DNA from: a virus
IMG/VR virus record: IMGVR_UViG_3300025141_000063
Coordinates: 8,144 to 72,143 of that record
Reading direction: 5' to 3' (one strand)
DNA: 64,000 bases
The position numbers and the translations under genes are program-made. Below the pieces are notes generated by a model. That model was not told the DNA's origin, did no database searches, and saw only the letters and a list, made by a program, of their open reading frames with translations. Below are positions 1-64,000 of this stretch, piece by piece. How positions within the stretch are numbered: position 1 is the stretch's first letter; each line of letters begins with the position of its first letter.

Positions 1-1857
1 GAGCAGGTCGGCGAGGTGGTGCACGGCGCTCTCCATCTCCGGGAGGTAGCCGATGTACATGCGGACGTTCTCGGGCCGCAGGAAGTTGAGGCCGAGGATC
101 TGGTCCACGGTGACCGAGTCGTCGACTTCGAGGGCGTGCTTCACGAGGCAAGTGCGGTGTCCATCGAGCGTGCTGGCGAGGCCCGAGACGGAGGCCGTCT
201 TCTCCCGCTGCACCAGGTCCGCGGGCGTCAAGGACCTGACCCCCTCGATGCGGGTCATGCCCCGGCGCTGCACGCTGGCCAGCTTCTCCTTGGCGTACTC
301 GGGGGCCACACCCATCGCTCCGAGGATGAAGAGGGCGTCCGCCTCCTTCACCTGCTTGAAGTGCTGGCCCTGAACGGTGTCGAGCAGCGGGCTCCGCAGG
401 GTGTAGGTGCCCCCGCCGCCCACGACGTCGACGTAGTCACAGCCGACGCGGGCCTGCTTCTCGATGCCCGCGGCGTCCTTCAGCTCCAACTGCTTGTTGG
501 CGAGCTTCCAGAAACGGAAGAAGGTGGGGACCGCGTAGTGGTTCTCGGCGAGCTTGACCGGGCCGTCCTCCAGGTCGGGGAGGAGCTCCAGGTAGGCCTC
601 CTTGCCGAGGGCCGACTTGACCATGATCATCTGCTGGTCGCCGCGGGCGACCAGACCCTGTACCTCGAAGGGCACGGTGGCCACCTTGGTGCGGGGGTTC
701 ACGAGGTAGCCGAAGCCTTCTACCCTGCTGCTCCCTGTGGGAACGAGCGTGCCTGCCGATTTCGTCGTCGCGTGCACCTCGGGACTCAGCGAGTACCCCA
801 GGTGGCTGTAGGCCAGCTTCACGCCGGGCATGTCGCGGCCGTCGAGGTTGCGGACCTCGGTGTAGACGCCCATCGGGACGCTCCGGTTGGGGGAGTCGTA
901 CATGCCCGCTTCCTTCACCAGGAAGGGCTCGGGGTACTTGGTGTCCTCGTACGTGGTGGCGTGCTTGACGATGGTGAAGGAGTCGTTGGGCTCGAGGTCC
1001 ATGACCTCGTCCCCTGCGATGGCGCGGGCTCGGTCAGCCGGGATCACCTCCATCGCGGGCTCGAAGCTGGAGTGGCTGGCGGCCTTGAGCAGGAAGGTGC
1101 CGTCGTACTGGCGCTCGATCTGCACCACGTCCGGGTCGGTGAAGCGCGGCGATGCCGTCTTCTCCACGCCGGGGCCGTTGGCGATGGCCTGCAGGAAGGG
1201 GCCGACCGACTCGTGCCGCTGAACGGCCCAGGCCGTCGCCGGGTCTTCGAGGGCCGTGGCGATCTTGGCCATGTCGTCCCGATGGAGGGAGCCGGACAGC
1301 ATCAGCGCTTCGAGGAGGAAGGGCGGCTTGCCGGAGGCGTACTTGCCCAGGTTCATGCCCTGGCCCGAGACGCGACCGGGCAGGTGGCCGGCGAAGCCAG
1401 AGTTGTAGCCGGGAGGGAAGAGATCAGAGGCGATGTTCTTGTCCGGCGGTGGCACGTCGGCCCCATCGAACGTCTCCGTCATGTGCATCTCTTCGCGGAT
1501 GCGCTTCTCCGTCAGTGGGCAGGCCGTCTCGCCCCGCATGTAGATGTCGAAGGGGTAGAGCTGCCAGTCCTTGATGATCAGCAGCACGCGCAGGTGGTTG
1601 ACCGGCTTGTTGCCCGCCAGCTCCTTGACGGAGCGCTCGGTGGGGTTCCGGACGGAGACGAACCCGAACCCGTAGCCCTGCGCGGCGTCCAGGTTGGTCA
1701 GGTGCACGTCGATCTCGTAGTCGGCGAGGTACGGGCACTGCTGGGTGACGGCGCTCATGATCACACGCGGCCACTCCGAGGTGTCGCCAGTCATCCGCGT
1801 GAACGGGACCGCGATCTTCTCGAAGGTGAGCTCGGGAGGGGTGACGAACAGTTCCAT
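1..1857 (-). CDS. Putative virion/head-associated protein rich in K-x-A motifs (partial, runs off the window start; absent from the ORF track)
   Basis: Hand translation from ATG 1857 (GGAG RBS just upstream): MELFVTPPELTFEKIAVPF...VDQILGLNFLRPENVRMYIGYLPEMESAVHHLADLL. Open for 619 codons with GC3-biased codons, directly downstream of 1866..2990. Confidence 0.85.
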   Translation of the reverse strand, partial: MELFVTPPELTFEKIAVPFTRMTGDTSEWPRVIMSAVTQQCPYLADYEIDVHLTNLDAAQGYGFGFVSVRNPTERSVKELAGNKPVNHLRVLLIIKDWQLYPFDIYMRGETACPLTEKRIREEMHMTETFDGADVPPPDKNIASDLFPPGYNSGFAGHLPGRVSGQGMNLGKYASGKPPFLLEALMLSGSLHRDDMAKIATALEDPATAWAVQRHESVGPFLQAIANGPGVEKTASPRFTDPDVVQIERQYDGTFLLKAASHSSFEPAMEVIPADRARAIAGDEVMDLEPNDSFTIVKHATTYEDTKYPEPFLVKEAGMYDSPNRSVPMGVYTEVRNLDGRDMPGVKLAYSHLGYSLSPEVHATTKSAGTLVPTGSSRVEGFGYLVNPRTKVATVPFEVQGLVARGDQQMIMVKSALGKEAYLELLPDLEDGPVKLAENHYAVPTFFRFWKLANKQLELKDAAGIEKQARVGCDYVDVVGGGGTYTLRSPLLDTVQGQHFKQVKEADALFILGAMGVAPEYAKEKLASVQRRGMTRIEGVRSLTPADLVQREKTASVSGLASTLDGHRTCLVKHALEVDDSVTVDQILGLNFLRPENVRMYIGYLPEMESAVHHLADLL

Positions 1858-1865
1858 GGGATCTC

Positions 1866-2990
1866 CTATCCTACCTGCACCTTCGAGGACATGGCCAAGG
1901 CCATCGCCTTCGACGAAACCTTCGCGGCAGATACTACCGCAGCACATGAAGCCGGCGTGGGGGTAAGCGCCTGCAGGGCTGTGAGCAAGGGCTGCAGTGC
2001 GGCGTTCAACTCCGTGCCCTTCACGACAGGACTACCACCCCCGGCCAGTTTGAGCGACGTCAGAGTGCCGGAGCTCTTTTCCAGTAGCGCCTCCAGCGCG
2101 CCCCCGTTGGCGCCGAGGTGGATGATGCCGGCGTTCACTTTGAAGCCCGGCGAGTCCGTCTTCACGTCCGTCGCAGCCGAGAGCTTGACCGCCTGGGTAG
2201 TGGACTTGATCTCGACGTCTTCCTTCGCCTGAAGCAAGATCGACTTCTCCGACTTCAGGGACCACGCGCCCTTCAGGACCCAGGACACGCTGCCGTCCTT
2301 TGCGACGTCGAGCTCCACCTGCACCGTCCTCCCGTCCTCCCCCTTGTCGTACACCTTGAGGCTCAGCGCCGAGGACGTCGCGGAATCCCCGTGCTGCCCC
2401 AAGATCAGCTCAGCGAGAGGGTGGGGGTCGTCGGCCTGCTCCTTGGCGAAGATCTTGCACCTGGTGGGCCGGCTGCCGGTGGTCGTAGTCTCGTCCCGAT
2501 CCACCTCCCAGAGGAAGTCCCCTCCGAAGGCACGCAGGTGGTAGCTCTCGCACAGGTCCCGGATGATGTTGTTGATCGGGATGTACATCCGCTGGGCCAG
2601 GGGAGTCGCCTGGATCTGCACCACCCCGCCGCGCCGTACGAACACTGAGTTGCCGTCCCGCGTCCCCAGGTAGATGTCGCCGGGGTTCATGGGGCGACGG
2701 CTGGAGTCGTAGCTGCCCTCCTCGTTCCAGACCATGCCGAACCCGAGGATGAAGGCGCGGTCGCCGATCTCACTGGACTGGCACACCCAACAGGTCGCGC
2801 CCGGCTCCGGCATCACAAACATGCCCTCGCCCTCCGCGTAGTGCACGTAGGGCGCCATCAACGGGATGCGGTCCCACCTGCGGGAGGACGACTGGGACGC
2901 CACGCTGACCGAGTAGCGGGCGACGTTGACGTCGTAGACCACGCCTGTCTCGATGACTGGGGGGCCGAAGACCCCTGTCGCGTGCGACAT
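1866..2990 (-). CDS. Baseplate central spike / gp5-gpV-like protein (N-terminal OB fold, beta-rich C-terminus)
   Basis: GVVYDVN...V.V...IPLMAPY...GMFVMPEPGATCWV resembles the gpV/gp5/VgrG OB-fold signature, followed by short beta-strand repeats. Confidence 0.6.
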   Translation of the reverse strand: MSHATGVFGPPVIETGVVYDVNVARYSVSVASQSSSRRWDRIPLMAPYVHYAEGEGMFVMPEPGATCWVCQSSEIGDRAFILGFGMVWNEEGSYDSSRRPMNPGDIYLGTRDGNSVFVRRGGVVQIQATPLAQRMYIPINNIIRDLCESYHLRAFGGDFLWEVDRDETTTTGSRPTRCKIFAKEQADDPHPLAELILGQHGDSATSSALSLKVYDKGEDGRTVQVELDVAKDGSVSWVLKGAWSLKSEKSILLQAKEDVEIKSTTQAVKLSAATDVKTDSPGFKVNAGIIHLGANGGALEALLEKSSGTLTSLKLAGGGSPVVKGTELNAALQPLLTALQALTPTPASCAAVVSAAKVSSKAMALAMSSKVQVG

Positions 2991-5900
2991 CAGGTGCCCT
3001 TCCGGGCCCAGCCCCTGCGCTTGCGGCGCAGGGCGGGCGGGGTGCGATTGGCCTTGCGTACGCTCTTCAAGATCTTGTCCGTCGTCGCGCTGGGCATCGA
3101 CGGGAGGACCCCGCGCCCCGTCTTGGAGCCCTTGGGGGCGACCCCCTTCAACCCCTTCTCGGGGATGTAGAGGGTGCGGTAGTCCACCGTCACCTCCTCG
3201 CCAGCGTCCAGGTCACGGAGAGCCACCATGAAGCGGGCCTTGCCCTTCTTCTTGACCTCTGCGGTGGGTCGGGGGCTGTGGTTGGTCTTCTTGCCCTCCG
3301 ATGTCTGCATCCCCCGCTCGTCGAAGGCGACGGCGACGGCCTTGCCCTTCTTGACGGGCCCGTCGGTGAAGAAGCCCTTGCCGTGGATCTCGGAGTCTCG
3401 GATGGCTGCCGCCTTCGAGTGCAGGACCGCCTCGGCCGCTCTGGGCGCCTCTGCTCGAGCCTTGGGGTTCGTGATGAACTGGCCCGCCAGCCGAGCCAGC
3501 GCGAGCGCCCCGAGCTCGGACGGAGGCTTCTTGGGCGCCATGCTGTGCAGGGCCGAGAAGTTCCTCGCGTGATCAGGGGAAGACACGAAGGCGTGGAAGG
3601 CGTCCTTGGCTTGGCGGCGGAGGACGGGGTTCTTCTTCACCTGCCCGGCGGCCGAGACCAGCTTCCTGGGGCTGGGAGACCCGAGGAGCGGCAGCACCAG
3701 CTCCCTCAGCTCTCGAGCACGCTTCTCCCTGCCGGAGAGCAGCTTGCCCTGCAGGTGGTCGTCCCAGTCCTTGGCCGTCTTGCCGGACTCGTCGGTGAAG
3801 AAGCCCTTGCCGTGGATCTTGGAAGGAGCGACGGCCGCCTGCTTCTGCAACGGGATCCTGTAAGGCATGACCATCATCTCGTTGTGCAGCTGCTCCTGCA
3901 GCAAGAACTTCGAGGGGAATCGCTGCGGGCGCGCATCGCTCGAAAGGGCGGGCGCCTCCGGGTGCTTCTTTCTCCACGCCGCGTACTGCGCGTGGAGAAT
4001 TTGGTGATGGTCGTCCCCCTCCTTAAAGTCGAACCGAGCGCCAGGGTGCTTGGCCCACGCGGCGGTGCCTTGGTCCGCCGCCAGGATCTTCATGTTCTTC
4101 GCTCCCAACGACCTTCCGGCGCGCAAGCCGGCCTGCATCACCGCTCCCCCGATCCCCTTCTTCCTATGCTCCGGCTTCAAGTACAGGGACGCCCCGTACA
4201 CGTCCCACGTCCCTTTTCGCCTCCGCTTCAAGCTGACAGTGGCGCCGTGAGGCACCGCCCAACTCTTCTGCGTCGCATCACTACCATCGGGCGCCCTGAT
4301 CGGGATAGTGGCGTCGGGAGCCATCACCCCCAGGAAACGACGAGTCTTCACCGGGCCGAAGCTGTAGCCCTCGGGCAACTTCGTCCCGGCAAGCTGCCTC
4401 TCGACGTGCTGCTTCAACACCTTCGGCCGGTCTCGCCACCGCGTCTTCGCCAGCAACTTCGACGCGGTCTTGGACTGCTCCTCGTCCACCTCCTTCTGTG
4501 CGCGACGCCGCATCACCAGGGCGGTCGAGATGCGCTTGCCGCGGACGGCCGCTGTCTTGGGGTTCTTCTGCCCGCGGCGGTAGGCCCCATACGCCAGCGC
4601 TGCCACAGCCAGGGGAACAATGGCGTGCCCCGCCATTGTTCCCGCCCGTCTTCCGATCAGAGCGGCCTTGTCCGGGCCGTGCACCGCCTTGGAGACTGTC
4701 CGCGATGAGTCCTCAAAGTCCACTGGTGCCGTCGCGAAGCCCTCGGGGGTGAGCTTCCCCTTGTACGCCGCGTCGATCAGGTTGCTGCAGGTGTACTCCT
4801 CCCTCTCTCTGGCGCGAATCAGCTTCTTCCCCACCAAGGAGACCGCGGGGTCCGGGGTCAGCATCCCAAGCCCCGTGGCGGCCAGCCCTGTGTTGTCGTA
4901 GTCCTTGCCCACCTGGCGCTCGGCGAAGGTCACCGCACGGCGACGCAGCTTGTCGTTCTTCGGCGCGACGATCTTGTACTTCTTGGTGGCGAGCTGCTTC
5001 CGGATGTCGGTCTTCATGACCCCCTGCCCAATACGGGCCTCAACCATCTCGCCGTCGCCAACGTAGATGCCCGCGTGGGTGAAGCTCCCCTGCAGCGCCT
5101 TCGACGTCGCGACGAACCCGCGGTCGAAGAGCCGCCCTCTGCGCGTGGGCCGCTGGGACTTCTGCGGAGACATGAGCACGATGTCCCCTGGCGCCAGGGC
5201 GTCGAAGTGCTCCTGTGCCATCGCCGTCTTCATCGCCGGGGCCTCGGGTGCTTCAGGGGGCTTCGGAGGCTTCGGGGGCTGTGGCGGCTTGGGCAGCTTG
5301 AAGATCTTGCCGCCGGACTCCACCTGCGCGGCTCCCTGCGGAGCCCCGAACCGGCGGATCTGCTGCCGCAGTGCGGCCGGGGCGTGGACCATGCGCTGAT
5401 CTTGCCCTGCATCGGAGGCGGCAGTCCTCCCTCGTCGAAGCGCGGAGTACGCCTTGTAGGCTGGGTTGCCTCGATACTGCTTCGTCGGGGCGTTCGAGAT
5501 GCCGCCCTTCCGGCGGATGAAGCCGAAGGCCCGCTTCTCCACGGAGGCGGTGACGTCCATCTGGGAAGCCGCCGCAGCGATATTCCTCACCGCCCCGAGC
5601 CGACGGGTGGCGGGCCCGCGCTGTCTGGCCAGGGTAGCCGCGCTCCGCCGCGCGTGGGAGGTCGCCGCGGCCGTGTTGCCCCTAGCCCGCTGCGCGACTG
5701 CGCGGCGGGCATGTCCGTACCCCGTAGGACGGACCAAAGAGACCTTGCCCGTCTGCTGTCTGACCCTCCGTGCCGTAGTTCTGTGCCTGGCGAGGCTCCT
5801 TGCAAGATCTCGCCGCTGAGCAACAGGCCTCATGGCTCCTGCCACGCCAGCTACAAGTCCTGCGCCAGACGCAGATGGGGTGTTGGTAGCCACGTTCGTG

Positions 5901-8077
5901 GCAGCATGGGTCAGCCGAGGCATGCGCCGCGCCGCCGCCCCCCAGAGATCCACGGCCTTGTCGTTGAGGTAACCCGCCTGCTTCTGCATCGAGGCTTCCT
6001 GGGCCTTCCGCTCCCGGCGAGCTCGGAGGAGGCGGTGCACTCCGTACCCTGCCAGCGCCGTCCCACCGATGACTGCCCCGCCGATGGCCATCTGCCTGCC
6101 TGTCGGACGCCATCCGGTGCGAGGAGCTGCGGAAGTCGTTGCCGGGGCAGTCGTCGGAGCGGGACGAGATGCGACCACCTTCTCCGCGACCTGCTTCGCT
6201 ACAGGGTTGGCCGGGCGAGAGGCCACCACCTTCGCAGCAGCCTGCTGAGCCACTGGAGCTGCGGCCGGGGCTACGACCTTCTTCGCAACCGCCTGGGCGG
6301 CGGGAGCAGCCGCGGGGCGGGACGCTACGACCTTCTCTGCCGCCCGCCTCGCTACTGCAGGAGCGGGCTTGGCCGCCGCTTCCTGAGCCTTTGCAGCGGC
6401 AGCGTCCCGCTGCTTCTTGAAGGTAACGGGGTCGATGCCGGCCCTTCGGGCAGGGCGCTCGATGTCCCGGTGATACCTCTGGTTCTCCAGAGTCTGCTTG
6501 TGCCAGAGCATCTCCTCTTTCGGCCTGCCCGTCCTGACCTTCTCCTGGAGGAACTCATGCAACTCCCTGTGCCGGTGCTCCACCGGGCCCGCTCGATTCT
6601 TGAGCAGGTGTCGACTGCGCTGAAGTTGCGCCTTGTCCCACTTATCGCCGCCTTCGCGGACCTTCTTCTCGAGGTCCCGGCTGTCCAGGTACTCCAGCCG
6701 CTTGTACGTCTGCACGTCCTGGCGGGACGGTCCTCCCGGCCTCCACTCCGGCTCAGCAGGTCGCGTGAGCGTCGAGGGATCCCGATTTCGCAGGTACCGG
6801 GGCTTCCCGGCCGTCTTCTCCAGATCGGGGAAGGTACGATCCGTCACCTTCGAGCGTAGAGACTTCGCATACTCCAATAGCCTCCGACGGTTCTCAGGGG
6901 TGTCCTCCATCTTCGCCGTCGCCCATAGAGGGGCCAGGCGATTGGCCGAATCACGCTCGTTCGGGTACAGCTGCACGTCGAAAGCGTCCCCCGCCCTCCG
7001 CATGCGTACGTTCGGCTTGTCGAGCAGCACCTTGTTCGTTCTGGAGGAGACGTCCCCCAAGTGCCTCTCGGGCCCGTCTCTCTTCTCGAACCACTTCTCC
7101 AGCTCACTCCATGGCAAGTCTGGGGTTGGAGGCAGCCTTTCCTGCCCCTTGAAGTGGAAGTCTCGACTCTGGTTGTCTAGCGCCTGCGCGACTCCGCCGA
7201 AGTACTCCGGAACAGGCTTCATGGCGTGATAGCCCCTACCCGCCAGGGCCCCTACTCCTCCCCCAACTCCAGCGCCGATGAGGCCCCGCTTCAGCTTCTT
7301 GCCCTTCTCCGCGCTCGTGGCACCGACGGCGGCTCCCGTCGCTGCACCGAGGCCCGCGCCTACCAAGGTGCGCTTGTGCTTGGACGTCAGCGGCACCCAC
7401 GCCTCCTTCACGGTCTCCCCCGGCTCCTGCAGCACCTTCGCCACCATCTCCTGCACGAGCGCCCACAGCCCCTCACGAGTAGCAACTGCCGGTTGACGTT
7501 CTCCCATGGGTGCGGGGGATTCCGGAAAATCGGTCCGCAGGTGCGAGGCGATTGCACGGACCTGGTCCATGTCGAGCTCAGTGAAGCCTCGGCCCTTGTT
7601 CAGGTTCTGCAGCCACTCCGCCGTATGCCGAGGCGTGCTGTACCGCCGCTCTTTCCACAGCTGTGGATGGAGGCTGTGGGGAACTCCGTGTCGAGTGAAG
7701 AGGGCGATGGTCTGGTCGAGGCCAAACTTGTCGCAGGCCATCTCGAGGTGGATGGTCGGGCGGAAGTCCCGGAGGTACTCCTCGTCGGTACGAGCGTCGA
7801 TGACGTGCCCGAGGTCGTGGTACCCGGACCAGGCCCGGTCCTCCAGGGAGACGGGGACACCCCGCCGGCGCATGGCGAGGTAGATGACCTTGTTGACCTC
7901 GTCCTGCGCGGCGTAGCTGGGCATGTCCTCCAGCACCGTCAGGTCGTAGTCGTACTTCGCCAGCTCCCCCTCCAGGTTCGAGAGCACGAGCTTCCATGCT
8001 CGGCCCTCCTCCGCTTCGGGAGGACGCGCTTCCGCGGCCCCCGTCTTGACGAAGGAGGTCAGGTCGTCAGTACGCAT
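2990..8077 (-). CDS. Multi-domain polyprotein (zincin-like, glycine-zipper modules, permuted NlpC/P60, GNAT, SET), modules delimited by K-x-A
   Basis: Likely start ATG 8077 (MRTDDL) overlapping the RNAP stop. Motifs HDLGH...EMACDKF; PGDIVL...THAGIY...YTCSNL; LYLKPEHRKKGIG; IHGKGFF...NHS...GEEVTVDY. Confidence 0.85.
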   Translation of the reverse strand: MRTDDLTSFVKTGAAEARPPEAEEGRAWKLVLSNLEGELAKYDYDLTVLEDMPSYAAQDEVNKVIYLAMRRRGVPVSLEDRAWSGYHDLGHVIDARTDEEYLRDFRPTIHLEMACDKFGLDQTIALFTRHGVPHSLHPQLWKERRYSTPRHTAEWLQNLNKGRGFTELDMDQVRAIASHLRTDFPESPAPMGERQPAVATREGLWALVQEMVAKVLQEPGETVKEAWVPLTSKHKRTLVGAGLGAATGAAVGATSAEKGKKLKRGLIGAGVGGGVGALAGRGYHAMKPVPEYFGGVAQALDNQSRDFHFKGQERLPPTPDLPWSELEKWFEKRDGPERHLGDVSSRTNKVLLDKPNVRMRRAGDAFDVQLYPNERDSANRLAPLWATAKMEDTPENRRRLLEYAKSLRSKVTDRTFPDLEKTAGKPRYLRNRDPSTLTRPAEPEWRPGGPSRQDVQTYKRLEYLDSRDLEKKVREGGDKWDKAQLQRSRHLLKNRAGPVEHRHRELHEFLQEKVRTGRPKEEMLWHKQTLENQRYHRDIERPARRAGIDPVTFKKQRDAAAAKAQEAAAKPAPAVARRAAEKVVASRPAAAPAAQAVAKKVVAPAAAPVAQQAAAKVVASRPANPVAKQVAEKVVASRPAPTTAPATTSAAPRTGWRPTGRQMAIGGAVIGGTALAGYGVHRLLRARRERKAQEASMQKQAGYLNDKAVDLWGAAARRMPRLTHAATNVATNTPSASGAGLVAGVAGAMRPVAQRRDLARSLARHRTTARRVRQQTGKVSLVRPTGYGHARRAVAQRARGNTAAATSHARRSAATLARQRGPATRRLGAVRNIAAAASQMDVTASVEKRAFGFIRRKGGISNAPTKQYRGNPAYKAYSALRRGRTAASDAGQDQRMVHAPAALRQQIRRFGAPQGAAQVESGGKIFKLPKPPQPPKPPKPPEAPEAPAMKTAMAQEHFDALAPGDIVLMSPQKSQRPTRRGRLFDRGFVATSKALQGSFTHAGIYVGDGEMVEARIGQGVMKTDIRKQLATKKYKIVAPKNDKLRRRAVTFAERQVGKDYDNTGLAATGLGMLTPDPAVSLVGKKLIRAREREEYTCSNLIDAAYKGKLTPEGFATAPVDFEDSSRTVSKAVHGPDKAALIGRRAGTMAGHAIVPLAVAALAYGAYRRGQKNPKTAAVRGKRISTALVMRRRAQKEVDEEQSKTASKLLAKTRWRDRPKVLKQHVERQLAGTKLPEGYSFGPVKTRRFLGVMAPDATIPIRAPDGSDATQKSWAVPHGATVSLKRRRKGTWDVYGASLYLKPEHRKKGIGGAVMQAGLRAGRSLGAKNMKILAADQGTAAWAKHPGARFDFKEGDDHHQILHAQYAAWRKKHPEAPALSSDARPQRFPSKFLLQEQLHNEMMVMPYRIPLQKQAAVAPSKIHGKGFFTDESGKTAKDWDDHLQGKLLSGREKRARELRELVLPLLGSPSPRKLVSAAGQVKKNPVLRRQAKDAFHAFVSSPDHARNFSALHSMAPKKPPSELGALALARLAGQFITNPKARAEAPRAAEAVLHSKAAAIRDSEIHGKGFFTDGPVKKGKAVAVAFDERGMQTSEGKKTNHSPRPTAEVKKKGKARFMVALRDLDAGEEVTVDYRTLYIPEKGLKGVAPKGSKTGRGVLPSMPSATTDKILKSVRKANRTPPALRRKRRGWARKGT
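3361..3819. repeat. Exact 30-nt direct repeat (3361-3390 and 3790-3819) encoding IHGKGFFTD
   Basis: cgtcggtgaagaagcccttgccgtggatct is present twice, with mismatches immediately outside both ends. Confidence 0.95.
6160..6350 (-). repeat. Four imperfect peptide repeats A(E/K/A)KVVA(SRPA) in an Ala/Pro-rich linker
   Basis: AEKVVASRPA / AKKVVAPAA / AAKVVASRPA / AEKVVASRPA in the translation. Confidence 0.8.
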
Positions 8078-11000
8078 AGGGCTTCTTCTTCGTGCCCTTG
8101 CCGAACTCCGTGCCCCTGACAAGGCCGGGGATGGGACTGGTCCCGTGCAGGTCAGACTTCCAGCCCTGCGCGCCGCCTTCCATGAAGGTCTTCTTCAGCT
8201 CGCGGTAGTTGAGGCGGGACATCCAGTCCTCGGAGCCCGCCATGGACACCTCCTGGACACCCTTGAGGATCGGGGTGATCTCTGCCTTCTGCCCCCCGCC
8301 CTTGCCGATGTCCCTGTTCGCCCGCTGCAGCTTCGTGGTCGACACGACGTCGCCCCGAAGGAAGCCGGAGTCGCCGGGCTGCCGGACCGAGGAGAGGTTG
8401 GTGAGGGTGCGGACCACGGTCTCCATGTTCCTCTTCTTCACCCTGCCACCGTAGGCGCCGTGCATCTCGTCGGTGAGGTAGCCCTTGACGCTCTCGATGC
8501 CTGCCACTTCGAGCAGGTGGTGCGGGTTGACGGGCCCGGAGGATAGCGCCTCGCCCAGGCCGACGGGGATCATCATCTTCCCGCGCAGCCCCTCCATCAC
8601 CTTGGCGGTGGGCTTGTTGCGGGCGGGGATGTAGTGGTCCTTCGGCTCCGGGTGGTACTTGCCGAACCGGTCCTTACCCCTGATGTAGACACGCCAGCCG
8701 CCGGCAGGGTCTGCGGATGTCCGCATGATCTCCCCCTTGTACGAGGAGATGGTGGCCTGGCCAGGTACCTTCTTTGTCAGGTGCAGCAGCTGCCCCAGCC
8801 GGGTGAAGGAGTCCGTGCGGTTCGTCTCGCCCTTGCTCACGACGCCGCCGGTGTGGAAGGCGTTCATCGAGAGCTGGGTCGCGGGCTCCCCGATGGCCTG
8901 GGATGCCCAGATGCCGACGTTCGACCCCATGGAGGGCTTCTTCCCGGCCTCGGTCACGCCGTAGCACATGGCGCAGATGCCCTCGGACTGCTCGCACTTC
9001 AACGGGGAGCGCACCAGGACCATCTCGACGCCGGAGTTCTTGATGCGCGTCAGCACCTCGGCGGTCAGCAGGGTCTTCGAGGGGACGTCCCCTCGCTTCA
9101 GCTTCACGGGGGCGGCGGCATACCTGTCGTGGATCTCCGGGTCACCAGTGGACATCAGCACGCCCTGCGTCGTCCCGCAGTCCTGTGACGTGATGATCTG
9201 GTTCATGGTGGCGCTGACCAGGTCCTTGGTCAGCTCGCCCGGTGCCTGGGTGCCCTTGACCTTGCCGAGGGTGCCCATGCGAGCGCCTGACAGGGACGCC
9301 CAGTACTCCGCCGCGCTGAGCCCCTCGGAGTAGCTCTTCTTGATGGGGATGGGGACCGCAGACCCGTTGGGGTCTGTGACGAGCACGGGGGCCAGGGTGA
9401 GCTGCTTGAACTGGTCCCAGTTGCCACGAGCTCCCGACTCCACCATCTCGTACATGCGGTTGCCGGAGCCCTTCATCTTCGCCTGACCCTCGACGTTGAT
9501 GTCCTCGAGGGCAGTCATGTACGCCTCGACCACCGACTCGTCGCGGCTCTTCCCGCCCTTCTGCAGCGCCAGCGCCTTCTTGTCCGCCTTGGCGAAGTGC
9601 TTGTCGCGTATCTCGGGGCGGGACAGGACGTCCTGCAGACTGAAGGAGAAGCCGGTGTCGTAGGTGTACTTGTTGCCGAGCTGGTTCAGCTTGTTGACCG
9701 TGACCGAGAAGCCCTTCGGGTCTCGCTTCGCCATCTTGGTGAGCAGCTTCTCCACCTCCCGGCTCTTCAGCACCAGCGTCTTGTCCGTGAGGACCTTCTG
9801 CCGCTCCAAGGAACTCGAGGGGAAGCAGTTGGAGAGCATCAGCCGGCCCACCGTGGTCTGAACCATCCCGGCCTGCTTGACCAGTGAGGGCTCGGGCAGG
9901 TAGCTCGCCACGCCCTTGGGCAGCCGCCAGGAGCTGGCAGTCTTGGTGATCTGCGAAGAGCCGACGGTGATCACGTCCGAGATGCCCAGCTTGCCCTTCT
10001 TGTACGCCTTCATCGCCTCGTCGGCGGTGCCGAAGGAGCGCTTGCTGTCCTTGCCCCACTTGCTCAGTTGGTACAGCCCGAGCTGTGCCTCCTGCCCGGG
10101 CAGGTTCATCAGGCCACCGGACGACGCGCTGAACAGGTTGTTCGAGGGCACCATCCCTCGCGCTTCCTCGATGGCTTCCTCTGTCAGGGGGACGTAGACC
10201 GAGGTGGTGTCGCCGTCGAAGTCTGCGTTGAACCCGGAGACCACGAGCGGATGGATCTGGATCGCTTTGCCCTTCACCAGCTTCGGGTTGAACGCCATGA
10301 TGCTGTGCTTGTGCAGGACGGGGTCGCGCTTCATCATCACCGGCCGCTTCTTGACGACCTCCTCCAGCGCACGGACTGCGACCGGGTCGTTCTTCTTCAC
10401 CGCCAGCTGCGCCTGCAGAGGGGAGTAGCCGAAGACCTGCACCAGCTCTCGCACGATGAAGGGCTTGTACATCTGCATCGCGGCCTTGCTGGGCAGCCCC
10501 ACCTCGTCCAGGTCCATCGACTGCTCGGGGATGATCGTGGACCGCATGGACAGGTCCATCTTGCGGCCGATCATCTTGCTCTGGAAGTAGCCGGACTTGG
10601 GCTGGGATCCCTTGACCGTCTCGAGCACACCGCGGTAGTGCCTGCCCTGGTACTTCTGCCCGTCCATGGTCAGCGCCTTGAGCCCGTCGTAGAGCTCCTT
10701 GTAGAGCGGCACCTTCTGGCTGGGCGGCAGACCTGTGTCGAAGTCCTTGAGCTTCTGGTTGGTGAGGGAGAGGCCGCGGTAGAGCTGGTTCACATCCGCC
10801 GACGTCGTGGCTCCGCTGTCCAGCACGGAGACCGGCCGGAACTTCGGAGGCATGATCGGAATGTGCTTCCGCATGTAGGCCTCGTCCGGAGACATCCCCG
10901 TCTCCTTGAGGGCCTGGAGGTAGCGGACGCGCCGGCGCAGCTTGCTGAGCTTGTACTTCCGGGCTCCCTTCAACTCCTGCAGCGTCTTCGTCAGCTCCTT

Positions 11001-14000
11001 GTCGATGTCGATCTTCTTCAGGGCGTCCTGGATCGCCTCGGTGCCTGTGCCTGTGCCGATTGTCTTCTCGTGCCCGATGACCTGCTCCATCTCGCCCCGC
11101 TTGAGGTCGAGCAGGGAGGAGATGGCGGTCTCGAACATCGGGTTGGGCAGGGCGACGTCCAGGGTCATGTGTCCCCAGGACTGCTGCGCTGCGTGCTCGG
11201 GGTGGAGCGAGCCGAAGATCTTCTCGTCGAAGATGCCGCCCTTCTCCGCCTTCATGTCCTTGCCTCGGAACATGCGGCCGGGGTCGGTGACGCCCCCGTT
11301 GCTCAGCTTCAACACGTCCTTGTCCACGAGGGGCTTGAGGTGGAGCTGGTTGCCCCGCTTCTCCGTGTCGAGGCCCATCGTCTTCAGGTAGCCCTCGAAC
11401 TTCTCGTAGGTGAACGGGATCTTGGGAGGGGGCAGCGCCTGTCCGGAGTGGAGGGCGTTCCACATGTCGGGGTTGTAGTCCGACTTGAGGGTGAACATCT
11501 CCCGCAGGTTGTGGCGGGCTCCGTGAGCCAGCATGGCGTACACACCCAGGCCGCCCAGGGCCTGTGCGCTGGAGCCGCCGCCGCCCTTGGGGGACATGTC
11601 CAGGCTGTAGGGAGACCCGGTGCCACCGGCGCGGGCGGTCATCTTCTTGGCGACCTTGTGCTTGAGCTTGAGGATGTACTGGTTCCCCACCAGCACCTCG
11701 CCCATCGCCTTGCCCGTGGTCGGGTCGAAGAGGGTCTCGTTGTCGGACAGGCCGTGCTCCTTCAGCTCTCGCTGAATCTCCCGGCCGTAGTCCGCCTTCC
11801 CCTCCTGGGGGAAGTTGTCCACGAGGTAGGGCTTGCCCGTCTTCTCTGAGATCTTCCCGGCCAAGGTCTCCAGCACCTGGCCGACGTTGATGCGGGAGGG
11901 GACGCCGTGGGGGTTCAGGGCGACATGGATCTGCCGACCGTCCTTGGTGGCGGGCATCTCCTTATCCTGCATGACGCGGGAGATGATTCCCTTGTTGCCG
12001 TGCCGGCCGACCAACTTGTCGCCGACCTGCGCCGGCTCCTCCGTCTTGATGTGGACCTCGATCTTCTTCTGGGTCTTGATCACCCGGACGACCCTGCCCT
12101 TGTAGCCCTTGTCCCAGAGCACCGCGCGGTTGGCGTAGTCCTGCACCTTCGAGCGCTTCAGCGCCTGGTAGGCCGCGGCCTCCGACCCGATCTCTCGGAG
12201 CTGCAGCTTGGCGATGAGCAGGTCGCCCTCCTCCACCAGCTCGCCGTCCTTGATGACCCCAGAGGGGTCCAGCTTCGCGGTCTGTGCCGTGGTCACTGTC
12301 CCGGGGGAGACATGCGCCAAGTACTTGTCGCGGCTCATCACCGAGTTGCGGTCGAGCGACGCGTCCACCCGGTACATGTGGAGGCTGGTCAGCATCGTGG
12401 AGGCGGTCTGGGAGATGACCACCCCGTCCTCGTAGTTGTAGCCCTTGAAGGGGACGTAGCCGACCCGAAGGTTCTTGCCGATGGCGAAGGTGCCCTTGTC
12501 GGTGAAGTTGGTGTCCGCCAGGAGCTGTCCCCGCTTCACCCTGTCGCCCACCTTCACGCGCATGTGCGCCTCGATGTAGGCCTCGTCCTGGTTGAGGGGG
12601 AAGTCCTTGTAGACCTGGACCGTGTGGTTGTCCCCGTCGGGATCCTGGATGGTCACAGCGTCCTTCACGATCTGCACCACCTTCCCGTCGACCGGGGCCT
12701 GGTGGGAGTTGAAGGACCCCATGATGTTCTCGAAGGTAGTCCCCGACTCCGTCGCTGTCTGGACCATCGGGGCTTCCCGATGCTTCAGGGAGACCGCCTG
12801 TTCCTGCTGCCGGGAGGCAGTCATGGTCCGGTTGCCCTGGTTGTTGTGCAGGAAGGGGATCAGGTTCGTGGGCAGGGAGTACATCGCCTTGGACGAGAGC
12901 ATCACGTGCGTGACCTCGTTCCACGGGCGCATCATCACCTCGTTGCCCGTGCCGGCGACCGCCACGTTCTTCGGGTCCTTCGGCAGCGGCATCTCCCCGG
13001 ACCACTTCACCTGGTCAGCGAAAGCGATGATGTAGTTCTGGAAGTCCTGCGGCTTGACCTTCTCAATCGACTTGGTCTTCTTGTTGTACAGCTGCACCAG
13101 CAGCCCCAGCCCCTTCTTCTCCACGCCGATGGGGAGCTGCAGGGTGATGCCTGTCTTCGCTCCTTCAGGGGTGGTGATGGGGTCCAGGTAGGTGAGGTGG
13201 CTGTCGTTGATCCGCAGGGCTTCCTTCGGCACCTTCTGCGGGTCGGAGATGGCGCCGGGCCCCATGATCGTGGTTCGCATCTGCCCGGACACGAACTCCA
13301 GGGGGTTCGTCTGGTTGGGGAGCTGCGCCAGCGACGTGGAGAAGAAGGAGTTCAGGGGCTTGCCGAAGACCGCGGGGTTCACGATCTCTCGGACCTTCAT
13401 CTTCTGTCCGTCGAGCCCCTGCCTCAGGCGGCGCCCGATCTCCCCGCGGGAACGGTGCAGCCGGTCAGCGAGGTGGTCCTCGGTGGACAGGATGTCCTTG
13501 AAGGCCAGAGACTCTCGGTCGTCCGGCTTGATGTCCCCTCGTGCCAGGCCGAGCAGCTTCTTCGAGGAGGTCAGCATCGCCTCCCCGTTGACCACGTTGA
13601 AGGACTTGCCCAGCGTGAGCTTGGTGCTGTCCTCCCGGAGCTCCGCGGCAGCCATGGTCTCCCGGACCGCGGTGCGCGCCTCGTCGAGGTCCTTGGCCAC
13701 GTGGCCCGTCGTCCTCTTCAGCACCTTGTTCAGGGACTGGAGCTGCTTCTTGTCGTCCCCGAACTTGCTCACCGAGGCGTCGTAGATGTCCTTGCCCCAC
13801 GCCTTCTTGATCTTGTCGTCGGACTCCCCCATCGCACGGAGCACGGGGTACAGGCCGATGTTCTCCATCGTCCCGAACTTCAGGGTGAAGACCCGCTCCT
13901 TGGGGTTGAAGAAGGACCAGAAGCGGTCGGCCTTGGCGCCGTCCCACTTGTTGATGTTCCACTGGGTGACCAGGCGTCCGGCCTCGTCCTCCCGGTGGTA

Positions 14001-14360
14001 GACGCCCGACTTCAGGCGGAACTGGTTGTCGACCTGCCGCTCCTTGCCGTCGACGATGTACGAGTAGCGGCGGGTGATCTTGGGGACGCGGGCGACGGTG
14101 ATCGTCGAGCGGTCCAGGACATCGCCAGTGGCCTTGTCGATCAGGGAGACTCTGGCCTTGACGGGGACTGCCCAGGTCCCGCCCTGCAGCTTCGCGTGCT
14201 GTTGGGATCTGATGTCGTCGAGCTCTAGGTTGTCGTCGACCCAGACCTTGTCCATCTCGAGCCGTCGGTTCTGCCCCTCGAATGGGAAGTGGTCCCCCAC
14301 GGCTTTCGCCACGCGGGTCTTCATGATCTCGAAGGCACCTTCTGGGTCAAGCTGGGCCAT
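8067..14360 (-). CDS. rpoBC: Phage single-chain DNA-directed RNA polymerase, fused beta and beta' subunits
   Basis: Beta motifs TPEG, GDKLVGRHGNKG, LNPHGVPSRINVGQ, YILKLKH...KMTAR. Beta' motifs GGIFDEKIFG, PPKFRP, RDPVLH, NADFDGD (10209-10229), RSPLKC...GICAMCYG, QAIGEPATQLSMNAFHTGG. Confidence 0.97.
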   Translation of the reverse strand: MAQLDPEGAFEIMKTRVAKAVGDHFPFEGQNRRLEMDKVWVDDNLELDDIRSQQHAKLQGGTWAVPVKARVSLIDKATGDVLDRSTITVARVPKITRRYSYIVDGKERQVDNQFRLKSGVYHREDEAGRLVTQWNINKWDGAKADRFWSFFNPKERVFTLKFGTMENIGLYPVLRAMGESDDKIKKAWGKDIYDASVSKFGDDKKQLQSLNKVLKRTTGHVAKDLDEARTAVRETMAAAELREDSTKLTLGKSFNVVNGEAMLTSSKKLLGLARGDIKPDDRESLAFKDILSTEDHLADRLHRSRGEIGRRLRQGLDGQKMKVREIVNPAVFGKPLNSFFSTSLAQLPNQTNPLEFVSGQMRTTIMGPGAISDPQKVPKEALRINDSHLTYLDPITTPEGAKTGITLQLPIGVEKKGLGLLVQLYNKKTKSIEKVKPQDFQNYIIAFADQVKWSGEMPLPKDPKNVAVAGTGNEVMMRPWNEVTHVMLSSKAMYSLPTNLIPFLHNNQGNRTMTASRQQEQAVSLKHREAPMVQTATESGTTFENIMGSFNSHQAPVDGKVVQIVKDAVTIQDPDGDNHTVQVYKDFPLNQDEAYIEAHMRVKVGDRVKRGQLLADTNFTDKGTFAIGKNLRVGYVPFKGYNYEDGVVISQTASTMLTSLHMYRVDASLDRNSVMSRDKYLAHVSPGTVTTAQTAKLDPSGVIKDGELVEEGDLLIAKLQLREIGSEAAAYQALKRSKVQDYANRAVLWDKGYKGRVVRVIKTQKKIEVHIKTEEPAQVGDKLVGRHGNKGIISRVMQDKEMPATKDGRQIHVALNPHGVPSRINVGQVLETLAGKISEKTGKPYLVDNFPQEGKADYGREIQRELKEHGLSDNETLFDPTTGKAMGEVLVGNQYILKLKHKVAKKMTARAGGTGSPYSLDMSPKGGGGSSAQALGGLGVYAMLAHGARHNLREMFTLKSDYNPDMWNALHSGQALPPPKIPFTYEKFEGYLKTMGLDTEKRGNQLHLKPLVDKDVLKLSNGGVTDPGRMFRGKDMKAEKGGIFDEKIFGSLHPEHAAQQSWGHMTLDVALPNPMFETAISSLLDLKRGEMEQVIGHEKTIGTGTGTEAIQDALKKIDIDKELTKTLQELKGARKYKLSKLRRRVRYLQALKETGMSPDEAYMRKHIPIMPPKFRPVSVLDSGATTSADVNQLYRGLSLTNQKLKDFDTGLPPSQKVPLYKELYDGLKALTMDGQKYQGRHYRGVLETVKGSQPKSGYFQSKMIGRKMDLSMRSTIIPEQSMDLDEVGLPSKAAMQMYKPFIVRELVQVFGYSPLQAQLAVKKNDPVAVRALEEVVKKRPVMMKRDPVLHKHSIMAFNPKLVKGKAIQIHPLVVSGFNADFDGDTTSVYVPLTEEAIEEARGMVPSNNLFSASSGGLMNLPGQEAQLGLYQLSKWGKDSKRSFGTADEAMKAYKKGKLGISDVITVGSSQITKTASSWRLPKGVASYLPEPSLVKQAGMVQTTVGRLMLSNCFPSSSLERQKVLTDKTLVLKSREVEKLLTKMAKRDPKGFSVTVNKLNQLGNKYTYDTGFSFSLQDVLSRPEIRDKHFAKADKKALALQKGGKSRDESVVEAYMTALEDINVEGQAKMKGSGNRMYEMVESGARGNWDQFKQLTLAPVLVTDPNGSAVPIPIKKSYSEGLSAAEYWASLSGARMGTLGKVKGTQAPGELTKDLVSATMNQIITSQDCGTTQGVLMSTGDPEIHDRYAAAPVKLKRGDVPSKTLLTAEVLTRIKNSGVEMVLVRSPLKCEQSEGICAMCYGVTEAGKKPSMGSNVGIWASQAIGEPATQLSMNAFHTGGVVSKGETNRTDSFTRLGQLLHLTKKVPGQATISSYKGEIMRTSADPAGGWRVYIRGKDRFGKYHPEPKDHYIPARNKPTAKVMEGLRGKMMIPVGLGEALSSGPVNPHHLLEVAGIESVKGYLTDEMHGAYGGRVKKRNMETVVRTLTNLSSVRQPGDSGFLRGDVVSTTKLQRANRDIGKGGGQKAEITPILKGVQEVSMAGSEDWMSRLNYRELKKTFMEGGAQGWKSDLHGTSPIPGLVRGTEFGKGTKKKPYAY

Positions 14361-14385
14361 AGATCCTCAGTTGCAGCGGCGGCTC

Positions 14386-14415
14386 ATGATACGGGACCAT
14401 CGCAGTACAGCACAA
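14386..14415 (-). promoter_or_regulatory. Sigma70-like promoter upstream of the RNAP operon
   Basis: TTGTGC (14410-14415), 18-nt spacer, TATCAT (14386-14391) on the minus strand. Confidence 0.5.
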
Positions 14416-14430
14416 TCGCGGAGGATGCCA

Positions 14431-14439
14431 CGGCATAAG
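14431..14439 (+). promoter_or_regulatory. CGGCATAAG motif, candidate phage-specific promoter
   Basis: An identical 9-mer occurs at 19926-19934 in the other divergent intergenic region; both precede plus-strand units. Confidence 0.5.
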
Positions 14440-14481
14440 CAGAGTGTAAGGAACCGCTAATCACCTCTGCAGGAGATCTGA

Positions 14482-14619
14482 ATGTCCGAAAAGGCCCCCC
14501 CGAAGAAGAAGACCGTCAAGGTGGAGAAGCGCGCGTCCACCCGCCGCTTCTCGAACAACATGAAGAAGGCAGTGGGCGGGAAGGGCCCCAAGCCCAAGCC
14601 CTCCTCGGCGAAGAAGTAG
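14482..14619 (+). CDS. Small very basic protein (45 aa)
   Basis: AGGAG RBS at 14471; MSEKAPPKKKTVKVEKRASTRRFSNNMKKAVGGKGPKPKPSSAKK; too short for the ORF track. Confidence 0.7.
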   Translation: MSEKAPPKKKTVKVEKRASTRRFSNNMKKAVGGKGPKPKPSSAKK

Positions 14620-14623
14620 CGAG

Positions 14624-14743
14624 ATGAAGTGGCTGCTGATGGCAGGGCTCTTCTACGGATTCCTCCTCGGCCTCCACGATTTCATCCTGATCGAGAAGAT
14701 CAGAGTGATCCGTGCGATGGAGAAAGAGAAGGACGCGGAGTGA
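14624..14743 (+). CDS. Small membrane protein (39 aa)
   Basis: MKWLLMAGLFYGFLLGLHDFILIEKIRVIRAMEKEKDAE; starts 4 nt after the previous stop and has a GTGA overlap with the next gene. Confidence 0.55.
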   Translation: MKWLLMAGLFYGFLLGLHDFILIEKIRVIRAMEKEKDAE

Positions 14744-15045
14744 GCTACTGCCCCCTACTACCGGGGGTGTGCCGGAACGCAGTCGACTGTGGAGGGTGCA
14801 GCACGTTTGGCGACGTGCTGCACCCCTACGCAGACTCGCTGTTCTGGGTGTGCCCCCTCTGCCTTACCCCAAAGAGAACGCCCAGCAGCTACACCCTGCT
14901 GGGTCACTACCAGGAGATCGACTGCGACCTCTGCGAGAAGGTCTCGTCCCTGTGCCAGGCGGCGCTGCCGGAGGACGTGATGCTGCGAACCGACTGGAAG
15001 GATCTGTGCCAGCAGATCCGGGAGGACTACGATGGCGATGGATGA
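14740..15045 (+). CDS. Cys-rich zinc-finger protein
   Basis: GTG start overlapping the upstream TGA; CGGC, CPLC, CDLC motifs. Confidence 0.65.
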   Translation: MSYCPLLPGVCRNAVDCGGCSTFGDVLHPYADSLFWVCPLCLTPKRTPSSYTLLGHYQEIDCDLCEKVSSLCQAALPEDVMLRTDWKDLCQQIREDYDGDG

Positions 15046-15397
15046 CACCTGCGCGTTCTGCCAAGGGCAGTTCGACTTGAAGGAAACGGATCTCCTCGAA
15101 GTCAGTCACGGGATGTGCGACCTAACAGGGGACGGAGAGATTGAGTTCATCCCCGACAACATCCCCGAGTACATCCACCTCACCTGTGCCTTGCGGTACT
15201 TCAACTCTCAGGAGGAAGACGCCGTCCGGGAGGTGATCCGAGAGGAGATGTTCATGGACGGCATGGCCGAGATCAACAACTACCTGGGGGGCATGGAGAA
15301 GATGGCCCAGCGAGCGGAAGAAGCGGAGGTGTACGAGCCTCCCGCTCCTGCCCCCCGGCCTACTCGTACTCGGGGCGGGAGGTGGCGGGGCCGATGA
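15032..15397 (+). CDS. Hypothetical protein with a CxxC/HxxC zinc site
   Basis: CAFC...HLTC; acidic; overlaps the upstream stop. Confidence 0.65.
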   Translation: MAMDDTCAFCQGQFDLKETDLLEVSHGMCDLTGDGEIEFIPDNIPEYIHLTCALRYFNSQEEDAVREVIREEMFMDGMAEINNYLGGMEKMAQRAEEAEVYEPPAPAPRPTRTRGGRWRGR

Positions 15398-17407
15398 TCA
15401 GACGATGGCCCGTCCGGGGTCTCGTCGCGGCGGCTTCTTCGAGGGGAGCGGGGACTGCTGGGCATCCAGCGGGTCCCGCGTCTCCTTGGTGCCCTGCATG
15501 ATCTGCAACACTAAGGAGTAGAAGTGCGGTTGCGTCGCCTTCATCTTCTGCATCGTGGCGTAGGCGTCCGGGGGCTTGGTCTTGAGCTGCTTCCGCAGCT
15601 CATTGGCCACCCTCTTCGCCACGTAGTGCACGTCCATCCCTGTCTCGGGGTGCGCCGTCAGCTGCGACGACGCGTCCCCAGGGATGCCGGTCGTCGGAGA
15701 GGAGTTCCCGTTCTCAGGGTAGAGCTTGGCTCCCGCCGGCCCCTCGACCGCGCCGCCTCCACCTTCCCCGCCTCCGGGCGACGGGAGTTGGGGCTGGTTC
15801 GGTTGCGGGCCGGGGGCGCCGCCCACCATGTCCGCTTGGGAGGCCTGCATGTACAGCTGCATGACCTGCTGCGCCTCACCTTGGCCCACAGCAGCCGCCA
15901 CCTGCGCCCTGCGCTGGTTCTCAGACTGCGCCCTGGCCTCAGAGCCAAGGAGGATACGCTCGTGCTCGTAGTCCTCGTTGAGTTCGCGCAGGAAGGTGTG
16001 GTCGGAGACCTTGCCTGCCTGGTTGGCCTGGAAGTAGATCATCGTGCGCTGCAGGTCGTCCGCCATCTTGAAGCGACGGAACTTCTTGGTGACCTTCGGC
16101 CAGCCCAGCCACGCACCAATGGAGTCGAACACCCAGTCCGTGAGGCCCTGGATGTCGGCGCGGTAGTTGATGAACTCGTTCTCCAGGTTCCGCATGGAGA
16201 CCTGGGTGCCGGAGTAGCCGAGGCCGCCGAAGATGAACTCCTGCGGCACGTGCATACCCGCGACGATGTGCTCGGCCCAGACGCGGTGCTCCTGGTGGAG
16301 AATCATCGCTCGGCCCTGGCCGCCCACGACCTGGTGGCCCACGGGGAGGGGGAGGATCGGGATGTAGTTCGGGTCTCGCCTCCAGCGCTCGATCTCCTCC
16401 TCCATCTGCCCCTTCCACCCCGCCAGCGGCACCGTGGTGTACGGATCGCTGGTGCCGGAGCCGGGCTGGGGGAAGAGCATGCGGAGCGGGACGATGTGCT
16501 CGCGGGCGATGGCCTCCTGCCCCTTCTTGAGGATCTGCAGGTAGTAGGAGTCCTTGAGCACCGGCAGGATGCGGGACAGGCCCCAGCCCTTGTCGTTGCC
16601 GTTGCCCGAGATGGAGGGCCGCCGCATGTGGAAGAGCTGCCCCGGCGCGAAGCGGAGGCCCATCTTCTTCTGGGCCGCCTCGACGAAGACGTTCGGGACG
16701 TCCTCCTGGATGTGGTTCCTACCGATCACCAGTTGGCTCCGCGTGCGCGGGCTCATCTGGTAGTAGTAGCGGCAGGAGCCCGTCTCCTCGTTCACGTCGA
16801 TGGAGATGCGCTCGGGGTCCCAACGGACCAGCCCCAGCTTGTAGGGGCTCCTCTGCCACACGTCGATCGGCTTGGCGTTGCCGATGCGTCGGCAGCTCGG
16901 GCAGGTGAGCCGGTACTTGAGCTCGCGCCACTTGTAGTGGGGCCTCAACTTCTTCGCCGGCTTCATCACCTTGCAGTGGTTGCACTGCAGGAACTTCACG
17001 AAGGGGTAGTTGATCGAGGTGAAGCTGTTGCCGTAACATTGATAGTCTAGGCCCGTCTCCACCTGGAAGCTGCGGAACTTCAGGACCTGGTCCTTCAGGT
17101 ACTTGTACTTGCCTGCCACCGCGGCGTGTGGGCTCTCGAACACGAGGTCCGTGATCGGGTACGACGCCATCTTGTAGACGACGGCGTTCACCAGCGGGTT
17201 GGTGAAGAAGTAGTACCGGCACCAGCGGAAGAGCTTCTTCTGCGAGGAGGGCAGGTAGGTGTGGGCGCCATCGAAGAAGGGGCTCGGGTAGGGAACGCCC
17301 GCTCGACCCGACGCACCGAAGAACCCGCTGCGCAGGTTTGCGAAGCCGCTTCCTCCGGTGGACGTCAGCCCGTACTGGGGCAGCCCAAAGTCGAAACCCT
17401 CAGCCAT
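15398..17407 (-). CDS. Phage portal protein with zinc-ribbon insert
   Basis: RYYFFTNPLVNAVVYKM, FHMRRP...GWGLSRILP, GMHVPQEFIFG pattern resembles portals; CNHC/CPSC insert; Gly/Pro/Gln-rich tail. Confidence 0.75.
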   Translation of the reverse strand: MAEGFDFGLPQYGLTSTGGSGFANLRSGFFGASGRAGVPYPSPFFDGAHTYLPSSQKKLFRWCRYYFFTNPLVNAVVYKMASYPITDLVFESPHAAVAGKYKYLKDQVLKFRSFQVETGLDYQCYGNSFTSINYPFVKFLQCNHCKVMKPAKKLRPHYKWRELKYRLTCPSCRRIGNAKPIDVWQRSPYKLGLVRWDPERISIDVNEETGSCRYYYQMSPRTRSQLVIGRNHIQEDVPNVFVEAAQKKMGLRFAPGQLFHMRRPSISGNGNDKGWGLSRILPVLKDSYYLQILKKGQEAIAREHIVPLRMLFPQPGSGTSDPYTTVPLAGWKGQMEEEIERWRRDPNYIPILPLPVGHQVVGGQGRAMILHQEHRVWAEHIVAGMHVPQEFIFGGLGYSGTQVSMRNLENEFINYRADIQGLTDWVFDSIGAWLGWPKVTKKFRRFKMADDLQRTMIYFQANQAGKVSDHTFLRELNEDYEHERILLGSEARAQSENQRRAQVAAAVGQGEAQQVMQLYMQASQADMVGGAPGPQPNQPQLPSPGGGEGGGGAVEGPAGAKLYPENGNSSPTTGIPGDASSQLTAHPETGMDVHYVAKRVANELRKQLKTKPPDAYATMQKMKATQPHFYSLVLQIMQGTKETRDPLDAQQSPLPSKKPPRRDPGRAIV

Positions 17408-18277
17408 CTATGCCGCCTTCTTCGAGAGGAGCCACGCGAACTCTTGCGCCTGCTCAGCTTCTTGTTGACGCCTCATCATCATGTAGTTGTGCGCCACCAG
17501 CAGCTTCGCACAGACCACGTCCTCCGGAACATCGTCGCTCAGGTCAGGCTCCTCGCCCGTCTCCCCCAGCATCTGCCTCCACCGAGCAGCGACGGCCCGG
17601 GGATCATTCTTGAAGTGGCGCTCGATGTTCCGGCCCACATCGTCCGGGATGCCGCGAGCAGGCTTCAGGTTCAGTGACCTCTCGTCCATGTCGGGGTCGA
17701 ACCGGCCGACGCAGACGTCGCACCTGCCGTCGGCGAGGTCGTCGTCGTCCTCGTTCCCGCAGTCCGTGCAGACATAGGTGGGCTGTGCCACCAGCCGCTG
17801 TGCGAAGGACAGGGGCGCCGGGAGGAACCAGACGCCCCTCTCCATGGCGGAGGCCGCCACGAAGCGTCCGACCTCCTCCTCGTAGGGGTGCTTGCGGATG
17901 TCCGACACCATATCCACGGCCGCCATCATCTGCGCCACCGTGGGCTGCTGGAGCGTGAAGAAGTCGGGGATGTTGTTGTTCAGCGCCTGGGTCAGCGGGG
18001 AGAAGACCTCCCACACGGACCAGAAGCCATCGGCCACCAGCAGGTTGCGCACCGCCTGGATCTTGTTCTTGTTGAGGGCACTCACCGTCACCGCGTGCGG
18101 GCGGGAGTAGTGCATCTGGAAGCGGGACGAGAAGTCCTGCTCGATCTCGTACCAGAGGGCCTCCGAGTCCCACTCGAGCCAGTCCACTCCGAACTGCGCG
18201 AACAGCAGTCCCGCCAGCACGGCGGGGTGCGCGTCGTGGTAGCCGAAGAAGAGAGCTGGTGCCTCAGGAAGAGCCAC
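17408..18277 (-). CDS. Hypothetical protein (CTDC/CDVC zinc finger), adjacent to portal
   Basis: 289-aa ORF abutting the portal gene on the same strand. Confidence 0.75.
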   Translation of the reverse strand: MALPEAPALFFGYHDAHPAVLAGLLFAQFGVDWLEWDSEALWYEIEQDFSSRFQMHYSRPHAVTVSALNKNKIQAVRNLLVADGFWSVWEVFSPLTQALNNNIPDFFTLQQPTVAQMMAAVDMVSDIRKHPYEEEVGRFVAASAMERGVWFLPAPLSFAQRLVAQPTYVCTDCGNEDDDDLADGRCDVCVGRFDPDMDERSLNLKPARGIPDDVGRNIERHFKNDPRAVAARWRQMLGETGEEPDLSDDVPEDVVCAKLLVAHNYMMMRRQQEAEQAQEFAWLLSKKAA

Positions 18278-19853
18278 GGACGTGGCTCCTGCTGTCGGCC
18301 AGCCGGGCCAGGATCACCTGCTGGGGGTAGGGCAGCGACTTGAAGATGGTGACGGGCTTCTTGACGAACTCCTCGGAGATCTCATCACCGAGAGCGTTGT
18401 GCACCAGCCGGATGTCCTCACGGGCGATGCGTAGCAGGTCGGCGCCGGTCACCCGGTCGATGCCCTTCACCCAGTGGTAGTTCGCGTCCTCCGAGGCCGT
18501 CTTCTCCGAGAGGGCTGCGCGGTACGGGTCGGGAAGATCCCGGTCCCACTCCTGGCTGAGCCCGTAGTGCTCGTCGAACTGGGTCAGCGCCTGACCGAAC
18601 TCGTCCGGGCCCTTGTGCGTGGCCACCGAGGCGAGCTTCATCAGGATCGCTCCACCCCGCTCGTCGACTCGGCTCGCTCGAGCATTGAGGTGCAACACGA
18701 ACCCCTCGTTGAGCTGGTCGCCCCCGTAGGCCGCCACCTTCTCGGTGACCTCGATGTCGTGGGCCGCGGCGGCTTGCTTGACATTGCGGCAGTACTCCCG
18801 GCGGTCGGTGGGGTGGAAGTTCTTCCAGAAGCGGTCGAAGTAGACCATCGCCTGCTTGATCTGCTCATCGGTCTGCAGCGGGTACTTGTCGTTGAGGGCG
18901 GCCAGCTTATTTGTGGCGGCGGCGTACCCCAGGACTCCGGCGGCGGGCAGCAAGCCGATGGCGCCTCCCTTGAGGGCGCCTCCCGCGGTGCGCTTGAGGG
19001 TTTCCGTCTTCGTCGCGCCGGCCTTGCGGGCCTTGTGGAAGCCCGCGCCCGCGCCGACGGTGCCCGCGCCGAGAGCGCCGACGGCTCCGAGCTCAAACAG
19101 GGTGAAGGCGCTCTTCTCGGCTGCCACCTTGTAGACGCTGCCTCGGTGCGAGATGTAGCCGGAGGTGGGAGACTCTGACTGCCGGAGGGTTGCCTTGACG
19201 TTGTCGGGGGCCTCCTTGATGGGCCTGGAGTGCTTCTTGGCGCGGCCCCAAACCTCGGGACTCGGGACGCCTCCCCGGCTCCACTGCTCCTCCTTGTGGT
19301 GCGCGTCCTCTCCGCCCAGGCGGTACCCAGACCGGGTGCCCGATCGATGTCCCAGCGCCGCGCCTGCGACGCCTGCAGCGGCCAGCCCGCCCGCGGCGAC
19401 GAGGCCCTTGCCGAGGTTGCCCATCGCCGTCTTCTCCCAGCCGCGGATGTCCACGATGGGGCCGATGCCTTCGACCTCTCGGACCTCCCCGTCGCGTGCG
19501 GTGACTGTGGGGATGGCGGAGGCGACCTTGGCGACGAGGCCGGGACTGGAGTAGCCGCCCTCCTCCATCTTCTCTAGGAGGCGGACGCCTGCGACCACCG
19601 CGGCGGTCTTGGGCATGCCGTCCCAGCTCTCGGCGAGGTACTGGCCGTTGAGCCAGGCGACCTCAGGAGAGGTGCAGGCGAACTTCCGCAGCTTGCCCTC
19701 CCGGCCGAACATGACGACCCCGAAGTCGGAGTCCGGGTAGCGAGACAGCTCGCCCCTCTCAGGCATCGCGGCGGTGGCCACCTTGTGGGGCAGGGAGATC
19801 GAGGCTTCCTTGATCAGCCCGGGTCCCAGATCATGCAAGTCGACAGCGAACAT
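18264..19853 (-). CDS. K-x-A-rich putative head/internal protein with glycine-zipper cassettes
   Basis: About 15 K-x-A sites (IKEAS, PKTAA, EKTAM, EKSAF, NKLAA, EKTAS...); GxxxG hydrophobic stretches; GGAGG RBS. Confidence 0.8.
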   Translation of the reverse strand: MFAVDLHDLGPGLIKEASISLPHKVATAAMPERGELSRYPDSDFGVVMFGREGKLRKFACTSPEVAWLNGQYLAESWDGMPKTAAVVAGVRLLEKMEEGGYSSPGLVAKVASAIPTVTARDGEVREVEGIGPIVDIRGWEKTAMGNLGKGLVAAGGLAAAGVAGAALGHRSGTRSGYRLGGEDAHHKEEQWSRGGVPSPEVWGRAKKHSRPIKEAPDNVKATLRQSESPTSGYISHRGSVYKVAAEKSAFTLFELGAVGALGAGTVGAGAGFHKARKAGATKTETLKRTAGGALKGGAIGLLPAAGVLGYAAATNKLAALNDKYPLQTDEQIKQAMVYFDRFWKNFHPTDRREYCRNVKQAAAAHDIEVTEKVAAYGGDQLNEGFVLHLNARASRVDERGGAILMKLASVATHKGPDEFGQALTQFDEHYGLSQEWDRDLPDPYRAALSEKTASEDANYHWVKGIDRVTGADLLRIAREDIRLVHNALGDEISEEFVKKPVTIFKSLPYPQQVILARLADSRSHVRGSS

Positions 19854-19875
19854 ACGGGCCTCCGGGTGCCGGTCG

Positions 19876-19905
19876 ATGATGTCTCCCCCGTTGAGCCGAT
19901 GTCAA
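19876..19905 (-). promoter_or_regulatory. Sigma70-like promoter upstream of the portal operon
   Basis: Perfect TTGACA (19900-19905), 18-nt spacer, CATCAT (19876-19881). Confidence 0.6.
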
Positions 19906-19925
19906 CGCAAGAAGCCGCCGGAACT

Positions 19926-19934
19926 CGGCATAAG
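19926..19934 (+). promoter_or_regulatory. CGGCATAAG motif upstream of the replication operon
   Basis: Identical to 14431-14439; 35 nt before ATG 19970. Confidence 0.5.
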
Positions 19935-19969
19935 GGTTACGCACTCAACACCTTGGAGCTTACCAGACG

Positions 19970-20368
19970 ATGGCGATCAGCAGAGTGGGGGCTATTCCTG
20001 ACCCTCCTTGTTTCGGGAAGCCAGCCTACTTCGATGAAGTCAACGACGAGGACTGCCGCACCTGCCATGCCAGGGTACGGTGCAAGGTCCAATGTCGCCA
20101 GAAGAAGGCGGGCGGGTCCCACAAGAAGAACACCAGCTTGAAGAACTCGAAGGCGACGGGGCGGGGCGACCGAAGCGTCGCTGCCGATGACGAGGACGCC
20201 CCGACCTTCCGCGTCAAGAAGAAGATGACCACCTCCTGGTTCGGGGCGCTCAAGCACAACTCGTTCATTCGACTGTGCAGCACCTTCTTCCGGGAACTCG
20301 CGTTCGGAGTGGAGCAGATTCCACTGGAGCCATACTCCGAGCAGGAATTGGAGGAGATCGATGAGTGA
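19970..20368 (+). CDS. Hypothetical Cys-cluster protein
   Basis: PPCFG...CRTCHARVRC; first gene of the plus-strand operon. Confidence 0.7.
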   Translation: MAISRVGAIPDPPCFGKPAYFDEVNDEDCRTCHARVRCKVQCRQKKAGGSHKKNTSLKNSKATGRGDRSVAADDEDAPTFRVKKKMTTSWFGALKHNSFIRLCSTFFRELAFGVEQIPLEPYSEQELEEIDE

Positions 20369-20819
20369 CAGCATCAACGTCGGCGGCCTGATCATGACCG
20401 CCCGCAAGAAGAGGTTCCGCAGCACGAGGGAAGCCGCTGCCGCGGTGAAGCTCACCGACGCTCGCGGCACCCGGAGTCTCTCCGGTGAGGGCCTGCGGAA
20501 GTACGAGAAGAGCCTCAGTCTCCCGTCTGCGAATGTGCTTAGCGCGCTGATCCAGGGCTGGGGGATGGGTGGAGAGGAGGCCGAGACCCTGTGGAACGCC
20601 GTGCACGTCGCTCGGGAGCGCCGCGATGGCTTCGAGCCGAGGAAGGCCGCCCTCAAGGGGGAGAACATGGAGGCCGCCGTCGCCAGTGCGGTGGGTGAGA
20701 TGGTCGGCGAGTGCCGCATCCTCGTCGAGGGGATGGTCGACGACGTCGACGACCAGGAAGCGTTCCTGGAGGAGGTCCGCGTCCTCTCGAACCGCATCAT
20801 CAGGAGCCACTTTCGGTGA
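20361..20819 (+). CDS. XRE-type helix-turn-helix protein
   Basis: G.LI..ARKK...STREAA...LSGEGLRKYEKSLSLPS resembles an XRE HTH. Confidence 0.65.
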   Translation: MSDSINVGGLIMTARKKRFRSTREAAAAVKLTDARGTRSLSGEGLRKYEKSLSLPSANVLSALIQGWGMGGEEAETLWNAVHVARERRDGFEPRKAALKGENMEAAVASAVGEMVGECRILVEGMVDDVDDQEAFLEEVRVLSNRIIRSHFR

Positions 20820-22144
20820 GCCTCTACACCTTCTGCAGGAGGGAGCCGGACCACGCCTACGTTGACCGGAATCTCTGGTTGCCGAAGGCGAGGCTCACTC
20901 CCCGAGTCATCAAGAAGCGTCTCAGCTTCCGGGCCGCGGTCGGGAAGAAGCGGGATCAGATCATCACCGTCAACGCCTTCCGAGAGGAGGAGCACCACCT
21001 GGTCGTGCCTCGCAACTTCATGTCCCCCGCCGAGCTACTCGAGCAGGACATCCCTGTGGTTGACCTGCGTCCCAAGGAGTACGAACGGGTGGTGATGGCG
21101 CACTCCATCATCCCCCGCGACCACCAGGTCGAACCGCTGACCAAGATGGAGGAGATCGATGACGGGACGTTGAACGTGGCGTGTGGTCGGGGCAAGACGG
21201 TCATGGCGCTGTACGAGGCAGCGCGCATGGGTGTGCCGACCCTGGTGGTTTGCCAGAACAGCTCCATCCTCCAGCAGTGGGAGAGGGAGATCGAGAAGTT
21301 CATTACCTTCTCCGGGGACGTGCAGTGGATGAAGGGCAAGGGCCTGCCGAAGTCAGCGTTCGGGCTGGCCACCATCCAGACCCTCTACCGCAAGGCGGAG
21401 GACCTGCCGACGGCCTTCCGCCGTCGGTGGGGGCTCGTCATCTTCGACGAGGCGCATCACGTCTCGGCCCCGGAGTTCTGCAAGGCCGCGGACATCTTCC
21501 CCGGCCGGAGGATCGCACTGACAGCTACAGCGAAGAGGAGTGATGGGCTGGAGAAGATCTACCAGTACCACCTGGGGCAGGTGTTCCACACCGACCTCCG
21601 TCAAGACCTCAAGCCGAAGATCGTCTTCCTGCACCTGCCCGGGTTCGACCCTCCGGGGAGCGTGTACGACGACGTCAGCCTGAAGACCTGGCTCTCCAGG
21701 AACTCTTCCTTCAACGCCATCGTGGCGAAGGAGACCACGGACGCCGTGGCCAAGGGCCGCACCGTCATGGTGCTGTCCCACCGCGTCGAGCAGCTCGTCA
21801 CCCTGGAGCAGCTGGTCCCCTCGGGGAGGGCCATCTACGGAACCATCAAGCTGGCAGAGCGGGACGACGTCCTTCGGACAGCCAACCCCATCTTCGCCTC
21901 CATCAACCTCGCGCAGGAAGGGCTGGATCGGCCACAGCTGGACACCCTCCTGATCGCTACCCTCTTCTCCAACCCCAACTCCTTCCAGCAGGTGGTAGGG
22001 CGGGCGCAGAGAGAGTTCGCGGGCAAGAAAGATCCGGTCGTGGTCTTCCTGGTCCCCGACATCAACCGTTGCAAGAACCAAGCTCGCCGTCTCGCGTCCT
22101 TCGCGAGGAAGGCCGGCTACCCAGTGGAGAACCACCGAGCATGA
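20816..22144 (+). CDS. Superfamily 2 DEAH helicase (UvsW/type III Res-like)
   Basis: GTG start in a GTGA overlap; ACGRGKT, DEAHH, TAT, QEGLD, QVVGRAQR. Confidence 0.92.
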   Translation: MSLYTFCRREPDHAYVDRNLWLPKARLTPRVIKKRLSFRAAVGKKRDQIITVNAFREEEHHLVVPRNFMSPAELLEQDIPVVDLRPKEYERVVMAHSIIPRDHQVEPLTKMEEIDDGTLNVACGRGKTVMALYEAARMGVPTLVVCQNSSILQQWEREIEKFITFSGDVQWMKGKGLPKSAFGLATIQTLYRKAEDLPTAFRRRWGLVIFDEAHHVSAPEFCKAADIFPGRRIALTATAKRSDGLEKIYQYHLGQVFHTDLRQDLKPKIVFLHLPGFDPPGSVYDDVSLKTWLSRNSSFNAIVAKETTDAVAKGRTVMVLSHRVEQLVTLEQLVPSGRAIYGTIKLAERDDVLRTANPIFASINLAQEGLDRPQLDTLLIATLFSNPNSFQQVVGRAQREFAGKKDPVVVFLVPDINRCKNQARRLASFARKAGYPVENHRA

Positions 22145-22554
22145 GCAACCGCAAGAGCAAAGAAGTCATCGTGATGATGGTCAACCGCACCGCCTGGGTC
22201 GGGAAGTCCCGGGACGACGAGTCCCCTCCCGCCGAGCTCCGCGACGCCGTCATCGCCTTCCTGCACCAGAAGCCCAGCCCCGACGGCCAGATGGTGGTCA
22301 TGACCCCCATGCGGGTCCCTTTCGGCCTCTCCAGCGAGACGCTGGGGAAGGTCCACCTCAACCCCGTCAACGTGGAGTCGTGGTGCTACCTCGACAACAT
22401 GTCGGAGACTGACCAGAAGCAGATCCGCCTCTTCCTCGCATCCCAGAAGGAGCAGGAGCAGCAGACCCGCGCAGTCGCCGCAGGCATCGTGCTGCCTGGG
22501 CAGGGGGGCGCGCCCGCGCTGGACCTGGAGAAGCTCCGGAGGGGAGGCAAGTGA
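22141..22554 (+). CDS. Hypothetical protein
   Basis: ATGA overlap with the helicase stop (MSNRKSKE...). Confidence 0.7.
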   Translation: MSNRKSKEVIVMMVNRTAWVGKSRDDESPPAELRDAVIAFLHQKPSPDGQMVVMTPMRVPFGLSSETLGKVHLNPVNVESWCYLDNMSETDQKQIRLFLASQKEQEQQTRAVAAGIVLPGQGGAPALDLEKLRRGGK

Positions 22555-23300
22555 GCGTTCCCTCGCTGGCCGACATCTTCGACCAGTACGTTGCGCAGGG
22601 GTGCGACCGCTGCCCTCGACTGATGGAGAGTCGGACCAGCATCGTCTTCGGGGAAGGGCACCCCGACCCCGACATCGTCTTCGTCGGTGCGGCTCCGGGG
22701 TACTGGGAGGATGAGCTGGTCCGCCCCTTCGTGGGGCAGGCCGGTGTCCTCCTGGACTCCTTCCTCGCCTACTTCGGGCGTCGAGGCAACTCCGACCTCT
22801 GGCGCCTCGGGGAGTCCGTGGCCAAGGGCAAGAACCTCGGAGACCAGGAGGCCGACGCGGTACGGGAGGCGCTGATCGAGACGGAGAAGGTGCACTACCT
22901 GAACGCCGTCCTCTGCCGGCCGCCGGAGAATGTAGACCCGAGCAAGAAGGAGGTCGACGCCTGCCGCGACCGCCTGTTCCAGACCATCTACCAGCTGGAC
23001 CCGCTGCTCATCGTGGCCACCGGCAAGGTCGCGGCCAAGGCGCTCCTCGGGAAGGTGCTCAACGTCCAGGACTGCCGCGGGCAGGTCTACGACATTGAAA
23101 TCCCGGGGGTCACTGGCGGGATCAGATACCCGATGCTCCTTACGTTCCACCCCTCCTACGTGAACCGCGTGGGGGACTTCTTGTCGAAGACGGGGCCGGG
23201 GGTGCAGTTCGCGGAGGACTGCGAGCACCTCTTCACCCTGGTGGACCAGACCCGATACATGACCTGCGGCACCCCGGTGCCTGAACGGAGGAAATGGTGA
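22551..23300 (+). CDS. udg: Uracil-DNA glycosylase, family 4-like (Fe-S cluster)
   Basis: CDRC..L, VFGEG, GAAPG..ED...RPFVGQAG, NAVLCRPPEN, TFHPSY. Confidence 0.9.
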   Translation: MSVPSLADIFDQYVAQGCDRCPRLMESRTSIVFGEGHPDPDIVFVGAAPGYWEDELVRPFVGQAGVLLDSFLAYFGRRGNSDLWRLGESVAKGKNLGDQEADAVREALIETEKVHYLNAVLCRPPENVDPSKKEVDACRDRLFQTIYQLDPLLIVATGKVAAKALLGKVLNVQDCRGQVYDIEIPGVTGGIRYPMLLTFHPSYVNRVGDFLSKTGPGVQFAEDCEHLFTLVDQTRYMTCGTPVPERRKW

Positions 23301-23764
23301 CCAAGATCAACCCGGAAGACGTCGATACCAGCGTGGCCGAAGAGGCCGTCGAAGCATTCCAGGAGGCCGAGGAGGAGTTCAAGGAGCTGCTCACGGACAT
23401 CAAGGACAGCATGGGAGAGGACTGGTACGCCTACTTCCTCGAGACGATGGAGAAGCGGCGGAACCTCTGCAGCCGCGCGAGGAACACGGTTCGTGCCGTG
23501 GGTGTAGGCGTCGGCGCCTTCGCCGCTCGCACCATCGAGAAGAACGTCTGGGATGTCGAGGCCGTCCTGGAGCTGTCCCGCCTTCGGGACGAGCAGCAGG
23601 AGCTGGTCGACGCGAAGGTGCTGAAGTACTCCTTCGACCCGAAGCGTGCGCTCGAGCAGCTCGATGCCAAGGCCTTCGAGATCTACAAGGAGAAGGCTCA
23701 CAGCAAGCGGCCGGGGACTACGCAGGTACTCGGCCCCAAGGTCGACGATGACCTCTTCAAGTAG
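23294..23764 (+). CDS. Hypothetical protein
   Basis: 156-aa ORF coupled within the operon; GGAGG RBS. Confidence 0.7.
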   Translation: MVTKINPEDVDTSVAEEAVEAFQEAEEEFKELLTDIKDSMGEDWYAYFLETMEKRRNLCSRARNTVRAVGVGVGAFAARTIEKNVWDVEAVLELSRLRDEQQELVDAKVLKYSFDPKRALEQLDAKAFEIYKEKAHSKRPGTTQVLGPKVDDDLFK

Positions 23765-23810
23765 CACCGATCCCCGGGTCACAATCCGCCGCAGCGCAGT
23801 CCTGAAAGGC

Positions 23811-24101
23811 ATGGAACCTGAGGACCAGTTCTGCGATGATTTCCAGCTCAGCGAGGAACACATGGACAAAGCGAAGCGCTTGATCGGAGACGGTCAGGCA
23901 GAGGTGTCTGTTGGCACAGACATGGGAGAGAAGGACTTCGGCAACGGCTTCGGCGTCTTCGTTTCCGTCAAGCTCACCTGCAACCAGGACGTCGCCACCA
24001 TCGAGAAGGCTCAGAGCCTGGGGTGGGAGATCGCCAAGGAGTTCGCGGAGACCCAGTGGGCGGAAGCGAAGGAGCTCTACCAGTTCCTGGCGGGCAGCTG
24101 A
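23811..24101 (+). CDS. Hypothetical protein
   Basis: MEPEDQF... start preceded by GAAAGG; acidic protein. Confidence 0.6.
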   Translation: MEPEDQFCDDFQLSEEHMDKAKRLIGDGQAEVSVGTDMGEKDFGNGFGVFVSVKLTCNQDVATIEKAQSLGWEIAKEFAETQWAEAKELYQFLAGS

Positions 24102-24102
24102 G

Positions 24103-24357
24103 GTGGGGCTGCCCATCGACGAGAACCCGAACTTCTCCTCCAGTCTGATGACCTTGGAACTGAAGCGCATCGAGGGCTCCCCTGGGGCCTTCGGGCTGAT
24201 GTACGAGGTGGAGATCCGCAACCGCACCACGGGGGGCTTCGCAGTCCTCCGTGGGCGGGACCTCTCGGAGGACGTCCAGAGCCATCTGCACGAGCTGATG
24301 GCCATGGTCGAGCAGCACGCTGGCGAGCGGTTCTTCTCCACACAGAAGCAGAAGTAA
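24103..24357 (+). CDS. Hypothetical protein
   Basis: GTG start immediately after the upstream stop. Confidence 0.55.
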   Translation: MGLPIDENPNFSSSLMTLELKRIEGSPGAFGLMYEVEIRNRTTGGFAVLRGRDLSEDVQSHLHELMAMVEQHAGERFFSTQKQK

Positions 24358-24367
24358 GGGGGTTCTC

Positions 24368-25795
24368 GTGGCGGCCCTGGAACCCACCCTCATCTCCACC
24401 ATCCTGCGCGACCAGTCGCTGAAGGCATTGATCGAAGCAGGGATCGTCGAGTCGGACTTCCAGACTCTCGAAGGTGCCGAGTGGTTCCGCTTCATCTACC
24501 GGCACTTCCGCAACCGGTCCACCTACGGGCAGGTCCCCAGCCCTGCCCAATTCAAGAGGAGATTCCGGGGCTTCGACTACTGCCCCTCTTCCGACTCCAT
24601 GTCCTCCCTCTGTCAGGAGCTCCGCGACAACCAGATGGTCCACGAGGTCGAAGACCTCTCGGAGCGCATCCAGGAGCTACTGGACGACGACGACCTGGAC
24701 GACGTGCTGTCCAACCTCTCGGGGTTCCTTCGCAAGTGGACAACGAAGAGGGCCGACGGAGGCGACGTGGACCTGGCTCAGGCCGTCGGGGTCCTGAAGG
24801 ACCAGTACTACGCCGTGAAGGACGGCGGCGGCTTGCTCGGCATCCCGTACCCCTGGGATGTGGTGAACGACGAGACCTTGGGGATGCAGCCAGGGCAGCT
24901 CCTCGTCATCTACGGCAGGCCGAAGGCGATGAAGACGTGGGTGGCGCTGTACATCGCGGTGTTCGCCTACCTCTTCTGCAACGCCCGAGTCCTGTTCTAC
25001 AGCAGGGAGATGGACCGAATCCAGATCCTGAGGCGGGCGGCGTCCATCGTCGTCGGCCTCGACTACAGCGACGTCAAGAAGGCCACCCTCCCGGAGGCTG
25101 CCGAGAAGGATCTGTGGGCTGCGATGGAGCTGCTCGCAGAGGGCGAGGACCTGGGGGACGGCAGGCGGAGCCGCTTCGTCATCTCCAACGACCGGGGGGC
25201 CAACAACTCGGCCACGGTGGACTTGATTTCCCAGAAGGCGAGGGACTACGAGGTCGACCTGCTGGTGGTCGACGCCGTCTACAAGCTCAAGGACGGGAGG
25301 ACCAACAAGAGGGACGCGGACTGGAAGACACAGGCGCATGTGCTCCAGGATCTAAAGGACTCCGCAGTGGACATGCACATCCCGTGCATCGCGGTCACGC
25401 AGGCCAACCGCAGCGCCTCCAAGAACAACGTGAAGCAGGTGGACACGTCGGAGGTCGCCTTCACGGACGCCGCCGGTATGGAGTGCGACGGGATGTTCCG
25501 CGTCATCAAGGGGACCGACCCCGACACAGGAGAGAACGAACTCGCCCTGGTGTGGGCAGCCACGCGGGACGAGCAACTCGACGCGATCCTCATTCATGGC
25601 CAGCCCGGCTACAACTTCCGTCTGAAGAGAGAGGGGATCACCTTGGATGAACTGCAGCAGCGCAAAGCCCGGGAGGACGCCAACAATGCGGCCGAGGAGG
25701 CAGCGCCCAAGAAGCCCGCCTCGGCCCCGCGCGGGCGCCGTAGCGGTCGGTCTGCCGTAGCCCTGGCCCGCCAAGGAGCGAAGAGGAAGAAGTGA
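24368..25795 (+). CDS. dnaB: Replicative DnaB-like helicase (SF4)
   Basis: GIPYPW..VN..TLGMQPGQL, Walker A GRPKAMKT, SREM, VVDAVY, TQANR. Confidence 0.9.
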   Translation: MAALEPTLISTILRDQSLKALIEAGIVESDFQTLEGAEWFRFIYRHFRNRSTYGQVPSPAQFKRRFRGFDYCPSSDSMSSLCQELRDNQMVHEVEDLSERIQELLDDDDLDDVLSNLSGFLRKWTTKRADGGDVDLAQAVGVLKDQYYAVKDGGGLLGIPYPWDVVNDETLGMQPGQLLVIYGRPKAMKTWVALYIAVFAYLFCNARVLFYSREMDRIQILRRAASIVVGLDYSDVKKATLPEAAEKDLWAAMELLAEGEDLGDGRRSRFVISNDRGANNSATVDLISQKARDYEVDLLVVDAVYKLKDGRTNKRDADWKTQAHVLQDLKDSAVDMHIPCIAVTQANRSASKNNVKQVDTSEVAFTDAAGMECDGMFRVIKGTDPDTGENELALVWAATRDEQLDAILIHGQPGYNFRLKREGITLDELQQRKAREDANNAAEEAAPKKPASAPRGRRSGRSAVALARQGAKRKK

Positions 25796-26790
25796 GAGTC
25801 GCCTCTGTTGTTCGGCAGGTTGCGGAGGAGCACCTCACCCGGTACCGAGAAGGAGCGGACCACGAGATCATCGGTCTCTGCCCTCTGCACGAGGACAACA
25901 CCCCCTCCTTCGCCATCAACGAGAAGACAGGACTGTGGGTCTGCTACGGCGGGTGTGGGGGCGGAAGCCTCTCGTACCTGCTCTACCGGCTGGAGTACGG
26001 CCGGAAGAAGATCGACCACGTGCTGGGACCCATCCGGGACCAGCTGCAGCTCCCGGTCAAGAAGAGGATCAAGGATGTAGCGGACCCCTTCCGGGCGCTA
26101 TACCCGCTGCCGGAGGCACTCCTGGGTGTCTACGACGTCGACAAGCCTCACCCGATGCTGGCCGACATCTTCGAGCCGGAACTTCTCCGTCGGTACGACG
26201 TGGGATACGACCGCCGCAACCATCGCATCACCTTCCCCATCAGGGACTTGTACGGGAACCTCGCAGGGTTCAGCGGCAGAGCTACGGCTCGGACGCCGCC
26301 TAACTCCTCCGGGGACATCGCCAAGTACAAGATCTACGACAAGGAGATCATCAAGGAATACCCCGACTACAAGTTCGACCGCTCCCGGCACCTCTACAAC
26401 ATGGACCGCGTCTACCCGAACCTCTACTACTCCGAGGAGGTTCAACCACTGATTCTGGTGGAGGGGTTCAAGGCCGCGCTCTGGCTCATCCAGTGCGGCT
26501 TCCCTAACGTGGTCGCCTTCATGGGTGCCGCCCTCACCACCTCCGGATGCGCGCTCATCCAGAGGCTGTCCAGTCGGATCATCCTCTTCCTGGACAACGA
26601 CGTCACCGGTAGACGAAAGACAGCCAAGGTGGGACGAGACCTGTCCCGGGCCGTCCGTAGACTATCGGTCGTCGAGTATCCCTTCAGCGCATTCGCCCAG
26701 CCCGATTCCTTTGACGACGACGAGCTGACCCTGCTCTTCAACGACCACTGCCTGCCGCTTCGACGGTGGGTCAGGAGACACACAACATGA
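25792..26790 (+). CDS. dnaG: DnaG-like primase (CHC2 zinc finger plus TOPRIM)
   Basis: CPLHEDNTPSF...CYGGC; RITFPIRD..G...GFSGR; LVEG; FLDND..G. Confidence 0.92.
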   Translation: MRVASVVRQVAEEHLTRYREGADHEIIGLCPLHEDNTPSFAINEKTGLWVCYGGCGGGSLSYLLYRLEYGRKKIDHVLGPIRDQLQLPVKKRIKDVADPFRALYPLPEALLGVYDVDKPHPMLADIFEPELLRRYDVGYDRRNHRITFPIRDLYGNLAGFSGRATARTPPNSSGDIAKYKIYDKEIIKEYPDYKFDRSRHLYNMDRVYPNLYYSEEVQPLILVEGFKAALWLIQCGFPNVVAFMGAALTTSGCALIQRLSSRIILFLDNDVTGRRKTAKVGRDLSRAVRRLSVVEYPFSAFAQPDSFDDDELTLLFNDHCLPLRRWVRRHTT

Positions 26791-28106
26791 GTACTTTCCG
26801 ATCCCGAACCCGCAAGACCCGCAACGCCACCTCCAAGCGCCGTGGAGGCGGGGGCATGGCCTTCTTCTCCGACGAGATCCGCTTCAAGTCGGTTCCCGTC
26901 AAGACGAGCGGCATCCCGCTGCTCTTCATCGACGCCAAGTACCCGAACCCCCGCGGGGACGAGGGCGCCTGGGACGACGCGGCCCCCTACTACCTGTTCA
27001 AGCAGGGCACGGCGGTCATCAAGGTCCGCGGTGAGTTCAAGGGCATGCGGACCGACTGCATGCCGGGCACCATCAAGGCCCCCGACGACGAGTACCCCGC
27101 CGGCGACCCGCGCTGCTACTACTCGCGGGACGAGTACAAGAACACCCTCTGGAGCGAGCTCGACAACGATGACCGCATCGGCATTGGCTACAAGCACGCC
27201 ATCAACGTCCTGGACCTGCGGCCTCACCACGAGGTGGCGAAGACGGACCGCGACGGCAAGGTGATCAAGAAGCAGAACGGTGACCCCGTCATGCACCGCG
27301 TCCCTTACGAGAAGGGTGGAGAGTTCGACGGCGAGCCGGTCGTCTCGGGCCGCCGTGGCTACTCGGTCTTCGGGCCTCGCCACATCGAGCACACGATGAA
27401 CCTCGAGCTGCAGGTGGAGGACTTCTGCCGCTCCTGCCGCGAGGGGCTCATCATCCGCGAGGCGTTCACCTGCCCCAACTGCGACGAGATCATGATCGAT
27501 CTCACCCAGGCCGGGCTGAACGAGGAGGAGGCCGAGAAGATCTACCAGAACGGCATGAAGTGCCCCCACTGCAAGAAGCCGGGCCAGTACCCCGAGGAGG
27601 TCCTGGGATGCCGCGTGCCGGACGACGAGGGTGACCCCTCCGACGACGTCTGCTGCGGGGAGCCCAGCCGGGCCTCGCTGTTCGACGTCGTCTGGTACGT
27701 CCGCAAGACGGGTGCGGGCACCGACACCGCGCTCGACGCGTACCGGAAGGGCAAGCCGATCCCCTGGGTCTGGCTGGAGGACTACGACGTCAGCGACGGC
27801 GAGGCCCTCATCGAGCGCGACTTCGGGATCACCGAGACGGAGACGGGCCACAAGCCCGACTACGTCTGGCACCCCGAGATCGCCAAGATGCTGGCGCCCT
27901 ACGACTTCAGCAAGGTCCGCAACATCGGCGTGCCCGGGCTGAAGAACTGGCAGCTCGCCGACTTCCTCGGCATCGAGCTGACGGACGACCTGGAGTCGTA
28001 CAACGACAAGGACAGCAGCGACAATGGGGCAGGCTCCTCCGGGGGTGGCAAGTCCAGCCGTCGCTCCAGCCGTCGAGGCCCGTCGGGCCCCGGCAGCCGC
28101 TACTGA
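26787..28106 (+). CDS. Probable single-stranded DNA-binding protein with zinc-ribbon inserts
   Basis: Lies between primase and polymerase; FDVVWYVRKTGAGTDT resembles phage SSBs; CRSC, CPNC, CPHC motifs. Confidence 0.45.
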   Translation: MSTFRSRTRKTRNATSKRRGGGGMAFFSDEIRFKSVPVKTSGIPLLFIDAKYPNPRGDEGAWDDAAPYYLFKQGTAVIKVRGEFKGMRTDCMPGTIKAPDDEYPAGDPRCYYSRDEYKNTLWSELDNDDRIGIGYKHAINVLDLRPHHEVAKTDRDGKVIKKQNGDPVMHRVPYEKGGEFDGEPVVSGRRGYSVFGPRHIEHTMNLELQVEDFCRSCREGLIIREAFTCPNCDEIMIDLTQAGLNEEEAEKIYQNGMKCPHCKKPGQYPEEVLGCRVPDDEGDPSDDVCCGEPSRASLFDVVWYVRKTGAGTDTALDAYRKGKPIPWVWLEDYDVSDGEALIERDFGITETETGHKPDYVWHPEIAKMLAPYDFSKVRNIGVPGLKNWQLADFLGIELTDDLESYNDKDSSDNGAGSSGGGKSSRRSSRRGPSGPGSRY

Positions 28107-28127
28107 TCTAATCAACCACTGAGACCT

Positions 28128-28154
28128 CGGGGCCCGCGTCTGCGGGCCCCGTTT
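28128..28154 (+). terminator. GC-rich hairpin, probable intrinsic terminator or attenuator
   Basis: cggggcccgc-gtct-gcgggccccg (10-bp stem) followed by ttt. Confidence 0.6.
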
Positions 28155-28164
28155 GGGGGGACGC

Positions 28165-30180
28165 ATGCTCCGACCGCCTGCTGAGTACATCGACACCGAA
28201 GAGAAGGCCGCCAAGGTCCTCCGCTACCTGATGAAGCAGCGCCGCGTCGGAGTAGACACCGAGACCACCGGGCTCCAGATCCACAAGGACATCGTCCTGT
28301 TCTGGGGCCTCGCGACGATGGATCGTCGCTTCTGCATTCTGGGGGACCTGCTCCCCTTCTTCTCGCCCCTCTTCACGGCGCCGAACACCCAGAAGGTGTT
28401 CACCAACGCCAAGTACGATCGGCACATCATCGCCAACAGCGGGGGCGGGGGCTTCGCCGGCAACATCGTCTGCACCCTGGTCCTGGACTGGCTCCTCGAC
28501 GAGAACCGCCGGAGCCACGGCCTCAAGCAGTGCATCAAGGACCATTTCGGCGAGCCGATGCCCGCCTTCAAGGACGTCTTCGGTAAGGCAGTGCGTGCGG
28601 AGAACCAAGCGGGCGAGATGATGGCGATGCTGCACTCGGACTCGGAGTCCGAGCGGCAGAAGGCCATCGAGTACACCAGCCGCGACCCGTGGGAGTCCCT
28701 GCGCCTCGGCAACTACCTGCTGGGCGAACTCGAAAAACAGCCCATCGACGACTCCGGCTACAACCTCGCCGACCACTACTGGGAGGTCGAGGAGCCCTTC
28801 GGCCAAGTCCTCTGGAACATGGAACGCCGCGGTGTGATGGTCAACACCGACTACCTGGAGGAGATCGCTCCCGGCATCGAGCAGCAGGTGGAGAAGATCG
28901 AGCGGAAGTTCAACCGAGCGGCGGGCCGCGTGCTGAATCTCAACAGCACCCCGCAGCTGCGTGAGCTCTTCTTCGAGCAGCTGGGCGTAATGCCCACGAA
29001 GTTCGGGAAGCCGCACGCAGCCACCGGCAAGGTCACCCCCTCCTGCGACAAGGAGGTCCTGGGGGCGTGGGCCGAGGGAGATATCGCCTTCTGGGATGGC
29101 CAGAGGGAGGTTGCCGGGGACGAAGAGGATGTTCACTACGTCCAGGACCTCGCCGACTCCCTGCAGGAGCACCGCGGGCTGACAAAGTTCCTGGGCACCT
29201 ACGTGCGTGGGCTCGAGACCCACGCCGACGAAAACTTCCGCATCCACTGCACGATCAACCAGCACATCGCGCGCACCGGGAGGATCACCGCCAGCAAGCC
29301 CAACCTGACCAACATCCCCACGCTGCGCAACGACCGCTTCGGCATCCGCTACGCCTTCATCGCTGATGGAGGCAGGTCCCTGGGTGTGTGGGACTACAAG
29401 ACGCTTGAGATGAGGGTCATGGCCCACTTCTCCGGCGACAAGGCCATGCGCGGGGCCATCCGCAAGAAGGTGGACCTGCACGGGTTCACCGTCAGCGAGA
29501 TGGGGATGGGCTACTCCATCGAGGAGGTCGCAGCCGCCAAGGCCAAGGACGACGAGGGGCTGCCCCTATCCGAGAGGGAGACGGACATCCTCCGGCAGCG
29601 CGTAGGCTCTAAGGCCGTGGGCTTCGGGCTCATCTACGGCATCGGGGAGGTCAAGCTCGGGCGCCAGCTCGGGCTGCCCATCGTGGTGCGTGTGGACAAG
29701 AAGGGAAGGAAGCGGGAGACCTGCCCGGAAGCGAAGAAGCTGATCGGCAAGTACTTCGGCGTCTTCCCGGGCGTGAAGAAGTTCATCCGCGACACGAAGG
29801 CCTGGGTCCACAGCGAGGGCTACGTCCAGACCTACCTGGGCCGGTTCCGCCGACTGCCCACCATCTTCTCCGGCAACCGGCAGCTGTCGACTCAGGCAGA
29901 GCGCCAGTCGGTCAACACCATCATCCAGGGAAGTGCGGCAGACATCGTGAAGATGGCGATGATCAAGTGCGAGAATGACCCGGACCTGCAGGCAGCGGAT
30001 GCGCGGATGCTTCTGCAGATCCACGATGAGCTGATGTTCAGCGTCCCCGACCACGAAGACATCAAGCGGGACGTGCAGGAGAGAGTCAACCACCACATGG
30101 AACACCCCTTTGACGAGCCGCTGGCGGTGGACCTTCCGGTCTCGGGCGGCTACGCGACGAGCTGGGGAGAGGCTAAATAG
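28165..30180 (+). CDS. polA: Family A DNA polymerase with 3'-5' exonuclease
   Basis: DTETTG, NAKYD, Y...D exonuclease motifs; TGRITASKPNL; DYKTLEMR; KAVGFGLIYG; QIHDEL. Confidence 0.97.
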   Translation: MLRPPAEYIDTEEKAAKVLRYLMKQRRVGVDTETTGLQIHKDIVLFWGLATMDRRFCILGDLLPFFSPLFTAPNTQKVFTNAKYDRHIIANSGGGGFAGNIVCTLVLDWLLDENRRSHGLKQCIKDHFGEPMPAFKDVFGKAVRAENQAGEMMAMLHSDSESERQKAIEYTSRDPWESLRLGNYLLGELEKQPIDDSGYNLADHYWEVEEPFGQVLWNMERRGVMVNTDYLEEIAPGIEQQVEKIERKFNRAAGRVLNLNSTPQLRELFFEQLGVMPTKFGKPHAATGKVTPSCDKEVLGAWAEGDIAFWDGQREVAGDEEDVHYVQDLADSLQEHRGLTKFLGTYVRGLETHADENFRIHCTINQHIARTGRITASKPNLTNIPTLRNDRFGIRYAFIADGGRSLGVWDYKTLEMRVMAHFSGDKAMRGAIRKKVDLHGFTVSEMGMGYSIEEVAAAKAKDDEGLPLSERETDILRQRVGSKAVGFGLIYGIGEVKLGRQLGLPIVVRVDKKGRKRETCPEAKKLIGKYFGVFPGVKKFIRDTKAWVHSEGYVQTYLGRFRRLPTIFSGNRQLSTQAERQSVNTIIQGSAADIVKMAMIKCENDPDLQAADARMLLQIHDELMFSVPDHEDIKRDVQERVNHHMEHPFDEPLAVDLPVSGGYATSWGEAK

Positions 30181-30183
30181 GAA

Positions 30184-30423
30184 ATGACCAACGACAAACT
30201 CCAACAGAAGCTCGACGCACTGACCGTCGACGACCTCGTACGTGAGGAAATCATCAACGCGCCCATTCGAGACCTGCTCTTCATGGAGATCCTCGCTACC
30301 GGGGAGACCCCTTGGGCCGCCCTGATGCGGAAGGGGTGGAAGCACGCAATCGAGTCGCCGCTGGAGGCTCGATTGCGTGCGGAAACAGCAAGCGCTGGCG
30401 GAGGCTTGGATGACGAAGACTGA
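30184..30423 (+). CDS. Hypothetical protein
   Basis: 79-aa ORF coupled to polA. Confidence 0.55.
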   Translation: MTNDKLQQKLDALTVDDLVREEIINAPIRDLLFMEILATGETPWAALMRKGWKHAIESPLEARLRAETASAGGGLDDED

Positions 30424-30712
30424 GCTGATCGAGAGGGCCGCCGCCCGCTGGGATGGCGGCGGCCTGAAGATGCTGAAAACTGACCAGAAGACCCTCGTCT
30501 CGGACATTCTGGGGTGTATACTCGACGAGGTCGAGGGTGCCCTGCGAGACAAGATCGAGGTGAAGATCGAAGGCTTCGGGACACTGAAGCCGACGTTCCA
30601 GAAGAGGCGCTCCCGCCACAACATCCAGACCGGGGAGACCGACGTCCATGAGGCGCACTACGCCCTTCGGTTCCGCCCGTCCAAGCGTCTGCGCGACGCA
30701 CTGAAGGAGTGA
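30410..30712 (+). CDS. hup: HU/IHF-family DNA-binding protein
   Basis: MTKTELIE...VKIEGFGTL...RSRHNIQTGE...FRPSKRLRDAL. Confidence 0.88.
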   Translation: MTKTELIERAAARWDGGGLKMLKTDQKTLVSDILGCILDEVEGALRDKIEVKIEGFGTLKPTFQKRRSRHNIQTGETDVHEAHYALRFRPSKRLRDALKE

Positions 30713-30714
30713 TC

Positions 30715-30879
30715 ATGGAGAAGTACGGCGTTGTGACCAGCAAGCCGAAGCCCGGTGAGAAGACCGCGGCCAAGAACGACCAGGAGAAGCGCGGCTCGAA
30801 CGTGCCGATCTCCGACACCCACGGCACCGAGCCCTGGGAGTCCCCGCCCCCGCTGAAGAAGCCCTCCCCCAAGAAGTAG
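30715..30879 (+). CDS. Small basic protein (54 aa) containing EKTAA
   Basis: AAGGAG RBS; MEKYGVVTSKPKPGEKTAAKNDQEKRGSNVPISDTHGTEPWESPPPLKKPSPKK; not in the ORF track. Confidence 0.65.
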   Translation: MEKYGVVTSKPKPGEKTAAKNDQEKRGSNVPISDTHGTEPWESPPPLKKPSPKK

Positions 30880-30935
30880 ACCTCCTCTCACGAGGAGCCA
30901 TGACGAGCCTGTCACGCAGGCTCGAAGGGACCCCT

Positions 30936-32159
30936 ATGGCCACGAAGAAGAGAAAGACCGCCACCCGTGGCGGAGGACCCACCCGTCTGGAGCGCCGCCA
31001 GGCCTTCCAGGCCCACATCAAGAAGGAGTACAAGGACACCGGCCTGATCATGCGGGGCGACGAGTACGAGGCCCCCTTCATGGTGCGCCGCATCCCCACG
31101 GGCATCCTCGAGCTGGACCTTGCCCTGAACGGAGGCTTCCCCTGCGGAGGCGTCTCCGAGATCATCGGTGCCGAGTCGTCGGGCAAGACCACCCTGCTCA
31201 ACCAGGTCTTCAGCTACCAGCAGCAGATCCTCGGCAAGGACGCGATGCTGGGCATCGCCATGACGGAGCAGCCCTTCGACAAGGGGCACGCGAAGTTCAA
31301 CTGCGGCGTCAACATCGCCATCCACCCCAAGGAGATCGACGCCATCGAGGCGACCCTCAAGCGGAAGCTCACCAAGGAAGAGAGCGCGATCATGGGCAGC
31401 CAGACCGGGGAGTTCGATGAGTTCGCTGCGGGCACGGTCGAGGCGCTGTACGACATGCTCCTCGACGCCGTGGCGTCGCGCACCTACCACGTCCTCGGCC
31501 TGGACTCCTGGGGCTCCATCCTCACGGAGGCCGAAGAGGGCTCCAACATGCAGGACAAGATGTACGCCGGCGGTGGAGGGGCGAACGTCAACGCCTCCTG
31601 GGCACGGCGACTGTCCCCCGAGTTCGTGGTCCCCAAGGACGGGAACCGCAACTACACAGCGCTCATCGGGATCAACCAGTACCGGATGAAGATGAACGCC
31701 AACCCGAAGGCGGGGGCCATGAAGCAGATGAGCGTGCAGGGCGGCTACGCCCTGAAGCACATCAAGCTGGTCTCCATCTTCTTGGAGTCGTTCGACCTCT
31801 GGGAGGAGACGAGCGGGAAGCGGAAGCGGGTCGGTAAGAAGATCAAGTGGACCGTGATGAAGGGCAAGGCCGGCTGCCACGACGGCGGCACGGGCGAGTA
31901 CGAGATTCGCTACGGCGTCGGCATCGACATCCTGCGCGAGCACCTGATGGCCGGGCTCCTGCGGGGCCTCATCGTCAGCAAGGGCTCCTGGTACTACCTG
32001 ATGGACCCCTCGGACGACTCCGAGATCTTCAAGGCCCAAGGCAAGGACGCCTTCCTCGCCCTGCTCAAGAATGAGGACGGCGCCCTGGAATGGCTCCGTG
32101 ATTCCGTCATCGACTACGAGGTTCGTGAGAACGGGGCCTCCTTCATCCCGCCCCGATGA
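30936..32159 (+). CDS. recA: RecA-like recombinase
   Basis: IPTGILELDLALNGGFPCG..SEIIGAESSGKTT, LDSW, INQYR, GGYALKH. An alternative start lies at 30900. Confidence 0.92.
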   Translation: MATKKRKTATRGGGPTRLERRQAFQAHIKKEYKDTGLIMRGDEYEAPFMVRRIPTGILELDLALNGGFPCGGVSEIIGAESSGKTTLLNQVFSYQQQILGKDAMLGIAMTEQPFDKGHAKFNCGVNIAIHPKEIDAIEATLKRKLTKEESAIMGSQTGEFDEFAAGTVEALYDMLLDAVASRTYHVLGLDSWGSILTEAEEGSNMQDKMYAGGGGANVNASWARRLSPEFVVPKDGNRNYTALIGINQYRMKMNANPKAGAMKQMSVQGGYALKHIKLVSIFLESFDLWEETSGKRKRVGKKIKWTVMKGKAGCHDGGTGEYEIRYGVGIDILREHLMAGLLRGLIVSKGSWYYLMDPSDDSEIFKAQGKDAFLALLKNEDGALEWLRDSVIDYEVRENGASFIPPR

Positions 32160-32353
32160 CCTGGGTCCTGCTACCGCTCTCCCTCGTGGGAGTGCTGATC
32201 TGGTGGTACCGCACCCGTCGTGGCGATCTCATCCCTTCCGACTCCCGCGCCCAAGGAAGGTACTGCCCCGTCTGCGGGGCAGTACCCGGGCAGCTGTGTC
32301 ACCGCAACGGCATCACCCTGGTCATTCAGATGCACCGAGGAAGACTTCCATGA
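32156..32353 (+). CDS. Small membrane-anchored zinc-finger protein
   Basis: N-terminal hydrophobic helix, CPVCGA.PG..C...MH..R; ATGA overlaps at both ends. Confidence 0.6.
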   Translation: MTWVLLPLSLVGVLIWWYRTRRGDLIPSDSRAQGRYCPVCGAVPGQLCHRNGITLVIQMHRGRLP

Positions 32354-32802
32354 CAAAGCTGTACCTGCGGGTCTACGGAGGCGACTGGTTCACCGGCTTC
32401 GCGGTCGTAGACCTCCCCCCGGAGTACCTGGCCACCCTCGCGCGTCGACAGGTGGTGTGCGATGCGGTTCGCGAAGAGGACTCCGAGCTCTACCGCCTGC
32501 TCTTCTGGGACGGCTCCCCCGACATCTACGAGGGCGACCCCTTCGAGGGAGGGGAGCAGGCAGCTGTTCCCGCGCGAGTGGAGCTGCAGATGTGCGCGAT
32601 AGACGTGCGCGGCGGCCTCTACTGGAGCTGGCTGATCAAGCACACGTCTCAGACGATGACCACGGAGTCCCTGACAATCCCTGCGCTGCAGGACACCGAG
32701 CTCAACGACCCCGGCTTCTGGGTCTCCCCGGAGCTCCTGGAATGCTTCGACCCCGAAGAAGACGGGATAAGCGGAGCAACCCCCTACCTGGAGCGGCAAT
32801 GA
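32350..32802 (+). CDS. Hypothetical protein
   Basis: MTKLYLRVYGG...; ATGA overlaps. Confidence 0.65.
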   Translation: MTKLYLRVYGGDWFTGFAVVDLPPEYLATLARRQVVCDAVREEDSELYRLLFWDGSPDIYEGDPFEGGEQAAVPARVELQMCAIDVRGGLYWSWLIKHTSQTMTTESLTIPALQDTELNDPGFWVSPELLECFDPEEDGISGATPYLERQ

Positions 32803-33332
32803 CCGATCAGACCCACCCCTATCCCGGCGTCGACCTGCTGGTCCTCGACCTGGACCAGACGGTTCGCGGGAACCGCGCGGCCAACTGGCGTCCCCCCAAC
32901 CACACCGGAGAGCAATTCATCTACCCCGGCATCGCCAAGATCCTGGCGCTGTACGTCGAGGCTGGCGTCCCCGTCCGCTTCGCTACCAACCAGGGCGGCA
33001 TCCAAGCGGGGCACTCCACCGTGGAGAAGACCGAGGAGGTCCTCGACGAGACGATGACCCTCCTCAACGGGGAGATCGGTGAGGACCTGTTCAGCCTCGA
33101 GGACGTGAAGTACTGCCCCTCCACCGACCGGAGCCACGCCGACCGGAAGCCCAACGGAGGGATGCTGGACGACTGGGTCGAGGAGGAGGACATCCGGCAG
33201 GGCCACGACAACTGCCTGTACGTCGGGGACCGGGAGACCGACCGGCAGGCCGCCATGAACGCGGGCTACGACTTCATGTGGGCCTGGGACTTCTGCGACG
33301 GCGTTCCCGTCCGGCCGGAGAAGAAGCGATGA
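32799..33332 (+). CDS. HAD-IIIA phosphatase (GmhB / polynucleotide 3'-phosphatase-like)
   Basis: DLDQT, ATNQGGI, RKPNGGM, VGDRETD..AA. Confidence 0.88.
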   Translation: MTDQTHPYPGVDLLVLDLDQTVRGNRAANWRPPNHTGEQFIYPGIAKILALYVEAGVPVRFATNQGGIQAGHSTVEKTEEVLDETMTLLNGEIGEDLFSLEDVKYCPSTDRSHADRKPNGGMLDDWVEEEDIRQGHDNCLYVGDRETDRQAAMNAGYDFMWAWDFCDGVPVRPEKKR

Positions 33333-33886
33333 GGGAGGTCTACGTCAGCGTCGACGTGGAGGCGGACGGCCCCATCCCGGGGCCGTTCTCCCTCCTCTCC
33401 CTGGGGGCCGCGGCTTTCCTGCCCGGGAACCCGGCCCCCGTGTCCACCTTCAAGGAGAACCTGGAGGATCTCCCGGGGGCTTGCCAGGACCCGAAGACCA
33501 TGAAGTGGTGGGAGGGGCAGCAGGAGGCATGGGAAGCCTCCCGAAGCGACTTGCAGGACCCCTCCAAGGTCATGCACCGGTTCGCCCACTGGCTGGGCAA
33601 CCTCGAGGGCAGGCCGGTGTTCGTGGGCTACCCCGCAGGGTACGACTTCACCTTCGTCCACTGGTACCTGGTCAACTTCACGGGCAGCGACCCCTTCGGG
33701 TTCTCGGCCCTCGACATCAAGACCATGGCTTACACCATGCTGGGGCTGCCGTTCCGACAGACCGCGAAGAGGCGGATGCCGGAGCGATGGTTCGAGGGCG
33801 GGCCCGCGCACACCCACGACGCTCTCCAGGATGCCATCGGGCAAGGCGTGCTCTTCATCAACATGCTGAAGGAGTTACGCGGATGA
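33329..33886 (+). CDS. DEDDh 3'-5' exonuclease
   Basis: VDVEADG, YDFTF, LDIKT, HDALQDA. Confidence 0.88.
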   Translation: MREVYVSVDVEADGPIPGPFSLLSLGAAAFLPGNPAPVSTFKENLEDLPGACQDPKTMKWWEGQQEAWEASRSDLQDPSKVMHRFAHWLGNLEGRPVFVGYPAGYDFTFVHWYLVNFTGSDPFGFSALDIKTMAYTMLGLPFRQTAKRRMPERWFEGGPAHTHDALQDAIGQGVLFINMLKELRG

Positions 33887-34389
33887 AAGCCTGCCCCAAC
33901 TGCGGCGACAACTCCTGGCAGCCCTTCCTGGGGATGACCCGCAAGCTCCAGTGCCGGGGCTGCAAGAACGTCATCCCCAGAAAGGAACTCGTCGTCAAGG
34001 GAGAAGGTCGCCGCAGCCAGGGCAGGGGCCAGGCGAAGAAGCGGATCCGCCGGAGTGCGAAGAACGAGCTCCGGCGGGCCGCTGCAATCGGGGGTGGCAC
34101 TACCCCCGGCTCCGGCAACCGCGGCGCCTTGTCCATCTCTGCCGACGTGTTCGTGAAAGACACGCTCCGTGAGGAGGATAAGGAGACCGAGGCCAAGAGC
34201 TACACGCTTCGTCTGGCAGACCTTCTCAAGGTCGCGCGTCAGGCAGCGGCGAACGGGGAGATGCCTGCCCTCCGAGTTCAGTTCCTTCGGGAGCGCCAGC
34301 GCCACTCGTACGTGGTGCTTAGGGAAGAAGACTTCGACCAGCTACTGGTCCTACTGAGGAGAGAAGTTGAAGGTTCACACACTGGATGA
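33883..34389 (+). CDS. Putative Holliday junction resolvase-like PD-(D/E)XK nuclease with zinc ribbon
   Basis: CPNC/CRGC; TPGSG...ADV...EEDKET..KSY. Confidence 0.6.
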   Translation: MKACPNCGDNSWQPFLGMTRKLQCRGCKNVIPRKELVVKGEGRRSQGRGQAKKRIRRSAKNELRRAAAIGGGTTPGSGNRGALSISADVFVKDTLREEDKETEAKSYTLRLADLLKVARQAAANGEMPALRVQFLRERQRHSYVVLREEDFDQLLVLLRREVEGSHTG

Positions 34390-35197
34390 CGCGAAGAAGG
34401 TCGGCCCCGCCGTTGCGCTGGGGCTGTTCAAGACCTTCTCCTTCCGCAGCGATCTGCTGAAGTACATGAAGGAGTTCCGCAACCGGCGGAGCGGAGACAG
34501 GACCACCAAGTCCTTCCCCTGCGGCCCCTGCGAGGGCACAGGGATGATGCACGAGCACCCGCGCTCCGTGGACGTGTTCCACCCCTCGAGCTTCGGCCCC
34601 TACGGCTGTCGCCAGCGGTTGTGGTTCGACCTCTACGGGACGGTGGAGGAGATCAGCATCCACGACCCCGAGCTCCTGCTCATCTTCGACGTGGGACACC
34701 AGCTGCACGACATGCTGCAGACCTACGCCGAGCGGATGTACGGAGACGACTTCGAGCGGGAGGTGCGGGCCAAGGACGCTGACGGCCTCATCTCGGGGTC
34801 GGCGGACGGTCGCTGGACCTTCCCCAAGCTCCGAGTCATCCAGGAGATCAAGACGATCAACCGGAAGGGGTTTGAGGGGCTGTCGAAGCCGAAGCCTGAG
34901 CACATGTGGCAGGCGATGACCTACGCCAAGATGCTGGACATCCCCTTCATCCTCTTCGTCTACATCTGCAAGGACAACTCGCAGATCGTGGAGTACCACG
35001 TGCTGTTCGACGAGGAGATCTGGGCCGACGTCGAAGCCTTCCTGGACTCCGTGCTCGACTGCCCCGACGAAGAGGGCCCCGGAGCCATCAACGCCATGGG
35101 CAAGGTCGTGAACAAGTTCACCTGCAAGGGGTGCGGCTACTCCCACGGCTGCAAGTTCAGCCAGTTCAGCCCGCCCCGGAGGAGGAAGACGCGATGA
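34367..35197 (+). CDS. Cas4/RecB-like PD-(D/E)XK exonuclease
   Basis: HPSS...CRQRLW, G..LH, SGSADG, QEIKT, QAMTY, C-terminal CKGC...C. Confidence 0.82.
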   Translation: MKVHTLDDAKKVGPAVALGLFKTFSFRSDLLKYMKEFRNRRSGDRTTKSFPCGPCEGTGMMHEHPRSVDVFHPSSFGPYGCRQRLWFDLYGTVEEISIHDPELLLIFDVGHQLHDMLQTYAERMYGDDFEREVRAKDADGLISGSADGRWTFPKLRVIQEIKTINRKGFEGLSKPKPEHMWQAMTYAKMLDIPFILFVYICKDNSQIVEYHVLFDEEIWADVEAFLDSVLDCPDEEGPGAINAMGKVVNKFTCKGCGYSHGCKFSQFSPPRRRKTR

Positions 35198-35772
35198 GTG
35201 CACGACGTGGCACTGGCCGGCGCCTGAAGACTGACATGGAGGAGAAACACGAAGATGCCGCCAAGCTGTACGCCTCGGCCTACGACGAGGGGGTCACCGA
35301 ACTGGAGAACCGCGGGGTCGACCTGTCTGTAGAGGCCCCGACGCAGGACTTCACGGGCTCCATCCCCACCAACCTCCCGGACCTCGACTCGCGAGAGCTG
35401 GGAGACTTGCTGGGGCAGTGCACCGAGTGGTTCAACTACGTCTCCCGGCTGATGGCGCTCGTCGACGCGAAGCGCACCACGCTGGACCAGGCGCTGCGGA
35501 CCGCCGAGGCAGAGGTGCGGAGAGAACTGACCCGGAGTTCGGAGACGAAGAAGTACGAGAAGGACGACATGGTCCGCCTCGACACTCGAGTCGTGGCTCT
35601 GCGCTACGAGTACCTGCGCGCCGAGGTCCAGCACATCCTGCTGAGCCGGAGCATCGTGCCTTCCTCCGAGAAGGGGTACTCCGCGGTGAGCCGTGAGGTG
35701 AGTCGGCGGGACCAGGAGCAGCACCAGCACACCCGAGGCGGTGCCGTGGGCCGGCGGCGTAAGCAGCGCTGA
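35194..35772 (+). CDS. Coiled-coil hypothetical protein (possible recombination mediator)
   Basis: ATGA overlap; helical heptad pattern; sits among recombination genes. Confidence 0.6.
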   Translation: MSARRGTGRRLKTDMEEKHEDAAKLYASAYDEGVTELENRGVDLSVEAPTQDFTGSIPTNLPDLDSRELGDLLGQCTEWFNYVSRLMALVDAKRTTLDQALRTAEAEVRRELTRSSETKKYEKDDMVRLDTRVVALRYEYLRAEVQHILLSRSIVPSSEKGYSAVSREVSRRDQEQHQHTRGGAVGRRRKQR

Positions 35773-36356
35773 TGGAGGTCCTCATCGTCTACCCAGCGCT
35801 ACCGCTGACTACAAACCACGCCTACGCCACGGTACGGGGGAGCCATCGGGTGCTGAAGACCGAGGGGAAGACGTGGAAACGCAACTTCTACGACTTCTTG
35901 TGGGAGAAGTATGGTGACGACCTGGACGCGCTGCTTACCTCGGCCGGGGAAGACCAATGGCTGCTGGTGTCCTACTACTTCTTCTTCGACTCCCTCGTGA
36001 ACGCGGCCTTCCTGAAGCGCCACACCACCTCCTTGCCTGAGCGCCCCGGCAAGCGGAAGGGGAAGAAGGTGACGTTGCCGGCACAGGTTGCCGGTGAGAG
36101 GAAGTCGAACGAGCGCTTCAAGCGGCTCGACGCGAGCAACCGGCTGAAGCTGGTCGAGGACGGCCTGTCCGAGGCCCTGGGCATCGATGACAGCCGCTTC
36201 CAGATGGGGTCGGTGCTGAAGTACATGGACCCCGACAACCCCCGTACGGAGGTGCTGATCGAAGTCGTGAACCCGATAGATTTCGGCGTCCCAGAGGAGT
36301 ACGTTCGTGATCCCCGAAGTACCCTGCCCCGCACACGGGATGTACACCGCCCGTGA
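35772..36356 (+). CDS. rusA: RusA-like Holliday junction resolvase
   Basis: PLTTNHAY; RLDASNRLKLVEDGL...IDDSRF; PRTEV. Confidence 0.8.
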   Translation: MEVLIVYPALPLTTNHAYATVRGSHRVLKTEGKTWKRNFYDFLWEKYGDDLDALLTSAGEDQWLLVSYYFFFDSLVNAAFLKRHTTSLPERPGKRKGKKVTLPAQVAGERKSNERFKRLDASNRLKLVEDGLSEALGIDDSRFQMGSVLKYMDPDNPRTEVLIEVVNPIDFGVPEEYVRDPRSTLPRTRDVHRP

Positions 36357-36684
36357 TGGTCAGAGGAAGCACTGCCGGAGCACGTCGCGAGTCCTCTGCC
36401 TCATGGAGAAGTACGAGGCCTGCTCGCGGTGTCCCCGTCGGAACTTCCAGCTTCTGCTCGTCAAGACCGACCAGGTGATCACCTGCCCCGTCTTGACTCA
36501 CTACGTGGAGGGCACGTTGCCCGATGACCCCGTGCGGGCCGCCGACGTCATGCACGTGGAGAGGACCACGACAGGGAAGATCACCGACGACCAACTGACC
36601 CTTCAGACCTGCGTCGACAACCCATTCCAGGGCTGTTCTGGGTGCACAGTGAGGAGAACATGGCTCAGCTCACAGAGGAGATGA
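36307..36684 (+). CDS. Cys-rich hypothetical protein
   Basis: Multiple Cys motifs (CPAH, CSRC, CSGC). Confidence 0.55.
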   Translation: MIPEVPCPAHGMYTARDGQRKHCRSTSRVLCLMEKYEACSRCPRRNFQLLLVKTDQVITCPVLTHYVEGTLPDDPVRAADVMHVERTTTGKITDDQLTLQTCVDNPFQGCSGCTVRRTWLSSQRR

Positions 36685-36977
36685 ACCGCACCGAGCTGCT
36701 TGTGTGTGCCGAGCAGCAGCAGCTCGGCACACTTCGGCGCAGCATCGGGCGCAAGCGGCTCGAGAAGCTCGTGCTGGGAGAGGAGGAACCCCGGGACAAC
36801 GAGAAGTGCGGGACCTTGGCCCCTCGGAAGGCCACGGCCCTGTTCATCACCAGGTATCGAGACCGCTGCACCTTGCCCATTAGTGTGGGCGGGGTTGAGT
36901 GCAGCGGCGACTGCACCTCCTACGGCTGTCCCCCCGCCATCGCCATCAACTGCAACCTCGACATCAGCCGACGATGA
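36660..36977 (+). CDS. Cys-rich hypothetical protein
   Basis: GAGGAG RBS before ATG 36660; CSGDCTSYGCP. Confidence 0.65.
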   Translation: MAQLTEEMNRTELLVCAEQQQLGTLRRSIGRKRLEKLVLGEEEPRDNEKCGTLAPRKATALFITRYRDRCTLPISVGGVECSGDCTSYGCPPAIAINCNLDISRR

Positions 36978-37762
36978 CCACCTGTTTGACCTGCTCTTCC
37001 ATCGCGGAGTGTGCCGAGGCAGCACGCGCAGGACCTGACCAAGTACCGACGCACTCGTGTGTCTCCTGGAGCAAGGCTCCGCCCTACGTCCTGGCTGCCC
37101 GCCAGGACACCCTGAAACTGGGTCCCCTCGGAGTGCTTGCGCTCCTGGAGACCTCCACTTCCCACCTGACCGACAGAGAAGAGACCCTCGCTATGTCCAA
37201 CGAGAAGTACGAGGCCCGCAAGGCCGAGCTCACCCCCAAGCACCGTCCCGCCCTGAAGCGGGAGCTGAGCGCTCTCCTGAAGCCCCTGAAGGGCAAGCAC
37301 CTGCAGGCCGCCCTGGCGACCTTCAAGCCGGAAGAGGACTGGCCCGCCGACGACGACGACGCGCGCAAGAAGGCCAACGGCCTGGCGCTCCGCACCCCCC
37401 AGGAGGAGATGGTCGACGCGCTCCTCGCCATCCAGTTCCCCGCCGAGACCCAGGACGAGGAGGTCGAGGAGAAGCCGAAGCCGAAGCCGAAGCGGGGCCG
37501 CACCAAGAAGGCCGCCCCGAAGAAGGAAGCGGCTGCCGCCGCGGAGGATGACTCCGCGGTCGGCAGCAAGGTCGCCGAGCTGGGCGTGGTCCTCAACGAC
37601 ATCGCCGACTTCATGGAGAGCGAGCGCAAGGCCCGCATCGAGTTCGAGGGCCAGGTCGCTCTCGCCCTCGTGGTCATCGCCAACGACGCCAGCACCGAGG
37701 AGGGCTACGGCGACTTCGACGAGCTCGTCGCCTTCGGCAAGGAGCTGACCTCGGAGGGGTAG
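36974..37762 (+). CDS. Hypothetical protein (N-terminal Cys cluster, Lys/Pro-rich linker; possible internal start at 37193)
   Basis: ATGA overlap; CLTC..IAEC; KPKPKPKRGRTKK. Confidence 0.6.
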   Translation: MTTCLTCSSIAECAEAARAGPDQVPTHSCVSWSKAPPYVLAARQDTLKLGPLGVLALLETSTSHLTDREETLAMSNEKYEARKAELTPKHRPALKRELSALLKPLKGKHLQAALATFKPEEDWPADDDDARKKANGLALRTPQEEMVDALLAIQFPAETQDEEVEEKPKPKPKRGRTKKAAPKKEAAAAAEDDSAVGSKVAELGVVLNDIADFMESERKARIEFEGQVALALVVIANDASTEEGYGDFDELVAFGKELTSEG

Positions 37763-37848
37763 AACCTCGTTCCGTAAAGGAGACTGCGAACGCTGATCTG
37801 CGGGAGCGGATCAGCGTTCGTGGTTCGGAGCGGGGAGTCACACCTCCG

Positions 37849-38049
37849 GTGGACGCCGACCTGGTGAAGGTCTCCTCGGACGAGCTCCGGGGCATGACTG
37901 ACGAAGAGCTAGTGGACTGGTCCGCTACGATCCTGGGTCTTCGGATCGAGGACGCGGACGTGGTCTACGAAGGGAATCGCATCGTGGGGTACAAGCGGGG
38001 ACGCTTGCTCACGAGGATCGTCCAGCTCGCCTACTTGGTCGAGGAGTGA
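37849..38049 (+). CDS. Hypothetical protein
   Basis: 66-aa ORF ending just before the terminator. Confidence 0.5.
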   Translation: MDADLVKVSSDELRGMTDEELVDWSATILGLRIEDADVVYEGNRIVGYKRGRLLTRIVQLAYLVEE

Positions 38050-38054
38050 GAGGT

Positions 38055-38076
38055 GGGCTGGCCTTCGGGCCAGCTC
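38055..38076. terminator. Hairpin with cUUCGg tetraloop between convergent operons
   Basis: gggctggcc-ttcg-ggccagctc. Confidence 0.7.
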
Positions 38077-38350
38077 ATCGTCCCCTCTTCTTAGCTCGCA
38101 ACATCGTGGTTCGGCTCTTGACGATCGCGTTGGCCCGCTTGAGGTCCTCGAGGTAGGTGGGACTGCGGGACTGCACCAGCTTGCGCTTGCGCTCCACGTG
38201 CCACGGACGGTTCTCGATGACGTTCGCCCCCGGCGACATGACCGGGCGGTGCTCCACCGGCTCTCGGGTAGGAGCAGCCACACGGACACGAGGAACCTGC
38301 CGAATGCGGGAAGCCTCCGCCTGCTGCTTCGCCAGGTCCCGGGGGTTCAC
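38075..38350 (-). CDS. Small basic hypothetical protein
   Basis: GTG start in a GTGA overlap with the upstream giant ORF; Arg/Lys-rich. Confidence 0.6.
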   Translation of the reverse strand: MNPRDLAKQQAEASRIRQVPRVRVAAPTREPVEHRPVMSPGANVIENRPWHVERKRKLVQSRSPTYLEDLKRANAIVKSRTTMLRAKKRGR

Positions 38351-41300
38351 GGGTTCATCCGGGTGTACCGACAGCCCAGAGTGGCTCCCCGGAACTTGAA
38401 GCGGGTGAACGAGTTGAAGGCCGAGGTGATGCCCTCTCCGCCGCCCCCGATCTCTCGCACGCCCCACCGAAACGCGCCGCCGAACGGGATGGGGTACAGG
38501 GTGCTGTCGATGGTGGCGGTGCTGAGTTCCCGGGGCGTCCCGACCCCCCACGCCTTGACCACTACGAAGTAGCTGTACTGGCGACGGTCCACCTGCAGCA
38601 TCCTCTCGTTCTTCGCCGCCCCGAAGGGGTCCGTCAGGTCGATCTTCGTCAGGATGAAGTTCTCGTTACGGACCCCCTGCACAACGGTGGGCCCCACATC
38701 ACCGCACTTGGTGTCGTTCTGTTGTCCCGCAACACCCTCAGTGAACGCCGTGGAGTCCAGATCTACCACCTCCGAGTGGATCAGCTCGGAGAAGCCCCCC
38801 GCGAAGTCGTCCCATGCCCCTACTTCCGAGCTACTGAGCGTAGCGCCGGCGTGGCTCTGGGGATGGTTCTCCGTGGGGAGGGCGGAGTACCGCCACAACT
38901 CGATCAAGTACCCCTCCAAGGCCTCCATCTTGTCCTCGACATCGCACTCGACGTCGTAAACCACGCCCCAGTTCAAGGTCTTCCCATTGAGCTGCAGGAG
39001 TTCTGTACTGGTGGCTGTCCCCGGAGTTCCCGCAGGCCGGATACTCATGGCCACATGGAGGGTAGAGAGGATTGACCCGTGTGGAGGGTCCAACGAGATG
39101 ATGTGGCCCACTTGTCCACCACGGCGAGCGTCCACGTTGTTGAGTTCGTACACCCCGACCCCCGCCCCGTCGATCAGGGTAGGCGGCGCGAACTTGCCCC
39201 CGAGAAAGAGGAAGGCCGCATCGTTCCGGCCGCGGAACCAGAAGGTGGACGGGGACATGAGGTCCAGGAAGCCATCGATCGTAGCGCCCCCGTCAGCCAC
39301 GTACTGGATCGCCGGGGGAGTAGGGATGCCCTGGGAGTTCAAGATGAGGGGGCGGACGTCGCCGTACCCGATGTTGCCGTAGGGTCCCGCACACTCGGGC
39401 CCGTAGGTCTTCCAGTCCAGCGCCTCGGTGTGGAGTTCAAACCCCGCGCTGCTGACCGCCCCGGTGGTGACCAGGTGGCCTGCGACGGTGGCCTGCTGCT
39501 CCTCCTCTACCGCAGCCTGGAAGACATACATCGTGTGTGCCCCGGCGGGGAACCCTCCCGCCAAGGTATGGCCCAGCGCCAGACGCAACACGACGGGCCC
39601 GTTGTCGTTCATCGCGTCCACGGCCTCTTCGCGCAGGTCGAAGCCCATCTCTGTGCTGTTGAAGGTGATCTGCGTAGTCACCTCGTCGTCCGCAAAGAAG
39701 TCCATCGTGAAGGACTTCTCCAGGCTGATCAGAGAGCCGCCGATGCCGTCGACCAGGGCCACGCGAACGGTCTTGAGCTGTCCGGCGGTCGCTCCTCCCA
39801 GACCGATGTGCTTGAGCCGCAAGGTGACCGTGTAGCTGTAGTGCCTGCGGAACTGGAGTTCCGACACCTGTACGTAGGCAAACAGGGACTCTGGGGTGAA
39901 CGGCCCCGGCTCGGACGGCGTGTCCCAGTGAATGCGAATGGCGCCCCCAACACCAGCCCCATCGAAGCTCTCATCGAACGCCGTGTTGATGTTGTACCTG
40001 GCGGGTCCCGCCACCCGGAAGGCCCACTCCCCCGTCTCGAAGTTGGTCAGCGCTGTAGCGGATCCGCCGAAGCCCAGGGGCTCCCGGAGCTGGTGCCAGG
40101 CTTCGTTGGCGATGGGGTGCCGAGACGTCCCCGTGGCCAGCCCCAATGTCCACGAGCCCGCGCCGATCTGAACGATGCCCGTACCGTTGGCGTAGTCCCT
40201 TCGAGCGGCGGCGGTGACTCCGTCGATTGAGGGGGGAAGGATCCCTGCGATGGCCGCAAGGTCGTAGTGGCCGGTCTTCCCGCTCTCCACCCTGTGGGTT
40301 CCGAGCAGGGCGAAGGACTCGAGGTCCAAGTTGGCGAAGTGCCACCGCGCCCCAAGAATCTTGATCTTGTTGTCGCCGATGTCCACCGGCAAGGTCACCC
40401 CGTCCAGGAGGACCTCCACCCAGTAGCGGGGGTTCTCCCCGTCAGGGATGTCCACGTTGATGATCGTGTAGACCCCGTCGTATGCGTCGATTGCTGCATC
40501 GAGCTTGATCTGCTGGCCGATGTACGCCGCGGGGTCTTCCAGCAGTCGGGAGGCGTCGGTAGTCCCGTCCCATACGATGAAGCCGCTGGTGCGGTGCGAC
40601 CTGCTACGCGCGGGGTCCGGGGGCTGCAGGAAGGCCGCGATGGACGTCGACGTGTACGACGGGGGCATCGTACGTCCAGGCTGGCCCAGCCTGGACAGCT
40701 TCGTGCCTCCCTTCCCGTCGACGAGGTGGTACCTGTCTCCGCTGGCCACGGAGATCGGGGAGTTCGAGAAGCGAGAGCCCATGGGGAGCTCGGTGTACGT
40801 GCCGCCGTACATCTTGTGGAGGTTGTCGCCTCCCGGCCAGAAGGAGCGAGGATCCCACTGGTAGTAGGCCCCCAGCAGCTCCTGCGAGCCGCTCTGCATC
40901 ATGGAGTACGTGTCTTCGCGCACGGATACGATCGTCGCCTTGCCGTCAACAAAGGTGAGGTCGTCGGGGGAGGGTACACCCCCGTGGACACCTCCCTGCG
41001 CCCAGCCCACCGCAACCAGCGCGGCATCCGTGCCCTTCTGGGCCACGTAGAGAGCGGCCCCCTTCATGGCGGGATCGGCGGCGGCCCCGTTCATGGAGAA
41101 GGTCTCTGCGACGAAGGCGCCGGCCCAACCGCCACGCTCAGCTGCGGTAGCGAGGGCCGCTCCGCCGGGAGCAAGGTTCGCCCCGACGATTGAGCCCGTG
41201 TGCCAGCTCTCCAGCCCGTTGGCGGGCATGTACGAGGAGAAGTAGGCGGCGGAGCCCTGTGCCGAGTCGCCCCGGATGTACGCGGCGAAGTCGGAGTCGT

Positions 41301-43857
41301 TGATGTAGGCGAAGAAGCCGTTCGACTGGCCTCGCCAGTCCACCCCCACTACGCCCAGCTGCTGGATGGTGTCCGGGGCGGTGACCGTCTCCTGCAGCTC
41401 GATGGCGTCCTCGAAGAAGGAGTGCCCCACCCGAATGAGAGCGTTCCCTGCGCGGGTGAGGAAGGTGCCCTGCGGCTGGGTGTAGAGGTGCCCTCGGCCT
41501 CCGTCTGGACCGGAGGCCACGAAGGAGGGGTGCTGCCCGTCGAAGTTCATCACCCGGATGCGCTGCAGGCCGCCATCGAGCTGAGTGACCAGGTACCAGC
41601 CGTCGTTGTTCTCCGTGTCCGTCAGGCGAATCACCGACTGAGAGTAGCTAGGGGAAGGCGCCGCGAGAGCGCGGATGTTCGAGCTGCCGCTGGGGTCGAA
41701 CCCCACATGGACCCACCCATCTCCTGCGTCGAGGACGGCGAACTCGATCACGAAGTGCTGGAGGCCCTCCGGCACGGCCCCGTCGGTGTGCGTGGTCGCC
41801 TCGCGCACGGCCAGCATGTGGTGGCCGTAGAAGCGGCCCGCGACGCGGTCCTCCTCGTGCACGTACCCCAGGCGACCGAAGCTGGCGCTCTGCAGCACGT
41901 GGGTCGACATGGCCGCCGGGAAGCCGTCGAACCTGCCTGTCACGACGGAGTAGCCGTAGTCCCCGCCCAGGGGAATCGTCGGGTTCCACTCGCCGGGCTC
42001 GAGGACCACGGTCTCCGAGTTGATGTAGTCGATGATCACGAAGGCCGCGCGCAGACGGACTGCCCCACTCACCTTGGAGGTGATCAGGACCTGCCGGCCC
42101 ACGTCGTCGATGGTGAATGCTTGGCCTGGGGCGAAGAAGACGTTGCCTGCGAGGATCGTGGCGGCCAGTCCCGTAAGTCCCACCGAGGTGTGCGCGCGAG
42201 GGATGGGCGGTGTCTGGTTGTTCCACTCGGGGGCGTTCCAATCGACGTTGACGAAGAAGCCTCCGCCCCCTCCCAGACCTTGGCCGTCGTAGGCACCCTG
42301 CAGGGTGGTGCGCCGATGCAGGAACTCCATCGAGATCAGCGGGTCTCCGCTGGAGTCCAACGGCCCGCTGTAAACGAACGGGTTGCCCACTACGCTGTGG
42401 GCGAAGGGTGCCTCCGTGAAGTCGTCGGTCGAGTTGACCAACGGCCCCTTCATCTCGCGGATCACCTGCTGCACCAACGAGTCCACCTCCTCCGAGGTGG
42501 AGATGGCCAACTTCAACAGGTAGTCCGTAGGCAGGGAGCCAAGCTGGTAGCCGCCACCGACGATCACCCGGAACTTCTTGCCTACCGGGATGGGTGGATC
42601 GAAGGTCAGCCACACATCAGTAGCGAACTCGCTGTTGGCCCAGACTTCCGCTGTGCCCAAGACACCAGGAGAGTCGTTGAGTTCGCCGCGGTCCTCCGGA
42701 GTCGCTCCCCGAAGCAGCAACATCTCGTCGCTGTAGACCGCTTCGACCTGATAGGTGCCGTCGTGGTTGAACGGAGTAGTGACCCCCGCGCCAGAGATGA
42801 CTACCCGGTCGTAGACGTCAACACCCGCTGTCTGGAATGGCGCCCCCAACACACGGATCGCGGTGTTGTAGACGATCTCGTCGATGCCTGCGGCGACGGT
42901 CTTCCTGAAGTTCAGCCCCAGCAGGTTGCCGCCGTCCAAAGGCGTCCACATCGCCACATCAGGCACGGCACCGGCCAACAGGTTGCCCGCGGAGTCGAAG
43001 GTAGGCACGGGGGCGATGCGCTCTCCGTGAGTGACGCAAACCACCCGCACGGTCTCCCCGCCGACCACCATCTCGGCCAGCGTGTCCTCCTCGACCACCG
43101 CGAAGTAATCCGCGATGTCGTTGAGGTTCGATACGTTCGAGAGCCCTCGCCCCAAGTAGATCCTGTTCGATAGACCGGAGTCCACGGTACTCAGAGTGCT
43201 CAGGTCCACCTGCTCGACCGGCCCGACCGCGGGGAGGACTCGGGTGTTCCAGGGAGCGACCGTCGGATCGATGTTGTCGATGACCATCGGGAGGGCAATG
43301 AGCCGGTCCAGGCTGGCCGCGAGATAGTCCCCGTTGTAAGCCAGCGCGTCGATGGCCCGGTTCAGAACTCCGGAGGTGACATCCTCTCCGCCAGTGGCGT
43401 AGTAGGTGCCCGGTGGATTGAGTTCGCTCAATCCTGCAGGGGAGAAGGAGCGGTCCCCGCCGTCCGAGGTGGCGAGCGGGTCGGGATGGAGGGCGAAGCC
43501 GATGTCCACGGCAGCATCCACGGCGGGAGCGGAGCTCTCCACGCGGAGCTGCGCCCCATCGCCAACGCTGTTGCCCGTAATGACCAGGAAGCCGCCTTCG
43601 TCTGAGGCGGTGGCGTCGATGAGCCCGGTGATGGGGGTGTTGAGGGCGGTGACGATGTCGTTGATGGCGGCCGAAGCGAGGGCCACTACTCGGAGCGTGC
43701 CGTCCACTCGAACCGACAGCGTGGCGGGGGTGAGGAAGCCGAAGCTGAGGGTGGCGTCGGCTCGGCGGTTCTCGCTGCGCAGAGTGGGAGGCCCCTGCAC
43801 CAGGTTGTTGGTGTTGCCCCGGAGGAAGGGCCGACGGAGGAAGCGGAAGACGCTCAT
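38347..43857 (-). CDS. Large virion structural protein (probable tail fibre or appendage)
   Basis: 1836 aa, Gly/Asp/Thr-rich and Lys-poor; GEDVTSGVLNRAIDAL, repeated (N/H)DG.Y.V/I motifs. Confidence 0.7.
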   Translation of the reverse strand: MSVFRFLRRPFLRGNTNNLVQGPPTLRSENRRADATLSFGFLTPATLSVRVDGTLRVVALASAAINDIVTALNTPITGLIDATASDEGGFLVITGNSVGDGAQLRVESSAPAVDAAVDIGFALHPDPLATSDGGDRSFSPAGLSELNPPGTYYATGGEDVTSGVLNRAIDALAYNGDYLAASLDRLIALPMVIDNIDPTVAPWNTRVLPAVGPVEQVDLSTLSTVDSGLSNRIYLGRGLSNVSNLNDIADYFAVVEEDTLAEMVVGGETVRVVCVTHGERIAPVPTFDSAGNLLAGAVPDVAMWTPLDGGNLLGLNFRKTVAAGIDEIVYNTAIRVLGAPFQTAGVDVYDRVVISGAGVTTPFNHDGTYQVEAVYSDEMLLLRGATPEDRGELNDSPGVLGTAEVWANSEFATDVWLTFDPPIPVGKKFRVIVGGGYQLGSLPTDYLLKLAISTSEEVDSLVQQVIREMKGPLVNSTDDFTEAPFAHSVVGNPFVYSGPLDSSGDPLISMEFLHRRTTLQGAYDGQGLGGGGGFFVNVDWNAPEWNNQTPPIPRAHTSVGLTGLAATILAGNVFFAPGQAFTIDDVGRQVLITSKVSGAVRLRAAFVIIDYINSETVVLEPGEWNPTIPLGGDYGYSVVTGRFDGFPAAMSTHVLQSASFGRLGYVHEEDRVAGRFYGHHMLAVREATTHTDGAVPEGLQHFVIEFAVLDAGDGWVHVGFDPSGSSNIRALAAPSPSYSQSVIRLTDTENNDGWYLVTQLDGGLQRIRVMNFDGQHPSFVASGPDGGRGHLYTQPQGTFLTRAGNALIRVGHSFFEDAIELQETVTAPDTIQQLGVVGVDWRGQSNGFFAYINDSDFAAYIRGDSAQGSAAYFSSYMPANGLESWHTGSIVGANLAPGGAALATAAERGGWAGAFVAETFSMNGAAADPAMKGAALYVAQKGTDAALVAVGWAQGGVHGGVPSPDDLTFVDGKATIVSVREDTYSMMQSGSQELLGAYYQWDPRSFWPGGDNLHKMYGGTYTELPMGSRFSNSPISVASGDRYHLVDGKGGTKLSRLGQPGRTMPPSYTSTSIAAFLQPPDPARSRSHRTSGFIVWDGTTDASRLLEDPAAYIGQQIKLDAAIDAYDGVYTIINVDIPDGENPRYWVEVLLDGVTLPVDIGDNKIKILGARWHFANLDLESFALLGTHRVESGKTGHYDLAAIAGILPPSIDGVTAAARRDYANGTGIVQIGAGSWTLGLATGTSRHPIANEAWHQLREPLGFGGSATALTNFETGEWAFRVAGPARYNINTAFDESFDGAGVGGAIRIHWDTPSEPGPFTPESLFAYVQVSELQFRRHYSYTVTLRLKHIGLGGATAGQLKTVRVALVDGIGGSLISLEKSFTMDFFADDEVTTQITFNSTEMGFDLREEAVDAMNDNGPVVLRLALGHTLAGGFPAGAHTMYVFQAAVEEEQQATVAGHLVTTGAVSSAGFELHTEALDWKTYGPECAGPYGNIGYGDVRPLILNSQGIPTPPAIQYVADGGATIDGFLDLMSPSTFWFRGRNDAAFLFLGGKFAPPTLIDGAGVGVYELNNVDARRGGQVGHIISLDPPHGSILSTLHVAMSIRPAGTPGTATSTELLQLNGKTLNWGVVYDVECDVEDKMEALEGYLIELWRYSALPTENHPQSHAGATLSSSEVGAWDDFAGGFSELIHSEVVDLDSTAFTEGVAGQQNDTKCGDVGPTVVQGVRNENFILTKIDLTDPFGAAKNERMLQVDRRQYSYFVVVKAWGVGTPRELSTATIDSTLYPIPFGGAFRWGVREIGGGGEGITSAFNSFTRFKFRGATLGCRYTRMNP

Positions 43858-44511
43858 CTACACGACCCTCAGCTCATAGATCACCTCGAGGGTGCGGTTG
43901 CTGTTCTTGGTGAAGGGGTCGAAGGGCTTGTAGCCCACCGGCGCCTGGGAGCCTGCGGTGGCGAGGTCGGTGGGTCTGCCCGCCTCGTTGTTGACCGCGG
44001 GGTTGCCATCGGTGAAGCAGCCGAACTCCGTCAGCACCACGGGGTTCGGCAGGCTCAGCTCGTTCTCGGCGTACTCCCGGCGGAGCTGCACCGAAGTGCG
44101 CGCGGTGCCGAGGGAGGCAGAGGGGAAGGTGACCGGCACCTGCGCAGGGGCCAGGAACAGGCTCGTCTGGTACTCCACGGGGGAGACCAGGCGGGTCACC
44201 TCGGCGACCTCGGGGGTGATGCCGATGCCGAACCCGAAGTAGCGGAGCGCGTCGTCCCGGTTCTTGGTGCGGGAGGGGGTCAGAGCGGCCAGCGTGATCG
44301 TCTCGACGATGAACTCGCGCCCCGAGAGGGTCCAGATGTTGTGCCCCTCTCTGCGGGCCACCAGCTTGCCTCGCTCGCGCATCTCCATCTTCAGGAAGCC
44401 GCCGATCTGCGGGCCATCTCCTCCCGAGCCTCCGCCCCCTCTACGACGGCCCCCCAGAAGGAGCCGATCCGCAAGCTGAGCGATGTCCCTGAACCTGTGC
44501 GCGATGCTCAT
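43858..44511 (-). CDS. Tail fibre attachment / baseplate-associated protein
   Basis: HNIWTLSGRE..., FGFGIG, LTEFGCF, F.PFTK...LEVIYELR pattern typical of myophage tail-collar-like proteins. Confidence 0.6.
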   Translation of the reverse strand: MSIAHRFRDIAQLADRLLLGGRRRGGGGSGGDGPQIGGFLKMEMRERGKLVARREGHNIWTLSGREFIVETITLAALTPSRTKNRDDALRYFGFGIGITPEVAEVTRLVSPVEYQTSLFLAPAQVPVTFPSASLGTARTSVQLRREYAENELSLPNPVVLTEFGCFTDGNPAVNNEAGRPTDLATAGSQAPVGYKPFDPFTKNSNRTLEVIYELRVV

Positions 44512-44514
44512 CTG

Positions 44515-47500
44515 CTACCTCTTGACTCGGAGGATCCTACCAGTTGCCGCCCCCAGGGGGAGGTTCCGCGTGAGGGTGAGGGTACCTCCCACTACCTCCG
44601 CGATCACGTACTCTCCGGGGGTCACGGCTCCGCCGGAGAAGACCTCCAGGATGTCCCCAGGCTGTACTCCAATCAAGGAGAAGTCCACCGCCGCGAAGGA
44701 CACTACCTGATCACCTGGACCGATGACGCTGAAGTCCGCGAGGTCCTGCAGGACCCTGGCGTTCTCCGGGCCTGCCCCCAGAAGGTGCGCCGTCACGTCC
44801 AACGTCGCGCCCACGGCGTCCAGCAGGTAGACCCCGCTGTCCACGCCGCCCTCTACCTGAAGGAAGTCTCCCGGCGCGGCCCCGGTCGGAGCGGAGGGGG
44901 TGAACGAACTGCCCGCCGAGGTGACTGTGAAGCCCGCAGCCACCACCGACCGGGGGCGGTACAGGGCCATGGAGAGCGTCGTGTCCGGGAAGAAGTCGAT
45001 GACCTGGTCCACCAACATGCCGGTGAACTCGGAGAGGCTCGCGCGGGTGATGGTGGCGTCAGCTGGGCCGCCGGCGGGCACAGCCGGGCGGACGTAAAGG
45101 GTGGTGGCACTCAACGTGTCCACCACCTGGTAGGTGCCCGCTCCGCCGCCCGTCTCGATCTTCAGCTCGTCGCCGAACTGCAGCATCTGCAAGTCCAGGG
45201 CCGCTGCCGCCGGCAGGGTCACTACGTTGGTGCCCACGGAGGTCACTGTGCTGGAGACCAGGGGGTTGGTCTCCAGCACCGGCCGGACGATGTCGTACTG
45301 GAACAGCGCCACTGACGCTGGGGGCTCGGGGTCAAGACGAAGCTGTGCCCAGGGGAAGACGCCGACGCCGGGGTCGATGACCTCGATGATGCGGTACACG
45401 CCTCTCCACGTCCCGTTGTAGAAGCGGATGCGGTCGTCTACCGTCACGCCCTCGGTGAAGAAGCACACCCCCGTGAGATCCTGAACGACCCGGAGAACTC
45501 CCGTCTGCTCCATGGCGGCCACGGCGCTGCTGTCGTAGATCGGGTTCCGCGCCGGGCGGAAGATGAAGAACTCCTGGTCCTCCCCGGCCTGCACCCCGAG
45601 CAGAGGGGGCGAGGGGACGTCGTACGGGACGGGGTTCACCTGCACCGTGGTGTCCGTCGGGACTCCCGCCACCAGGTACCAGCCCTCGTTGGGGCCCGAG
45701 AAGATGCGGAGCAGGTCACCGGGCCGGACCAAGGGGGTGCCGTGTTCTGCTGTGATCGCTGAGTACCCAGGGTAGGGGACCACCACCAGGGGGTCGATGA
45801 ACCCTCCCCGAGCGGACGTGAAGGTGAGCGGCCCGGCCCCGCCCACCGGGGTCTCCAGGTCCTTGCCCATGAAGAACATGCGGGAGTTCATCGGCCCGAC
45901 GTTCAGGTGCTGCAGGTTCAGCCCGAAGCCGTTGAGCGCGTCCATCGAGGCCACTGCCTCGATGCGTCCGAACGGGTCGTCGACGATGTGGTCCCGTATC
46001 GCGAAGTAGAGATCGTCCTCGATGGTGATGTCGTCCGCGAGGGGCTTCACCATCACCACCTCGACATCGGTCCACGCGGGGTCCATCGCCGATGCGAAAT
46101 CGTCCACCAGCAGGAGGTCATCCGGGTCGGTGACGTCCACGTTGGCGCGCAGCGTCCAGGTGTGGAACTTCCTCAGCTCCGCACCGGTGTCCCCCTGGAG
46201 GAACTTGCCCCTCCACCAGTCCGGGTCCTCGACGTAGTCGGTGACGATCACTCCCTTGCCCAGGGGCGCGAAGCGCTCGACGATGTCGTCGACATCGTAG
46301 GCCGTCCCGGTGGCAGGGTTGATCTCGATGCCTGTGTAGTCGTCGAGGGCGTCGTCCACGAGGGGCTTGTAGAAGTAGACTCGCACCAGGCCCGTCGGCG
46401 TACCGTCGGCGTCCAGGTCCTCCACGAGGAGTCGGCCCAGGTCAGCGACGCCGTTGACCACTCGGTAGTCGTCCTTGACGGCCCGGACCACCCCTCGCAC
46501 ATCCGCCGCGGGCAGCCCAAGAAGGATCTGCGCTCCCAGCCTCAGGTTGTTGAGAGTAGGGCCGTTGGCCCACGCGTACATCAGCCCGAGCACCGCCTCG
46601 CGGTAGGTCGTGGAGCTCGTCTCCTGGTTCGACAGCTGCTCCCTCGTGAGCGCGACCAGCGTGCCGAAGTTGTTCTCGATGGCCTCCGAGTTGTCGACGA
46701 AGGTCACCTCCGCCCACAGGTTCTCCGGGGTCGGGGAGGTGGGGCTGAAGATGCCCGGCACGAAGCGGATGTACTTGTCGGCGGACCGCCTCCGCACGGT
46801 GTAGGTCAGGTCCGTCAGGGTGGACAGGAAGACGGAGCCGGTGGACGTCCGCACAGCCTGGAGCTGCGTCTCGGAGAGCACCTGGAGGACGACGAAGTCC
46901 TCCTCTTCCACCTCGACGGTGTCGCCGACCTCGACGTTGCGGCTGATGAAGCTGCCCGTGAGCGAGGTGAACACCTCCGACCCTGCCGTGGTGCTCCCGT
47001 CCACCCCCGTCAGGTCGATCTCGCCCTCGATCACGTAGTCCCGGTTCTCCACGAAGTCGACCGGGGCGCGCGGGATGGTAGTCCGCACGCCGTCCCGGGT
47101 GAGCACGTCGAACGTGCTGTCGTCGTTCTGCGCCAGGTAGACCTTGCCCACGTACTCCCGCATGCAGGGGACGGACACCACCTCCTCGTCCACGGGGATC
47201 AGGGTGTTCCGGGAGATGGACACCGCCTCGACCTTGAAGGACTCCCCCGCGGCCTCGAAGACGGTGTCTCCTGTGTGGGGCAGGTTGTCGTACCGCGTCT
47301 GGAAGCCAAGGCTGGACAGCGCGGTGTCGATGTCGAGGGCCAGCCCCGCCAAGACCGGGTTGCCCAGCTCATCGTAGGAGGCGCCGGAGATGCCCAGCGC
47401 CAGGGCCAGCTCCACCTTCTCGGTATCGGTCAGCCCTCCCGCTCCTCCGTTGGTGAGGTCCTGCGTGCCCACCACGACTGCCGCCCGCTCTCGGTCAGAG

Positions 47501-49212
47501 CCAACGATTGTGCAGGAGACCTCCGCCGCCCTCCCGGACGTGACGTGCTGCACCTGCACAGTCAGCACGTCCCCCGCGCGCACGCCGAGCTCCTCCAGAT
47601 CGAGTTCCCGCGTGTAGAGCGTGGCCGGGATCCGCCAGCGGAGGCCCGCAACCCCGGAGACCAAGGACGGCCGATCCACCACCGCCAAGCTCACGGGACC
47701 GGGCCCCAGGGGCGGGGCCAGCTGGGCGGTGTCGTTCCTCGCTCGCCGGATGGTGTAGGCCCTGTCGTTGAGGACCAGGAGCCTGCCCTCCACCGTGGCG
47801 ATGGCCGGGAGGCGGTACGACACCCCTTCCTGCGGGAAGGTGCCGGTGAACTTGCCTGCGATCAGATACCCGTCCCCCGCCGAGTTCACCCCGCTGATGA
47901 CGAACTGTCCGGAGGTCTGGGCCCCGAACACCCGCAGAGACCTGCCCACCGCAGAGGCGGAGGTGAACGTCTCCCCGACAGCGATCTCCCGTGTGCTCCG
48001 GATCGTGGCCAGCCCGGACCTCTCCACTCCGTCCAGGAGGGTGAAGTCGCCCTCGCCGGCGGGGACGGACACCACGTCGGTGTAGGGGTTGCTCGCCGAG
48101 GTCTCGATCAGGGCGCTGACGGTGTTGTACAGGACGTAGGTGTCCGTGCGCGTGGCCGCCAGTGGCCGGTCCAACGTCAACGACAGGGGAGTTGGCACCC
48201 CCACCGCGTCGATCAGGTAGCTCCCCGCGTTGGGGCCCGAGGGGATGCGGATCACATCCCCTGCGTCCAGGCCCACGATGAGGGTGAAGTTCGTGGCGGG
48301 CGTCGTGACCACGGCGCTGCCGATCACGCTGTTCAGGTCTGCCCCGGACCCCAGCTGCTCCCCCGCCACATCAGGGAAGGGAGTGGTGCGCTCCACCAGG
48401 TAGGTCAGGCTCCTGCGCCCGACTCCCGCGAGGGTGTAGCTGCCGATGTTGGCGCCTTCGCTCGTCAGCAGCCGCAACGTCTTCCCGCTCGAGCTCGGCT
48501 TCACGGCCCCCGCGACGACCACGAACTCCCTGGCGGACAGGAGGTACCCCGACGCAGGCTCCCCGACCGTCCCGGTGGTAGCCGACGCTCCGTCGTCCTC
48601 TCCGCCGAAGAGGAACTGCAGTTCTTGGGTGCTCAGGTCGATGCGCGGCGAGTACAGCTCCCACCGACGCTGCTGCGTCTCGAGGATGGTGTGGATCGAC
48701 TTGCTGTAGTCCGCCTGGTACGCGTCCAGCAGCACCGCAGCGGCCTGCTGCTGGAAGCCAGACCACACGATGGGGAGGAGCTCGCTGTTCTCCATGTGCT
48801 GCAGGTGATCGCTGAGCACCCGGAAGAAGAAGCGGCCGTCCGGCAGGATGTCTGAGCAGAGGGGGACCTGCACCACCTGCACGTTCACCACGGCCCGCGC
48901 CCGCGAGCTGAAGTACTGCCCGTCGCTGACCACCAGTCCCACGATGTAGACACCCGTGATGTCCGGGGCGAACCCCACCGCCGAGCTGTCTGGGGCCAGA
49001 TCCTCCAGGTCCGCCAAGGTCAGCGTGCTGCCGATGGGAATCTCGACGAAGTTCCAGATGTAGGTGAGGGGGTCCCCCTGCGGGTCAGAGCTGGTCCGGC
49101 CATCCAGTCGCGCAGTCGCCCCGATGATGGAGCGCTGCTGCGCCGGGTACACGCGTGCCGTTGGAGCTTCGTTCTCCGGCTGCATCCCGACGTTGAAGAA
49201 CTGCTCAGCCAC
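44515..49212 (-). CDS. Large baseplate/tail protein with N-terminal PKD/Ig-like domain
   Basis: LDGRTSSDPQGDPLTYIW..., YREAVLGLMYAWANGPTLNNL; repeated G.N.G.Y.I motifs. Confidence 0.7.
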   Translation of the reverse strand: MAEQFFNVGMQPENEAPTARVYPAQQRSIIGATARLDGRTSSDPQGDPLTYIWNFVEIPIGSTLTLADLEDLAPDSSAVGFAPDITGVYIVGLVVSDGQYFSSRARAVVNVQVVQVPLCSDILPDGRFFFRVLSDHLQHMENSELLPIVWSGFQQQAAAVLLDAYQADYSKSIHTILETQQRRWELYSPRIDLSTQELQFLFGGEDDGASATTGTVGEPASGYLLSAREFVVVAGAVKPSSSGKTLRLLTSEGANIGSYTLAGVGRRSLTYLVERTTPFPDVAGEQLGSGADLNSVIGSAVVTTPATNFTLIVGLDAGDVIRIPSGPNAGSYLIDAVGVPTPLSLTLDRPLAATRTDTYVLYNTVSALIETSASNPYTDVVSVPAGEGDFTLLDGVERSGLATIRSTREIAVGETFTSASAVGRSLRVFGAQTSGQFVISGVNSAGDGYLIAGKFTGTFPQEGVSYRLPAIATVEGRLLVLNDRAYTIRRARNDTAQLAPPLGPGPVSLAVVDRPSLVSGVAGLRWRIPATLYTRELDLEELGVRAGDVLTVQVQHVTSGRAAEVSCTIVGSDRERAAVVVGTQDLTNGGAGGLTDTEKVELALALGISGASYDELGNPVLAGLALDIDTALSSLGFQTRYDNLPHTGDTVFEAAGESFKVEAVSISRNTLIPVDEEVVSVPCMREYVGKVYLAQNDDSTFDVLTRDGVRTTIPRAPVDFVENRDYVIEGEIDLTGVDGSTTAGSEVFTSLTGSFISRNVEVGDTVEVEEEDFVVLQVLSETQLQAVRTSTGSVFLSTLTDLTYTVRRRSADKYIRFVPGIFSPTSPTPENLWAEVTFVDNSEAIENNFGTLVALTREQLSNQETSSTTYREAVLGLMYAWANGPTLNNLRLGAQILLGLPAADVRGVVRAVKDDYRVVNGVADLGRLLVEDLDADGTPTGLVRVYFYKPLVDDALDDYTGIEINPATGTAYDVDDIVERFAPLGKGVIVTDYVEDPDWWRGKFLQGDTGAELRKFHTWTLRANVDVTDPDDLLLVDDFASAMDPAWTDVEVVMVKPLADDITIEDDLYFAIRDHIVDDPFGRIEAVASMDALNGFGLNLQHLNVGPMNSRMFFMGKDLETPVGGAGPLTFTSARGGFIDPLVVVPYPGYSAITAEHGTPLVRPGDLLRIFSGPNEGWYLVAGVPTDTTVQVNPVPYDVPSPPLLGVQAGEDQEFFIFRPARNPIYDSSAVAAMEQTGVLRVVQDLTGVCFFTEGVTVDDRIRFYNGTWRGVYRIIEVIDPGVGVFPWAQLRLDPEPPASVALFQYDIVRPVLETNPLVSSTVTSVGTNVVTLPAAAALDLQMLQFGDELKIETGGGAGTYQVVDTLSATTLYVRPAVPAGGPADATITRASLSEFTGMLVDQVIDFFPDTTLSMALYRPRSVVAAGFTVTSAGSSFTPSAPTGAAPGDFLQVEGGVDSGVYLLDAVGATLDVTAHLLGAGPENARVLQDLADFSVIGPGDQVVSFAAVDFSLIGVQPGDILEVFSGGAVTPGEYVIAEVVGGTLTLTRNLPLGAATGRILRVKR

Positions 49213-51498
49213 TTAGATCCCTTCCACCTGAACAACGAGCTCGGAGAGCGACCCGAACATGAGGGGACGCTCCCCGAAGGGCACTACGGGGCGAACGGCT
49301 ACATCGTACCCGTCCCCTACGAAGTAGATGACTCTCCTCCAGTGACTGGTCGTGGCGGAGTCTCCCCCGAATGATCCGAAGCCCACCCCGGCCCCGAAGA
49401 CAGAGCCGGGCAGGTCCACATCCTCCCAGGGAATGGTGATCTTCTCCACCCCATCCACGAAGAGGCGGATGGCCTGTTCGGGCTTTCGCTCCAGCCGGTA
49501 CGTGTGGGTCGCGCCGAAGTCGACGGGCGTGGAGATGGCCTGCCCTGCCGCAGACTGCGCGATCACCGCGTCCCGCGAGTCGTCTGGGATCGACCCAGGG
49601 ATATAGGCGAACTTGCCGGCCGATGTCGAGACGAACCGCAACTGCACTGACTGGGAGCCGGTGTCCAGCAGCGGCCCGGCCAGCACAGACTGGTTCAGCG
49701 GATTCAGCGCCCCGGTGGAGTCCTGGTAGGCGCTGATGCGGAGGCGGGCCTCCACCGACATGCCCAGCAGGGTGCTGTAGCTCGGGACGGTCCTCCAGAA
49801 GTACCGGTGCTGCCCCACTCCGCCGAAGCCACTGTCAACCAGCTGGAGCTCGCCACCCCCCACAGCATCGCTGCCGGGTCCGGGGGCGACTCGAGTCCAC
49901 GGCAGCGCCGCGAGGTCGGGGACCACGGCCTCCACTGCGTCGTAGCCCCGCGCGTTGGTGCTGTACCTCAGCCCTCGGAACTCCACCTTGCCGAAGGCGG
50001 GGCGACCTGTGAAGGAGTCGACGTGCCCGATGCGGATCTGGGGAGAGGTAGCGTCGGCCGGGAGGGCAGAGACCTGGCCCGAGGCGTAGGGGGTGTCGTC
50101 GTCCCCGATGAACACGTCCACGCGGTCCAGGTCAGGGTTCGCCCAGAGCCGGATCGTCTGGGCCGACAAGTCCCACGTCACCTCTGCGCCCGCCGCGTAC
50201 GAAGCCTCCAAGTAGGGGAAGCCCGCCTGGAGAACCCCCACCGACTTGGTCGCGTAGTTGTCCAGGAAGGCCAGGAGCAGGGCGTTGGCCCCGTCCAGGA
50301 TCTCCACGCCGATGCCGGAGGACCCCGAGGCCAGGTGATTGACCTCCGTGCCCAGCAGCTCTGCCTCCAGCCACACTCCCTCGAGGAAGTCCATGCTGGG
50401 CTCGTCCCGGGCCAGGTAGCCGGGCAGGTCTCCGTTCGCCGTCCCGTCCAGCTTGTCGACGCGGATGCCGTCGCTGGTCAGCTCCACCCCGACGTTGCCC
50501 CCCTGCAGCTCTGACCGCCACGGGATGAGCGCGTCTTCGGGGAGCTCCGAGAAGTCGGCCTCCACGATGTCCGAGGGCCGCGTCTCCAGGTAGACCCCGG
50601 GGAGGACCGCCCCGACGTTCAGCAGCAGCCTGCCGTACCCGAAGGCACGGATGAAGTCCGACTGCACCTCGTCCGCCGGAGTAGGACTGTCCAGGTTCAC
50701 GAAGCTGAAGATCTCATCGGAGGCCGCGTCCGTGGGGCCCAGGGCAACATCTCCCAGCGCGACGCCGGCGATGAAGCTGGGCTCCGCACTCAGCACGGCG
50801 GAGTACACCGTCGTCGCGTCCGCATCGACGTCGTTGGCGTCGCGGATGTAGACGTCAACGGTGTCGAGCTGGGTGTTCCACACCGTCTTCACGGCGACGC
50901 CGAGAGTCCAGTCGTACACCACGAAGACACTGCCGGGGCGGGTGCCGGTGCCGTCATCCGCGGGGGAGATGCGGATGGTCTTCGCGAAGCCGTCGTCCAC
51001 CAGGAGGACGAACATCCCCTTCTTGGTGGGGCCGTGCACGAAACCGGCGCAGACACCCTGGTAGTTCGCGTCCGTGAAGTAGGTGGAGGCGCCCGAGGTC
51101 GTAGTGACTGGACGCAGGATCACCTCGCCCATCTGCACCACATCAGTCACGGGGGAGGAGACCACCTGGGCCCCCTGGATCGCCCCTGCGCCCGGGCGGA
51201 CCAGCTGCAGAAGAGGACCTGCTACCAGCGCCCTCGTCACCTCAGGGGCTGCAGGAGTTGCTCCCGCATCGGAGAAGGAGGCAACAAAGGAGTTGCCATA
51301 CTCCATGACGGCAGGATCATCTTCGGGCAACAGCAAGTTGGCAGTGAAGTTCGCTCTGGAGTAGGCGACCTCGGTCCTCAGGGTGGTCTTGTCGATCCTC
51401 GTGAGAGAGTCCCTGAGGCTGAAGCGGTAGTCCTCCTCCAGCAGCATCCCTGTTGCCTCTGGCACAGGGTGGCGGTTGCCGATCCAAGGGATGGCCAT
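49213..51498 (-). CDS. Virion structural protein with probable beta-sandwich (lectin-like) domains
   Basis: 761 aa; HTYRLE...RLFVDG motif; GGGGAGG RBS. Confidence 0.6.
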   Translation of the reverse strand: MAIPWIGNRHPVPEATGMLLEEDYRFSLRDSLTRIDKTTLRTEVAYSRANFTANLLLPEDDPAVMEYGNSFVASFSDAGATPAAPEVTRALVAGPLLQLVRPGAGAIQGAQVVSSPVTDVVQMGEVILRPVTTTSGASTYFTDANYQGVCAGFVHGPTKKGMFVLLVDDGFAKTIRISPADDGTGTRPGSVFVVYDWTLGVAVKTVWNTQLDTVDVYIRDANDVDADATTVYSAVLSAEPSFIAGVALGDVALGPTDAASDEIFSFVNLDSPTPADEVQSDFIRAFGYGRLLLNVGAVLPGVYLETRPSDIVEADFSELPEDALIPWRSELQGGNVGVELTSDGIRVDKLDGTANGDLPGYLARDEPSMDFLEGVWLEAELLGTEVNHLASGSSGIGVEILDGANALLLAFLDNYATKSVGVLQAGFPYLEASYAAGAEVTWDLSAQTIRLWANPDLDRVDVFIGDDDTPYASGQVSALPADATSPQIRIGHVDSFTGRPAFGKVEFRGLRYSTNARGYDAVEAVVPDLAALPWTRVAPGPGSDAVGGGELQLVDSGFGGVGQHRYFWRTVPSYSTLLGMSVEARLRISAYQDSTGALNPLNQSVLAGPLLDTGSQSVQLRFVSTSAGKFAYIPGSIPDDSRDAVIAQSAAGQAISTPVDFGATHTYRLERKPEQAIRLFVDGVEKITIPWEDVDLPGSVFGAGVGFGSFGGDSATTSHWRRVIYFVGDGYDVAVRPVVPFGERPLMFGSLSELVVQVEGI

Positions 51499-51512
51499 GC
51501 TAGCCTCCCCTC

Positions 51513-51818
51513 ATGATCTTCCGACCACTACCTACAGCCCAAGTGCTGGCCGCCATCGAGGGGCAGGAGTGCATCCTGCCGGACGTCGACACCGCCGCGC
51601 GGGCTCGCGTCGAGAAGAGCGCGTGCCCCGAGTGCGGGGACGCGGTACTGCCCGTCGTTGACCCGGCGAACCCGTTCGACAGCCAGACGGCTGGCTTCAG
51701 GTACGTCGCGCGGTGTTCTCGGTGTGGCTGCATCTTCGATCACGAGAGCGGGGTCATTCGGAAGGTCGGGTGCTCCAGCCCCATCCTTCCTCCTACCTCA
51801 ATGCGATTGGGAGAGTAA
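51513..51818 (+). CDS. Zinc-ribbon protein on the strand opposite the tail operon
   Basis: CPECG...CSRCG; fills the gap between two minus-strand genes. Confidence 0.6.
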   Translation: MIFRPLPTAQVLAAIEGQECILPDVDTAARARVEKSACPECGDAVLPVVDPANPFDSQTAGFRYVARCSRCGCIFDHESGVIRKVGCSSPILPPTSMRLGE

Positions 51819-54800
51819 AGCGTACGGCACGGACCATGTCTCCCGGGACGAGGTCCACGTCGTCGACTGAGCCCGTGTTCTCCCCTGGGATGAAGTAGCT
51901 GAGGCGGTTGCTGCCGTTGAAGTACTGCGGCTCGTCCCCTCCCAGCCTGTCACGGGAACGATTGCCGACGAGCCGCCGGTCGATGTCGTGGGTCACGGTG
52001 ACGAGGTAGATGTCGTGGACCCAGTCGGTGGCCTTGGCCTCTCGCAGAGCGGTCTCCACCACCCCCGCCACGGCCATCGAGTCCACGGCTTCCAGGTCCT
52101 GGATCTTCTCCTGGATTCTCGCCCCCACCAAGGTCTCCGACTCGCCGCCGTAGTACTGCACCTCCACGCTGACGTAGGAGGGCAGGAAGTGCCGAGCGAT
52201 GGGGTTCGCGTTCACCGTGCGGGACCCCGGGTCGATCAGCATGCGGTGCACGTCCGCCACCGCGGGGGCGTTGTCGTAGGAGATCTGCAGGGTCTGCCCG
52301 TTCAAGGGCACCTGGTCCCCCAGGGTGTCGTCTCTGCCCACGGGCAGGAACGACGGCGACAGGCGGAGGGCCACCTGCTCCTCGGGGGAGAAGGTGAAGT
52401 TGGTGTCGACCACCTCGTAGTGGTACCCGTCCGAGCGGTACGTCCCGAAGACGGCCTCGAACCTCTGCTCCGCCGGCACGTTGTGGACCTCGTCGGTCCC
52501 CAGGGCGCGGGCGTAGACGTCGAAGTAGTAGAGCGACCCCTCGCGGTTGGCCTCCATCTGCGTGCTGGAGATCCGCTGGATCCCCGGTCGGACGACACGG
52601 AAGGGCTGGTCCGTGCCGCGGAAGACCGCGGCCATGGGCTGGGATGCCGCCCACGCGTAGAACGATGCCGTGGCCGGGTCCAGGTCGTCGGAGACCCCCA
52701 CCACGTTGAAGGAGGCCGCCGTCTTCTCGTAGACCCGGATGCGCCGGCCCACCACCAGCTCCGTGCCGCCACTCAGGGCAGCCGGCGTCAGGGCGGGAGC
52801 GGCCGTCACCGCCCAGTCCACGGTGACCTCGGCCCCAGTCAGCGCCGCGTTGTCCAGGTCCACGTAGGTCCCGTCCGTGGCGAGGATCTTGTACGACCCT
52901 GTGTTCTCAGGGTAGTGCGAGCTGAAGAGGGACAGCCACTTCCCGACGTCGGCGGAGTTGAAGGTGCCTGCCCCGACCGTCACTCGGTCAGGGGTGACCG
53001 AGACGTCGTACGAGGCGGTCGCCCCGCTCTTGTCCGCGGGCAGGGAGGTGTCGGTCATGGGGCGATCCAACTGGACCTGCGTGCCGCTGACCACTCGAGT
53101 CACGGTGTAGCCTCCCTCGTCCGCGCCCTCATCAACGAAGAGCAGGTCGCCGACTCGCACGGGCCCCAGGCCCGCCAACGCTGCCGCTCCCTGGCCCCGG
53201 AAGTCCACCCCCTCGGTCAGCACGGTGACGATGTTGCTCCCGTTCCGCGTGGCGACCACCGCCGCCCGCACGGTGTCCCGTACTCCCACGACACTCGAGC
53301 GGAGCAGAAGGGTCTCCTCGTGGATCTCGACCTCGTCGTAGTACGACTGGATCCCCAGCGAGATCGGAGCGTCCCGAGTGGGGTCGGTGAGCTGCAGCGG
53401 GGTGAAGACCTTGCCGTCCACGCTGAGGGGAGCGCCCACACTGACGTCTCGCGGGTAGTCCACCGGCGACGTGGCCGCCACCGTCTCCTGGGGAGGCAGG
53501 ACCTGGTAGGGGGCGGCCTCGTCGTCGCCGCCGAAGAGCACCTCCATGGCACCCACCGTGGAGCTGAGCAGCGTCGGAACGCGGGCATCCAGGACCACCG
53601 GAATGGCCCCAGAGCCGAAGCTGCCGATGTCGGAAGCGAGCAGACAGCTGAGCGTCCCCGTCACCCTGCCGATGGCGTAGCCCGCGCGGTAGTCCGCCAC
53701 CGCAGAGGCGGGCCCTGCCGGGGGCGCGTACCCTGCATCGAGCGCGTTGACCCACGCTCCTGCCGCGAGCAATTCAATGGTCGCTGCGCCTGACGCCACG
53801 ATCCCGTCCGCGAGCCCTGCGGTGTACCCATCCACCGTGTCTGTGGTGGCGACGCCGGCGGTGGAGGAGCCCATGTCCAGGCCCCAGCCGATGAAGTACC
53901 CGATGCCGTAGGCGCCGTTGTAGGTCGACAGGTTGTACCCCACCGGTCGATAGCTGGGGCCTGCGACCGCCAGGACGTCATCCTCGTACGTGCCGGGGAA
54001 TCCTGCGGCCAGATCAGTCGAGCCGTACCCCAAGGCATCGGACCCGGTGATGGTGACGGGGTCGAGCAGGCCGTCGGCGTAGCCGGCCAGGAGACCTGCC
54101 ACGAAGTCGTCCTCGAGGGCGTGCCCGTCCCAGAAAGCGGTGCAGCCGGTGGAGTCGTACGGGAACTGCGCCGGGTCCACGTTCGTGGGGTCGTAGAAGG
54201 CGACGCACTGGCGGCCGGCGTCTACCTCCATCGTGGTCGGCTCATGGAAGTAGAGGCGGATCTGCCCGGTGCAGGTGCGGGAGCCCACGCAGTACGGCAC
54301 CTTCATCCCGTCCAGGAGCCCGGCCAGGATCTCACTGAAGGTGACGTCGAAGTTCTGCGGCAGGTCGAAGCCCAGCAGCCGCAGCGACTCGAACACCCAG
54401 GTGATGAGGTCCACCAGGAGGTCGAAGGGGTCCGCGGCGTCGCCGTAGTTGTCGCAGATCTCCGCCTCGAAGGGCGGGATGCCGGGGAGCGGCGGCACCA
54501 CCGGGAAGCCGGAGGCGAACATCTCGCAGTAGGGCTTCCACGGGTCGACCGGGAACTGTCCGCGGATGCCCACCGCGCACATCTTCAGGACCGGCCGGAA
54601 CACGTCGAGACCGACCTGATACTCCTGGAGTAGCTGGAGGGCGACAGCAGGGTCACCTCCCCCACTGGGCCCCAGCTCGGAGTAGAGATCGTCGAGCAGC
54701 TGGTTTGCCTCGGCGTTGCTCCCTGTGGCCATGAGGGCCGACGCGATTGACAGGCCCGACATGAACCAGAAGAAGTCTCCTCCTCCCGCCACCTCTCCTG

Positions 54801-57800
54801 CCGCGAATAGCAGGCCGATGCCTGACGCGAGAGGAGTCACGTCCAGGGACAGCTCGTAGGTGCTGTCCACCACGTAGCCCCCCGCGTTGGGGCCCTCCGT
54901 GAGGAGCAGGGTGTCCCCGTCGATGGACGTGCACAGCGGCGGCTCACTGTTCGGCAGGAGGTTGATGACCTCCCGGAGGATGGCAATCGACGCGTCGGAC
55001 CCTGGGTCTGAGTCCATGGCCTGCACCCAGTCCGACAGCTTCCGAAGGATGAGGTCGAGGTCCACGTCAGGGAAGGCCACGAAGAGGTTGCTACAGCAGC
55101 CCACCAACTCCCGAGGGATACAGATCTCGAACTGCATCGCCGCCGTACCGTCCGCATCTTCCTCGCCCTCGTCGAGGGAGCCGCGGTTCCACGCCACCTG
55201 GAGGCCTCCGTCCACCTCGAGCAGCGACGGGGTGCCCGCCACGAAGGAGGGGAAGAACGCAGAGATCGTCTTCGTCAGCCAGTCGGTGATGGCGTTGACG
55301 TACGTGCGGCCCGCCTCGGGGAGGTCGTAGTTCAGGAAGATGCCGGTGGAGTCCAGCGTCACGCAGAAGATGTAGCCGTCGCACTCCAAGCACTCGTCGG
55401 AGTACTTGTTGGGGGCCGACAGGAGCCGCAGCAGGAGCCGCTCATCGGAGGTCGCCTCGGACCCCGGACCAGTGTCCTCCTCCTCGAACATGGGGAAGAC
55501 CCCCGCGTAGGACAGACCCGCTCCCGACCACAGGGTCCAGTAGTAGCCCAGCAGGTAGCCCCACTCCCACGCCGGATCGAAGTCAGCAGGTAGGCACGAG
55601 CCTCGGACAGGGGTCAACGTCGCGGGAGTGGACGGCAGGGACGAGAAGACTTCGTAGGGGCCGCTGGTTGCGAGGGCCGTCACGATGTCGTTCCGGCCCT
55701 TGCCGTACCCAGTCAAGATCCCTTGCATCTCACACGTGGTGCCCGCCAAGTAGAACATCCTCACATGGATCGAGGACGTGTGGCCCACCGTGAACCCGCG
55801 GGCGTAGGACGCAACGTGTCGTACCCCTGGGCTGTACGCCGGGTGGGCTGACGGGGGACTGCCGAAGGCGAAAGCCACGGCGTCGGTGAGGCTCTGGTCG
55901 TTCGACCCTGCCCAGCCATCTCCCATGCCTGCAACGACGTCGTCGTAGACGCCCCCAGGGAGGGGGGCCCCTGCGCCGTCGGTGACCACGAGGGCGCCCA
56001 GCTCACTCTCGAAGAGTGCGGCGGAAACTTCGGGGTAGGGGTCGAGATCCGCTAGTGCGCCCTCCTCTCCCGACATCCCCTGCAGAAGCACAATCGCCTG
56101 TTCCAGTGTGGAGGGGCACGCCTCCCCAGCGTTCTCGAAGGCGAGACCCAGACCGGGGACAGTGAAGCCCAGGTCTCCGCAGGCCTTCGTGCCTGCGCCG
56201 GTGAACGCCTGGCGGGCACGAGCCTCCACCGGGAGGGCGTAGGGCACGGAGATGTCGGTGGGCTGGTCCGAGCTATCCAGCAGCACCACTCCGCTGGCGG
56301 GGATGCGGACCAGGGGGAGCTGCACCCCTGCTCCCGCCCGGAAGATCTGGTAGGTCAGCCCGCTCGAGCTGTTGGACATCACCCGGTCAACGATGGGGGT
56401 CGTGCCTCCGCCGGAGGAGTCGAAGCCCTGGATCAGGTAGTCGCCTTCGTCGTCGCCCTCCAGGATGCGGAGGGTGTCGCCGACGCCGACGCCGAAGCTC
56501 AGGCTGTTGACGCCGAGCACCACCACAGTCGACCCGATGATCGTCTCGAGGTCGTTCCCCGGGGCGTCTGCACCGAAGGGGATGCGGGGAGCTCGCGGCT
56601 GGACGAGGTCCAGCTTCAGCCCGTCCACGACCTGGAAGCGGATGCCCACGTCCAGCGCGGTCAGGGCGGCGTCCAGGACCAGCTGCGTCGGCCTGACCGC
56701 GAGGATGCGGTACACGCCGACGTCCGCTCCCTCATCGATGGAGAGGTACATGCCTGGCTGCACCCCCAACTCCACCCAGTCGAGGGTGATGTCGGAGGAG
56801 GAGACGACGTTGGGGGTGGTTGTGCCGAAGGTCTGGAGGGTAAGGCCCACCACCAACGGGTCCTCGTCCGCCACGGTCATGGTGACCGTAGCTTCGGACG
56901 GCGCAGCGGGGCGGAGCCACACGTCGTGGTGACCGCCGATGTGCACCTCCCCGTCGAAGATCTCCACCTCTCCTGTCGGCCCGACCGGAGCCTGGATGCC
57001 TCCAGGGATGTTGGAGATGCGGATCTTGCCGGGGCGCTTGATGGCGGCGGACACCCCGGGCAGGAAGCCGGGGATGACCCCTGAGACGGTGCTGGTCGGA
57101 GTAGGGTCGTGGTCCAGGCGGATGAGCAGGATGTTCGGGAGCTCGGGGAAGGAACCGCGGCTGTCGTAGATCACCGAGTCCACGAGGAAGTCCTCGTGCC
57201 GCTGCGATGCCGGGAGGCCGTAGAGGATCTTGCCGTAGTGCAGGGTGACTTCGTACCCCGCCTCCACGAACACCTCCTCGGCCTCTCCTCGGTCTTCATA
57301 CCCCGACCAGATGAGCAAGCTCGTGCCGAAGACGACGCCCATCCCGGACAGGTGAACCCTCCCCTCACCAGCTCCGGTGAGGATGTCCCGCTGCATCTCG
57401 GTGTCGTTGTACTTGGCCACCTCGACGCGGGTGATCGTGCCCAGCTCCCGGATGCTCGCAGCGATGCCGCGCGGGCTGGTCATCGACCGCTCGACCAGAG
57501 ACTGCCGGGCGCGCAGGAGGAACTCCTCGTTGTCTTCCCGGTTCCGTCCGACGGACGCCTTCGCGAGGTTGGAGACCCTCGTGTGGTTCGGCAAGCCGTC
57601 CACGTTGGCAATCGCGCCCACGGCTACCGCGTAGTCCTCTCCGGGGAACTCCGCACGCACAAGGAACTCGACGAAGTACTCCTCCCCGGACATCTGCGTG
57701 GCCATCTGCGCGCTGCTGATGGACTGCGAGTTCGGCGGGAAGAAGTTCAGGCCTCCGCTGGTGAAGAAGCGATGCGACGGGTTCACCGACACGGGGGTCG

Positions 57801-58221
57801 GCGAGGAGTAGAACACCCGGACGAACGCGGCGGGTCGAACACCCTGTTCTCGCGTGACGAACCAGTTGCCCATGAGATCGTCTGCGTCGGGCTCGGTCAG
57901 CAGGTCCGGGCGAGCCAGGGACTGCTTCTGCTTGACCCGCAGAATCTGGTCGTTCAGTGCCCCCATCGCCAGCGCGAGCGGCTTGGCCACGATGTCCATC
58001 AGGGGCTCGTCGTCGTCGAGCCCGAGGGAGGGGTACTCCTTGCGGACGCGGTCCTTGATGAACTCCAGGGGCGCCGTCGTCAGGGGGTCCGGGCCCAGCG
58101 CATCCAGGATCGGGGTGATCACCTGACGATAGAACGGCGAGCTCTTCGTCGTGTCCAACGTGGGGTCGAACACAGCCGCTTGCTGCTGCAGCAGGGCCGC
58201 AATGTCCTCGCGCTGTACCAT
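51793..58221 (-). CDS. Baseplate J-like (wedge) protein with a very large internal insertion
   Basis: DDLMGNWFVTR, VRAEFPGEDY.V..G.I, GRNREDNEEFLLRARQSL are baseplate-J hallmarks; C-terminal RHFLPSYV. Confidence 0.75.
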   Translation of the reverse strand: MVQREDIAALLQQQAAVFDPTLDTTKSSPFYRQVITPILDALGPDPLTTAPLEFIKDRVRKEYPSLGLDDDEPLMDIVAKPLALAMGALNDQILRVKQKQSLARPDLLTEPDADDLMGNWFVTREQGVRPAAFVRVFYSSPTPVSVNPSHRFFTSGGLNFFPPNSQSISSAQMATQMSGEEYFVEFLVRAEFPGEDYAVAVGAIANVDGLPNHTRVSNLAKASVGRNREDNEEFLLRARQSLVERSMTSPRGIAASIRELGTITRVEVAKYNDTEMQRDILTGAGEGRVHLSGMGVVFGTSLLIWSGYEDRGEAEEVFVEAGYEVTLHYGKILYGLPASQRHEDFLVDSVIYDSRGSFPELPNILLIRLDHDPTPTSTVSGVIPGFLPGVSAAIKRPGKIRISNIPGGIQAPVGPTGEVEIFDGEVHIGGHHDVWLRPAAPSEATVTMTVADEDPLVVGLTLQTFGTTTPNVVSSSDITLDWVELGVQPGMYLSIDEGADVGVYRILAVRPTQLVLDAALTALDVGIRFQVVDGLKLDLVQPRAPRIPFGADAPGNDLETIIGSTVVVLGVNSLSFGVGVGDTLRILEGDDEGDYLIQGFDSSGGGTTPIVDRVMSNSSSGLTYQIFRAGAGVQLPLVRIPASGVVLLDSSDQPTDISVPYALPVEARARQAFTGAGTKACGDLGFTVPGLGLAFENAGEACPSTLEQAIVLLQGMSGEEGALADLDPYPEVSAALFESELGALVVTDGAGAPLPGGVYDDVVAGMGDGWAGSNDQSLTDAVAFAFGSPPSAHPAYSPGVRHVASYARGFTVGHTSSIHVRMFYLAGTTCEMQGILTGYGKGRNDIVTALATSGPYEVFSSLPSTPATLTPVRGSCLPADFDPAWEWGYLLGYYWTLWSGAGLSYAGVFPMFEEEDTGPGSEATSDERLLLRLLSAPNKYSDECLECDGYIFCVTLDSTGIFLNYDLPEAGRTYVNAITDWLTKTISAFFPSFVAGTPSLLEVDGGLQVAWNRGSLDEGEEDADGTAAMQFEICIPRELVGCCSNLFVAFPDVDLDLILRKLSDWVQAMDSDPGSDASIAILREVINLLPNSEPPLCTSIDGDTLLLTEGPNAGGYVVDSTYELSLDVTPLASGIGLLFAAGEVAGGGDFFWFMSGLSIASALMATGSNAEANQLLDDLYSELGPSGGGDPAVALQLLQEYQVGLDVFRPVLKMCAVGIRGQFPVDPWKPYCEMFASGFPVVPPLPGIPPFEAEICDNYGDAADPFDLLVDLITWVFESLRLLGFDLPQNFDVTFSEILAGLLDGMKVPYCVGSRTCTGQIRLYFHEPTTMEVDAGRQCVAFYDPTNVDPAQFPYDSTGCTAFWDGHALEDDFVAGLLAGYADGLLDPVTITGSDALGYGSTDLAAGFPGTYEDDVLAVAGPSYRPVGYNLSTYNGAYGIGYFIGWGLDMGSSTAGVATTDTVDGYTAGLADGIVASGAATIELLAAGAWVNALDAGYAPPAGPASAVADYRAGYAIGRVTGTLSCLLASDIGSFGSGAIPVVLDARVPTLLSSTVGAMEVLFGGDDEAAPYQVLPPQETVAATSPVDYPRDVSVGAPLSVDGKVFTPLQLTDPTRDAPISLGIQSYYDEVEIHEETLLLRSSVVGVRDTVRAAVVATRNGSNIVTVLTEGVDFRGQGAAALAGLGPVRVGDLLFVDEGADEGGYTVTRVVSGTQVQLDRPMTDTSLPADKSGATASYDVSVTPDRVTVGAGTFNSADVGKWLSLFSSHYPENTGSYKILATDGTYVDLDNAALTGAEVTVDWAVTAAPALTPAALSGGTELVVGRRIRVYEKTAASFNVVGVSDDLDPATASFYAWAASQPMAAVFRGTDQPFRVVRPGIQRISSTQMEANREGSLYYFDVYARALGTDEVHNVPAEQRFEAVFGTYRSDGYHYEVVDTNFTFSPEEQVALRLSPSFLPVGRDDTLGDQVPLNGQTLQISYDNAPAVADVHRMLIDPGSRTVNANPIARHFLPSYVSVEVQYYGGESETLVGARIQEKIQDLEAVDSMAVAGVVETALREAKATDWVHDIYLVTVTHDIDRRLVGNRSRDRLGGDEPQYFNGSNRLSYFIPGENTGSVDDVDLVPGDMVRAVRFTLPIALR

Positions 58222-58859
58222 CAGACTGTCGCCAAGTTCAGGAGGGCCTCGCCGGCCGCGGACCGGAGGAGCACTCTACTCCGCAGGGTACTCGTATCCC
58301 TATCGAAATCCACGGACATGACCTCCACTCCAACCAGTCTTTCTGCAGCAGGGATGTACCGATCTGACTGCGCCTGGAGCTTCTGGATCTGCTCCGATGT
58401 GCGCGTGACAACCAGGTTGTGCTGGGCCACCAAGTCAGAAATCGACGTGGCGGACACCGCCACACCCACCAGGGCATACAGCCCTCCCCCATCCTCGGGG
58501 GAGAAGATGTCGGTGCCTGGCGTCTGCAACATCTTCCTCGTGAACCGCTGCACCAGCCGAGAGATCCCCTCGATGTAGCCCCCTCGAAGTGACATGCGTA
58601 CGAGGCTCCGCTCCGTGAGGGTGACGCTGGAGCTGAGCACCATCACATCTCGGAGCTGGTCGCGAGGGAAGGGGAGCGTGACGAGGAGGGAGGTCTTGCT
58701 CTCCACCGCGAAACTCGGGGCGTCGATGTCATTGAGGAGCACCTGCTCCACGAAGCGGAAGTCCTCCCCATGGATCCGGTAGAAGTCCGTGCCATCCAGC
58801 TGAAGGATGTGGGAGACCGGGAGGGAGTCACTGATCTGGGTGATCTGCAGAGACCTCAT
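58221..58859 (-). CDS. gp25-like baseplate / sheath initiator protein
   Basis: GISRLVQRF...LQTPGTDIF.P..GGGL; directly upstream of baseplate J. Confidence 0.55.
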   Translation of the reverse strand: MRSLQITQISDSLPVSHILQLDGTDFYRIHGEDFRFVEQVLLNDIDAPSFAVESKTSLLVTLPFPRDQLRDVMVLSSSVTLTERSLVRMSLRGGYIEGISRLVQRFTRKMLQTPGTDIFSPEDGGGLYALVGVAVSATSISDLVAQHNLVVTRTSEQIQKLQAQSDRYIPAAERLVGVEVMSVDFDRDTSTLRSRVLLRSAAGEALLNLATV

Positions 58860-59167
58860 TCGTCGTCTCCCTCGTACTCTCGGGCCTGCTTGAACACGCC
58901 GGACGCGCCGTCTTCTCCGAACAGGGTCTTCTCCATGGCCTCGAGACGCTGCAGCCTTCCCGGCCGATGCGCCCTGATCGTGCTGGACTCATCCAGCTCC
59001 GCCCCACTCCCTGTCTGCGAGCTGTCAAGGAAGAAGATCTGCTCCACCAGCAGATCTTCCAGCGTGTACCCGTTGAGCGCCTTGGACGTCTCCATGGAGC
59101 GTACCAGAGCGTACGCCTTCCCCAGACCCACGCGGATGTTGGTACTGGCGGATTCAGCGGCGCTCAT
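58856..59167 (-). CDS. Hypothetical protein
   Basis: 103-aa ORF coupled within the operon. Confidence 0.55.
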   Translation of the reverse strand: MSAAESASTNIRVGLGKAYALVRSMETSKALNGYTLEDLLVEQIFFLDSSQTGSGAELDESSTIRAHRPGRLQRLEAMEKTLFGEDGASGVFKQAREYEGDDE

Positions 59168-61916
59168 AGGGATCTTCCATCCGGGTCTGGCCGCTCACGC
59201 TCTGTGTGACGGTGAAGTGCTCTGCCGCCCCCGAGATCTTTGATGCTGCCAGCGCTGCCGAGGACGCTCCTCCGTACCGAACCGCTGCCGCATCGTGGTA
59301 TCTGCCGCGGAGCAAGAAGTCTCGGAGGCGATCATACCCTCGCTCCGCCAGCGCCGACAGCGTGGCGTCCGCCAGGGCAATCGTCTCGTCTGAGATCCCG
59401 GGGGCCCACCCCGCCAGCACCGACTGCAGTGTGTCCGCTGCGTCCGCCCCACTGCGGGCCCCCACGCGCTGCAGAGCAGCCAACGCCTCCGCGGAAGGCA
59501 CCCCGAGCTGCTGCGAGACGGCGTACAAGGAGGCCAGCGCCGTCACCAGCTGTGCGGTGCTCGGTGCTCCCTGCGACGCCTCCTCCAACGCCTGAAGGGC
59601 CTGAAGGGCTTGGCTCACCCACTGCCACTGTGGGCGCTGGAGGAGACTTCGGAGCTCCAAAGTGGTGGCCTCGAAGCTCGTCGCCAGGGCACTGACCAGC
59701 ACGGGACGGGGCTGCCCGGGGTCTAGCGGGGCAGGAGATACCGAGAAGCTCTTCCTGTCCTCCGCCACCTCCGTGATGGGGTAGCTGGTGCCGCCGATCT
59801 CCACAGCGGCGCCCGCGCCCACGTGCAGGCACTCCAGGTCCCTGATGATCTTCGCCTTCTCTCCCTTGATGCGCCCGAAGACCTCTCCGAAAACGGCCTG
59901 GCCCCAGTAGTCCCCCGCCGTCAGGCCGAGCTGCCCGTTCGCCGAACCTGCCCCGATGGTGAGCTGGCTGCTCACCTCGGTGTCGGCGACCGTCAAGGAG
60001 AGCAGCGACCTCGACAAGGAGGCAGAGGTGTCGAGGTACAGGGGAGCGGGGCGGTTGTGCAGAGGCGCCGCCACGATCTGCTCGCCGACGAGAGACTGCA
60101 CCACGTAGGAGCCGATCCCGTTGACGACGAGAATGTCTCCCGCCTGCGCGCCCACCAACCCCTCCACAGGCCAGTACTGCGTCGGCGATGTGAAGCGGCC
60201 GGGCCCCTCCCAGAGAACCTCGGTGGAGACCGAGGCCGCCACCGCTGGAGTGGGCGGCCCCTCCTCTGCCTCTGCGACTACGGCGGCCACAGTCTCCAGG
60301 CTGAAGTAGTCCGTGGACTCCTGGAGAGGGGAGAACCCCAGGGCGGCCCTGTCACTCGCGGTGTAGTCGGTCCAGCCGTCTGAGGAGGCTGGAGCAAAGG
60401 CCAGAGGGGCCGGGACCGAGCTGGAGAGAGGGTCGTTGACCACCATCGTCGTCGGTGCCCCGGAGAGCCCGTCGGTCCTGATGACGAGCGCTCCGTTCAC
60501 CACGGAGGCGCTTAGGGTGAACGGGGGCGGGCCGATGACTGGGAGCCCGTTTAGGGCTGTACCGGCAAGCTCATTCACGACCTCCTGCATCGTCTGGTAC
60601 GGGTTGCCCACCCCGTGAGGAGAGGGCCCGAAGGTGTGAACGAGCGGCCATGACACGAGGGCCCCTCCTACGGGGTCCAGCACGGTGACGTCCACCTGCA
60701 GAGTCAGCCCCTCCAGGGCCATGGGGAAGGTGCCGGTGCCGATGACGAAGGGCTCTCGGATGACCTGACCCACGTCGGCGAGCTTCAACTGCCCGGGGTG
60801 GGTCAGCGTGATGCCCCCCAAGAAGCGGATCGCCTGCCCGCCGTGCAGCTGCATCCCCGCGTCCAGCTCCGCCAGCAGGCCGGCCTGCGAGATGGTGCCT
60901 GGAGTGATGAACAGATCCTCCAGGTTCCCGTTGACCTCGACCAGGAGGACCCCCTCGACCACCTCGTAGACCTCGCCCGGAATCGGCGCGGCCAGGTGAT
61001 GCTGCGCCCCGATGAGGGTGAGGCTGCGCGGGGAGGAACCACTGGCGGTGTACTCCAGCGTGGCTCCTGGCGAGATGGCGCTGGGCTGCCGGGTGCCTTG
61101 GACAGTCGCGGGGACCACGGGGTCAGTGGGGCGCACCACCAGGTCGGATCCCTCTGGAGTGGTGGCGTCCACGATCGGGTCCAAGGGGTGCCGGGCCGAG
61201 TTCAGGGCGCGCATCGTGGCCGGGACGGTCAGCAGCCCCAGCAGCTCGTCCTGCCGGGAGGACAGGCCCTCCCCCAGGTCAGCACGACGACGGTGGCTCT
61301 CAAGGGCGGCCTTCCCCCGAGAGACGATGGAGGGGCCCACGGCGCGGCGCAGCGCGGTGGGGTTGAACCAGTAGGGGGACTGGAGGAACTCCTCCACCCC
61401 CTTGAGGATCTTGGGGAGCAGCACCCGCGCTGTCGCCAGAGGCTCCACCAGGTCCTCTCTCGCCTCGGACCTGGTGCGAGAGGTGGCGGTCGCGCTGTCC
61501 CGCCCGGACACGATGCCCGACTGCTTCAGGTAGCTCTTCAGGTCCTTGGTGGCGGCCGTCACCGCCTCCGAGCCCAGAGGGTCATCCACCCCTATCGACA
61601 TGCGGCGAACCGCGGAGGCCAGGCGGGTGGTGTCGGGGTCTGCGGGGTCTGGAAGCCGGAGGTCAGCCCCCGCTACAACGAGGGTCTCCAGTGCTTCCTG
61701 GAGGGAGGCCAGGTCCTGGAGGAGACGGTTGCGCTGGAGCTCGCGGTGACGGAAGAAGCTGTCCGGATGCAGCAGCAAGGAGGTCAGGGATGCCTCCTGC
61801 AACAGCCTGAACTGCTCCGGGGTGCTTCTCACCCCCGACGACGTCGTCGGTGTCCCCCTTGAGGGGGTGATCAGGGCTCCTGCCCCTGACGCGCTGATGG
61901 CTACCGCCTTCGGCAT
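59154..61916 (-). CDS. Large putative virion structural protein
   Basis: 920 aa in the tail operon; GSANGQLGL and ALGF motifs. Confidence 0.65.
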   Translation of the reverse strand: MPKAVAISASGAGALITPSRGTPTTSSGVRSTPEQFRLLQEASLTSLLLHPDSFFRHRELQRNRLLQDLASLQEALETLVVAGADLRLPDPADPDTTRLASAVRRMSIGVDDPLGSEAVTAATKDLKSYLKQSGIVSGRDSATATSRTRSEAREDLVEPLATARVLLPKILKGVEEFLQSPYWFNPTALRRAVGPSIVSRGKAALESHRRRADLGEGLSSRQDELLGLLTVPATMRALNSARHPLDPIVDATTPEGSDLVVRPTDPVVPATVQGTRQPSAISPGATLEYTASGSSPRSLTLIGAQHHLAAPIPGEVYEVVEGVLLVEVNGNLEDLFITPGTISQAGLLAELDAGMQLHGGQAIRFLGGITLTHPGQLKLADVGQVIREPFVIGTGTFPMALEGLTLQVDVTVLDPVGGALVSWPLVHTFGPSPHGVGNPYQTMQEVVNELAGTALNGLPVIGPPPFTLSASVVNGALVIRTDGLSGAPTTMVVNDPLSSSVPAPLAFAPASSDGWTDYTASDRAALGFSPLQESTDYFSLETVAAVVAEAEEGPPTPAVAASVSTEVLWEGPGRFTSPTQYWPVEGLVGAQAGDILVVNGIGSYVVQSLVGEQIVAAPLHNRPAPLYLDTSASLSRSLLSLTVADTEVSSQLTIGAGSANGQLGLTAGDYWGQAVFGEVFGRIKGEKAKIIRDLECLHVGAGAAVEIGGTSYPITEVAEDRKSFSVSPAPLDPGQPRPVLVSALATSFEATTLELRSLLQRPQWQWVSQALQALQALEEASQGAPSTAQLVTALASLYAVSQQLGVPSAEALAALQRVGARSGADAADTLQSVLAGWAPGISDETIALADATLSALAERGYDRLRDFLLRGRYHDAAAVRYGGASSAALAASKISGAAEHFTVTQSVSGQTRMEDPYERR

Positions 61917-62196
61917 GGCGTCTCCGATCGTTGTGCAGCTTCAACTGTCGAAGCTCCGCAGCAGACAGCCTACGCGCTCCTTGTCGAATCTTCTCAGGGT
62001 CTAGGTCGAGGATCTCGCACAGAGCCTCGAAGGAATTGCTGCGCCCCGACGTGTCCTCGAACAGCCACCACTGCGCGTTGAAGAAGAGACGCCTGTCCCC
62101 CACCAAGGTACGTCCCCTGTTGGAGATGTAGTCGATGACCGCCTGCAGCAGCACCGCCGTCCACAAGGTCAGGAAGGGGTCGTCCTCGTTTCTCAC
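61663..62196 (-). CDS. Hypothetical helical protein; C-terminal part overlaps the next gene
   Basis: GTGA-coupled start; LWTAVLLQAVIDY...SFEALCEILDLDPEKIR. Confidence 0.55.
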   Translation of the reverse strand: MRNEDDPFLTLWTAVLLQAVIDYISNRGRTLVGDRRLFFNAQWWLFEDTSGRSNSFEALCEILDLDPEKIRQGARRLSAAELRQLKLHNDRRRHAEGGSHQRVRGRSPDHPLKGDTDDVVGGEKHPGAVQAVAGGIPDLLAAASGQLLPSPRAPAQPSPPGPGLPPGSTGDPRCSGG

Positions 62197-63092
62197 GAAA
62201 CGACCACCGCCACGGGAGTAACCGTCAGCACTACGGCAGGAAGGCGAGGCAGGAAAGCAGCCGTCCTGGGGGTGGCGATGATCGTGGCCGCTCCCGGGGC
62301 CACGCCCGTCACCGTCAGCTGCCCATCTTCCTCCTCCACGAGCATGATGGTCTCGTCGCTGGAGCTGAAGTCGATGAAGGCCGCCGCGGTAGGGGGTTCA
62401 CTGTCCAGCAGCAGGGAGCGTCCATCCGACATCAGCACCGTAGGAACCACGGAGGTGGTGGTGGCTACCACGAGTGCCAGGGGGCCGGGCGGGACGTACG
62501 TCACCGCCTCCGGCGCCGGGAAGAGCATCCCGATCATGTTGAAGCTGGCCTGCGCGGGCACATCGATGTCCACCGAGGCGTCGATGTAGCCGGCCAGCGT
62601 CACGGAGAAGAGGGCTCCCCGCACCAAGTCCACCTCGAAGTAGCCGACGGAATCCGTGACCAGTTCGATGGGGGACTGCGCGTGGCCCACCGCCGTGGTG
62701 TACACCGCTGACGGGTTCTGCTGAGGGATCAGCCGCAGGTAGAGGTTGGGAATGGGACGGCCTGCGCCGTCGATGAAGAAGCCCCAGCACCTGCACATGA
62801 CCGGGTTCACCGCGATGGGGGCGGTGAAGGTCGTCGCGGTGAACTGCCAGCTGTTCGCCGGCGGTGGCGTCTTCACGTTGATCTGTTGCGGGGAGGTCAC
62901 CGACGCCAGGATGTGCTCTCCGCGGAAGCGGAGCTGGTACCTCGCATTGACCTCATCGAAGGCCACGTCCCCGAGGGCGTCGGTGTACTGCGTGTCCAGC
63001 AGGGTGGTGTTGGTCTGGTCGTAGATCTGGACCGCCATGTTCAGGACGCCGACGCCGAGGCTGTCGACTACTCGGACTGCGATGGCGGTCAT
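62193..63092 (-). CDS. Structural protein with carboxypeptidase-regulatory-like and Ig (Big-2) domains
   Basis: ATG 63092 after GGAGGAG; TDALG and TDSVGYF repeats; FSSSDETI..V...G..TVTGVAPG.ATI. Confidence 0.7.
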   Translation of the reverse strand: MTAIAVRVVDSLGVGVLNMAVQIYDQTNTTLLDTQYTDALGDVAFDEVNARYQLRFRGEHILASVTSPQQINVKTPPPANSWQFTATTFTAPIAVNPVMCRCWGFFIDGAGRPIPNLYLRLIPQQNPSAVYTTAVGHAQSPIELVTDSVGYFEVDLVRGALFSVTLAGYIDASVDIDVPAQASFNMIGMLFPAPEAVTYVPPGPLALVVATTTSVVPTVLMSDGRSLLLDSEPPTAAAFIDFSSSDETIMLVEEEDGQLTVTGVAPGAATIIATPRTAAFLPRLPAVVLTVTPVAVVVS

Positions 63093-63343
63093 GAGGACTC
63101 CTCCTGAGGCACCGGGAGGATCCAGTACACGAACGCCGAGGCGAGCGCGAAGGCCACCCCCTCCCGAAGGTCCCACTCCGGGAACACCAGCAGGTAGGCC
63201 ATCCACCCGGCGTGGAAGGCAGAGCAGTACGCACACGCGAGCAGTTCCTCGATCAGCGGGAACTTGCCCAACGGCCACGGGAGCTTGTACTGCATGCCGA
63301 AGGCGATGCCCATCGCGGCGAGGAGGGCCAGGACGAAGGTCAC
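63089..63343 (-). CDS. Small membrane protein (DUF1360-like CxxC)
   Basis: Three hydrophobic segments; LLACAYCSAFHAG. Confidence 0.6.
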   Translation of the reverse strand: MTFVLALLAAMGIAFGMQYKLPWPLGKFPLIEELLACAYCSAFHAGWMAYLLVFPEWDLREGVAFALASAFVYWILPVPQEESS

Positions 63344-63765
63344 GGGGTGAACCTCGGGGTGTCCACCGGAACGACGCGCGCGATCTCGAACTGGTCCGGG
63401 GCGGCAGACACCAGGTCCGCCAGGTCTACCTCGGGGGCATCCGGGATGGTCACCCGTCGAGCGAAGCCAGTGGAGGTCACGACAACCTGCAGTTGCGACC
63501 CTCGAAGCAGCCAGATCTGGGCGTACCCCTCACCGTTCGTGGTGACCGACGCGCGCTGACCCGCGAGCATCGCGTTGCCTCCCAGGAGGGACAGCCTGGG
63601 GGACTGCCACAGGTTGATGAAGGCCACGAGCTGCCCCACCTGCGGGCTGCCGTCCACGTTGAACAGCCGCATCTTCACCAAGCACCGGTCCCCCGGCGCT
63701 GCCGAGCGGAAGGTGCGGACCCCCACCAGAGGCGACGTCAGCAGGATGCCCTGGTAGGTGGCCAT
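63340..63765 (-). CDS. Hypothetical structural protein (prealbumin-like beta fold)
   Basis: DGSPQVG...TTNGEGYAQIWLLRG, similar to the middle of 62193..63092. Confidence 0.6.
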   Translation of the reverse strand: MATYQGILLTSPLVGVRTFRSAAPGDRCLVKMRLFNVDGSPQVGQLVAFINLWQSPRLSLLGGNAMLAGQRASVTTNGEGYAQIWLLRGSQLQVVVTSTGFARRVTIPDAPEVDLADLVSAAPDQFEIARVVPVDTPRFTP

Positions 63766-63768
63766 CGA

Positions 63769-64000
63769 TCAGGTCTCCAGCACGCAGAAGAAGCCGGCCC
63801 CATCCGGGAACGCTCGGTAGGTGTCGGTGTTGATGATGACATCGTCCAGCGCGATGAGCGGGCCGGTGAAGGGGCGCACGACCCTCGGGGTCTCCCCCTT
63901 GACGTGCTGCCTCCCCGCGGTGTCGTCGTAGAAGACGTTGGGCGACAGGTGGATGTGGCCGTAGTCCTCGGTGGCCAGGGCGGCCAGGCCGATGCCGTCC
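63769..64000 (-). CDS. C-terminal part of a hypothetical protein (starts beyond the window)
   Basis: Hand translation ...EDYGHIHLSPNVFYDD...YRAFPDGAGFFCVLET, stop at 63769. Confidence 0.6.
   Translation of the reverse strand, partial: DGIGLAALATEDYGHIHLSPNVFYDDTAGRQHVKGETPRVVRPFTGPLIALDDVIINTDTYRAFPDGAGFFCVLET

Follow-up and report, generated by a model that had tools for sequence, protein, structure and literature searches.

Lys-x-Ala joints between the modules of a polyvalent phage protein are probably cutting sites of a capsid-maturation protease

The window analyzed here, a stretch of 64,000 nucleotides (positions 8,144 to 72,143 of IMG/VR record IMGVR_UViG_3300025141_000063), stems from an uncultured phage about 190 kb in size, in which the slot for a polyvalent protein sits between the gene for a single-chain RNA polymerase (RNAP) and conserved virion genes. 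The genes that concern us are, in window coordinates:

1..1857, minus strand: p664 (664 aa), two genes downstream of the polyvalent gene; runs off the window (record 8006-10000)
1866..2990, minus strand: p374, conserved gene downstream of the polyvalent gene
2990..8077, minus strand: polyvalent gene, predicted cargo; 1695 aa from the ATG at 8077; frame open from the TTG at 8122; stop codon 2990-2992
8067..14360, minus strand: single-chain beta-beta' RNAP, directly upstream of the polyvalent gene, whose start its stop overlaps
18264..19853, minus strand: P0008 (529 aa), with 15 of 34 lysines in K-x-A and a Gly-zipper insert starting just past WEKTA

The polyvalent ORF (2990..8122, minus strand) has 1710 open codons, and its residues are numbered here from the TTG. 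The likely start codon is the ATG at 8077 (M16), from which the product has 1695 aa; the database protein P0003 is identical to this form, and MRTE/D are the first residues in homologues too. Since RNAP is directly followed by p374 in most relatives, the polyvalent gene occupies a variable slot: the gap between the two is <=22 nt in 49 of the 65 related loci that have both genes, and the other 16 hold inserts of 338-4483 nt. Several small proteins encoded in this slot (L010, L012, L043, L078) have leaders of the E-[LF]-x-K-[LI]-[AS] type, with the lysine at 13-15.

The polyvalent protein is composed of a short leader and about a dozen modules, each with K-x-A (or K-x-G) at its end (all minus strand; residues in brackets):

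8039..8077: N-terminal 13-residue leader (16-28), F-V-K-T-G at its end
7400..8038: module 1 (29-241), conserved domain with invariant H-D-x-x-H; ends in KEA
6809..7399: module 2 (242-438), Gly-zipper and uncharacterised region; ends in KTA
5975..6808: module 3 (439-716), basic region, Ala/Pro-rich repeats, transmembrane-like helix; ends in KQA
5528..5974: module 4 (717-865), Arg-rich; ends in KRA
5222..5527: module 5 (866-967), conserved; PQPPKPP linker, then KTA
4661..5221: module 6 (968-1154), probable permuted papain-like amidase (Peptidase_C92 / NlpC-P60); ends in KAA 1152
4550..4660: module 6b (1155-1191), hydrophobic helix peptide; ends in KTA
4463..4549: module 7 (1192-1220), short basic peptide common to P0004 and P0005; ends in KTA
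3836..4462: module 8 (1221-1429), GNAT acetyltransferase; ends in KQA
3773..3835: module 9 (1430-1450), 'SET stub', a copy of the SET domain first strand; ends in KTA
3407..3772: module 10 (1451-1572), probably helical; ends in KAA
3116..3406: module 11 (1573-1669), SET-domain methyltransferase; ends in KTG
2993..3115: conserved basic C-terminal tail (1670-1710), kept in P0004 and P0005

The leader, kept as FVKTG or FVKTS in P0004 and P0005, resembles the leaders of head-module proteins; similar ones are found in an SNF2 helicase, p664, P0008 and the small same-slot proteins of relatives. A first-pass annotation of the window had described the segments as about 10 interchangeable effectors. 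Their exchange at the joints is borne out below, but recognizable enzyme folds are confined to three modules (the C92-type amidase, GNAT and SET), and the Gly-zipper, transmembrane, basic and short peptide segments could be parts used in ejection or at the membrane instead of effectors. Among its labels, GNAT (PF00583, 23.3 bits, cut-off 20.7) and SET (PF00856, 23.3 bits, cut-off 22.4) pass the Pfam thresholds, whereas the amidase (PF05708, Peptidase_C92, E=5.5e-5, 23.7 bits, cut-off 27; PF00877, E=3.8e-3) and the Gly-zipper (Gly-zipper_YMGG at 249-296, E=1e-4, 22.4 bits, cut-off 28.9) fall below them. Module 6 further matches phrog_1128 (E=1.2e-11) and, marginally, a cell-wall hydrolase in a PDB search (E=0.18). 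The 'zincin-like' label for module 1 finds no support: its motif is H-D-L-G-H rather than HExxH, Pfam, PHROG and PDB searches gave no match, and its AlphaFold (AF2) model reaches a pLDDT of only 44.5. The module 1 family has 9 strong members among 1.84 billion representatives, with K-x-[AS] following the domain in 9/9.

All 11 tripeptides that the first-pass annotation had proposed as module delimiters are present where it placed them (KTG 26, KEA 239, KTA 436, KQA 714, KRA 863, KTA 965, KTA 1189, KTA 1218, KQA 1427, KTA 1448 and KAA 1570). They are a selection from a total of 14 K-x-A and 9 K-x-G in the ORF, with four K-x-A (585, 1152, 1467, 1506) and eight K-x-G outside that list. Sites 1467 and 1506 fall within module 10, and therefore some K-x-A are not joints. 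The frequency of K-x-A, at 14 of 133 lysines for an Ala frequency of 0.145, shows no enrichment across the ORF (binomial p=0.93); K-[TQ]-[AG] alone is enriched (9 observed versus 2.85 expected). As to whether the motif interrupts predicted domains, the 11 listed sites all fall outside the Pfam-matched stretches (249-296, 1008-1077, 1295-1350, 1595-1648), a test of joints between domains that rests on homology and Pfam spans. In the DNA, Thr and Ala of the joints are encoded by varying synonymous codons (ACG/ACC/ACA; GCG/GCC/GCA), and the joints have no longer nucleotide motif in common; thus the signal is at the protein level.

Comparison with homologues confirms that the motifs lie where the character of the sequence changes and that modules are exchanged exactly there. 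At eight listed sites (239, 436, 714, 863, 965, 1218, 1427 and 1570) a module has been inserted, deleted or replaced precisely at the motif relative to P0004 or P0005, and site 26 is the end of the conserved leader; two are less clear-cut, since the homology with P0005 continues across the motif at 1448 and the comparison with P0004 is less clean at 1189. For instance, module 2 is missing in both P0004 and P0005, with a precise deletion joint in the former; module 3, common to P0004 (65% identity), has its first residue directly past K-x-A in both proteins; module 4 is missing in P0004, where KQA leads directly into the next module; and module 5, common to P0004 and P0005, is followed past K-x-A by a different module in each. 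Likewise, homology of module 6 with P0006 and P0007 stops about 6 residues beyond the unlisted KAA 1152. The downstream modules start at the first residue past the Ala in P0001, P0004 and P0005: module 8 begins directly past KTA/KEA/KAA in three homologues, with different upstream modules in P0005, and module 11 directly past K-x-A in all three. At shared joints the Lys and Ala are constant and x varies (KEA/KMA/KTA, KTA/KEA/KAA, KQA/KKA/KQA). Five close homologue pairs have 27 internal BLAST homology breakpoints between them; K-x-[AS] is no more than 7 residues away in both partners for 15 of these (null <=0.206, p=6.9e-5) and no more than 5 residues away for 12 (p=3.5e-4). Judged from these comparisons, the placement of K-x-A in the ORF is non-random, and related phages gain, lose and swap modules immediately past the Ala.

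The SNF2 helicase, which has its own gene in this record and a leader ending in FEKLA, is 54% identical to a module that lies directly past KEA inside the polyvalent protein P0007. Such free-standing genes with K-x-A leaders, the slot proteins among them, would also be expected if the polyvalent protein acted uncut, its joints being scars of fused cargo genes whose leaders ended in K-x-A and now serve as flexible joints. The lack of K-x-A enrichment in the whole ORF points the same way. N4 virion RNAP and TraC1-type proteins are reported to work uncut, and full-length transfer of polyvalent proteins is cited by Iyer et al. (PMC5512222). We nevertheless regard this explanation as rather unlikely: all joints in common retain Lys and Ala but differ in x and in the flanks, both in homologues of 65-79% identity and in the distant P0011-P0016, and if K-x-A in other head proteins is read by the clade's protease, a protein packaged along with them would also be cut at its exposed joints.

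K-x-A is in fact widespread in this clade. It accounts for 20 of the 32 lysines of p664 (p=4e-14) and is enriched in P0008 (p=1e-5) and its homologue in the related record G001 (14/25). All 28 of 28 p664 homologues are enriched, even at 22% identity, with some sites invariant and others turning over. In 80 related loci, 101 of 1079 ORFs are enriched (p<1e-3), comprising 57 p664 homologues and 44 others, the latter mostly just past the terminase. A close relative, G002, has K-x-A within the first 37 residues of 7/9 head-module proteins versus 8/46 others (Fisher p=8e-4). The motif lies 11-41 residues from the N-terminus in the capsid protein, scaffold-like proteins and a head-protease homologue; in capsid-protein homologues it is at residues 23-31 in 20/20 distinct sequences, and at position 54 in a single ORF called with an over-long start. 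K-x-A is thus a mark that head-module proteins carry throughout the clade, in keeping with a prohead-protease site.

The AlphaFold model of p664 (pLDDT 76.6) places 12 of its 20 K-x-A in strands or helices, matching the background of 0.57; in this confidently folded protein the motif thus occurs outside linkers as well. Sites in the regular secondary structure of a folded protein, together with the lysine-modifying SET and GNAT folds of the polyvalent protein, could be taken to mean that K-x-A is a lysine-modification, cross-linking or binding motif, such as a SET/GNAT target or a chaperone/scaffold docking site. We give this only a very slight chance: SET and GNAT are accessory, occurring in few polyvalent proteins, whereas the motif is clade-wide; it coincides with module boundaries; and its N-terminal position at 11-41, the protease and the ends of its catalytic domain included, fits propeptide processing.

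The protease gene lies beyond the end of this record; it is absent from both this record and G001, each of which is incomplete. The first-pass annotation had correctly placed it outside the window, as relatives, G002 included, encode a head-maturation-protease homologue a few genes beyond the terminase. The 754-aa protein of G002 matches phrog_18299 'head maturation protease' (E=1.2e-7), a profile matched by 10 of 30 members of the family; the profile matches behind the assignment are weak (E about 1e-6 to 1e-7), and a PDB profile search with the protease homologue gave no match and no sequence or solved-structure link to assemblin. In tblastn searches it reaches Gordonia phage Stormageddon gp13, annotated as capsid maturation protease, and phage G gp19 (E=5e-12), listed as head maturation protease (PMC12484599). 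K-x-[AS] occurs at residues 22-41 in 30/30 homologues, and K-x-A at both ends of the catalytic domain.

It is conceivable that a peptidase embedded in the chain (H-D-x-x-H or papain-like C92) or a host protease cuts at K-x-A, either ahead of packaging or once the protein has been injected; release by embedded metallopeptidases is the proposal of Iyer et al. (PMC5512222), and all three close homologues have the H-D-x-x-H domain. This appears very unlikely, as that domain lacks HExxH and any detectable peptidase relative, and in P0015 and P0016, where it is C-terminal, it is just another module near the end. Moreover, the motif is equally strong where the slot is empty (49/65 loci; p664 homologues enriched in 28/28), and therefore its reader should be a core gene.

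The best reading, to which we assign a probability of about 0.6, is that the polyvalent protein is virion cargo processed at K-x-A by a head protease of the T4/herpes type. K-x-A would be the recognition site, with Lys at P3, Ala at P1 and the cut past the Ala, and the cutter would be the clade's own T4 gp21 or herpes-assemblin-type head-maturation protease. The leader may bring the whole chain into the prohead, where the protease would then separate the modules (cell-wall amidase, GNAT, SET, and membrane-active Gly-zipper or transmembrane pieces), which would exit the capsid with the DNA. The sequence evidence makes the Lys-x-Ala joints probable cutting sites of the capsid-maturation protease.

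Several points count against such processing: the unenriched K-x-A of the ORF (p=0.93), the K-x-A within module 10, the run-through at 1448, the p664 sites in strands or helices, the weak protease profile matches and, if reliable, the full coverage of some virion proteins in the relative Arash described below. A quite improbable alternative is that an intracellular multi-domain protein, rather than virion cargo, lies in the late operon by chance. A tblastn search of a phage collection with P0001 gave zero matches, which would suit this alternative; against it, the gene lies between virion genes and the gene for RNAP, an enzyme whose subunits abound in the virions of Arash, a relative; its leader matches those of head proteins, and a cell-wall amidase with membrane-active modules is typical of ejected proteins.

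Known prohead proteases offer a close parallel to cargo processing of this kind. The T4 gp21 protease has the consensus L/I-x-E, and phiKZ gp175 is a prohead protease with consensus sites of its own. SPN3US gp245 cuts past A-x-E, strips N-terminal propeptides and favours Ser at P1' (PMC10052503). Features that the clade would share with these systems, as far as the sources drawn on extend, are a three-residue code repeated in many head proteins, N-terminal propeptides on capsid, portal and ejection proteins with several copies per propeptide, a self-processing protease and Ser favoured at P1'. They differ in cutting past Glu, whereas the code here is Lys-x-Ala, and nearly all SPN3US cuts remove N-terminal propeptides, whereas the sites here would split one chain into a dozen modules. 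Herpes assemblin cuts YLQA-T and VQA-S (PrV; PMC4498786), likewise past Ala with a small P1' residue, and is fused to the scaffold with its own sites flanking, as in the clade's 560-790-aa protease proteins; P3 in the quoted herpes sites is not Lys.

A virion-delivered multi-effector polyprotein with peptidase release, and its RNA-virus analogy, both put forward in the first-pass annotation, had already been published (Iyer, Burroughs, Anand, de Souza, Aravind 2017; PMC5512222). Those polyvalent proteins of phages and conjugative elements likewise join many unrelated domains (peptidase/amidase, GNAT) on one chain, occur in late/virion context in phages and are predicted to be delivered with DNA, with embedded zincin-type, assemblin-like or other peptidase domains proposed as releasing enzymes. 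The parts of that paper drawn on here name no fixed inter-module motif, whereas a defined tripeptide common to head proteins is found here and the enzyme is probably encoded by a core gene of its own; the term 'SET domain' has 0 occurrences in its main text.

Among cultured phages, Salmonella phage Arash (180.8 kb; PMC10585845; OQ632216.1), an orphan myovirus, is a distant relative that matches in its RNAP, in the capsid protein (28% identity) and in the domain of the protease (35.5%). Its RNAP is divided into subunits, tblastn with P0001 found no polyvalent-protein homologue in it, and processing is not discussed in the parts of its description used here. The virion proteome includes RNAP subunits and a helicase, and the virion table gives 100% coverage for several proteins with N-terminal K-x-A (PMC10585845), so that, if this coverage is reliable, leader peptides are still in the preparation. 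N-terminal K-x-A is present in 7/7 of the proteins gp220-gp226.

The source record in IMG/VR comprises 72,143 bases, of which the window covers 8144-72143, and its CheckV completeness of 38% points to a genome near 190 kb. The genes of this stretch on which the analysis centers are:

1-1857, minus strand: p664, a 664-aa protein that extends beyond the window edge (8006-10000 in the record)
2990-8122, minus strand: the polyvalent ORF, open for 1710 codons
8067-14360, minus strand: a single-chain beta-beta' RNA polymerase (RNAP) of 2097 aa
18264-19853, minus strand: P0008, a protein of 529 aa

Translation of the polyvalent ORF (product P0001) from the ATG at 8077 yields a protein of 1695 aa, which is identical to the database protein P0003 and starts at the same methionine as its homologues. 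The RNAP gene lies immediately upstream with a stop/start overlap, while downstream in the record follow the genes for a 374-aa protein (p374) and p664, and then those for a SNF2 helicase and the large terminase. The polymerase chain combines the Pfam Rpb2_6 domain (E=7e-61) with Rpb1 domains 1-5; its presence beside virion genes is conserved as 71 ORFs over 80 related loci, and in the cultured relative Arash, a Salmonella phage, the subunits are separate chains that are abundant in virions. At third codon positions the polyvalent gene has a GC of 0.82, as against 0.88-0.93 in the flanking RNAP, p374 and p664 genes, a lower value that would fit a younger or mosaic origin.

Pfam searches with P0001 gave the following domain assignments:

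residues 1295-1350: GNAT (PF00583), 23.3 bits against a gathering cut-off of 20.7, passing
residues 1595-1648: SET (PF00856), 23.3 bits against a gathering cut-off of 22.4, passing
amidase module: Peptidase_C92 and NlpC-P60, 23.7 against a cut-off of 27 and 17.6 against 23, both below

The amidase module also matches phrog_1128 in PHROG (E=1.2e-11), and PF05708 is among the precomputed assignments of P0006 and P0007, two more distant polyvalent proteins; the score for a Gly-zipper stays below its Pfam cut-off. The protein thereby carries at least two unrelated domains in one phage chain (GNAT and SET, the amidase being weaker), and its variable domains sit in a constant context, with flanking genes 60-87% identical between this phage and the syntenic record G001. 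Judged by its sequence, it qualifies as a polyvalent protein in the sense of Iyer et al. (2017). The zincin-like metallopeptidase is described there as the commonest, non-obligatory hub domain of such proteins (PMC5512222). The first-pass annotation had termed the N-terminal domain of P0001 (module 1) zincin-like, a label that finds no support: the conserved motif is H-D-x-x-H (H-D-L-G-H, not HExxH), there is no Pfam, PHROG or PDB match, and a profile of the module (A1) recovered 0 hits at E<=10 among PDB sequences. Its AlphaFold model, from a 3-sequence alignment, is unusable (pLDDT 44.5) and says nothing either way on a zincin fold. The entire protein gave a single marginal match in the PDB (E=0.18) and no tblastn match in 50,697 phage records.

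P0001 has two copies of the first strand of its SET domain (3773-3835 and 3344-3406, minus strand), such that a "stub" SET copy is followed by an inserted 122-residue module and then by the full SET domain. Given that the stub/SET sequence is unbroken in the homologue P0004, the insert entered inside or beside the SET N-terminus.

The modules of P0001 had further been proposed to be delimited by K-x-A motifs. All eleven tripeptides named as delimiters are present in the protein at the positions given for them; they are a subset of 14 K-x-A and nine K-x-G in the ORF. There K-x-A as a whole is not over-frequent (14 of 133 lysines at 14.5% Ala, p=0.93), and K-[TQ]-[AG] alone is enriched (9 vs 2.85 expected). 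P0001 was compared with two close homologues, P0004, of 1100 aa, and P0005, of 1647 aa. Both match it at the two ends (the N-terminal domain at one, the SET domain with its tail at the other) and in some inner modules, and the switch points among the three proteins coincide with K-x-A. Between these common parts the two homologues carry other modules, the precomputed Pfam domains there being InPase (PF18823) and DUF5661 (PF18905), and further stretches of P0005 have no match in P0001 or P0004. For instance, P0004 joins ...EKMA directly to GKPRYL..., which the window protein has after ...EKTA about 200 residues later, and it joins ...QKQA to FGFIR..., the Arg-rich module being absent. Likewise, across the three homologues the GNAT module begins after KTA, KEA or KAA and the SET domain after KAA, KKA or KQA; at the joints the Lys and the Ala are constant and x is variable. 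P0006 and P0007 also show whole-module differences, at SKTA/SKTG and KKEA. A recombination signal at the DNA level was considered for the joints and rejected, as synonymous codons differ and no longer nucleotide motif is in common.

Among 1.84 billion representatives we recovered nine strong members of the N-terminal domain family (the three profile-source proteins and P0011-P0016). In all nine, K-x-[AS], the variant form with Ala or Ser, follows the domain, and the location of the domain close to the C-terminus in two of them indicates that it is a movable module. Five close pairs yield 27 internal BLAST breakpoints, and 15 of these lie at most 7 residues from K-x-[AS] in both partners, where no more than 20.6% would be expected (p=6.9e-5); 12 lie within 5 residues (p=3.5e-4). 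The p-values are indicative only because BLAST ends are fuzzy and non-independent, with P0003, P0004 and P0005 sharing joints. These 27 ends were taken from the 83 internal ones of all pairs, the 56 from more distant pairs being noisier and omitted. Between-domain placement of the sites was judged by homology and Pfam spans, module 1 being the sole module of the protein run in AlphaFold. The proposed boundaries hold for most of the motifs by these homologue switches but not for site 1448 (residues numbered from the TTG at 8122), where homology runs through. Some K-x-A are likewise not joints (1467, 1506 and perhaps 585), and KAA at 1152, which is not among the eleven, is probably a breakpoint as judged from the alignments.

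Gene-wise counts revealed strong enrichment of K-x-A in p664, with 20 of its 32 lysines in the motif (p=4e-14) and the control offsets K+1 and K+3 as well as R-x-A flat. P0008 has 15 of 34 lysines in the motif (p=1e-5) and its homologue in G001 has 14 of 25; beyond these three, none of the called genes of the two records is enriched at p<1e-3. P0008 gives a weak match to DUF6582, and a Gly-zipper insert that distinguishes it from the G001 homologue starts just past WEKTA. Every one of the 28 p664 homologues that were aligned is enriched, the most distant having 22% identity, with p between 7e-14 and 1.1e-3; two sites are invariant in the family and others turn over. The relatives of p664 in IMG/VR number 198; in the 80 loci retained for an ORF count, 101 of 1079 ORFs are enriched (p<1e-3), comprising 57 p664 homologues and 44 others. 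AlphaFold predicts p664 to be confidently folded (pLDDT 76.6), with a beta-rich part and a helical C-terminus, and 12 of the 20 K-x-A lie in strands or helices, which is the background level. Cuts in p664 would have to fall inside folded elements, unless the motif serves some additional function in this protein. Searches with this model gave 0 Foldseek hits in the PDB at E<=0.001, a best Z of 6.6 with VIA-align (wide), in which the C-terminal helices alone were covered, and only an uncharacterised homologue in BFVD (E=1.4e-47); the ESM Atlas yielded no usable match for p664 or P0008. Candidate roles for p664 are a core protein, a portal accessory or a decoy substrate. Further along the window, the minus strand at 38347-61916 has a run of very large Lys-poor ORFs (1836, 1565, 761, 2142 and 920 aa), which probably encode tail or fibre proteins. 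None shows K-x-A enrichment, and apart from one weak PKD hit they are almost devoid of matches in Pfam and PHROG.

Pfam and PHROG scans of the neighbours in the incomplete records of this phage and G001 recovered no protease, nor did a Peptidase_S78 search of both; in the case of the window phage this is because its record stops just past the terminase. In relatives, a protein of 560-790 aa is encoded 2-4 genes past the terminase, and its first ~250 residues match PHROG 18299, "head maturation protease" (E=3.6e-6 in L024, 4.6e-6 in L012 and 1.2e-7 in the close relative G002), a match seen for 10 of 30 members of the family. The homologue in G002 matches the family profile at E=2.1e-71; around 40 related loci encode it as well, and tblastn matches were obtained in Arash (gp222), phages of the Vibrio D69 group, phage G (gp19) and, in a Gordonia phage, a gene annotated as capsid maturation protease. 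Phage G gp19 is named head maturation protease in the text of PMC12484599. We infer the fold class of the family, as its profile (A3) found 0 hits at E<=10 among PDB sequences. All 30 protease homologues have K-x-[AS] at residues 22-41, and in most of them GADK[TI]AK..K[IL]A closes the catalytic domain.

In G002 the gene order is terminase, a 334-aa protein, two small membrane-like proteins, the protease, an acidic 383-aa scaffold-like protein, three more genes and the capsid protein (PHROG 2522, E=3.9e-12). K-x-A accounts for 10 of 22 lysines in the 334-aa protein and 12 of 27 in the scaffold-like protein, and occurs at residues 15 and 11 of the membrane-like proteins and at residue 29 of the capsid protein. 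Within the first 37 residues it is found in 7 of 9 head-module proteins vs 8 of 46 elsewhere (p=8e-4), and five of those eight adjoin the head module. Capsid homologues carry it at residues 23-31 in 20 of 20 distinct sequences, with x variable, and in Arash it is present N-terminally in all seven proteins from gp220 to gp226. One short motif is thus found again in the capsid, in the scaffold, in the protease and among internal proteins, in many cases at the end of an N-terminal leader.

The polyvalent gene itself is located between RNAP and the virion genes. Of 65 related loci with RNAP and p374, 49 have no intervening gene and 16 have inserts of 338-4483 nt. Several of the small proteins encoded in this slot, in L010, L012, L043 and L078, open with a leader that follows the pattern E-[LF]-x-K-[LI]-[AS], the Lys being at 13-15. 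Similar leaders are seen in p664 and P0008, in the polyvalent protein itself, where F-V-K-T-G has its Lys at position 11 counted from the Met, and in a free-standing SNF2 helicase, whose leader ends in FEKLA (record 2097-3686, minus strand, outside the window; locus L008). This helicase is 54% identical to an SNF2 module set after KEA in P0007, the polyvalent protein of another phage. The leaders, together with the free and embedded forms of SNF2, suggest that cargo units occur either free with a leader or chained behind K-x-A.

We propose that K-x-A is the site of the head-maturation protease of this clade, with cleavage after the Ala, a placement chosen because the residue after the Ala is in every case the first of a new module, the P1' position often being Ser, Ala or Thr. 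The N-terminal leader would carry the whole chain into the prohead, the chain would then be cleaved into modules, and these would exit the capsid with the DNA. Such protease processing at K-x-A, as a predicted cleavage, we consider fairly probable. The fuller scheme is more tentative, and we would assign it a probability of about 0.45: a large, scarcely studied clade of ~180-200-kb phages would possess a Lys-x-Ala head protease, one short N-terminal leader would load freely exchangeable cassettes, and every joint would be cut to release injected enzymes and membrane pieces. The virion proteome of Arash, as presented in PMC10585845, has abundant RNAP subunits and helicase, making the packaging of neighbouring enzymes in the clade plausible. 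Entries of its virion table give 100% coverage for some leader-bearing proteins, which complete removal and loss of the leaders would not predict; the coverage metric is uninformative on cuts, so these values speak neither for nor against processing. The motif observation is confirmed, and the original reading of P0001 as a chain of injected effectors released at K-x-A is borne out in part, by the module swaps at the motif, but not in its zincin-like component.

Consensus-site prohead proteolysis is textbook knowledge for T4-type and phiKZ-type phages. The proteases T4 gp21, phiKZ gp175 and SPN3US gp245 cleave after Glu (L/I-x-E, A-x-E), whereas the present clade has a K-x-A motif instead; the likeness is one of the same processing logic with a different code, the cleavage in this clade being predicted. 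SPN3US gp245 is described as cutting after A-x-E, removing N-terminal propeptides with multiple cuts per propeptide, and processing itself (PMC10052503). The predicted after-Ala chemistry recalls the herpes assemblin, with the sites YLQA-T and VQA-S (PMC4498786). Co-delivery with DNA, release by peptidases and the analogy to RNA-virus polyproteins were proposed earlier in Iyer et al. 2017 (PMC5512222). No paper came up in a full-text search for the motif in connection with phage capsids and proteases, and no K-x-A rule was seen in the literature consulted on prohead-protease motifs and on phage G. Three elements are new here: the predicted Lys-x-Ala code, its employment at the joints of a cargo chain built of cassettes, and the clear record of module swaps at the joint in three close relatives.

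If the cuts are real, Lys-x-Ala would be a third prohead-protease code besides the after-Glu codes of T4 and phiKZ-type phages, and P0001 would be a clear natural case of many effector modules entering the capsid on one leader and being separated inside. It would explain the rapid swapping of anti-host functions, three close relatives having three module sets at one locus, and would provide both a simple predictor of packaged proteins across hundreds of uncultured genomes and a route for loading foreign proteins into the capsids of cultured relatives such as Arash. The scheme, if true, would mean that dsDNA phages possess a natural grammar of cargo delivery, programmable through "leader plus cut-site". 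Should the cuts prove not to occur, what is left is another polyvalent protein with tidy linkers.

Two further occurrences of the motif were observed. Within the beta' part of the RNAP, KTA and KQA lie 22 residues apart (residues 1473-1497; window 9870-9944, minus strand). An 855-aa virion-region protein of G002 (L091, 4465-7032, minus strand) contains an internal duplication of a module of ~60 residues, each copy of which starts right after K-x-A: KTA followed by M-F-F-D-L-D, and KEA followed by M-F-Y-D-L-D.

Follow-up and report, generated by a model that had tools for sequence, protein, structure and literature searches.

The 64,000-nucleotide stretch of viral DNA analysed here (the window) carries on its minus strand, at 8067..14360, one uninterrupted open reading frame of 2097 aa with an ATG start and a stop codon at 8067-8069. 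The ORF list and the translation match exactly the frame described in the initial annotation, which had proposed a cell-like, single-polypeptide RNA polymerase (RNAP) with collinear beta and beta′ motifs; Pfam and full-length homologues bear this out. The GC3 of the frame is 0.93, the signature of a coding strand in DNA of 65% GC. Eight Pfam domains were identified in order: Rpb2_3, Rpb2_6 (E = 7.4e-61) and Rpb2_7 at residues 347-965, followed by Rpb1_1 to Rpb1_5 at residues 1131-2001 (Rpb1_2, E = 1.1e-25). Residues 1-1003 (11352..14360, minus strand) form a beta-like module, delimited by alignment to Salmonella beta and by a match to the PDB beta chain 8syi_C (aligned region 70-1053, E = 1.1e-88). 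Residues 1004-2097 (8070..11351, minus strand) form a beta′-like module, which aligns with Salmonella beta′ and matches PDB beta′ chains down to E = 1.9e-115. The cell-like enzyme is of bacterial type, with bacterial beta matches reaching 1e-88 compared with ~1e-28 for archaeal and eukaryotic ones.

The catalytic NADFDGD motif is found at residues 1378-1384 (10209..10229, minus strand), where A1379-D1384 are invariant in the family alignment. The beta GDK..GRHGNKG segment (residues 780-791) is conserved in the family consensus, and the bridge helix and trigger loop are conserved as well. Cysteine occupies all four columns of the second beta′ zinc site in 26/26 phage rows and 32/32 bacteria; these residues presumably correspond to E. 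coli Cys 814, 888, 895 and 898. Since the catalytic residues are invariant in 23 family members, the identification as an RNAP is far beyond chance. Judged by its sequence, the ORF is a bacterial-type two-barrel core, in which a near-complete beta runs straight into beta′ and no catalytic element is lost.

The fused chain was aligned to Salmonella beta (1342 aa) and beta′ (1407 aa), whose numbering we take to be the same as that of E. coli, and 1985 positions could be matched. The peptide quoted in the initial annotation for the beta/beta′ junction is residues 992-1011 (11328..11387, minus strand). After residue 1003 the alignment skips no more than 18 residues of Salmonella, from beta 1342 to beta′ 17. 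The codon of this residue (11352-11354) lies within the interval 11347-11360 for which a seamless junction had been claimed, and a join this tight at ~11352 supports that description. Residues G996, K1001, G1003, L1008 and P1010 around the junction are invariant in 23 family sequences. The chain had also been called compact relative to the ~2750 aa of an E. coli-type beta plus beta′. It is indeed short, at 2097 aa versus 2749 aa for the Salmonella pair, but mostly because four enterobacterial inserts, 466 aa in all, are absent. The beta module lacks the enterobacterial inserts at beta 231-346, 938-1047 and 1125-1178, and the beta′ module lacks beta′ 68-94 (the zinc-binding domain), 146-176, 943-1128 and 1363-1404, the C-terminal 42 residues. 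The regions missing relative to Salmonella are thus lineage-specific inserts, the zinc-binding domain and termini, and nothing else. The N-terminal zinc-binding domain of beta′ is the sole core module lost; its deletion site, defined by the family alignment columns, falls after residue 1054 (11196..11201, minus strand). The corresponding columns hold 0-5 residues and no cysteine in 26/26 phage rows, compared with 31 residues and four cysteines in 32/32 bacteria. This family-wide loss amounts to a natural experiment on that module of beta′.

Upstream of the RNAP gene on the same strand lies a gene for a 669-aa portal protein (15398..17407, minus strand), as the initial annotation had indicated. 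The assignment is based on synteny, on 30-31% identity to the portal genes of Salmonella phage Arash and Vibrio phage D69 (tblastn), and on a predicted fold for which the top Foldseek matches are all phage portals (T4 gp20, E = 1.7e-7). The spacer between the two genes (14361..15397) contains small plus-strand ORFs (14482-15397) and ~120 nt directly upstream of the RNAP start. One of these ORFs, of 121 aa, has 57% identity to its counterpart in a relative, G001. Downstream, a large multidomain protein of 1695 aa is encoded at 2990..8077 (minus strand) if translation starts at ATG 8077; the longest frame gives 1710 aa from TTG 8122. It has weak peptidase C92/NlpC-P60, GNAT and SET matches. The 11-nt overlap between the possible ATG at 8077 and the RNAP stop codon (8067-8069) is compatible with the translational coupling proposed for this gene, then termed a polyprotein. 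The gene is present in the window as described, but it is clade-specific, being found at only 5/80 family loci. It is followed by a gene for a 374-aa gp5/VgrG-like central spike protein (1866..2990, minus strand), identified by synteny and by a profile of 20 homologues that matches the T4 gp5 beta-helix (E = 2e-6). A spike-like gene lies downstream of the RNAP in 67/80 family loci, in most relatives directly after it, and a portal lies upstream in 60/68. The location among head genes is therefore correct as regards the portal but too narrow. With a gp5/VgrG-like tail spike as the conserved gene on the downstream side, "virion structural module" is a better label. Searches of the neighbouring products against Pfam and PHROGs returned nothing for the 669-, 289-, 374-, 694-, 297- and 154-aa proteins, nor for giant ORFs of 1836, 761, 2142 and 920 aa. 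The conserved 694-aa protein is encoded two genes downstream of the RNAP in relatives; its model (mean pLDDT 68, pTM 0.34) gave no Foldseek match in the PDB at E 0.001.

The RNAP belongs to a family that is large, abundant in metagenomes and almost uncharacterised. At least 120 fused full-length homologues exist, and all 120 listed are 2031-2824 aa long with both Rpb2_6 and Rpb1_2. RNAP relatives are encoded in 553/597 IMG/VR candidate stretches, and one open frame, of 2034-2594 aa, encodes the RNAP in 13/13 IMG/VR records. The family genomes are those of tailed phages of roughly 165-200 kb, with one RNAP locus per genome in 15/15 large genomes. The contig to which the window belongs is 72 kb and 38% complete; G001, a relative whose RNAP shares 79% identity, is colinear with the entire window. 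Among cultured phages, the relatives found were just Arash (OQ632216) and Vibrio phages D69, D148 and D181. All four share the beta-to-beta′ junction, the upstream portal and the sigma family (see below) of the window's relatives, and have no alpha. The products of Arash gp206 and gp216 resemble the window RNAP over its whole length (32% and 25% identity, E = 0), with tblastn coverage of residues 53-1467 and 1503-2089. The D69 and Arash chains, unlike the uninterrupted one of the window, break at about residue 1470-1500, giving one piece of 1525-1527 aa and another of 606-609 aa. Inserted genes, which in D148 and D181 include homing endonucleases, lie between the RNAP pieces in Arash and the Vibrio phages. 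The window RNAP and the Arash-like enzymes form one clade (SH-aLRT 100). A search of openly accessible articles for fused beta-beta′ phage RNAPs turned up the Arash paper alone; in its accessible text "beta" and "beta′" subunits are annotated and fusion is not discussed (PMC10585845). Two other phages, considered as closer relatives, were rejected. Rhizobium phage RHph_TM30 has a beta′-like gene only and no family sigma. Yersinia phage YerA41 has separate genes for the N-terminal part of beta′, its C-terminal part and beta, in another order, and again no family sigma; its enzyme, similar in style to the phiKZ/AR9 type treated below, matches the window RNAP at only E 1e-17 to 7e-25. Moraphages have no RNAP genes (PMC12619734).

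A sigma-70-family gene of ~250 aa is present in 17/19 family records, and in 10/11 of those at least 90% complete; in G014, a record that is 91% complete, no copy of the family sigma was detected. These counts were obtained with a family-specific query, needed because Sigma70_r2 alone detects the gene in just 5/13 records, three of them above the cut-off. The family profile matches SigA, RpoS and SigB across regions 2-4 (E = 1.8e-17), Sigma70_r3 is recognised by Pfam in 13/14 members, and Arash gp10 is an orthologue. The window's contig gave no Sigma70_r2 match and a single Sigma70_r4 match of 13.3 bits, under the cut-off, in a helicase ORF outside the window. The reported absence of a sigma gene thus holds for the contig, but it is an artefact of where the contig ends. 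In G001 the sigma gene comes ~1.6 kb after the orthologue of the last gene in the window, and the contig stops about that far short of the corresponding position. Given this colinearity, the sigma gene of the window's phage most likely lies a short way beyond the contig's right end. Since the contig itself has no such gene, the proposed core-sigma pairing in this phage draws on what is seen in relatives.

The predicted docking site for sigma is the beta′ clamp-helix (coiled-coil) region at residues 1191-1226 (10683..10790, minus strand), which maps to beta′ 245-330. We modelled residues 1000-1420 of the window RNAP with the sigma factor of the relative G001. The predicted interface comprises the same clamp helices, residues 1191-1226, and the model scored 0.62, compared with 0.01 for the best of three controls. 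A score of 0.62 is reached by 58/80 solved complexes and 2/110 mismatched pairs, a rough mark since our own alignments were used. Runs share at least 45% of contacts, with a partner pLDDT of at least 67. This result may mirror likeness to solved sigma-core complexes rather than binding by the particular copy modelled. The clamp helices and flap tip of the phage RNAP are strongly diverged from the bacterial consensus, which counts against sigma pairing. The fused RNAP is probably sigma-dependent.

Taken together, we favour the explanation, with a probability of roughly 0.6, that the phage possesses its own single-chain catalytic core, which would work with a phage sigma, have the role of alpha replaced and be loaded into the virion. 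The fused core would bind the phage sigma via the usual contact between the beta′ clamp helices and sigma region 2, and sigma would direct its initiation to phage promoters. The covalent link between beta and beta′ could stand in for the assembly role of the alpha dimer. Loading of the enzyme into the particle, followed by injection, would make phage transcription independent of host RNAP.

Several alternatives bear on parts of this explanation. One is recent capture of a bacterial rpoB-rpoC operon, fused after transfer and retained as an auxiliary gene that would sit inside a bacterial clade. The overall homology is bacterial, and the best NCBIfam matches are bacterial fused beta/beta′ equivalogs, NF007172/PRK09603 and NF011417/PRK14844, which we take to be the Helicobacter and Wolbachia type RpoBC fusions. 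All NCBIfam scores, however, are far under the cut-offs: 617 versus 5372 for NF007172, 565 versus 4632 for NF011417, 562 versus 963.5 for rpoC TIGR02386 and 412 versus 896 for rpoB NF001616. Compared with 78 bacterial rpoBC loci drawn from many phyla, the RNAP shows a flat 26-30% identity, and the zinc-binding-domain deletion is common to all 26 family rows. In a phylogeny, which the initial annotation had suggested as a check, the RNAP does not nest in any sampled bacterial clade. A branch with SH-aLRT 100 separates the 26 phage rows from the 32 bacterial rows, in a tree built by a short search under LG+G4, with no outgroup and no Helicobacter or Wolbachia sequence, and flagged for long branches meeting. 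The phage clade is 0.46+0.95 substitutions per site from the sampled bacteria. Recent capture is already disfavoured and we consider it very improbable. A stronger competitor is a hybrid enzyme, in which the fused chain would assemble on the host alpha dimer, perhaps with omega, and be cell-like without being alpha-independent. Naturally fused beta-beta′ enzymes of bacteria operate together with host alpha, omega and sigma, and Helicobacter-type fused RpoBC proteins keep alpha. The phage chain amounts to a bacterial-type beta plus beta′ in near-complete form, as its extensive Salmonella alignment indicates, and no phage substitute for alpha was found. The absence of alpha and omega genes stated in the initial annotation held up: RNA_pol_L and Rpb6 had no match in the window's contig, PF01193 and PF01192 were found in 0/16 family records (controls, 14/14), and PF01000 (RNA_pol_A_bac) in 0/5 and 0/13 family records other than that contig. 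What these searches provide for alpha-independence is the absence of phage alpha genes (0/16 and 0/18 records), and the enzyme may use host alpha. Against a hybrid stand the loss of the beta′ C-terminus from the fused chain and the precedent of jumbo-phage RNAPs, which, according to the accessible parts of two reviews, function without alpha or omega and do not stably bind host subunits (PMC7598289, PMC13282480). The Arash paper, silent on host proteins in its accessible text, weighs on neither side (PMC10585845). On balance, assembly on host alpha appears unlikely, and replacement of alpha by the covalent link remains our preferred reading.

The proposal that the enzyme is packaged can be weighed against a non-virion enzyme, made after infection from host-transcribed genes and confined to middle or late transcription, with the signal in Arash virions reflecting carry-over of a highly abundant and very long protein. 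In the accessible data for Arash virions purified on a sucrose gradient, the RNAP pieces have the top and fifth-highest spectrum counts: Gp206 is represented by 128 unique peptides and 3516 spectra, and Gp216 by 40 and 1210. The sigma factor Gp10 has 24 unique peptides and 467 spectra, and the portal 32 and 877 (PMC10585845). That preparation, from a sucrose gradient only, contained 116 proteins including metabolic enzymes such as ribonucleotide reductases, and its authors allow for carry-over of abundant infection proteins (PMC10585845). A long protein also gives many spectra, and in the window opposite-strand ORFs lie between the portal gene and that of the RNAP, which has an upstream region of its own. 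Carry-over, however, sits poorly with the 24-128 unique peptides of Gp206, Gp216 and Gp10, values like that of the portal, compared with 2 and 11 for the two ribonucleotide reductases. When the counts in the published table are divided by CDS length (our own arithmetic), spectra per residue are ~2.3 for Gp206, 2.0 for Gp216 and 2.0 for Gp10, compared with 1.5 for the portal (PMC10585845). The portal-RNAP-spike order is kept across the family, and the single RNAP locus per genome also speaks against an enzyme limited to middle or late transcription. We therefore regard the non-virion alternative as quite unlikely. By analogy with the proteomics of the split-chain Arash enzyme, and from the portal-RNAP-spike order, the RNAP of the window's phage is probably packaged in the virion.

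Comparison with known systems brings out what is particular to this family. Bacterial RpoBC fusions likewise join the beta C-terminus to the beta′ N-terminus in one chain, but are ~2840-2890 aa long, compared with 2097 aa in the window, and the phage family is without the beta′ zinc-binding domain. Enzymes of the phiKZ/AR9 type are, like the window family, phage beta/beta′ homologues that do without alpha and omega. One of their sets is packaged in the virion, and they are far more diverged, as the YerA41 match values illustrate. According to the review text available, they consist of 4-5 chains, with two sets per genome and no recognisable sigma; the window family, in contrast, has one chain, one locus in each large genome and a sigma-70-type gene in nearly all records. 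The N4 vRNAP, the large virion RNAP of crAss-like phage phi14:2 and the tape-measure-fused RNAP of P23-45 are carried in the particle for early transcription, the strategy proposed here. As far as the available descriptions go, those enzymes are either T7-like and unrelated or extremely divergent two-barrel proteins, and none is a near-complete bacterial-type beta plus beta′. The family thus combines such a core, in one chain, with its own sigma-70-type factor. According to accessible sections of two reviews, homologues of sigma, alpha and omega are absent from jumbo phages that encode a multisubunit RNAP of their own, and phages encoding sigma factors have no RNAP (PMC7598289, PMC13282480).

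We put forward only tentatively, as possible but rather doubtful, the idea of a self-sufficient two-protein machine, comprising a single-chain core without the zinc-binding domain and a compact sigma. It would dispense with alpha and omega, travel in the virion and be encoded in hundreds of environmental phage genomes of roughly 190 kb. Were it true, this would be the simplest known sigma-dependent RNAP holoenzyme, and it would contradict the rule, as worded in those parts of the reviews, that separates multisubunit-RNAP phages from sigma-encoding phages (PMC7598289, PMC13282480). If core and sigma do work without alpha and omega, this would bear on how the large subunits assemble and on the purpose of the alpha scaffold, and would offer a two-gene orthogonal bacterial-type transcription system.

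Candidate promoters were sought in 17 upstream regions drawn from the contig's 13 intergenic regions, where no shared motif of 8-10 nt emerged beyond ribosome-binding-like GGAG contexts, a result that counts against the favoured explanation. A sigma-70 consensus scan of positions 7900-15500 gave two sites versus 0.6 expected, neither of them upstream of the RNAP start. An SNF2 helicase was considered as an obligatory partner of the RNAP and discarded, being present in 5/16 records at E 1e-10. The helicase is a homologue of Arash gp217, with 44% identity.

A single ATG-initiated open reading frame at window 8067-14360 (-) encodes the 2097-residue protein, as seen from the ORF list and translation, with a GC3 of 0.93 in surroundings of ~65% GC. 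By Pfam, residues 347-965 carry Rpb2 domains 3, 6 and 7, and Rpb1 domains 1-5 come next, spanning 1131-2001. In a sequence search against PDB chains, residues 1105-2069 match bacterial β′ (E 1.9e-115), the best β match, 8syi_C (1100 aa, E 1.1e-88), aligns nearly end-to-end, and archaeal and eukaryotic chains match at only ~1e-28. The ORF, Pfam and PDB matches thus bear out the initial annotation of one chain with collinear β and β′ parts. As a reference, Salmonella β (1342 aa) and β′ (1407 aa), whose numbering we assume to equal that of E. coli, were added to a 58-row alignment; the phage protein is 26.7% identical to this pair across 1985 aligned positions. At the junction, a counterpart is missing only for β 1342 to β′ 17 (18 residues). 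The join follows residue 1003 (codon at window 11352-11354), inside the 11347-11360 interval first proposed, and all 23 family members compared share G996, K1001, G1003, L1008 and P1010. The polymerase is real and its gene almost certainly functional; it belongs, at full length, to a phage family that is abundant and has hardly been studied. The parent IMG/VR record is 72,143 bp long, of which the window covers bases 8144-72143, and its completeness is estimated at 38%; a whole genome near 190 kb is therefore expected.

Most of the protein's compactness comes from absent enterobacterial inserts. Relative to the Salmonella pair it lacks β 1-26, 231-346, 938-1047 and 1125-1178, β′ 68-94, 146-176, 943-1128 and 1363-1404, and a few further gaps of 8-14 residues. 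Four of the missing stretches, 466 aa in sum, are the lineage-specific inserts SI1, SI2, β-i11 and SI3 of E. coli nomenclature. Inserts of these types are also missing from many bacteria, and the best PDB β match is itself just 1100 aa. The true core loss is β′ 68-94, the N-terminal zinc-binding domain: in these columns every one of the 26 phage rows is down to 0-5 residues, none of them a cysteine, against 31 residues including four cysteines in each of the 32 bacterial rows. All 26 phage rows keep the second β′ zinc site. NADFDGD, the β active-site segment, the bridge helix, both trigger-loop halves, the lid and the clamp-helix region are kept, with strong divergence from the bacterial consensus in the clamp helices, rudder and flap tip. 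At β 516, 526 and 531, which we take to be rifampicin-pocket positions in E. coli, the window protein has N, G and T (residues 339-368, window ~13257-13346). All 26 family rows have T at 531 and G, N or M at 526, and 20 of them have a residue other than D at 516. These residues hint at rifampicin insensitivity, but since the sampled bacteria also vary at the three positions it is only a guess.

A search of 5.8 billion proteins listed at least 120 homologues, and those listed are all 2031-2824 aa long, 42-100% identical and in possession of both Rpb2_6 and Rpb1_2, on contigs of up to 213 kb; the longer ones hold intein or homing-endonuclease domains. Inteins or homing endonucleases occur in many family polymerases (P0012, P0013, P0037, P0052 and others), which reach 2824 aa, and Vibrio phages D148 and D181 are likewise among the mobile-element cases. 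A profile scan of IMG/VR confirmed relatives in 553 of 597 candidate stretches. We kept 80 IMG/VR loci, 76 spanning at least residue 32 to 1966 and four cut by the contig end. All polymerase matches fell in one locus in 15/15 large genomes (11 of them at least 90% complete), and the locus was a single open frame of 2034-2594 aa in 13/13 IMG/VR records. In culture, the family is represented by Salmonella phage Arash and Vibrio phages D69, D148 and D181. Arash and D69 share the fused β-β′ junction, but near residue 1470-1500 their chain is cut, and inserted genes separate the 1525-1527-aa piece from the 606-609-aa piece, whereas the window chain is uninterrupted. It carries 18 extra residues (1473-1490) at the position of the cut, and from these sequences the region around residues 1470-1500 looks like a mobile-element insertion hot spot.

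To place the family among cellular enzymes, one genome per prokaryotic species was scanned, and 78 true rpoB-rpoC loci from many phyla were all 26-30% identical to the window protein. A tree (LG+G4, short search, SH-aLRT; 1999 columns) was built from 26 phage and 32 bacterial rows with 13 phylum labels, the bacteria being picked for phylum spread from 53 complete loci plus three Bacteroidota. A branch of length 0.46+0.95 and support 100 separates all phage rows from the bacterial ones; the family is therefore not nested in any sampled phylum, in a tree that is unrooted (no outgroup), contains the bacteria closest to the query and is flagged for long branches meeting. Nesting in a bacterial RpoBC clade, which would have counted against the initial annotation, is thus not seen among the sampled phyla (unrooted tree, 32 bacterial rows). 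The best NCBIfam matches are bacterial fused β/β′ models, at 617 bits vs a cut-off of 5372, and the rpoC and rpoB equivalogs also score below their cut-offs. The scan of prokaryotic genomes also turned up the fused family polymerase on two contigs, L116 (162 kb) and L117 (204 kb), assigned to a Leptolyngbyaceae and a Bacteroidales MAG; these are probably phage contigs binned with bacteria. Separately, the rpoBC of four tree rows from MAGs labelled Pseudomonadales or Gammaproteobacteria (L148, L163, L169 and L173) groups with candidate-phyla (Patescibacteria-type) rows, apart from other Pseudomonadota; the labels may be wrong.

Among family records, the alpha domain PF01000 was found in 0/5 and 0/13, and PF01193 (alpha) and PF01192 (omega) each in 0/16, the latter two with 14/14 control genomes positive. 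The fused polymerase may plausibly work independently of host alpha. Pfam Sigma70_r2 alone matched 5 of 13 family records. A compact sigma-like protein of ~250 aa, first met as a weak match, occurs in 17 of 19 records (in 10 of the 11 that are at least 90% complete); the two in which it was not found are the window's own contig and G014, a record 91% complete. A profile built from 14 such proteins aligns with SigA, RpoS and SigB over regions 2-4 (E 1.8e-17), and Pfam detects Sigma70_r3 in 13, r4 in 6 and r2 in 2 of the 14. Arash gp10 is an orthologue of this family sigma. In G001, a relative that has a 79% identical polymerase and is gene-for-gene colinear with the window, the sigma gene lies at 65287-66012, ~1.6 kb past the orthologue of the window's last gene; window and contig both stop 235 bases beyond that gene. 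The first reading, that no sigma gene is in the window, is right as far as it goes, but the absence reflects contig truncation, because the G001 sigma maps past the contig end.

When window residues 1000-1420 and the G001 sigma were modelled as a complex, the best of three controls reached 0.01 and the pair 0.62, a mark attained by 58 of 80 solved complexes and by 2 of 110 mismatched pairs; this calibration is rough here, author-made alignments having been used. Contact agreement between runs was at least 45% and partner pLDDT at least 67, and the confident predicted interface comprises residues 1191-1226 (the clamp helices) and 1028-1033. As sigma-core complexes have already been solved, the model may owe its pass to likeness to those complexes rather than to binding of this particular copy. 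In reviews (PMC7598289 and PMC13282480), jumbo phages encoding an RNAP are described as being without sigma, alpha and omega homologues, and those encoding a sigma as being without an RNAP; PMC7824862 draws the same picture for its group 1. The Arash paper annotates the genes and terms the phage an orphan singleton (PMC10585845). Full-text literature searches, outside subscription journals and supplements, turned up no account of a phage RNAP that is fused β-β′ and comes with a sigma of its own. The likeliest mode of action is a single-chain β-β′ core working with the phage's own sigma.

Arash is the sole experimental source on virion content. According to PMC10585845, mass spectrometry of sucrose-gradient virions detected 116 proteins, and its authors concede possible carry-over. 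The large polymerase piece, Gp206, topped all proteins (128 unique peptides, 3516 spectra), and the small piece, Gp216 (40 and 1210), sigma Gp10 (24 and 467) and portal Gp204 (32 and 877) were also detected (PMC10585845). The single-chain polymerase is probably delivered in the phage particle.

The gene had been described as lying near the portal and among head genes. The former is confirmed: the 669-aa ORF upstream is a portal, with 30-31% identity to its counterparts in Arash and D69, and its model (mean pLDDT 65.7) has only portals as top PDB matches. Of the 68 family loci that have sufficient flanking sequence, 60 carry a portal homologue upstream in the same orientation. On the downstream side, homologues of three window proteins, of 374, 694 and 297 aa, occur in 67, 64 and 43 of 80 loci, respectively. 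The 374-aa one resembles gp5/VgrG (profile match to the T4 gp5 β-helix, E 2e-6), and the large terminase subunit (PHROG 675, E 8.4e-58) is further along the contig. With portal, gp5/VgrG-like spike and terminase around it, the gene thus sits in a module of virion structure, for which 'head genes' is not strictly the right term.

Between polymerase and spike lies a 1710-aa multidomain ORF (window 2990-8122, -), initially called a polyprotein, with a probable start at ATG 8077 and an 11-nt overlap with the polymerase stop. It is present in only 5 of 80 family loci; GNAT and SET matches are slightly above Pfam cut-offs, and Gly-zipper and peptidase C92/NlpC-P60 matches below. It may be an injected multi-effector protein. 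Five giant ORFs, all (-), of 1836 (38347-43857), 1565 (44515-49212), 761 (49213-51498), 2142 (51793-58221) and 920 aa (59154-61916) gave no family match save a sub-threshold PKD in the 1565-aa ORF (for the 1565- and 2142-aa ORFs, in Pfam only). G001 retains all five (48-70% identity), which are presumably tail or fibre proteins.

Outside the window, an SNF2-family helicase (L203, contig 2100-3686, -) adjoins the large terminase and is 44% identical to Arash gp217. In Arash the gp217 gene follows the polymerase, and gp217 gave 38 unique peptides in virions (PMC10585845). Such a helicase was found in only 5 of 16 family records. Between the portal and polymerase genes, window 14482-15397 (+) holds a cluster of small opposite-strand ORFs: a 45-aa basic peptide, a 39-aa hydrophobic peptide, a Cys-rich 138-aa ORF and a 121-aa ORF kept in G001 (57% identity). 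A T7-like replication block, at window 20711-32159 (+) and contig 4017-6630 (+), encodes an SNF2/ResIII helicase, UDG, DnaB-like helicase, DnaG-type primase, family A DNA polymerase and RecA-like ATPase, and the contig also encodes a C5 cytosine methylase and RNase HII.
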